Part shown: in pieces, positions 1 to 41,222 of the stretch | Numbering within the stretch: position 1 is the stretch's first letter | Layout: the number at the start of each line of letters is the position of its first letter | DNA from: Jimgerdemannia flammicorona | Lineage: Eukaryota | Direction: 5' to 3' | Length of the DNA: 41,222 nt | NCBI GenBank assembly: GCA_003990765.1 | Contig: RBNJ01000110.1 | Coordinates: forward strand, 1-41,222 | The notes under the pieces: generated by a model | The model's input: the letters and a program-made list of their open reading frames with translations, nothing else | Told to the model about the DNA's origin: nothing | Databases searched by the model: none | Program-made: the position numbers and the translations under genes

Positions 1-311
1 TTTGCTATCTCTTTGCTTTGAACTATTTCGATCTGAGGTTTATTCACTCGAAGATACTGGGTTATTTATACAAGTTTGCTAGCTATGAGAGGGTGGCTAA
101 GTAATAAATGAGTCATTTGGACTTTATTGAAACATTTAGACAATGTCTAAATGCTATTCTAAATCGGGGTATTCGATTTGGATAATGTCTAAGAAATTAG
201 ACAATGTCGAAATCGAGGACTGCTAACTATAAGGCTATACTACTTTGGAAATGGGTGCGATCAAGTGTCTATTCCCTATTTCCTTCTTCCAAATTCGGCT
301 GTACCGTCACA
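1..311 (-). repeat. Partial LTR (5' portion) of the A/B Gypsy family, cut by the window edge
   Basis: Reverse complement starts TGTGACGGTACAGCCGAATTTGGAAGAAGGAAATAGGGAATAGA and aligns with the LTR at 2562 (TGTAACAGTAGAACTAAATTTGGAAAAAGGAAATAAGGAATAGA). Retains CpGs lost in the other copies. Confidence 0.9.
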
Positions 312-1189
312 TTATGTTAATAATTTATAAATATATAATATAAATTTACTCAGTATACTAGCCAATTATATTAAAGAAGAAAATAAGATTCTAGTATCTA
401 TATGATATATATTAAATAACAGTTATTACTATATATGGAAGTAGCAAACTTATAAATTTCCAATATATTATTATAAGTCTTTTTAATAAAAAAATAAATT
501 AGAGAAATAGTAAATAATAATAATAATAAGAAAGTCTTTTATAGCTCATATAGATATACATAGTAAATATTAATAAGAAAAAGCATAATAAACTCAAACC
601 CAAACTCAATATAATAAATATAATAGTAAATAAGATCATAAGTTAAGTTTAATAATTACTATAACTATTATTATAAAAATAAGAAGAGTAAAAATAAAGA
701 TATGAAAAATGATTATAATAGTAGTAATGATTGTTAATAATATAAAATAAAGAGTATAATAAAGAATAGTATAGATAGATAATCTATATTACAGAAACTA
801 ATAATAATAGTCTATTTTTTATATAAAGAATATATTTACTTATAATTAGAAATTCTACTACTAGTTTTACTTATACTGATCATATCATCAGTTCAATATA
901 TGAAATATAATATAAAATTTATCATTAATCTATTATCTATAAAACCCAATTAGTAAAATACTTTTAGACTGATGAAAAATAGTACTATCAGTAGAATAAA
1001 CAATACTAAAAACTCTATATTTAGTACTAATAATATATAAGAACCCCAATATAGCTAATAATAATAATAATATCTAGATTATAGATTTTAGTATAACTTA
1101 GTATATAATGCTATATTATAAATTATTCTTAATATATAATATTTGAGCATCTAATATCTATTAAATTATAATAATATAATATATATATA
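312..1189. other. Extremely AT-rich relic, probably a fully decayed repeat of unknown family
   Basis: No ORFs, essentially no CpG, TpA-rich; same texture as the decayed Copia at 28140-30856. No motif recognised. Confidence 0.45.
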
Positions 1190-1410
1190 TTATAATATAG
1201 TAGATATATACTAGCAGAAGTATAGTAGATATATACTAGCAGAAGTATAGTAGATATATACTAGCAGAAGTATAGTAGATTTCTTAATCTTAAATACTTA
1301 ATCTTCTTTAACTTCTCAGAATCTTCTGATATAGAAATATGTGAGTTCAAAGTATATCCACCCACAGGCTTATTAGTTTCTTATCTCTTTGCTTAAACTA
1401 TTTCAATCTA
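1190..1410 (-). repeat. 3' fragment of an A/B-family LTR
   Basis: Matches the reverse complement of the LTR 3' end (GAGTTCAAAGTATATC...CACAGGCTTATTAGTTTCTTATCTCTTTGCTTAAACTATTTCAATCT). Confidence 0.8.
1198..1280. repeat. 25-bp tandem repeat, 3.3 perfect copies
   Basis: TAGTAGATATATACTAGCAGAAGTA at 1198, 1223 and 1248, plus a partial copy at 1273-1280. Confidence 0.95.
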
Positions 1411-1666
1411 TCTATATATAGTTATACTATATAGTATATAACTATTATATTGAACTATTATATGTATAAGATATGACTAAAAAATAATTATAAATTATAT
1501 AAAATAGTTTAAAAAGAATATAAATAGTTTGATAAGGAGATCTTTAGATATTTACTTTGAGCTTACTTTATAACTAACTCTGAGAGTCAAGAAGAGAAGA
1601 ATTTTAGATAAAAAAATCTAATATATTTTCTAGTTTAGTATTTATTATATTAAAATTATTAATTAT

Positions 1667-2159
1667 TGTGAAAGTTGATTTGAATTAGGAATATAAATCA
1701 GAGAAATAAATATTTTATCATAGTATCTGAATCTGATTCTTAAATATAGTATAGCCTTATAAATAGCAGTTATTTTACAAATATTAATGTTTTGACAAAT
1801 GTTAATATTTTCACAAATATTGAGATTTTACAGATATTAAATCTTGATGATTGTTAAAGATTTAATAGATGTTAAGAATTAATACTTATGAAGAGTGACT
1901 CATAGAAAATATAGTTATAACTTAGCCATCTTATAGCTAGAAAACTTATATAAATATTCCCAGTATCTAGAGTGAATAAACTCTAGGTTGAAATAGTTCA
2001 AAGTAAAGAGAAAGTAAGAGAACTAGTAAGTCTACAGGTAGATATACTTTGAACTCACCTACTCCTACATCCTAAGAACTCTATAGGGTCAAAGAAGATC
2101 AAGTTTTCAAGATACAGAAATCCAATATACTTATATAGTTATATATCTACTACATTACA
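1667..2159 (+). repeat. 5' LTR of Gypsy A
   Basis: TG...CA termini; aligns over its length with 23030-23522. Confidence 0.93.
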
Positions 2160-2162
2160 ACT

Positions 2163-2180
2163 TGGTGCCTATTGGCTGGT
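2163..2180 (+). promoter_or_regulatory. Primer-binding site of Gypsy A (also at about 3010-3027 in B)
   Basis: TGGTGCCTATTG starts 3 nt after the LTR in both copies. TGG is complementary to tRNA CCA. TGGTGCC is compatible with tRNA-His, but the tRNA identity is uncertain. Confidence 0.75.
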
Positions 2181-2561
2181 GATTTAAGATAAATCCCTCA
2201 CTTTTAAACTAAATAATGAACAACTACTACCACTCAAACAACTATACAAATTGAACTAAGATATCTAGACAAGATGGACATAAGACTACTAGTATTCTAT
2301 AAATATACTTCAGATGAATCAATCATTACCTTTATTAATGATTTCAAGCAATATACTATTATAAGAACTCTGATAGTAAGACAGCAAGTAGCTCTCATGC
2401 CCTTCAGTCTCTGAGGTTCAGTAAGAGTAGCATTTACAGTTACAACCTATATAAGAAATGATGATGATGCTATACTGATAGCATAGAAGATCTGGCTTAG
2501 AGCCACCAACTATATATATGAGATCAAGTAAGCTCTGAAGAATCAGCTCAATATAATATAT

Positions 2562-3006
2562 TGTAACAGTAGAACTAAATTTGGAAAAAGGAAATAAGGA
2601 ATAGATATTTGATCACCACTAGTCCCAAGTTAGTATAGCCCTATAGTTAGTAGTCCCTAATTTCAACAATTTCTAAATATTTCAAAAAATTTGAAATTGA
2701 AGACCTAATATAGTATAGTATTTCAATAATGTTAAAATGTTTCAATACTTTCAAAATAACTCATAATTTAGTCACCCATCTTATAGCTAGTAAACTTATA
2801 TAAATAACCCAGTATCTTAGAGTAAATAAATCTCAGATCAAAATAGTTCTAAGTAAAGAGAAAGTAAAGAAACTAGTAAGCCTATGGACAGATATACTTC
2901 AAACTCATCTCTGCATTCTAAGAACTCTGTGAGAGTCAGAATAAGTTAAGTTTTCAAAATACAAAAATCCACTATACTTCCAAGGTTAGGTATCTGCTAT
3001 ATTATA
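2562..3006 (+). repeat. 5' LTR of Gypsy B
   Basis: Starts TGTAAC, ends TATA (CA decayed to TA), followed by the PBS; direct repeat of 8775-9208. Confidence 0.92.
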
Positions 3007-3061
3007 ACTTGGTGCCTATTGATAGGTGATTCAAGATGAATCTCTCACTTTTAAGCTAAAT

Positions 3062-6000
3062 AATAAACAATTATCACCATCTGAAAAACCATATAAATCA
3101 AATCAAGATATCCAGACAAGATGGATATAAGACCATCAGTATTCTACAGTTATACTTCAAATAAGTCAATTATTATCTTTATTGATGATTTCAAGCAATA
3201 CACTACTATAAGAAACCTGACAGTAAGGCAACAAGTAACCCTCATACCCTTCAGTCTCTAAGAACTAGCAAGAGCAGTATTCATAGCTGTAACTCATATA
3301 GAAAATGATGATGATACTATACTAGTAGTATAGAAGACCTAGCTCTGAGCCATCTATATATAGATGAGATTAAGCAAGCCCTGAAGAATTAGCTCAATAC
3401 AACTTACCAAGAAATGAGTAAGAATCCAAACATATTCTATACCAGTATCCAATATTAGATAATTCTTATAGATTATGTTGCCACCATCAAGGATCAAGTA
3501 GCTGAAGCAATCTTTATAAAAGAAATCTACCCAGAGATAGCCCTGGTCATCTGCTCATCATCAATAGTCCTGGATCTAATATAGAAGGTCACCTATACTC
3601 AGTGATACATACTAGATAGCCAGACACCTACAAGATCATATAATAGAGAGAGTTATTGGAGTTAGAATTGAAGTACTCAAGGCAACTAGTATAATTTCTA
3701 CTACAGTAATCAATCGAAACACACCTCAACTAAGAGCTACTGAATAATAGAGAAACAGTGACCTTATGGAGAAACTTGCTAAGAAGTTCACTAAAATAAT
3801 AGCCCACCTAGGAGATGTAGTAAAAGAAATTAAAGAAAGAGACCACTATCTAGTTTAGAAATTTGCTACCACCTTAGACAAGAAGAGAGACACCTGCTAT
3901 ATCTGTGAAGAAGAAGACTACTACTCTTATAAAAATATGAGTAAAACTAAGTACAAAGTCCAATCAAGCAATGCTACTCAAAATAAGGAATAAGCCAACA
4001 TTATTACCTTCAAGGAGATTGGGGAATCAGATGAAGAGAAATGAGAAGCCTACTCTACTGAGACTATCAGAAAAGATGTTCACAAATAACTCTATAAGAA
4101 ACCACCAGAGAGACCCAAGAAGAACCCTGTGGAAAAGTAGATAGAGTACTATAGAAAGTTAAGGTGAAGAAATAGATCAAGATATGGAACTAGAACAGGC
4201 TGTTCAAGATATAATCTAAGGAATTACTCCAGTCAGTGAAGGAGAAAAGAAGAAGAAGCTTTGCAAAATCAAGACCTTTAAGTACAATATCTTCAAGGAT
4301 CTCCATCAACAAAAGGTCAATACAACCTTTGACCAGACTTACATTCAAATAGCAAATGAGATATAGACTTGCTGAAACAACTAAGAAGTAAGAATAAAAG
4401 ATAACTGAGGCCAATAATATTCAAAAAGACTCAGGTGAAGAGTGTGAAAACAACTATAAGACCTCTGTTTATATAATCTGTCAAATCGAGGATAGGGTCT
4501 TTGAAGCTATCATTGATACAGAAGCAGAAGGATGTCTCTTTAGCAAGAAAGCAGCAGACTGTCTAGGTTGAGAAGTTGAAGAAGCAATCAAATTTGTATT
4601 TATTATAGTAGATAGTATAAGGGCTATATCTCTGGGAAAGATCTGAGATATTTCCATCAAGTTTGGAGGAGCAACTATTTCAGTAGATATAATAATAACT
4701 AATGCAACCAACTATGTCATCCTTATCAGCAATCAATGACTTCATAAGGCCAAGACAGTAATTGATCTGAATGCTTAGAAGATGTAAATCATCTACTATG
4801 GACAGATGTAAATTTCCATCAATGTCAACAAAAGAGTCCTGCCTGAGATAGAGAAAGAAGAGAGTGAACAAGAGAAAGCCTATATGGTGACAACTTAGAA
4901 AAAGAAGAAGAAATTAGATAGATGAGTGAAGAAGACTGATGTAAGAAGATTATAGAAGGATATGTACTACAAGGAGTCTGCCCTCTTGGGATCTGAATGT
5001 ACTGTATAGAGCATGTCAATGAGTGTTACTAGTATACTGGCAAAATCAAAGAGATCTACCATCAAAGAAGAGAGAAGGCCCTTGAGAAACAAGTAAGAGA
5101 AGAAAAGAAAATAAAAGAAGAAGAGGATGATGAACTACTAGCTCTTCTAGAAGACAGTGATGATGAAGAGAAAATCAAGATCAAGATTCAGAAGATTCAT
5201 CCTAATGTAGTCCTATCAGAATGCAAGTCAGAAAATACAGCCAGAATGGATATTACCATAGTAGAGGAAACTGTACTCAAACTATAGACAACTACTCTAC
5301 TCACAACTGATCTGGAGATAACAATCCCAAAGGATTATATTGGAATCCTCAAGACAAGAAGTAGCCTAAGCAAGAGTGAAATTATGATTGAAGGAGGAGT
5401 CATTGATTCAGATTATATTGGAGAAATCCTACTCATTACTAGAAACTATAATTCTACAATACCATTTCTAGTCAAGAAGAAGAACCAGTTAGCACAGATA
5501 CTGATCTTTCCAATCCTACAACTAAAGATCATAGAAGCCAAGAATATAGAGAAAACAGAGAGAGGAAAGAAAGGATTTAGATCTATAAGAAGAGGAATAT
5601 TCACCAGTATCAAGATCACCAAGCTAGAGCACAAGAAGGAGGAAACTACAAATCAGCACAGCTACACTATTGGAAATAAATTCCCACTCAAGACAGAGCT
5701 CAAGAAAATACTCTACAAATTTAAGAATGTCCTCACCACAGACTTCAAGAATATCAAAGCAAAGACTCCATACTACAACTATGATATAGATACTGGAGAT
5801 ACTGAACCAATTTACCAGAAGGCAAGACCTGTCTCACCAGTCTATCAAGAGTGGCTCAGAGAAGAAATCAAGCAAATAGAAGAAGCTGGTATCATTAAGG
5901 AGACCAGCAGCCCCTGGTCTTCACCAGTCATACTAGCTCTAAAGAAGGGAAGCAAGTCTGGAGAATTCACTCCAAGACTCTGCATTAATTATAGAAAGCT

Positions 6001-7097
6001 CAATATAGTTATCAAAAAGGATTGCCAACCACTGCCCCTCATCAGTGACATCCTTATATGTAACTCTGGGAGATAAAGCACAGTACTACAGTACCTTAGA
6101 TCTATACTCAGAATTCTATCAAATTGGACTCATAGAAACAGCAAGTGAGAAATCAGCCTTCATCACCTCTGACAGAACCTATGTCTATCTGCGAATATTA
6201 TTTGGAATATACAATATACTAGTAAGTTTCCAGTGAATGATGAACAAAATCTTCTACTATGATATAAGAAGATGGCTGATAGTTTATATCAATAATATGA
6301 TTATCCACAGCCAGACATCAGAGGAATATCTGCAGTACATCCAGCAGATAATGAAAAAGCTGAGAAAGTATGACCTGTATATCAAGTCCAAGAAATGCAA
6401 ATTTGCAGAAATCAAGATCTCCTATCTTGGCCACATAATTAACTGAGATAGAATACATACTGATTCTCTAAAGATAAAAGCAGTAGCAGCATACCCAAGA
6501 CTTACTACTATTACTGAAACCCAAGCCTTCATAGAACTTATCTCATACTATTACTGATTTATCAGCGGATTCTCTAATATTGCAGGTCCAATCTATGAAC
6601 TCAATAAGAAGGATACTAAGTTCCAATAAACTAGCAGATAACAAAAAGCATTTGATGAGCTTAAGGTCAGATTGACCCAGGCACCCATCCTCAGAAGACC
6701 CAATTGGACTCAAGAATTTATCCTGCAGACAGATATAAATATCTAAGAACTAGAAGCAGTCCTAGCTCAAAAGAAAGACAAAGTAGAGTACATTATTATA
6801 TATCTCAGCTAAGAAATCCAAGAAGCTGAAAAAGAATATAAATTCTACAAGTTAGAATGTCTTGCAGTTATCTGGACTGTAAAGAAGTTCCACTACTATC
6901 TTACTAGAAGATATTTCACCATTTAGACAGACCACTCAGCTCTCACTTAATTTCTGACCACTGGATAACTCAAAGGAATCTATACCAGATAGATTATGAA
7001 GTTGCAAGCATATGATATAACCATTATATACTACTCAGAAAGAACTAATACCAATGCAGATGCCCTCTTACAGATACCCTGAAGGACCCCCAATTAG
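3062..7097 (+). pseudogene. Gypsy B gag-protease-dUTPase-RT-RNase H (many stops and frameshifts)
   Basis: Zinc knuckle relic (CYICEEEDY; copy A has CYTCGEEGHY), protease AIIDTEA, RT motifs SSPWSSPV, RLCINYRKLN, WLIVYINNM (decayed YxDD), KKCKF...YLGH, RNase H FILQTD, LECLAVIW, TDHSAL, NADAL. Confidence 0.92.
5173..5586 (+). pseudogene. dut: Trimeric-type dUTPase domain within Gypsy B pol
   Basis: KIKIQKIHPNVVL...RSSL (motif II), GGVIDSDYIGEI (III), QLAQ (IV), TERGKKGFRS (V). Confidence 0.92.
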
Positions 7098-7107
7098 TAA
7101 ATTAATT

Positions 7108-8287
7108 ATGAATAAAGAGATCTATTACAGAATTATCACCTATCTAGGACAGCAAAAGATGCCCCAACATCTGGAAGAATGGACACAAACAATTATCAAC
7201 AGAATATGGAAATAATTTGAAACCAATAGAGAAATATTAAAGAAAAGAAAGCTACTAGTTATACCAGAATATAAGAAGGAGCAAGTAATGAAATCAGTAT
7301 ACAAACTTGGCCATCTAGGAGAAATGAATATATATGATAAAGTAAGAAGAACAATATAGTGGCCAGGAATAGAGAAAGATATCAGATGATTTGTCAAGAT
7401 CTGTGATAAATATCAGAAATAAAAATAAGATTAATGAAATCAAGCCCCAGGATCAGCACACATAGAACCCGTACCATTTGTCCACATTATAATAGATGTG
7501 ATTAGTCATTTACTCTTGACTTTGACTGGTAACTGATACATCATCATCATTATAGACATTTTCATGAAATGGATAGAGGCAGAACCCCTCAAGGAAGCCA
7601 ATGTACAGTCAATTGCTGATTTTTTTTACAAAGAAATTATCTGCCAGTTCAACACCCCAATATAAGTAACCACAGATAGAGAAACAGAATTTGTGAATCA
7701 GTTCTTTGAGATTCTCTACAAGAAGTAAAAGATCTAGCATATTTGGACTACAGCATACCATCCTCAAGAAAATGGACAGACAGAAAGGACTAATAAGATT
7801 CTTAAGAATATTATCGCCAAGATCTGTAATAACTACAAAAACTAAGATTACTATCTGCTCTGCTCTCCAGGATATTCAATTATAAAGCACCCATTTCACC
7901 TCTCAGGAAATGCTGTTCAGTGAAGAAGTTCTCAGAAAACCCTATTATCTAAAAGGGATGCTATATAGAAACATGTAGATGGAGAAATATGGAGACTATA
8001 TCAAATCAGAAAGAAGACTAAGAATTACATAACCAAGGTGCAGATATTACAGCAGAATAATATAGAAAAGTTTACAAGCCTCTGGAGATTATTAAGATAA
8101 GAGATAAGGTCCTGATATATCAGAATATAGTAGAAGCTTCATGATCACAAAACTGGAGCTTAAGTGGGAAAGACCTTACCTTGTGCATGATATAAAAGGG
8201 ACCACCTTTTGGCTATAAAAACTCTCAGACACAATCATCTCCACTACCATCTACTGAAACTGACTCAAGAAGTATTATGGCCAATAA
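7108..8287 (+). pseudogene. Gypsy B integrase in a separate ORF
   Basis: Starts MNKEIYYRIITYL; HHCC relic GHLG...WPGIEKDI..FVKICDKYQ; core IDIFMKWIEA, TDRETEF, TTAYHPQENGQTER; C-terminal LKWERPY and N*LKKYY. Confidence 0.9.
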
Positions 8288-8737
8288 CTGAAGTACAGCA
8301 ACAGCACTCAAGATCACTAATACTGCTCAAAGAGCTTTCAAGAGACAATGGAACACTACAGAACCCCTGACTATAGAAGAATCTTATAATAGTATACAAA
8401 GTATCACATAGACCCATCTCTCTCAAATTTCACACTTAAGGTCTACCACCATCAGACAGAGTTCTAAGAGTATTTCAAACTTGGACAGATACTCAACAAG
8501 AGCCTAGAAATAACTAGAGATGATTGAATTACAGAGTCTCAGCTCTCCTATTCACAAATTACTATTGCCAAAAGAATCTATAAGTTATTCTGAGATGATG
8601 AACCAATACTAGCCCACCTATAAGAAATAACTCCTACTAATTTTGAGCTAGTAAGGTGATACTATTGGGAGACAGTTATATAACAGATCATACAGTATAA
8701 GATCATATAGACTATTGAGGCCTGGAAATTTGAATAG
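8277..8737 (+). pseudogene. Extra ORF3 of Gypsy B, unknown function (~154 codons)
   Basis: ATG overlaps the integrase end. Reads MANN*STATALKITNTAQRAFKRQW...EYFKLGQIL...ITIAKRIYKLF*DDEPILAHL...EAWKFE* with one 1-nt frameshift. Many synonymous differences versus copy A. Confidence 0.8.
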
Positions 8738-8774
8738 ATGTTTCAGAGATGAGATCATCTATTTAGAAGGAAGT

Positions 8775-9208
8775 TATGATAGTAAAACTAAATTTGAAAA
8801 AAGAAAATAAAAAATAGATACTTAATTACTACCAGTTCCAAGTTATAGTTAATAGTCTCTAATTTCGACAATTTCTAAATATTTCAAAAGATTTGAAATT
8901 GAAGACCCAATATAGTATAGGATTTTGACAATGTCAAAATGTTTTAACACTTTTGAAATAACTTATAACTTAGTCACCTACCTCATAGCTAGCAAACTTA
9001 TATAAATAACCCAGTATCTTAGAGTGAATAAACTTTAGATCAAAATAGTTCAAAGTAAAGAGAAAGTAAAAGAACTAGTAAGTCTGTAGGCAGATATACT
9101 TTGAACTTACTCCTGCACTCCAAGAACTTTGTGAGAGTCAGAAAAAGTCAAGTTTTCAAGATACAGAAATCTGCTATACTTCTGAGATTAGATATCTACT
9201 ATATTATA
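8775..9208 (+). repeat. 3' LTR of Gypsy B
   Basis: Preceded by purine tract AGAAGGAAG; both TG and CA termini decayed to TA. Confidence 0.92.
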
Positions 9209-9212
9209 ATAT

Positions 9213-10522
9213 CAAGGAATGAGCAAGGATCTAAATATATTCTATACTAGAATTTGATATCAGATAATCCTTATAAATTATGATACTACTATTTAAGATC
9301 AAGTAGCCAAGATAACCTTTATGAAAGGAGTCTACCCAGAAATAGCCATGGTCATTCACTCATTATCAATAGTTCTGAATCTGGTACAGAAGATCACCTA
9401 TATCTAGTAATACTAGATAGCCAGACATCTACAAGACTATATAATAGAAAGAGTCACTAGAGTTAGAATTGAAACATCCAAGATAACCAGTATAATTCCC
9501 ACCATAGTAATCAATTGAAATATACCTCAATCAAGAGCTACTGAGTAGTAAAGAAACAGTGACCCTATGTAGAAATTAGCTAAGAAGTTTGCTGAAATGA
9601 CTACCTACCTAGGAGATATGATAAAGAAAATTGGAGGAAGAGATCACTATCTAGTTCAGAAGTTTGCTACTATATTAGACAAGAAGAGAGGTACCTGCTA
9701 TACTTGTGGAGAAGAAGGTCACTACTCATATGAATATATGAGTAAAATCAAGTATATGATACAGAAAAAATTGAAGAATCTGATGAAGAAGAATGAGAGG
9801 CCTACTCTGTACAAACTACTAAAAAGGATGTTCATAAAAAACCCTACAAGCGACCATCAGAGAGACTCAAGAAGAATCTAGTAGAGAAATAGATAGAAAC
9901 TACTATAGAAAGCCAAGCTAAAGAAATAGATCAAGATATAGAGCTTGGGCAAGTAGTTCAAGATATTATCCAAAGAACTACTTTAGTCTCTATCAGTGAA
10001 GGAGAAAAGAAAAAGAAACTTTACAAAACTAAGACCTTCAAGTATGATATCTTTAAGAATCTTAGCCAATAAAAGATCAATGCAATATTTGGTCAGCTGA
10101 CAGAAATCTCTACATTCAGATAGTAAATAAGATATGGACTTGCCAAGACAATTAAGAAATAAGGTTGGAAGATAACCAAGGCCAACAATATTCAAGGAGA
10201 CTCAAAAGAAGAAAGTAAAGATAATTACAAGACTTCTGTCTATGTAATTTATCAAATCAAAGATAGAATCTTTAAGACCATTATTAACACTAGAGTAGGA
10301 GAATGCCTCCTCAGTAAGAAAGCAGCAGACTGTCTAGATTGAGAAGTTGAAGAAGTAATCAAGTTGGTATTCATCACAGTAGATAGAACAAGAGCCACAC
10401 CTCTGAGAAAGATCTGAGATATCTCTATCAAGTTTAGAGGAGCAACTATTTCAGTAGATGTTATTATAACCAATGTAACCAACTATGATATCCTTATTAG
10501 TAACCAATGACATTACAAAGCT
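9213..10522 (+). pseudogene. Gypsy A gag (3' part) and protease
   Basis: Collinear with B ~3408-4750; CYTCGEEGHY zinc knuckle; TIINTRVG (decayed DTG). Confidence 0.9.
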
Positions 10523-10524
10523 TG

Positions 10525-10677
10525 TGTTGAAATTCCTAAAATTTGAATTACATCTCAATATGTAGTAGTACAGCCAATCCTTGACTATATCATCAATCAA
10601 CATCATTAAAGTATATATTCTGTAATCAATAATAAACAACTCTCTTCTTGTAAGCCTCTTTTGAATATTCTACAATA
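10525..10677 (+). repeat. 5' LTR of Copia C (~153 bp)
   Basis: Direct repeat of 21393-21546; contains AATAAA. Confidence 0.93.
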
Positions 10678-10679
10678 AA

Positions 10680-10695
10680 AGATTATGAGTCCTGC
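10680..10695 (+). promoter_or_regulatory. Copia PBS of the half-tRNA(iMet) type
   Basis: AGATTATGAGTCCTGC right after the LTR is GGTTATGAGCCC with two transitions. That is the internal initiator-tRNA-Met priming signature known from Drosophila copia and Ty5-like elements. Confidence 0.75.
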
Positions 10696-10741
10696 TTAGT
10701 AGCTATATATTCCTCTAATATATATGCTATATTATACCATA

Positions 10742-13700
10742 ATGTCTGGTAATACTAGTAGTGCAAGCAGTGCACTAAGCCCTGGTAATACAGGCAGAAT
10801 GGGTACTGGCACAGATATAGCTCTCATTACAATAGTCATGATAACAATCATTCCAGTAGTAGTACTAACAACAATAGCAAAGAGAATGATTCCTATCTTT
10901 GACAATAAGGACTATGCCATATGGGCATACCATATGAAGAATCTCCTAGAGGAATGTGGTCTGGAGGATTATTAGAAGCAATAGGTGTAAATACTGACAT
11001 ACAATACTATAAAATATTACAAAGTGCTAAGGGAGATTACATTCACCCTTTCAAATATATAAATGAAGCTCATAATCAATACTACAATAGTGAACAAAGC
11101 CTGGGAGATCTTATGCAATCACCATCAACAGGCATCTGTATCAAACAGATTCTACCTAAAGGCACAACTATTCAATCTTCAAATAGAGTCTAAGGAGAGC
11201 ATCTTGGATTATGCCAACTATGTCAACAACCTAGCAAATCAAGTAAATTTCCTTACATCTATGACAGCAGACACTATCAAGGATAAAGACAAGATCCTGG
11301 CCCTTATGTGAGGCCTTCCCAAGGTATACAATGTAGTTGTCACTGCTATGTAAAAATCTGGCAAGCTATTAGACTATAAGCACATCATTACAAGCCTTTT
11401 AAATAAGGAATTAAGGCAGAGCAACAACAATGAAGCCAATAAGAAATATAATAAGAAAGCCTTCTACAGAGTATATAGGAACAAAGACAATAAGAAATAA
11501 GGCAAACTGAGCAAAGGTTGAGACCAACAATATAAGAAATTTGATAGTAAATACTTCTACTATAATATGCATAGACATCATATGCAGGACTACAACTGCA
11601 AAAAGAAGGAAAAGGGTGGCCAATAGTGAGGACAATGGCAGGTAAATGTGGTGGATGCCAGCAATGAAGGTAGTGATGGCAGAGGTCTATTCTTCACAGA
11701 TACAGTGACCTATACATATGCAAAAACTATTGAAATAGGAGGAAATTCAAAAAATGGTCTAACTGCTAGTTTTACCAATATCAGCTTTAGATGCAGTTTC
11801 AACAGTTCTAGCATCAGTTTGATATCTATAAATCCTGGTCAGCAAACCACTTTTCAGATTGTAAAAAATAGTGATATAAGTACCAATGTGAGTTATATAC
11901 CTAGCAATACTAATGTATATAGTAAAGAAGTCTGGCTCATGGATTCCAGTACAACTCAGCATATGATGGTATATTATGAGTAGTTCTCTATGTTTGAGAA
12001 GTTCGAGCATCTCATATCTATCAAGTTAGGTGATAATAATGTTATCTATACTCAAGACAAAAGCAATATTGATATACATTTATATAGGAACATTAACAAC
12101 CCCTCAGACACCTTTACAGACATATTGTATGCTTCAGATATAGGCAAAAATCTCTTCTTGATAGGCTGAATGATGGCTCAAGGTAATAAAGGAGTAAATA
12201 TATGCCTGAATGGTATAACAATAATCAATATAAAGAACAATAAGAAGCTAATGTATGCATCAAAAAAGGGAAACTTATATACAATTGATAGTATACCAAA
12301 TGGTGTAGTATTATCTGCATATTCTACAACTATGACTGGAGAGGATCTCTGGTGTATATGATATAAATGCTTAGGACATGTTAGCAAGATGAGCCTGGAA
12401 CAGATGATAAGGAGTAAGTCTATATATGGTTTACTGGACTATATGCTACAGGATTTCAGTTTTTGTGATAGATATATAGCAAACAAGGCTTCCTGGAGAC
12501 CTTTTCAAGAATGAACAAAGTGAGTAGCTGGTATTCTTGACCTGATATATACAGATATCTACAGTTCCATACAAATGGCAACATACTTCAGGAAGAAGTA
12601 TTTTATTACTTTTATTGATGATTATACTCATAAAGTCAATATATACTTTCTTATAGTAAAGAATGAGATATTCAAAAAATTCTGAGAATTTAAGATAACT
12701 ATGGAGAATGAAACAGAATATAGAATATGGACCCTATGCTTAGATAATGACAAGGAATACATCAACAAAGCTTTTGGATACTTCTTGAGAAAGTATGGGA
12801 TATAACATTATATGATAGCACCCTATACTCTCTAGCAGAATAGTGTAGTGGAGCAATTTAACTATACAGTAGTAGAAATGACTCAAATAATAATGAATAT
12901 GGATAGCTTATTTTACTCCTTCTGGGCTAAAGTGGTGAATACAGTGGTGTATATCTATAATCATTATGTTTCTCAAGTCTTAAGTAAGAAATGCAAGGAA
13001 TTCCATAACAATCAGTTAGGTGATCACAGGAATAATCTTACTCCTAAGAAATTATGAAGTAGATCCAAGTCAGATATCCCACACCTATGCATATTCAGAA
13101 GTGAGGCTTATATTCTGGATAAAGGTGACAATAGAGGCAAATTTGAGCTTAAGATGGATAAACATATATTTCTTGGATATGACAGAGTAGTATATAGACT
13201 GTGGAATCTGCAGAAATATTGTATGGTCATCTCTTGTAATGTCTAATTCAAGGAGATCAAGATAAAAAAACAGAAAATTTGTATGGAAATTCTTATCTCG
13301 AATCTGACAGTAAATCTGACAGTATAGCCAGTGACATCTATGCTAACTTCAAGGGCTAGCAGAATGGCATTTATACTTGAAATGGCAGTCAAAATAACTA
13401 TAAAGGCATCTCTAGTACCTATGCCACCACCAGCACAACCTATATTTATACCAATGAGACTATTAGAGTCAAGAATTACAGAAATTACAGATAAGGACAA
13501 CAAAGAGAATACCTCTCTGAAGGGCAAGAAAAAGCACAAATCTAGGCTACAGAACAAAGTAGAGACAGATTTAGAAGGTTATTGGGATACTCTAAAGAAA
13601 TCTCATAGTAGCAAATATCATATAAACTACACCTGTGAATGCACTTATATAGCTATGGCAGATGAGCCTTCAATCTATGATAAAGCTATACATTTAGATG

Positions 13701-15238
13701 ATAATAGGAAATAGAAAAAGGCTATGGATGAGGAGTACAGTTTGCTCATTAAGAATAACATCTGGGATCTAGTTTCTCTCCTAGTGGATAGGTAAGCCAT
13801 TAGATCTTAGTAGGTCTACAAAGTTAAACAGAATAGTCAAGGTGGCATAGAGTAGTATAAAGCTCAATTTGGTGCAAAGAGATACTTGCAAGGCTATGGC
13901 ATGGACTATGATGAGACATTTTCCCCAGTATTCAAGCTTACTTCATTTAGAATACTTCTTGCGATTGAAGTTAAATATGACTATAAAATCCACCAAATGG
14001 ATATAAAGACAGCCTTCTTGAATAGTAATATAGATATGGAACTATATGTTCATCAGCTATAGAGATATGAACTCTATAATGATAATCAGAATAAGCTCAT
14101 ATGTAAACTATACAAAGAGCTCTATAGAATCAAGTAAGTGGTATAACTTTGGAATAGAAAAATTGACGAATATCTCTTAGACAATAGATTTGAATGTTGC
14201 GAAGCCCATTTATGCATATACATCTGATATATATCCTTAGAAATAGTATACCTAGGAATTTGGGTTGATGATATCATTCTGGTCAGAATGGTGAGTGAAA
14301 TCAACAAGATAAAGTCAGTATTATACAAAGAATTCAAGATGACAGATATGGGTAACATGTCTTTCCTTTTAAGAATATCTATTATACATGATAAGAGTAT
14401 GCAGACTATACACCTGAGCCAAGAAGCCTATGTTCAAACTATACTCAAATAATTCAGTATGAGTGAATGTAAGCCAGTTGAGATACCTATAGAGACATCT
14501 ATGAGGTTAAAGAAGTCTGATACTATACCTGAAGATAATGATATCCCCTATTGATAAGCTGTGGAATCTCTCATATATCTTATGCTCAGGATAAGACCCA
14601 ACATATTCTATGCCATGAACAAGGTAGTACAATACTCATCATACTATAATAATATGCATTAGATGGTAGTTAAGTGCATCCTTTGGTATATCAAGGGAAC
14701 AGCATACTATATACTCAGTTTAGATAGTGATAAGAGATAAAGTGGAAGTACTATGAATCTCTCCAGTACATGTGATACTGATTGGGCCAGTGATTTGGAT
14801 GATAGAAGGTCTATAACTGGATACCTTTTTAAAATTAGTAAATGTACAAGCAATCTTCAGTGGCGATATCTTCTATATAAGCAGAATACCAAGTATTGTC
14901 AATGGCAATAAAGGAAGCTATATGGCTTCAGAAACTACTAAAGGAGTTAGGATATAAGCAATGGCTCTCTACACTACTCAAGTAAGATAACTAGTCAATA
15001 ATAGCTTTGGCAAAGAACTCTATACATCATACTAGAATAAAACACATTGACATACAGTACCATTTCATACATGAATGCATGGAAAAAGGAACTATATACA
15101 TATCTTGAATACACTCTGATGGAGTATATGATAGCATATTTATTGACTAAAGCTCTTTTAAAGACAAAGTTTAACTTATGTGTACAAGGAATAGATATTA
15201 TGGGGCTATACACTGGTAATAAGGACATTTTGGGATAA
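10742..15238 (+). pseudogene. Copia C gag-pol
   Basis: YAIWAYHMKNLL and LM*GLPKVY (gag), WLMDSSTTQHM (protease), CLGHVS (pre-integrase), FITFIDDYT (integrase), AMDEEY..LIKNNIWDLV, HQMDIKTAFL, IWVDDII (RT), DWASDLDDRRSITGY, KHIDIQYHF, LLTKAL (RNase H). Confidence 0.93.
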
Positions 15239-15435
15239 TATAGAATAATAGAGTAGTAGCAAACCTCTCTTCTAACATTGATTTTGTATTGGTGATTTCT
15301 ACTAATATTTATCATCTATATGTATATATTCATCATACTGTTTTTCAACCTATTTTCAAGCCTATAACCAGAGAATTTGAGCATTTTTCAGTTTTTAGAT
15401 AGTAATCAAATATTGTAGTAGGATTTGCAAAGGTT

Positions 15436-15478
<43 letters not shown>

Positions 15479-15553
15479 TTTTTTTTTTTTTATAGTCCCA
15501 TGGACTCCATCTTTATTACCAGTCTATGAATAAGTATACAATATCACCACCCA

Positions 15554-18500
15554 CTATCCAATCCCCATCGGGGGGCCCCTCCCCACCTCTTCACGTATAA
15601 AGACCATCCTCTCACCAATAACTCCAACTCTCCCACCACTCTGACCACAGATTTTCACCACCAAGTGGAACCTCCGACCCCCCTGCAGCCCCCAACCAAG
15701 CCACCAGCCTGTCAAGGTATCCTCCATAAGGCCCTGCCACCGTGATAACCTGCTCCCTAAGCTCTGTCGCCTCCCCTCCTCAAATACAAATAGCCAGTGA
15801 CTGGCCAGCCCAACCCAAATAGCCAATGCCCAGCCTAGAGTAATCTACTCCTCCCCTACCCCTCCTAACAATCGATCCCTCAGGTCCTCCCACCTCCCCC
15901 GTACATCATCACCCCTATGTCTTATCTCCAAGCGGTCCCCAATAGTCTGCCAAAAGTCTCCCAACACCTCATACTCCCCTAGCCAATGTTCCGGTCTCTG
16001 TACAAATTCCCCTTCCTGCCCTACATTATGGCACTCCTTGCAGTCAAAGCAGCCCCCTACAACAAGGTGTTCTGAGCGGAAGTTAAGCATCACATTCCTC
16101 CTCAGCATGTGCCACTAGACCACCCAGTACTTCGGTGGCATCCAATTTTTCACTACTGCACTCCAGGTCCAAACCCCATACCAGTCTCACTCCTCACCAA
16201 TTCCTACTCCTTGCCAACCACTAGGCCACAGATCCTGGCCTGGTCCCCTTTGGCATTCAATTCCATCACCAATGTCGAACTCAAGTAATGGCATGCCTCC
16301 CAGAAGAATGCCATCCCATCTCTACATTGCCAGGCCCCAAGCCCTCTCTCCCTTATCCCCTCACCAGCAAATACTAATGCAGTGTGCACCTTTGGCTATC
16401 CCCCACCAGAAGCCTTTATATCTCAGTTGTGCAGTATTCTGAAGCCCAACTAATGAAAGAAGATCACCAGTCAAGCCTCTTGGAGATGTCCGCCTCTCCC
16501 AAACCTTCTGCAGCAGGGGAACCCAACCCCCTCCATGCAACTCCACTGCCCTTCGAAGCCACCATGCCCTCAAGCAGTGTAGCCTTTTGGGGAAGTCTAC
16601 TAGTCCAAGACCACCTCTTGCCACCAGTAGGGACAAAGTCTCCCAACCAATCTGACTCCATCTGCCAGCCCAAATCCATCCCTTGGCCACCCTCACCAAT
16701 CTCTTCACCACCCAGGCTGGGAAGTCCAGATGATAAGCCAAGTACCACAGCTTTGGCAGCCAGTATACATTCAAAATCGAGATCCTTCCTGCCAGAGAGA
16801 AGTGTCTTCCCCCCCAACCCCACAGGTCTTCCTCCCAAATTCCAATCCTCTGCTCCCACCACAGCCTGGGCAGAACAGACCCATAGACTGACAAATAGAT
16901 GCCCAAGTACCGCACTGCCTCTCCAGTGGGGACAATTGTTCCAATAACTTCTCCACCCACCAGGCCGTTGCCCAGCACCATTGTTTTGCACTTGTGCCAA
17001 TTCAGCTTCGCCCCAGAGTTCTCCTCATATCACTCCACTGTCTTCTTGAGCTCCTCAACATCCGCAGTCACTCCCAAACCAACCATCATGTCATCTGCAA
17101 AGGCTCCAACTTTCCAGCCAATGCCATAGATAGAGAGCCCCACTATCCTCCACCGAATCCTGTCCATTAGAGGTTCCAAGGAAAGAGCATACAAAATGGG
17201 GGACAATGGGTCCCCCTGGGGCACTCCCCTACCCAGAGGGAATGCTACCCCTCTATGCCTATTACACACGAGTGCAGCCCTACTCCTTTCCAGTAGGCTG
17301 ACCATCGCTGACCGAAATGAGACCGGAATCCCAATTCTATCTAATACTTTTGCCAGCCAGACTCGCTGCACCCAGTCATAAGCCTTCTCCTGGTCCAAGA
17401 AGACAAGATGCCCATCCAGTCCACAGGCTCGAGCACCTTCAATAATGCCATGTACCCAGGCCATGCCATCTCTAATAAGCCGACCCCCTATGAAGCCCCT
17501 CTGCTCAACACCCACAATTTGCTGGGCCACCTTCTGTAGCCTTGTGACCACCACCTTAGTCACCAACTTTCTGTCCATATCTAGCAACATTATTGGCCAC
17601 CAGTTCTTCCAATCCTCTCACCTTCCTTTGTTCTTATAAAGCAGCATCACCAGCCCAAGATCCTGCTCCCCCACCCATCTCCCTCACTGCAATATAGAGT
17701 CGCACAGTACCATCAACTCCCCCAACATGCCTGGGACTCCAACCATTCGCTTCCAGAAGTCCCAGGGGAGGTCATCCTCTCCAGGTGCCATACCTGAGGC
17801 TGTTATGGCAAGAACCTGGTCGATCTCTTCCTCCTTTACCAGTATCCCCAGATCACCTAATCCCTTAGCTTGTGGTGGGTGCCAATCTTCTAATATTTGG
17901 TCAATGGCTGTAGCATCTGCCCCACCCTCCTCCTCACTCCACAATCCACTCCATCGCGCCTTCAGCATTCCAAGGATATCCTGTACACTATGTACTAGTA
18001 TACCATCTGAGTCAAGTACCCCTTCCTACTGCTGCTGCACCCTTCTCGCTCGAAGTGTCCTTGTGAGAAACTTGGAAGGCCTCTCCCCTTCCTCCAGCCC
18101 CTGCCAATGAAGCTGTACCACCAGGCCTTGCACCCTTGACTCTTCCTCTTCCTGCAGCACCTGTTGTAGTTCCCCAACCTCTATCTTCACCCTTGTTATT
18201 CTCCAATCCTCTACTCCCTCCACTACTGCCAGTCTCGCCCACTCCTCCAGGAGCCTAGCCAATCTAGTAGAAGCCCAATACACCCTCTGTCTTCGCTGCT
18301 TCTCAGCCACTCTGCCAGCCTCACTCCAATACATCTTGGCCATCTCTTTCATCCTCATCCACCGAACCCCAATTTCAGCCCCTTCCTGCCACCAACTCGC
18401 CACCTTCAGCTGAATGTCTTTCACCCACTCCTCCCACCAGGACTCATCATCCAACAAGGAGGAATTTAGGTGCCAATGTCCCGGCCCATCACCACTTCCC

Positions 18501-19212
18501 CCAAACACCCCTGTCCTAAAAGGCCCCAGTGATCTGACCACAGACACCATTCCGCCTCTAGCACCTTCCAAACATCACGGCCCCAATAGTCGGCTGTCAG
18601 AATCCAGTCAATCCTTGTCCCCAGACCTCCAGCCCAATGCATATAGACCCTCCTGTCCCCCTAGTACTCCCTACCAGCATCCATCAGTGCCCCTAGCCTC
18701 TTGACCTCCTCCCACATTGCCAGCCCCCCACTCTTGCTCTCAGCACCCTGTCCTCCATCAGTTCTATCCAGCTGTACATCCCAAATTATATTGAAATCTC
18801 CTCCAAGCATATCCAACCCAGCTTCAGCAAGAATCCTACTCTCCAGGAGCTCTTTCACCCAATCCACATGCTCCCCCCGCACAGCAGGGCAGTAACAAGA
18901 GCCAATGGTGACTGGTTCCCAACCTGCACGAATCCACTTGCCCCAGACCAGTCTCTCCCCCCAGCTTCTCACATCCCTTATCTCCCCTCTGCCTTTCCGA
19001 ACCAGAATCCTGACCTTGCTATTCCAAATCGCCATGCCACCCCATTCCTTAGACCATTTCATCCTATCAGAGTCATCCTCGCACCTAACATCCTGCAAGA
19101 GGAAGAGATCGGCCTCCAATCCCTTCAACCAGATAAAAATGTTCCTGCATCTAACAGTGCCCCTCAACCCATTCATGTTCAAAGAAAAAATATTGGTTGT
19201 ACTGTTCATAAT
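15554..19212 (-). pseudogene. LINE ORF2: AP-endonuclease, reverse transcriptase, C-terminal Cys-containing region
   Basis: SLNMNGL, LLQDVR, GGDFN (APE); GERPSKFL; LDQEKAYD, GVPQGDPLSPILY, AFADD, YLGI, LSLAGR-like FSLAGR (RT and thumb). Several stops and frameshifts. Confidence 0.93.
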
Positions 19213-19239
19213 GAAATACGGTTTGTTCTCAATCAATCT

Positions 19240-21270
19240 CTACTGCTCCATGCCCCTCTCCTCCTGTGCCATGTCCAGATTATGTTCAGCCATCACCTCC
19301 TCCTCTTCAGCCCTCTGAGCCTCCAGTCCAGCCAACAGCTCATTCATCTCCTCATCAGCCTTCTCCTCAAACTCCTCTCTGTACTCGATGCAAGCCTCCT
19401 GCCAAAGCTGCAACCAATGACACCTGTTCCAACAGTACTCAGTCTTCTCCCCAGCAACAACTGCCAACTCTGCCTCCCTCTCCTTGTCCACCTCATACCC
19501 TTCCTCCTCCAGATACACCATAAGAATTTCCACCTTCAGCACCATCACCACTCCTTCCCTCTGCAAAATTCTTATCCAGTGCTTGTCCCCCATCCCATGC
19601 AAGTCCACCTCCCCCAGCTCTTCTGCCACCAGATTATTCATCATCCGGTACACCCAAAGTAGGTTCCCCACCTCCTTCCCACCCAGGGTCGCTGGCCTCC
19701 CTCCGTCCAGCATCATGGTGTCAGCTCCAGTGCTCGCATCCTCACCCCACACCTCCGGGACATCCACCAGTTCCTCCTCTCTGGCCGCCACTCCTTGGTC
19801 CCCATCCATTACCTCTGAAATGCTGAATTTCACCTGCTGGGTCCCCAGCATCGTCACATCCTCCCCAGACTTATGCCTAGAAGCTGGGCCACACCTGATA
19901 AGAGGGGAAGGGGTGGGGGAGTTCTCCCAGACTTTATCCCAAACCTCCAAGGTGCCATCCGCATATGGGTCGCTAATCTTCGCCTCTTTTGCCTTCCCTG
20001 TCTTTGCTCCATCATTCCCACTCCTCTCCCCAGCCCAGACACTCGCTCTGGCCCCTTCTGCACCCATCTTCATACTCGCATCCTTCTGTGGTCCAACCCC
20101 CAGTTTAGCCAGCAGATTCTTCTGCCTCTTCTGCCCCTGAGCCCTTTCCCACTGCACCTTGTCTACTCGAATCCTCTTTCCATCCACTACCTCCAGGTGC
20201 ATCGACTCGTCGAAAGTCTTCCAGGCCTTAGCTCGCCATTCCACAGCCCCATCCAGCTCCTCTAGCGCTTCTAATAAATCTTCCTCCTCTTCTTCACTTT
20301 CTTTCGCCTGTATCACCTTGCACAGGAATGCTCCCCAAACCATCACCAAAGGCCAGTCCCTCATCTTCCCCATAGCCTCTTTCCCAGCTAGCCGAATCCT
20401 CACATCCACATCCCCAGTCCTGAGTGTGGTCCCTTCCCAGACCCTGAATCCAATATCCACCACCTCTCTGTACTCTGCCATGACATCCTCCACTCTCTTT
20501 CTCATCTCCATCGCCGTCACCATGGATACTCCTTTCACCAGCAGTTGGACTACCCTCAGATCCCATTTCAAGCACCTCACTATCAGAATACATACCTCCC
20601 CAACCACTAACCCAATCTTCAGTACCTCCTCCAGTGGTTCAACCTCCTCAAAACCCACCTCCACCCCCTCCAGCCCCTTCAGAAACTTCACTGAAGCCAC
20701 TCCTGCCACCTACTTAGTGATAAGCCCCAACACCATTTTTGCTGTCACCGCCAAGCCCCGGAAGCACAGTGTAACTGTGAATGCCAAGATCGACTTCTTG
20801 AGTAACGGAGCCACCGCCAGTCCCATTACACCATCTGCCAGGTCCCTGGGCCTTGTGCCCTTCCCACCGCTCAGCTCTCCATCAGCAGTCCCATTTAGAT
20901 TTTTTTCCAGATTGACTGTCACACCCCCATCAGCAGTTCCCGCCCCAGCCACTACCCCCCCAGCTCCACTCTTATGGCCCTCTAGAGAGGAACCCTCAAG
21001 GGATTGCTGCCTGGTAGCCTTCACCGGTATCTTCCCCCCTCTCAGCCAGCTCTCCAGTCCAGCTCCCTACTGACCCCCCTTCACCTTCTCCACAAAGCTC
21101 ACCCTGCCAGATCCCTGCCCTCCAGCTCCTCCCCCTCCTCCACCATGGCCTCCTGCCAGTAGGCCCCTCATACTTCCCCCCAAGCCGGGGCCTCTCCCCA
21201 CTTGCTGTCATTCAAATGCTCCAGGGCCACCCTGCCCAGTATGTACCTCCAGATACTCATTAGTCACCAT
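19240..21270 (-). pseudogene. LINE ORF1 (disrupted)
   Basis: Homologous along its length to 37857-39881; Gly-rich N-terminus, RRM-like AEYxEVVDIGFRVWEGTxLRTGD segment, acidic helical C-terminus. Confidence 0.85.
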
Positions 21271-21392
21271 GATACTAGTAGCTTTTCTCCAGAAACTGTG
21301 TCCAAAGTGTTGCCAAAAGGTTGTGTAACCTGAATGTTACCAGAGAAAGATGTTTTTTTTCTTTATAGTTTGCATATCTTATTAAGTAAGAG

Positions 21393-21546
21393 TGTTGAAA
21401 TTCCTAGAATTTGAGTTACATCTCAATATGCAGTGGTATAGCTAATCCTTGACTATATCATCAATTAATATATGTTAAAGTATGTATTCTGTAATCAATA
21501 ATAAACAACCCTCTTCTTGTGAGCCTCTTCTGAGTATTCCACAACA
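21393..21546 (+). repeat. 3' LTR of Copia C
   Basis: TGTTG...CAACA, preceded by a decayed purine tract and followed by TSD AAGCT. Confidence 0.93.
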
Positions 21547-21551
21547 AAGCT

Positions 21552-22535
21552 AGAGCAATAATTAATCTAAATACCTAAAAGATACAGATCATCTACTAAG
21601 GACTGAAGATGCAGATTTCCATCAATGTTAACAAAAAAGTACTCTGTAAAATAGAGGAAGAAGAAAGCAAAAGAGAAAGTCTATATAGTTACTACTTAGA
21701 AAAAGAAGAAGAAAGTTAAATGGATCAGTAAAGAAGACTAGTACAAGAGAGTTATTGAAAGATATATACTACAAGGAGTCTGTTCAAATGGAATTAATAT
21801 ATACTATATGGAGTATATTGATGATTGCTACTAATATATCAGTATAATCAAGAAGATCTACTATAAGAAGATAAAAGATCCTTAAGAAATAGGCAAGAGA
21901 AGAGAAGGAGGAGGAAAAGAATGATAAACCACCAGCCCTTCTAGAAAACAGTGATGATGAAAAGGAGATCAAGGTCAAGATTCAGAAAATCCACTCTGAT
22001 ATAGTTCTACTAGAATACAAGTTAGAGAATATAGTAAGAATAGATATTATTATAGTAGAATAAACCATACTTGAGCCCCAGATAACTACCCTACTTACTA
22101 CTGGTCTAAAGATGACTATTCCAAAAGAATATATCAGAATTCTCAAGATAAGAAATAGTCTGACTAAGAGTGAGATTACTATTGAAGAAGAAGTCATTGA
22201 TTCTGATTATATCAGAGAAATACTACTTATTACTAGGAACTACAACCTTATGATTCTATTTCTAATTAAGAAGAACTGACTAGTGCAGATATTAATCTTT
22301 TTAGTTCTTTAGCTAAAGATCATAGAAGTCAAGAAGTTGAAGGAAACAGAGAGAGGAAGAAAAGGATTCAGATCTATAGAAAGAGAAGTATTTGTTAGCA
22401 GCAAGATTACCAAACTACATCACAAGAAAGAGAAAACTACAAACAAGCATAGTTATATTATTAGCTATAAAAACTATTAGACATAATTATCTCTACTACC
22501 ATTTACTGAAACTGACTCAAGAAGTATTATAGCTA
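21552..22535 (+). pseudogene. Gypsy A protease end and dUTPase, fused by deletion to the integrase tail
   Basis: EVIDSDYIREILL and TERGRKGFRS motifs at ~21968-22380; jump at ~22463 from B-equivalent ~5670 to ~8210. Confidence 0.88.
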
Positions 22536-22988
22536 ATCCACAGAGTACTTCTACAGTCTTCAAGATTACCAATACTATACAATAAGCCATAGAAAGATAA
22601 TGGTGTATTACTGAGCCACTCTAAATAGAAGAATCCTTCAATAGTATCCAGAGTATAGTATAGATACACTTGTTATAAATTTCACATTTTAAGATCTATT
22701 AGAACTAGACTGAGTTTCAAGAATACTTTAAGTTAGAACAGCTACTGAACTCACAGCCAGAGATGGGAAAAGAAGACTGGATTAGAGAATGCCAGCTCTC
22801 TTATATATATATAAATCACTATCACCAAATAAGTTAATAAGTTATTCAAAGATAATGAGCCAGCCCTAGCTTATTTCTCAAAAGTAGTCCCAGGAGACTT
22901 CAGATATATCAAGAGATACTATTAGGAGAATATAATAATTATACAGTATAAGAAGATATGACTTGTAGAAGCTTGGGAGTTTGAGTGA
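22529..22988 (+). pseudogene. Extra ORF3 of Gypsy A
   Basis: Orthologous to 8277-8737: KITNT, EPL, IEES, FQEYFKL, EAWEFE*; start ATG decayed to ATA. Confidence 0.78.
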
Positions 22989-23029
22989 ATAAGATGTTTC
23001 AGAGATAAATTATCTATTCAAAAGGAAGT

Positions 23030-23522
23030 TGTAATGGTTGATCTGAATTAGGAATATAAATCAGAGAAATAGATATTTGATCATAGTCTCTGAATCCAAT
23101 TCCCAAATATAGTATAGCCTTACAAATAGCAGTCATTTTACAAATATTAAAGTTTTGACAAATGTTAATATTTTTACAAATATTGAGATTTTACAAATGT
23201 TAAATCTTGATGATTATCAAAGATTTAACAGATATTAAGAATTAATACTTATGAAGAGTGACTCATAGGAAACATAGTCATAACTTAGCCACCTTATAGC
23301 TAGCAAACTTATATAAATATTCTCAGTATCTAGAGTGAATAAATCTCAGATTGAAATAGTTCCAAGTAAAGAGAAAGCAAGAGAACTAGTAAGTCTGTAG
23401 GCAGATACACTTTGAACTCACCTACTCCTGCATCTCAAGAACTCTGTGGAGTCAAAGAAGATCAAGTTTTCAAGATACAGAAATCCAACATACTCAGACA
23501 GTTATGCATCCACTATGTTATA
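23030..23522 (+). repeat. 3' LTR of Gypsy A
   Basis: Preceded by AAAAGGAAG; direct repeat of 1667-2159. Confidence 0.93.
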
Positions 23523-23878
23523 TTATATAAAAAAATATTATTATTAACTTTGTGAATATAGTTTATAATTATTTAAATATTATAAATTATATACATATTG
23601 CAAATTTGAAATCTTTAGTTTTTTAATTTATATTAATATAAAATCTTTTAATTAAGTTCAGTAATTATTATTTATATTATATACTGATGTATTATTTTCG
23701 AAGAGTTAGGACTGCTATTTCACCAAATTGCAAGGTCTAATTCCAGGCGCAAGACTTCTGCACAGCCGACAACCGTGACCCGAATGTTTACCGGTCTTTA
23801 GTGGCTTGTAACGCCAATATGCTGCGGACAAGTTGAATAAGGCACGCCACATCAATTTCCACCGTAGGAAATCGAAAT

Positions 23879-25201
23879 ATGTCGTTGAACACTCGAAAGG
23901 TATGCACACTTACTATGGATCACTCATCTTTATTTTAGCACACATCTCCCAACTCACAATGTATCCTTTCCCAGCTGGTTGCCATCCAAACCCTGGCCGA
24001 TGCTTGGAAATTACGGGTCGCTGCCCTACTCACCTTTTCAAAGGTTGCCTTCCAAGGTGTCTCTCGAAAATCCGCTCTTACCGAAACAGCCTCCAGAAAT
24101 TTCGCGGCTCTGCATGCTGAGGTCGCGGCATCGCAAGCTGTCGTCGACAAAGTCATGAAGCGGCCTCTACCTTCAGTCTTCGTTGCGGACAATGTCGTAC
24201 CCCTGAATCTCCGCAAGATTCTGAACAGCGGACTAGACGTTATCGCGACTGGACCAGACAGGGATTATCTTCCAGGGACGGGCGACAAGGTTCAAGCCCT
24301 TATCCATCCTTCCTTGTTCCCATACATCGAAGGCGTCAGCACTGTTCTGGACCCATCTATCCTGCCCCGTCTGTCGAATGATCCACTTCGCCGAATTTGT
24401 GGAATGGATTGGGCGATTTTCAAACACCAGTGGCTCCCATCCCAATTCTACGTTGGCGAAGACGGTTCCACGAGCATCAGGTCGTACATCAACAACCTCG
24501 ACCTGTCCCACCAAGAATTATACAGGGCCATCGAACTGAGTTTCTCACTCTTCCTGCCAATGTTCGAGCGAATCCTGGGGACACCCCTCCGCTCTCGCGA
24601 GCTGCAAGTCATTGTCAAGGCGGTCAACCACATAATCCAGCCAGGTGAAAAAAGGTACAAAAGAGAGTGGCACGGGGAGGACACGCCACACGAGCACATC
24701 GTCGCCACTGGTATCTACTACTACTCGACCTCCCCGCATCTCAAGGACGCGGGGCTCGCGTTCCGACATGATCGCTCGTCTATGGATAAGGTCCGGACGA
24801 CGGAGGGCCGCCTACTCGCGTTCGGCAATACGCTGCAGCACCGAGTGTCCGGAATCTTTAACAAGTCGAAGACTGAGATCGGCATTCGCAAGGTGCTCAG
24901 TTTCTATCTTGTTGATCCTGAACGTGAGATTGTGTCCACAAAGCATGTGCCAGAACAGCAGTGGGACCGCGTGCGGCCCCATGTCATGGCGACGCTGAAT
25001 GAAGTGGTGATGAGGACGATCGGGAAGGTGATGCCAACAGAAATCTTACTCGAGATAGCGGAGTGGGCCAAGACGGGCTTCACGTTGGAAGAGGCTCAGC
25101 AGCATCGGACCGAGTTGGTGGAGGAAAAGAAATATATTGTTGGCAATTCTTACTATTCAGAAAACGCATTTGTGTATTTCAGACTGTCATTTTCGGACTA
25201 A
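23879..25201 (+). CDS. DUF4246-family protein (2OG-Fe(II) oxygenase-like), copy 1; join(23879..23899,23975..25201), ~415 aa
   Basis: Motifs IHPSLFP, QWLPS, SYINNL, LQVIVK, WHGED, IVATGIYYY, GRLLAFGNTLQHRV, RKVLSFYLVDP, STKHVPEQQ recognised from memory. The 75-nt GTATGC...CTCAC...CCCAG intron keeps the frame and is conserved in copy 2. Confidence 0.88.
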
Positions 25202-25411
25202 AGACCTTTGTATATTCATTTCAATGTTGGATGAGAAATAATATATTGGGCTGGTTCACAATGGTCACGTGGTCACTACTCACGACACAAGCGGCTTGCA
25301 GTGTGTGACCCGATCTTTGTGGCTTATAAAGCTGCTGCGGACGAGTATGTCGCACACGAGTTGAATGTAACTTAAACACCCAGGTCAATTTCCACCGTAG
25401 GCAACCGAAAT

Positions 25412-26743
25412 ATGTCGTTGAACAATCGAAAGGTATTGCACACGTACTATAGACCACGTATACTGTCCATCCGTTTACTTTAGCATACATTTCCCGACTC
25501 ACAACGTATCTATTCGCAACAGGCGCTGGTCGATGCTTGGAAATTCCGGATCGCTGCCCTGGTCACCCCTCTTAAGGACGTTTTCCATGGTGTCCCTCGA
25601 AAATCAGCTCCTACCGAATCAGCCTCCAGCGCCACCTCCGCGTTGGCGGCTCTGCATGCCGAGGTCGCGGCATCGCAGGATGTTGTCGGCAAAGTCATGA
25701 AACGGCCTCTACCTTCAGTCCTCGTAGCGGACAAGGTCGTGCCCGAGAATCTCCACAAACTTCTTAGCAGCGGGCTGGACGTCATCGCAACTGGACCGGA
25801 CAAGGATTACCTTCCTGGGACGGGCGACAAGGTTCAGTCTATTATCCATCCTTCCTTGTTCCCTTACATTGATGGCGCCAGCACTCTTCGCGACCCATCT
25901 ATCCTGTCCCATCTGTCGAACGATCCTCTTCGCCAAATCTGTGGGATGGAATGGGCGATTTTCAAACAACATTGGCTCCCAACCCAATTCTACGTTGGCG
26001 AAGACGGTTCCACCAGCGTCAGGTCGTATATCAACAATCTCGATCTGTCCCACCAAGATTTGTACAGGGCCATCGAACTGAGCTTCTCACTCTTCCTGCC
26101 AATGTTCGAGCGAATCCTGGGGACGTCCCTCCGCTCGCGCGAGCTGCAAGTCATTGTCAAAGCGGTCAACTACATAATCCAGCCAGGTGAAAAAAAGATC
26201 CGAGGGGAGTGGGCGAGGGAGGACACGCCGCACGAGCACGTCATCGCTTCTGGTATCTACTACTACTCGACCTCCCCACATCTCAATGACAAAGGGCTCG
26301 CATTCCGACACAATTCCCGATCTATTAGCCAAGTCCGGACGACAGAGGGCCGACTGCTCACATTCGACAAAAATCCGCAGTACCAGGTGTCCGGGATCTT
26401 TAACAAGTCAAAATCTAAAGTTGGCATTCTCAAGATGCTCGGTTTCTTTCTTGTTGATCCGGAGCGTGAGATTTTGTCCACCAAGCATGTACCAGAGCAG
26501 CAGTGGGACCGCGTGCGGCCCCGGGTCATGGCGGCGCTGAATGAAGTGGTGATGAGGACGACTGGGAGGGTGATGCCAACCGAAATATTGCTCGAGATCA
26601 CGAAATGGGCCAAGACGGGGTTCACGCTGGAAGAGGCGCAGCGGTATCGGGCCGAGTTGGTTGAGGAAAGAGAATATATCGTTGACAATGCTTATAATTC
26701 AGAACCCGCAATGATGAAATGCAAAATTTCATTTTCAGATTAG
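25412..26743 (+). CDS. DUF4246-family protein, tandem copy 2; join(25412..25432,25523..26743), ~413 aa
   Basis: Intact paralog of copy 1 with the same 7-codon first exon (MSLNNRK) and a 90-nt GTATTG...AACAG intron in frame. Confidence 0.88.
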
Positions 26744-27121
26744 GGACCCTTGTATTGTGAGATGGGTTCATTAAATTTATATTTGACAATATCTAAATAT
26801 ATTCATGAGAAGTTATAAATATATTGGATGAGGTCGTAGTTTCGTGGTCACACTACTGCGACACGAACAACTACGTATGTGAATACGTGGCAAATGAGCA
26901 GGTTCGAAACTGTCCCATGCACCGGAGCGTGAGTTGGATGTCCCGAAATCGGAATCGCTTCAAATCAAATACCAAGGGAAATATAAAATATGTGCTATAG
27001 ATTTCCCTCCCAGCAGAACTGAGGTCCATTACTACGCCGTAATCTTCACATTATTATTACTATTATTCATTAAACATAAATGTAGTAACCACCAATATTT
27101 GATTTACGTCAAGGCCTATGC

Positions 27122-27540
27122 GAACTGTTGTACGAACAGACACTGGCGATCCAAGAGAAGGCGTTAGGATCCGAGCACCCACATACGGCAGTATCTCTGA
27201 ACAATCTGGCTTCTTTCTACAAGGTCGAGGAGACGAAGTCGCTGTTCCAAAATGCCTTATCTTTGAGAAGGTGATGGAATCAGAGCACCAAAATATGGCA
27301 TCGTTTTTGAATAACTTAGCGGCGCTCTACCACTACTAGAAGTGCGACAAGTTGGAGCCAATGTACGGACGGTCGCTTGCGATCAGAACACCCAAACATG
27401 GTTACTATTCTGAATGATCTGGTTTCGCTTTGCGACAGCCGGGGCAAGCGCGATAGAGCCAAACTTCTTTCGGACGGGCACTGGCACTTGTTCCGTTGTG
27501 GGCCTACACACGACGCGATCTTGGAAAGCTCTAGCTAGCT
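27122..27540 (+). pseudogene. Kinesin-light-chain-type TPR repeat pseudogene fragment
   Basis: LYEQTLAIQEKALGSEHPHTAVSLNNLA, then IFEKVMESEHQNMASFLNNLAALY and SEHPNMVTILNDL in shifting frames with stops. Confidence 0.85.
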
Positions 27541-28139
27541 CCATCGAAGAGTTTGGTGAATCCACAAACATTTGCATCTCTATTCCGAAGTGACGGTTTG
27601 TAGGACCAACGTGCACACATCAACGTTGACGTACGTCCATTAGTGGTGGTTATAACATTCATTTTTGGTGAAAAAATAAAACCAAAATAAAGGCAGCTGT
27701 TGATAGTAAGGATTGTATACGGTTAGGTTGATTCAAATCGCCTATTTGCATTATAGTATATTTCGTTTCACTTTCATTGTGATCGTGCGAGTATTTTTTT
27801 CAACTGGCTATGTAATGAGGATTCAACACGGGATATTTCCTTTGGTATAGTGGAATTCGCAAGGAATGCAAGTGAAAGAGGTTGTTTTTATTGAAATTAC
27901 AAAGTCGCGTATTTACGCGCTGACTGATGAGTGGCGTAGTAATTGATGACATAGAGATATGTCTGTTGTATCTTAGTTGGGAATATGGAGTGGGGAGAAG
28001 AGGAACATTGTTTATTATAACTAAGAATCACGTGTCTAAGCCACATATAATCGAGATCTAATATGCATGAATGCAATATAAGCAGGAATGTAATGTAACC
28101 AAGCAATAACCATAAAATGACCATGAATGTACTAGAAGA

Positions 28140-28246
28140 ATGCTATCTACCCATTTTTAAAACATAAGAAACTATAGTGAAAATGAAGGATGTAGATAGA
28201 TTCCAGTGGTAGAAAATCTCAAATAAGAAAAGAAAAAGAATCAGTA

Positions 28247-28282
<36 letters not shown>

Positions 28283-30856
28283 GAACCAGTGAATAATAAT
28301 ACAATGTAATGCTTGAAGAGAGAGATGTATTGTATTGTTTTTCTGCTTCCTTTTCATTATGAAATATCTCATAATTATCAATTACTGATATATAGTTCTA
28401 TTACTAGTATATAGTTTATTATAAGACTTATTTCTTTAGTGTATTGCTTGAACTTAGGTTCTAGAAGAGCTTTGATAAGTAAATCTACACTCATATGCTC
28501 TGTGGGAATGTATTCTAAGTGTATAGTCTTGTTTTTTATATATTCTCTTATATGTATAATAATATTATTTATTAATGTACTTTATTTTATTATAATGAAT
28601 GAAATTCTTAACTATAGTAATTATTAGTTTATTATTCTGATAAATGAGTGTAGAGTACTTTTGATCAAAGTCAAGCTTCTTTAATAGTTGATATAGCCAA
28701 ATGGCTTTCTTTATTACTGTAGATAATACTTGATACTCTGCTTATATAGATAATATTACTACTAAGTTCTACTTATATATTTGCCAAGATACAATCTCTT
28801 TGTTTAACTAAAAGAAATACTCAGTTATAGATTGATAATTATTTAAGTCTCCAGCCCAATCAGTATTACATATATCAGATAGTTATATACTATTGTCTTT
28901 ATTCTTATTACTATTACTTCTGCTCAATTTATTAAGAGTGAGTATATAATATACTATATCTTTAATAAAATCTTTTTAATAGTACTTTAATATAAATTAT
29001 TATAGCAGAAGAAATACTATACTATTTTATTTATAGTATATAAGATATTGGACCTTATTCTAAGTATAAGATATATAAGAGACCCAACTATTTATCAATA
29101 GAAAATATTAGTATAGTTTTTGTTATTATTATCCTTGAGTTTTTTTAACTTTATAGATATTTCTATAAGAGTATTAACAGACTTACATTCACTTATATTA
29201 AAGTATTAGTTTATATATATTGATTATAAGAGATATATGATATATATATTTCTATTATATATAATAGATATCTCTAAAAGGAAGAATATGTTGCTTATAT
29301 CAGTTATCTTGAATTTCTTATATAGGGTTTCTTTGACTCTATTAAGCTTATTTTTCATTATAATAATAATTATATCATCTACTTATAAGCCTATAAAAGT
29401 AAATCCATCAATATAGTATTGAATATATATAGTTATCTACTTCATAGTATATAAAGTTATTATTAAGAAAATATTTATTAATTTTTCTATTTTATAAATA
29501 GACAGCTTGTTTAATACTATATAATTCTTTATATAGTTTATATACTAGGTCATTATTCTGGCTATTATATCCTTATGACTAGTAAATATATATATAGCTT
29601 TTTATCTATATTACTATTGAGAAAAGTCATCTTTATATCTATCTGATGGATTTTTAGATTATATATAGTACTGATTATAAGAAGTATTCTTAATAAAATA
29701 AGCTTAAATATTAGTAAAAATATCTCATTATAGTCTATACTATAATTTTATAAAAACTTTTAATAATAAAATAAACTTTAAATTACTCTATCTTTTCATC
29801 ACTCTTGTACTTAATTTTATAGACTCAATGTAATTCTATAGCTTATTGATTGGTCCAGATTCTATATACTATTCTTAATAAGTGAATTATACTCTTTATT
29901 TATTATATATTATTATTTCTTACTATTAGAAAATATTATCACTTTTCTATAATTATTTAACTTACTATAAGTTGCAATAAATATATATTTATATACTTTA
30001 ATATAGCTTACATAGTTCTTATATTGAGAGATCTTTGATATATCTCAATAACTTTCTAAATTAAAATGAGTTTTATTCCTAAGCTTATGCTTTAGCTTTT
30101 TCTTACTCTTAATGAACTTTTTATTATTATCAGAGGTCTCACTATCCTTAATCTCTATTATTCTTAGCTCAGACAAATTTGGCTTAAGTATATATAATAG
30201 TTGAAAATAATTTTACTTTATTAAAGAGATTGATATCAGTTACTGCATTTGTATTATCTGAGATATAGATATTAAAGTAGAGATTAAGATAGATATATCT
30301 ACACAGAGATTCTGATTTTCTTTTTTATTAAACTATATATCTTATGAGATTACTATATGATATCTATATAGATTTCACAATCTATATATTTTCCCATCAT
30401 ATCTAAGAAATACATACTCATCAGCCTTAAGTTTAAATTTATATAATTTTCTCCTTTTTCAAGAACATAGGTCTTATATCTAAATATATATATATATAGA
30501 TATAATATATCTGATTTTGTTCTGCTTCATAACTCTTCAGAAGTAAGATCATGATCATTTCTAGATTACTTATTATTATTGTCAGATTTCTTACTCAATA
30601 CTCAAGATATATATTGATTGTATATATGTATATATCACTATATTGATCATCTCAGTCTAATAAGAATGATAGTCTGGTCATATTGATCATCATACATATC
30701 ATTTCTATAGCTATATAGTTAAATTACTTAGCTTTATAATATGTATATATATATAATACTACATATTATCTAATAATTTATACTATATTTTCTCAAATAT
30801 TACTTGAATATACTATTGATATATTCATATTTATTATCTAAGTATATATATAGTAT
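28140..30856 (-). mobile_element. Heavily decayed Copia (family of C): integrase 3' part, RT, RNase H, 3' UTR
   Basis: Reverse complement aligns with C (e.g. ~30500-30570 vs ~13010-13080; ~30790-30856 vs ~12730-12800). No 3' LTR recognised; left boundary approximate. Confidence 0.8.
28247..28281. repeat. (AAT)n microsatellite
   Basis: About 11 consecutive AAT units. Confidence 0.95.
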
Positions 30857-31964
30857 TGTAATGTGCCTGGCTCAATAGAGACAAATTACAAGATTGAAGA
30901 TTGATATAGTTTGGCTTAAGCTCTTAGTTACTTTGTCAAAAAGCAACAAAATATTCTAAGATTTCTTGTTGGTATTTAGTGATATAATAGTCAAGTCTGA
31001 ATATAACAGTTGATTTTCTTATTAGGACAGTTCTCTGGATATAGCAGCAATTTGTATATAGTGTGATATATATGATGATCTCTTGTATAGTGTGACAATC
31101 TCTTATATAGCACAGCAATCTCCAAAAGTATGTAATTTCTGGTGTGATGATCTTGTTTCCCAAAGTATACAATTTCTGGCAGGATGATCTTGGTAGTATT
31201 CCTTATGTAGATTTGGCAGATAACTCAGATAACTTGGTTTGGCATGGATTCTTCTATATCAGCTCCTCTGAGAATATTGGGTAACTTGATAACTTGGATA
31301 ACTCAGATGATATAGATTCTTAGCAAGTTATGTCAAAGCCTAGCTTTGTTTATACAGAGTTATATTGTAGACTAGCTCCACTGCAAAGTTGTGTCAGATA
31401 GACTGGCTTGTGGCAAGATTCCTATAGATTCTCTAGGAATAGCAGACTTCTTTAAATTCTTCAGGCTTATCTGGCAAGTAAACCAAAATGTAATAGACTC
31501 TTCTTTGTATTAGAAAGTAGACCAGAGTGAAAAGTAGGCTCACAATCTCCTAGCAGTAGCTTTAGAGTGAGTATTTCTCCTAAGTATTGCAATTATTTCT
31601 AGATAAATTGACTTTGGCAGACATATCCCTTAAAGTGTAGTAGGCAGACTTGTCTTTTGCTTTGATTTTTGGATGGAGGTTTATTCTCTCTTATCTCTGG
31701 GATATTTTATATAAGTTGATTGCTATCTGGTTGCTATCTGGTTAGTTATAGAATGTACAGTATGGCTAAATATGATGTGTAACTTCCACTATATCCTCAG
31801 GGTATAGTATCTTTGAGGTATAGTACCTTCAAGGTTTAGTTGTCTTAATCTGGATATCTGGTACTATTTATATAGTTTCTGTAGTAACTAGATAACTATG
31901 AGAGTAACTATGATATGAGAGAGTCATATCATCTGAGTATCTGATACTTATATCACACATCACA
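30857..31964 (-). repeat. Putative 3' LTR of Gypsy D (~1.1 kb)
   Basis: Terminal inverted repeats TGTAATGTG...CACATCACA; preceded on the minus strand by GATCATCCTTTAGTAGGAA, similar to the pre-LTR motif in A/B. Partner LTR is not in the window. Confidence 0.75.
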
Positions 31965-32004
31965 TCAGTTCCTACTAAAGGATGATCTGTCCTTAAACTA
32001 TCTT

Positions 32005-32508
32005 TTAGTCATCATCTCAGTACACATAAGTACCTTCTGTATCAATATCTATACCATCATCTATGTTGAAGCCTGGGTCACTCTATTCAAGGTCTGAGTC
32101 TTACTGGTCTGGCTCAGAGAATAGAAACTCTACTTATTGTAATATACTCTGAAAGGTAGCTTTATTTATCTTTTGAATATTATTAAGATAAAACTGTGCT
32201 TGGGTGAGTGCTTTCTCATTATATCTATAGAGTGCATAAATCCTTCTAGTAGCTATATCATTTTGGCAGTTTAAATATGTAGACCTTCTTATATATATGG
32301 AGTCTTAGAGGACTTGCCCAATAGAGAAGTAAGCTTGTAGCTGATGAATCTATAGCAATCTTTGGGTTATAGTTAGGATTTTGAGATACTCTTAAATTTG
32401 TCTGCCAAGAGTTCCTTGGGGTTGGAAGAATGTGGACATTGGAATGAGTAAAGACTACAGGAAACTGAGAATTAGAGTCTGAAGATACTGGTCAATCCTC
32501 TGATTCAT
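32005..32508 (-). pseudogene. Extra ORF3 of Gypsy D (~167 codons)
   Basis: Single frame with only transition-type stops: MNQRIDQYLQTL...QLQAYFSIGQVL...DIATRRIYALYRYNEKAL...acidic tail; ATG overlaps the integrase end. Confidence 0.78.
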
Positions 32509-33548
32509 AGTATAGAGAGAGATATATCTTGAGACAATTGATATATACTGATGTCCTCAGGGTTTATCTATCTATACTTCTTAAATAGATACTGATTCCT
32601 CAGATATTGTATATAAGATAACATCTTTTCTATTTGGGCTCCAGTTTGGTTGCAAAGTTTGCTTTAATCATACTTCTCTAAACTAGTACTTAATCTCCAA
32701 TCTTGATCTTCTGATCCTTCTGCTTCTGGTCATAGTACTTCTTTTGTCTCTCTTAGGTCTTGATGATCTGAACTTATGCTTGATAACATAACTATTCTGC
32801 CTTTTTGAGGAGATCTCTAAGGTTCTCATGATCAGCAGTTCTGGTTTTCTTAGCAAACATCATCTCAAATAGCTTTTATTTAGTAGAGATAGCAGGAGTA
32901 TTCTGAATTTTTCATAGGATCTTGGGTAAGCAGAGGTCCTAGTTAGTAGAATCAACTTGGACAAGTTCTTTCTTGATAGTCTGGTTCATTTATTCTATCA
33001 TACTATTGATCTGAGAGTAGTATGATGTGGTCTGTTTAAGATGGATCTTGTAAATTTAGACATAACTTATGATTATATTATTGATGAATTCTATGCCTCA
33101 ATCAGAGATAAGTTCTTCTGAGGGTCCATATCTGAGTATGAGTCTATGGAGGAGGTCTACAATGATCAAGACATCTGTAATTTCTAAGAAAAAGCTTCAC
33201 AAATATGAGAATATACTTATTCCTTCTCAGTGTAACTAGTAGAGATCCAATTATGTCTACTCTCCATCTTTGGAAAATGTTGTCTAGTGGTGTAATTGGT
33301 TATAATAGTGCTTGATAATTCTTCTTCCCTTGATATTTCTGGCAGGTATTACATTTCTTGAATATAGCTCAGACTTGTATTCTGAGATTGAGCTAATGTT
33401 AGTGTGTTATTTGTAATTTTTCTTCTATATTTACCTATCTTTGGTGGGCTTTCTGGTGTTCTTTTCAGATAAGATCTTCTTGTACTTTGATAATCAGAGG
33501 AGCTTCCTTTAGAGTATAATTCCTTGGTACACCCTTCTTCTGGTTCAT
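32492..33548 (-). pseudogene. Gypsy D integrase in a separate ORF
   Basis: Starts at an ATG overlapping the RNase H stop (TAATG); EHQKAH...KCNTCQKY zinc-finger relic; ends INCLKIY. Confidence 0.82.
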
Positions 33549-35508
33549 TAGAGTTGGTAGAAAAGTATATCAATATTGTTGTGAGCTTTCTCTGCTTTAT
33601 AGATAATAGTAATTTTGTAATTCTGAAGAATAAGGATCCAGTAGACCAGGATTTCAGTAGGTTTCTTACAGTTGAATAGTTATTTGAGAGCTGTATGGTC
33701 AGTTATCAGAGTGAATATTTTTCTAATAAGATAATATTTGAACAGAGTGACCACCTATATAACTGCAAGGTATTCCAATTGGGTGCTACCATAGTTGATC
33801 TGCTGCTGATTAGTGGCTCAGCTTATATAAACTATTATATGTATAGTATTGTTGGTCAGATCCTTCCTGGGCTAGAACTGCTCTAAGACTATCTTTGGAA
33901 GTATCTATATATAAGATAAATAGCTTCTATAGATTGGACCAAATAAGAATTTATACTATAGTCATATGGTGCTTGAGTTCTTTAAAGACTTTCTCTTATA
34001 ATTCTGTCTATTTATAAAGTACTTCTTTTTTGAGAAGGATTCAGATTGGGACAGTAATTTGGACAAAGTCTTTGATGAACCTTCTATAGTAAGATACTAA
34101 TATTAGGAATGATAGTGTTTTCTTTGAGGTCTTAGGTACTGCCCAATTATTGATCTTCCTGGTTTTCTTTGAGTCTGTATGGGTTCTTTCTTTTGAAACT
34201 ATAAATCTAAGAAATTTAAGTTCTGTTTTCCAAAGTAGCATTTCTTGGTATTGAGTCTCAGCTGATTCTTGTAGGTGAGCTTGAAGAATTCTTCTAAATA
34301 GTGTAGGTATTTCTCAAAATTTGCTGAATAGATGTTTGAATCATCCATATATACAATTAGACAGTAGTGGATCAGTGGGCTATAGACTGAGTTCATCATT
34401 CTCTAAAAAGTGGGAGATGTATTGTAAAGTCCAAAGGGTATTCAGAGGTACTCAAATAGTTTTCCTAGAACAAGAAAGACTGTCTTCTAAATGTCTTTAA
34501 GATCTATGGGGATCTCATGGAATCCTGTGAAAAGGTCCATACTGTTGAAGTATCTGGCATCTTGCAACTGATCTAAGAGATCATCAATTCTGGACAAAGG
34601 ATAGGCATTCTTCTTAGTAACTAAATTGAGCTTTCTATAGTCTATACAGAGTCTCCATCCTTCTTTCTTTGGTAAAATAAGTATAGGGCAGACCCAAGGG
34701 CTGATAGAGGGTTAGATGACTCTATTGTTTAAGAGTTCTTAAATGTGTTCCTTTTTGAATATCTTTAGATAATAGGGTATTCTGTAGAGTTTCTACTAAA
34801 TGGGTATTGTATTTCCTGTATTTATACTATAGTGGTATGATGGGTTGTATGGCAGGTTGCCATAATAAGCAGTGAAGATATCTTGATACTTGTTGAGGAG
34901 TTCTACTAATTGTTGCTATTGCTGGGGTATCAATTTTTCTCCAATATTGATGGAAGACTTCACTGTCTCTTAGATTGCAGAGGGGCCTTTCATTTTTTCT
35001 GGGACCTTTTACCATTTTTCTATAAGTTTAGCTCATAGACTTCTCTGTAAGTTTAGTTGAGGAAGAGCACTAGATATCCTATAATAGTTCCTTTTGACAA
35101 GATGATGCTTTCTCAACTCTGGTTGATTGCTCAGAAGTGTACTGAATTCATCTTATCAGAGAATATATATTCTTTAATGTCTATATTCAGAATATCTTCA
35201 TTCAGTTCAAAGAAGAGATTCCTGAGATCAGGTGGTATAAAGATTTTAAAGGTGGTTTGCTCTCCAGACTCTAGGATGAGATTCTTGTACAGTTTGACTA
35301 ATTGGCAATATACTTGCTGGAGAGCATTCTTTTTGAGATGGTTGATCTGAAGGAGATATACTTCCTTCTTATCTGAGCTTCCAAATTCTTCAGCTTATCT
35401 TGTTCCTTTGGTCATTTTGGAGACTTCTTGTAATTGCAGGGTCTTGACTTTTATAAAGACTGCTTGAGCAATCTTCTGTCCTCTAAGAATTCAGTACTAT
35501 TCTATATC
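33548..35508 (-). pseudogene. Gypsy D dUTPase C-terminus, spacer, RT, RNase H
   Basis: RGQKIAQAVFI and TR*AEEFGSSD (dUTPase motifs IV and V), YMDD, SYYRRFIKDF, WILILQNYKITIIYKAEKAHNNID. Confidence 0.88.
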
Positions 35509-35509
35509 A

Positions 35510-36822
35510 GGTGCAGATGTCTGGAGCAAGATTGAGACAGTCTGGTGCCCTTGGTCAGACCACTGGGGTTTGCTAGGCAGAGTGAGGTTTGGGGAAAGTG
35601 GAGACAGGTCTGAACATTAGTGTCTGAATATCTCACTACTGGAGAATGGTGCCTTGTGGGAAGAATAGGTGGTAGATATTAGTACTAAGATTATTAGCTA
35701 GAGAGTACAGGAGTTGGAGATTGGAGATCATTGGTACTATTTGAAATCTAATGCTTAGTAGTACTGGAGTAAGGCTGAGAGAGAGAGGAGAGTCCAGTGG
35801 AGATGGCATGTTAGATGGGCTTCACAGAGGTTAGAGAAACTACTAGAGAGGTGGGTGGGGACTTTAGTGGACTGTGAGAAAGAGAACTGGAGGATTCAGA
35901 GGATTTGGTGAGAGATGGACAAACTAAAGGCACTGCTTAGACAGGAGGAGAAATTGCAGATAATGAGATTGGCAACTTAGCTAAGATGGCAGGGCTTGGA
36001 GGAGAGAGAGCAGTTTACTAAATTTCTATCAAAGTTACTACAGATAAGGAGGTTGAGGTAGCAGTGAGAAGGAGTATTGGATGAGACAGGGAATATGGTG
36101 ATGGGACACCAGAGATTTTGGGTCTACTGTGATCTTACTAGAGACAGCTATAGAGTGAGGAGGAGGGTGGGAAAGATACTCTAGGTATTGAATGGCAGTT
36201 GGTGGATTGGAACCCAGACCTGGCCATAGACCTGGGTGAACTTGGAGCCCTGGTACAAGGAGAGGAAGTGTGTTGGGTCCTAGTGATAATGAGTATAGAG
36301 ATGGCCTCTGGGGAGAATGGATTGTCTTGGGATTTTTGGAAGAAGATGGCTGGAGTTGAGGTTGTACTGAAGGAGATAATATAGATGTATGATGAGGTCA
36401 TTAGCTCAGGGACCTGGATTAGGGGACAGTGTCTGGAGATTATTGCTCTATTATATAAGAATAAGAGAAGAAGAGAGAATTAGAAGAACTGGAGGCTGAT
36501 TATACTTCTAAATATAGATCATAAGTTAGTGATGAAGATTTTAGAGATCAGGCTGTAAGGGGTGGCTCAGCAGATACTAGGGGCTGAGCAGAGGGGCTTT
36601 GTTGGTAGTCATTTAATTGAAGATAGGACAGTATAGGTTCATGATATTATTGAGGATATTCATGCAGCCAGGGTCAATGGTTGGCTAGTCTTTCTAGATC
36701 AAGAGAAGGTGTATAATAGAGTTCAGCATATCTAGCTAGAGGGGGTATTGAAGCAGATAAGAGTCCCTCCAGAATTTAGAAGGTCATTGATTTGTCTGTT
36801 GAAGGAAAGTTGAGCAGTGATT
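35510..36822 (+). mobile_element. 5'-truncated, decayed LINE ORF2 fragment (related family)
   Basis: WCPWSDHWG, MASGENGLSWDFWKKM, KNWRLIILLNIDHKLV, FLDQEKVY; similar to 40550 onward and to the reverse complement of 17280-18570. Confidence 0.88.
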
Positions 36823-37772
36823 ATTGACCCCCTTTCTCTGCTACCTTACCAGTCACAATGGTTTAGTAGGCAACCTTCTGAGTCCACTTTCCACAATTAT
36901 TACCCCCTCTACCTCAGGTTGGTTTTCTATACCTATTGCAGGGCAGTGGGAGAGAGGCAATAGTGATGAGTTGCCCCTTTATTGGTGTCAGATCAGTGTC
37001 TTCTCTACTTTTTCGTAGTTTCTGGTGCCTTTGGCTATATCTGGAGTATATCCATTTTGGTGTGGCACCTTCTTCCTTTTGCTGTCACCAACAAGGTGTT
37101 GTCTTGGTGTATCTCAGGCTATATAGGGAGTCAGCTGACCTTGGGCATCAAGTGCTCAGTGTAGGTTACTTGCAGGTCCTCAGTGCCTGTGGTGGGGCCC
37201 TCTGGCTTTGGTGAGCTTCCCAGCAAGCATGGTTCTAGTATAGGTGACTGCTTTTCAGGTGTTGTCAGGATGGGAGGGGAGATGGCCATCACAGATAGAA
37301 GAAAGGGCAATAATGGTGAACCAGTAGGGTACTAGGCTGGGGGCAGTTGTCGGGGCTAGGGCAAGTATTGCTTTGGTGGGGCCTTTTGATTGATGTGGTG
37401 CAGTTAGGTAGTAGGTGTCACTCTTGGCTTCTTTTGGCGGGTTGGCAGGTTAGGCCCCAGTTGTCAGGGGGGGTCAGGGGGCCCAAGGCTACCTATTTCA
37501 GGCATCTTGGCTACACTCAACTAGAACTAGGAGCTGATATAGCAACGTGATCGAGGCCTGCAGACTTGAGTAGTGGGGTATTGGGGGTCTTCTCCCACCT
37601 CACATATAAGTCCTTTACTCACCTCAACTGGGAGAACCAGGCCCTACCCACTATGTTGTACTTTGATGAGGGTTTTTCTTTGCCTCTTATTCTCTTTGGG
37701 GTGGTAGGAGCTATTCTATTTGGCTCAGGCATGGCCTTGTACATATATACATTGGGTTCTCATGCCAGCGAC
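36823..37772. repeat. Unclassified CpG-depleted segment, probably another inserted element
   Basis: Abruptly interrupts the LINE RT, moderately GC-rich but CpG-poor, no homology elsewhere in the window. Confidence 0.45.
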
Positions 37773-37856
37773 AACATCTCTTTCCAGTACCATTCAGGTT
37801 ATATGATCTTTGGAAGGTACTTTCGACAACGTTTTCAGCAAAAAGAGACTAACAAC

Positions 37857-39881
37857 ATGGCAACCGACAGACAACCTGAGGTACGTACTGGGCAGGGTGG
37901 CCCTAGCACTTTCGACTGGCAGCAGGTGGGGAGGGGGCCAGGCCTGGGGGGTGGTATGAGGGGCCTGCTGGTGGGTGGACATGGAAGGGGAGGAGGAGGT
38001 GGTGGAGGATCAGGATCTGGGAGGGCAAGCTTCGCGGAGATGGTGAAGGGGAGGCAGCAGGCGTCGGGGCTGGAGGGCTGGCTGAAGAAGGGCAAGGGGA
38101 CTGAGAAGGAGACAGTGCCGGGGGGAGCGGCCCTTGGAAGGGGGGGCGGTGGTGCTGAGGGAGTAGTGGCTGGGGGGGGTGTGACTGCTGATGGTGTTGG
38201 GACTGTCGATCTGGAAAAAAATCCAGATGTGACGGCTGATGGTGAGGCTGAGCGACTGAGGCTTAGAAGGTAAGGGGACTTGGCAGATGGTGTAACGGGT
38301 CTGGTGGTGGCGCCGTTACTCAAGAAATCAATTTCGGCATTCGCGGTCACGCTATGCTTCCGGGGCCTGGCGGTGACAGCAAAAATGGTGCTTGGGCTCA
38401 TCGCTAAGCAGGTGGCAGGTGCAGCGTCTGTGAAGTTTTTGAAGGGACTGGAAGGAGTGGAGGTGGGCTTTGAGGAGGTGGCACCACTGGAGGAGGCGCT
38501 GAAGGTTGGATTAGTGGTTGGGGAGGTATGTGTTCCTATGGCGTGGTGCTTGAAGTGGGACCCCAGGGTGGTTCAACTGCTGGTGAAGGGAGTGCCGACG
38601 GTGACAGCAATGGAGACAAGGAAGAGGGTTGAGGATTTCATGGCAGAATATGGTGAGGTGGTTGATATCGGGTTCAGAGTCTGGGAGGGGACCTCGCTCA
38701 GGACAGGTGACGTGGATGTGAGGATTTGGCTGGCTGGGAAAGAAGCCACTGGGAAGGCTAGGGATTGGCCTTCTGCGATGGTCTGGGGAGCGATTCTATG
38801 TAAGGTGACAAGGGTGAAGGGGAGTGAGGAAGAGGAGGAGGACCTATTGGAAGCACTCGAGGAGCTTGGAGGGGCTGTGGAGAGGCGTGCGAAGGCTTGG
38901 AAGGCATTTGAGAAGGCGATACACTTGGAGGTGGTGGATGGAAAGCGGATTCGAGTGACCAAGGAGCAGTGGGAAAGGGCTCAGGGGCGCAAGAGGCAGA
39001 AGGAGTTGTTGGCCAAGCTGGATAGTGGACCACTGGGGGAGGCAAACAAGGTGAAGGGCTCTGGGGGAGCTGGAGTGAGTGTCTGGGCCGGTGAGGGGGA
39101 AGGGAAGGACAAGAAGGAGGCGAGGGAGGACAGGAAGACGGCAGGGGAGGACCTGTATGCGGATGGTACACTGGAGGTGTGGGAGGAGGACTGGGTGGGT
39201 TCCCCTACCCCTACCCCTCTCATCAGGCGTGGCCCGGCTTCTTGGAATAGGGTGGTGGAAGATGTTCCAATGCGAGGGGCCCAGCGGGTGCAATTCGGAG
39301 TTCCGGAGGTGACGTATGGGGGACAGGTGGAGGCAGATGGCGAGGAGGAACTGGTGGATGTCCCGGAAGTATGGGATGAGTCTGCAAGTGCTGGAGCTGA
39401 CACTACGATGTTGGATGGAGGGAGGCTGGCGACTCCGGGGGGGAAAGAGGTGAGGAACTTGCTTTGGATGTGTCGGATGATGAATAACCTGGCGGCGGAG
39501 GAGTTGGGGGAAGTGGACTTGCGGGTGATGAGTGATGAGCACTGGGCCGGAATACTGCAGGGGGATGGCGTGATGAAGGCATTGAAGGCAGAAATTCTTG
39601 CGGTGTACCTGGAGGAGGAAGGATATGAGGTGGATAAGGCGAGGGAGGAGGAGATGGCAGTTGTTGCTGGAGAAAGGGCTGATTACTGCTGGAACAAGCG
39701 ACATGGACTACAGCTCTGGCAGGAGGCGTGCATTGAATACTGAGAGGAGTTTGAGGAGAAGGCTGATGGTGAGATGAATGAACTACTGGCTGGATTGGAG
39801 GCTCAGAGGGCTGAAGAAGAGGAGGTGGCTGCGGAACATAATTTGGACAGGGCACAGGAGGAGATGAGCATGGAGCAGTAG
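37857..39881 (+). pseudogene. LINE ORF1 (~674 aa, two in-frame stops)
   Basis: One frame from MATDRQPEV to MEQ*, broken only by TAA at 38271-38273 and TGA at 39741-39743. Confidence 0.88.
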
Positions 39882-39914
39882 AGGCAGATTGGCGACATCA
39901 CATATATCATCAAT

Positions 39915-41222
39915 ATGAACAGTACAACAAACATTTTCTCTTTGAACGTGAATGGGTTACGGGGCGCTTCTCGACGTAGGAACATTTTTACTTGGATGAA
40001 GGGATTGGAGGCCGATCTCTTCCTTTTGCAGGATGTTCGGTGCGAAGATGACTCTGATAGGTTAGAATGGACAAAGGAATGGGGCGGTGCAGCGATTTGG
40101 AGGAGCAAGGTTGGGATTTTGGTTAGGAGGGGCAGAGGGGAGATACAGAATGTGCAGTGCTGGGGGGAGAGACTGATCTGGGGAGAGTGGATTCGGGTTG
40201 GCTGGGAGCCAGTTACGGTTGGTTCTTGCTACTGCCCTGCGGTACGGGGTGAGAGGGTCGATTGGGTGAAGGGACTACTGGAAAGTGGGTTACTTGCAGA
40301 GGCAGGGGTGGATGTGCTAGGGGGAGATTTCAATATGGTTAGAGATATGCTGATGGATAGATCGGATGGAGGACGTGGTGCTGAGGGCAGGAGTGGAGGG
40401 CTGGTGGCATGGGAGGAAGTCGAGGGGCTGAGTACACTACTGGATGCCGGAAGGGAGTGCTGGGGGAGTAGGAGGGTTTATACGCATTGGGCAGGGGGTC
40501 TGGGGACTAGGATCGATTGGATTTTGACGGCTTGCTGCTGGGGACTAGATGTTTGGAAATCGTTGGAGGTGGAATGGTGTCCATGGTCAGACCACTGGGG
40601 GTTTTTGGGACAGGGGTGCTTTGGGGGAAGTGGGGATGGGCCTGGACATTGGCGCCTCAATTCCTCTTTGTTAGATAACAAGACCCGGTGGGATGAGTGG
40701 GCTAAAGACATTCAGCTGAGAGTGGAGACCTGGAGGCAGGAAGGGGCTGCGGTTGGGACTCGGTGGATGAGGATGAAGGAAATGGCCAGAATATACTGGA
40801 AGGAGGCTGGCAAGGAGGCAGGGAAGCAGCGAAAACAAAAGGTGCGCTGGGCCTCTGCTTGATTGACAAGGCTCCTGGAGGAGTGGGCAAGGCTGATGAT
40901 GGTGGAGGGAGAAGAAGATTGGAGGTTGCTGAGGGCGAAAATGGAGGTTGGGGAACTTCAACAGGTGCTGCGGGAGGAGGAAGAGGTGAGGGTACAAAGC
41001 TTGGCAGCCCGGCTTCGTTGGCAGGATCTGGAGGAAGGTGAGAGGCCTTCCAAGCTTCTTTCAAGGGCCCTCAGAGCAAGGCGGGTCCAGCAATGGTGGG
41101 AAGGGGTTTTGGACTCTGATGGTGTACTGGTGCATGGTGTACAGGACATTCTTGGATCGCTGAAGGAGAGATGGAGTGGATTGTGGAGTGAGGAGGAAGG
41201 TGGGGCAGATGCCGCTACAATT
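39915..41222 (+). pseudogene. LINE ORF2 N-terminal part (AP-endonuclease and linker)
   Basis: SLNVNGL, LLQDVR, GGDFN, TRIDW, WSDH, WRLNSSLL, GERPSK; one TGA at 40860-40862. Confidence 0.92.

Follow-up and report, generated by a model that had tools for sequence, protein, structure and literature searches.

What is the reading frame that follows the integrase in three decayed Ty3/Gypsy retrotransposons of the fungus Jimgerdemannia flammicorona? The elements, here called B, A, and D, lie within a stretch of 41,222 nucleotides (contig RBNJ01000110.1, positions 1 to 41,222; hereafter the window), which is a patchwork of GC-rich blocks and of retroelements that are AT-rich and decayed. An earlier note, made from the sequence alone, had proposed that each element carries between its integrase and its 3′ LTR a third frame, hidden by stop codons and conserved between two divergent families. 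We have now asked whether these frames were once genes, whether they belong together, and what their product might have done. The relics in B, A, and D are real, conserved, separate from pol, formerly under purifying selection, and dead in the window. Our overall reading, to which we assign a probability of about 0.8, is that they are transition-decayed remains of the third gene (ORF3) of fungal-type Ty3/Gypsy elements that have a dUTPase and no chromodomain.

Three Relics between pol and the 3′ LTR

The features on which the analysis depends are as follows (window coordinates).

About 2573–3010 and about 8775–9210, plus strand: 5′ and 3′ LTRs of element B, from an alignment of the two LTRs; boundaries approximate
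5288–6076, plus strand: longest open stretch of B pol, with a dUTPase domain (PF00692, E = 5.8e-19)
6708–7764, plus strand: RNase H and integrase (zinc-binding and core) domains of B, upstream of ORF3 (Pfam: RT_RNaseH, E = 1.4e-24; Integrase_H2C2, E = 1.6e-11; rve, E = 7e-7)
8170–8287, plus strand: end of B pol, integrase C-terminal module (KWERPY...LKKYY, read from the translation); pol stop TAA at 8285–8287
8277–8737, plus strand: ORF3 relic B (B/A type, about 153 codons; tblastn with P0017, E = 5e-47); stop TAG at 8735–8737
About 8765–8773, plus strand: purine-rich tract of element B, just before the 3′ LTR
22529–22988, plus strand: ORF3 relic A (B/A type, about 153 codons; tblastn with P0017, E = 2.6e-32)
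32508–32005, minus strand: ORF3 relic D (D type, 167 codons plus stop; tblastn with P0015, E = 4.8e-48)
32399–35398, minus strand: pol of element D, reverse transcriptase and RNase H followed by integrase, with a frame that ends just inside ORF3 (RVT_1, E = 8.5e-22; RT_RNaseH, E = 7e-16)
32492–32640, minus strand: end of D pol, integrase C-terminal module; pol stop at 32494–32492

When intact relatives of the three frames (described below) were compared with the whole window by tblastn, they matched exactly three places, namely those that had been proposed. In B, positions 8277–8444 correspond to residues 1–56 of the relative P0017 and positions 8420–8734 to residues 51–153. In A, positions 22529–22804 correspond to residues 1–92 and positions 22827–22985 to residues 99–153. 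The match in D is a single segment, 32508–32008 on the minus strand, which is 57% identical to residues 1–169 of P0015. ORF3 is a sense-strand frame with the end of pol on one side and the polypurine tract and 3′ LTR on the other, as can be seen in B, in which 8277–8737 precedes the tract at about 8765 and the LTR at about 8775; the frame ends there about 27 nucleotides upstream of the tract.

All three relics open before pol has ended, within its final codons, and are read in the +1 frame, shifted by one base downstream relative to pol. The start codon is ATG in B and D and has decayed to ATA in A. As had been noticed from the sequence, the start overlaps the end of the integrase: the ATG at 8277 in B gives an overlap of 11 nucleotides with pol, and the ATG at 32508 in D one of 17 nucleotides.

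The frames had been thought to be hidden by stop codons. Stops are indeed present, at positions at which the relatives have glutamine, arginine, or tryptophan, but B and A are in addition each broken by one indel. In B, one nucleotide is missing near 8445, such that 8277–8444 is in one frame and 8468–8734 is in the next; the frame annotated for 8277–8737 is therefore correct just for the first 56 codons, and the remainder is in the frame of 8468. In A, a four-nucleotide insertion near 22805–22826 breaks the frame, which also has a six-nucleotide in-frame gap and many in-frame stops. ORF3 of D is a single frame with seven in-frame stops.

Element A is a copy related to B whose pol has suffered an internal deletion. 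Its positions 22268–22471 correspond to 5477–5680 of B, and its positions 22461–22689 to 8209–8437 of B. In the element as it stands (21392–23421), hardly anything separates the dUTPase region from the final integrase codons, yet ORF3 and the LTR are retained.

The view that B and D have unrelated LTRs could be checked in part, since no second LTR of D was found within 27800–38200. Comparison of the B LTR with the 1 kb that follows ORF3 in D gave a single 50-nucleotide match (80% identity, E = 8e-4). The matching stretch (31680–31730 in D, 8985–9033 in B) surrounds a TATA-like box and an AATAAA signal and may be a common promoter core in LTRs that are otherwise unrelated.

Intact Relatives in Metagenomes

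Intact versions of ORF3 exist elsewhere. The translation of relic D, with X at its stops, aligns end to end over 172 columns with a 172-residue "hypothetical protein," P0001, with which it shares 44% identity (E = 3e-32 in the search and 2e-40 in the pairwise comparison). Its match to P0015, a protein of 169 residues, is closer (57% identity end to end, E = 4.8e-48). D-type sequences are collinear from a start of the form M-[NT]-QRID through an end in YWDDD. Likewise, B and A are collinear with P0017, a protein of 153 residues, from its MANN start to its EAWEFE end, and a cluster look-up added P0032, also of 153 residues, as a further relative of the B/A type.

Searches with these proteins enlarged both groups. 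With P0001 as query we recovered P0002–P0007, there being seven proteins at E ≤ 0.01 among 76 candidates, and a family profile that included the B and A pieces of the window recognized 22 of 1269 candidates, 11 of the D type (P0015 and P0012 among them) and 11 of the B type (P0017 among them). P0012 is a distant relative of the D type (hhalign probability 96%, E = 4e-9). The 16 cluster members listed all derive from metagenomes assembled at JGI/IMG or deposited in ENA, and the sole name given to any of them is "hypothetical protein." Together with the absence of a Pfam match (see below), this bears out the proposal of a retroelement-borne family without a name.

A D-type profile run against 1.84 billion representative proteins gave nine matches, and none of the representatives was a protein of pol length with an ORF3 domain. 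By eye, we judged three of the nine to be spurious. Two of these are repeat proteins (2097 and 1630 residues), in each of which four stretches of a short repeat were matched, and the third is a TPR protein of 876 residues. No match to ORF3 of either type was found in the viral contigs scanned. The relatives are all in short metagenome records, and in none of these did we see an undamaged, full element that has ORF3 together with its two LTRs.

Purifying Selection Followed by Transition Decay

The earlier note had remarked that differences between A and B are often synonymous and had taken this as a sign of past purifying selection. Frame-by-frame comparison supports that conclusion. Between A and B, pN/pS is 0.29 in the ORF3 frame and 0.79 and 0.99 in the other two frames. 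Transversions, a type of change outside the repertoire of the cytosine-mutating defence, are heaped at third codon positions (16, 12, and 32 at positions 1, 2, and 3). Among D-type DNA copies, dN/dS in the ORF3 frame is 0.13–0.33 in the four of six pairs that yielded a dS value, the remaining two being saturated at synonymous sites (pN 0.23–0.24, pS 0.78–0.81), as compared to 0.56–2.24 in the other two frames.

Superimposed on this pattern is the decay of the window copies. At sites at which the metagenome loci L001 and L003 (see below) agree and the window differs, 168 of 246 changes on the window lineage are C>T or G>A. Of the C>T changes, 52 of 107 precede an A, the context being mostly CpA/TpG. 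The TpA/ApT ratio is 0.95–1.15 in elements B, A, and D as compared to 0.5–0.6 in the GC-rich blocks. The ORF3 copies of the window have thus undergone RIP-like transition decay of once-functional genes.

The idea that the frames are no more than stretches left open by chance in decayed, AT-rich DNA, for which one might cite the stops that riddle the window copies and the frameshifts in B and A, is refuted by the end-to-end matches to intact proteins (E values of 1e-32 to 1e-48) and by the restriction of selection to a single frame.

ORF3 Is Separate from the Integrase

Three metagenome loci, L001, L002, and L003, carry a D-type ORF3 directly after an integrase. In L003, pol is open and includes a dUTPase (3–851, E = 1.6e-15), reverse transcriptase and RNase H, and integrase, and its stop follows immediately upon the integrase C-terminal module, no chromodomain being present; the ATG of ORF3 has been lost from this locus, which is cut off. 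A dUTPase is hence present in pol of both ORF3-bearing lineages, given the domain at 5288–6076 in B. No Pfam chromodomain was found in three-frame scans of B, in the ORF3 sequences, or in the L003 integrase, which upholds the assertion that ORF3 is not the tail of a chromovirus. In L001 (ORF3 at 1790–2297) and L002 (1216–1569), ORF3 has a few in-frame stops at which relatives have Q, R, or W, and therefore similar transition decay appears to have occurred in other hosts.

The junction itself differs among copies. In L001 and L002 (two of the four D-type DNA copies), the ATG of ORF3 overlaps the pol stop as ATGA, an arrangement that is absent from L003 and from D, B, and A of the window. Relative to pol, ORF3 is in the +1 frame in window D and in the −1 frame in L002 and L003, the relation in D having been changed by a one-nucleotide deletion at the junction. 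ATG is the first codon of ORF3 in most records.

These observations bear on a reading in which ORF3 is a C-terminal extension of the integrase, produced by programmed frameshifting or split off by frameshift mutations in the copies seen. The ORF3 frame is open upstream of the ATG in P0004, P0006, and L003, and L003 lacks an ATG at the usual place, as might be expected for an extension. We nonetheless consider this reading very improbable: pol stops at or immediately before the start of ORF3 in L001, L002, and L003; the switch between +1 and −1 would not be tolerable for a conserved frameshift signal; most records keep an ATG as the opening codon of ORF3; and no pol-length fusion was present among the 1.84 billion representatives.

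How, then, might a separate ORF3 have been translated? The ATGA overlap in two of the four D-type copies suggests, tentatively, that ribosomes reading the genomic RNA could begin ORF3 by stop-restart coupling at the overlap, with no need of a spliced RNA. On balance, we would give this mode of translation somewhat less than even odds. Among the RNA viruses of fungi, victoriviruses and hypoviruses are examples of stop-restart translation at overlapping AUGA or UAAUG sequences, and L001 and L002 share with them the overlap of the start codon with the preceding stop. The retroelements differ from the viruses in that the overlaps in the window are 11–17 nucleotides long, in that there is no consistent RNA structure upstream, and in that restart would have to follow a very long reading frame. 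When 110 nucleotides upstream of the ORF3 start were folded, the z-scores were −2.2, +0.6, −1.2, and −0.6, a set of values without a consistent structure signal.

Are the B/A and D Types One Family?

The earlier note had grouped B and D on the basis of two shared motifs, YF-x-[LI]-G-Q-[IV]-L and RIY-x-L-[FY], both of which are indeed present in each. The inference from these motifs to a single family is harder to judge, and our tests lend it moderate support. An hhalign comparison of alignments of intact members paired positions 63–114 of the B type with positions 57–108 of the D type at E = 0.0015 and a probability of 16.5%. A D-type HMM scored 18.1–22.5 bits on four B-type proteins, as compared to a maximum of 10.3 bits in 5000 shuffles of each, such that none of the 5000 shuffles reached the real score for any of the four proteins. 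The reverse test, which involved five proteins, was mixed, with 0, 0, 8, 39, and 7 of 5000 shuffles reaching the real score. Finally, tblastn with P0017 matched D at the same motif (E = 0.004).

It is conceivable, if rather unlikely, that the B/A-type and D-type frames are unrelated, each having been gained or having evolved at the same position in two Gypsy lineages, with the motifs arising by chance or convergence. The low profile-profile probability, based on about 50 aligned columns, would fit such a history, as would the lack of any match between the N-terminal parts of the two types, the poor score of the B type against the distant D-type protein P0012 (E = 0.18), and the weakness of the reverse HMM test for three of the five proteins. 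Against independent origins, the two types occupy an equal position, are of nearly equal length, and start in the same way inside the end of pol; their motifs occur in the same order and at nearly identical offsets; the forward HMM test was clear for all four B-type proteins and the cross-type tblastn match fell on the same motif; and both host lineages have a dUTPase and lack a chromodomain. Because the profile, HMM, and tblastn signals coincide with the same position, length, and arrangement of the start, we favor common descent as the probable relationship between the two types.

Properties of the ORF3 Protein

The product of ORF3 is predicted to be a soluble, all-helical protein of 150–170 residues. 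In seven members of the family, the highest Kyte-Doolittle mean over 19 residues ranged from 0.19 to 1.36, which is below the usual threshold for a membrane segment of about 1.6, and no Pfam env family was matched; as had been argued from the translations, ORF3 is not an env gene. The calculated pI is 4.5–5.2 for the D type and 5.6–6.8 for the B type, and the protein shows no conserved pattern of cysteine or histidine. Its C-terminus is conserved in the D type as an acidic segment with tryptophan (W-S-D..., DDGxGIDAEDAYxYWDDD) and ends in EAWEFE in the B/A type. This acidic, tryptophan-containing peptide may resemble acidic activation domains or other motifs that combine tryptophan with acidic residues.

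AlphaFold modeled P0001 as an all-helical body with a disordered tail; one of the five models was confident (pLDDT 77.4), the others having values of 44.6–55.2. The model for P0017, of the B type, was poor (pLDDT 51.7).

We also searched for a domain that had already been described, and none was found. Pfam gave nothing for the ORF3 relics, P0015, P0017, or P0020, and single matches below the cutoff for P0001 (E = 0.2) and P0012 (E = 0.072). The best match among PDB sequences had an E value of 0.046. With the P0001 model, the best values were E = 0.26 for Foldseek against the PDB, Z = 3.6 for a wide VIA-align search, and E = 0.24 for a search of viral folds in BFVD, values at which no fold could be assigned. 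In the ESM Atlas, the score for P0001 was below 0.9, and P0017 reached 0.95 only with unnamed bacterial, phage, and archaeal clusters, which we regard as leads only. The clusters listed for both proteins were a 127-residue cluster (123 members), Translat_reg (52 members), and Closter_coat (87 members).

One candidate was set aside at this stage. The stretch I-R...D-R-[LI]-Y had struck us as possibly resembling the major homology region of capsid proteins, but this likeness was dropped, as no Gag or capsid family was matched in Pfam at E ≤ 10 and no Gag or capsid fold was among the fold matches, the best of which had a Z score of 3.6 with a P0001 model that is unevenly reliable.

What Might ORF3 Do?

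Chromoviruses carry at the end of their integrase a chromodomain tail that tethers integration to chromatin. ORF3 is like this tail in its place directly after the integrase C-terminal module and unlike it in being separate, in being in another frame, in having no Pfam chromodomain, and in having an all-helical model rather than a chromo fold. Because ORF3 sits where chromoviruses carry their tethering domain, in lineages that lack that domain, and because it combines a lack of enzymatic and membrane features with a conserved acidic tryptophan peptide at its terminus, our first guess is that the protein might be a trans-acting tether or adaptor that links a host factor to the integration complex. 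We consider this guess possible but doubtful. By this scheme, the product of ORF3 would serve the integration complex as an adaptor, in trans. The helical body would bind the integrase of the element or its nucleoprotein complex, the acidic tail would be the contact for a nuclear factor of the host, and a separate reading frame would do the tethering job that is done in chromoviruses by the chromodomain at the same position. The acidic to neutral character of the protein body does not favor direct binding to DNA.

About as likely as an adaptor, and like it less than an even bet, is a regulator, either of expression of the element or of host defence. ORF3 could be a transactivator, with the acidic tail as its working part, or could suppress RNA silencing or the cytosine-mutating defence. 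The tail, a conserved and disordered segment, has many aromatic as well as acidic residues, as might be expected of such a protein. In addition, the dUTPase in the same elements would be another function in nucleic-acid hygiene. Complex retroviruses have accessory genes located before the 3′ LTR, and the position of ORF3 is like theirs; both are small, non-structural frames that close the coding region on its 3′ side and include an acidic stretch, but the BFVD fold search revealed no homology between ORF3 and the retroviral proteins. The evidence against a regulator is that ORF3 contains neither a DNA-binding domain nor a basic region, that it matched none of the known regulators or suppressors, and that the copies in the window have been mutated to death, such that any protection they afforded was ineffective in this genome.

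A broader and more speculative scheme, which we rate as improbable in its full form, would accommodate either role. The elements could constitute a fungal "complex" Ty3/Gypsy group with a dUTPase, no chromodomain, and an accessory gene translated by stop-restart, whose product would use its acidic tryptophan tail to recruit a host factor for the steering of integration or for counter-defence. Fungal LTR retrotransposons would then have, in ORF3, their first family of accessory proteins.

Relation to Known Retrotransposons

The usual description of fungal LTR retrotransposons is of gag and pol alone, to which a chromodomain or a dUTPase is added in some. A conserved and selected third gene in two lineages offers a handle on a step in their life cycle, be it targeting, expression, or counter-defence. 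ORF3 has been missed by standard ORF tracks and by protein libraries, as it has no Pfam family and is represented only by unnamed metagenome proteins. An HMM built from intact members would allow annotators to recognize such elements and to tell ORF3 from "orphan" genes of the host, and the ATGA overlap would offer a testable case of stop-restart translation in a retroelement.

Extra reading frames in LTR retrotransposons are a known kind, examples being the env-like frames of Athila and the ORF3s of the bdelloid rotifer elements Juno, Vesta, and TelKA (PMC5408684). The rotifer and plant ORF3s are similarly third frames between pol and the 3′ LTR, and the rotifer lineages likewise combine ORF3 with a dUTPase in pol and with the absence of a chromodomain after the integrase C-terminal module (PMC5408684). 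The rotifer and plant proteins have no likeness in sequence or fold to the fungal ORF3, which differs from them in lacking a membrane segment, an esterase, an exonuclease, or a fusion-protein domain and in being borne by elements of the fungal type.

A survey of fungal Gypsy elements (Novikova et al. 2010; PMC2864245) includes dUTPase-bearing elements and a non-chromoviral Ylt1-like lineage. A figure legend of that survey refers to an "add. ORF," an additional ORF with unknown function, for which the accompanying text gives no sequence or position (PMC2864245); this frame may or may not be the same as ORF3. We found no description of ORF3 in the portions of the literature consulted, an earlier sighting being possible in light of this figure. 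We regard ORF3 as a new family of proteins of a kind already known, namely the additional reading frames of LTR retrotransposons.

Other Features of the Window

Several further features of the window are worth recording. The regions 15300–21300 (minus strand) and 37550–41222 (plus strand) are inverted copies of one another, about 80% alike and GC-rich (52%–58%), with a very strong GC skew between strands (0.35–0.5). These copies do not have RIP-like indices (TpA/ApT 0.5–0.6), unlike the Gypsy copies. An ORF in the element at 39882–40862 has an Exo_endo_phos endonuclease domain, and because of this domain the element is probably a LINE-like retrotransposon; its 489-residue ORFs (19240–20709, minus strand; 38274–39743, plus strand) had no match in Pfam.

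An 80-nucleotide direct repeat (10524–10603 and 21392–21471, 90% identity) brackets a block of about 10.8 kb that interrupts element A. Within the block, reading of the translation indicated Copia-like reverse transcriptase and integrase motifs followed by the LINE-like element.

Finally, two tandem open frames at 23939–25201 and 25484–26743 are about 86% alike in DNA, and the first has a DUF4246 domain (E = 4e-52). These two frames look like host genes between blocks of retroelements. Farther along, at about 27100–27700, the translation reads as TPR-like repeats of the kind found in fungal NLR-type proteins.
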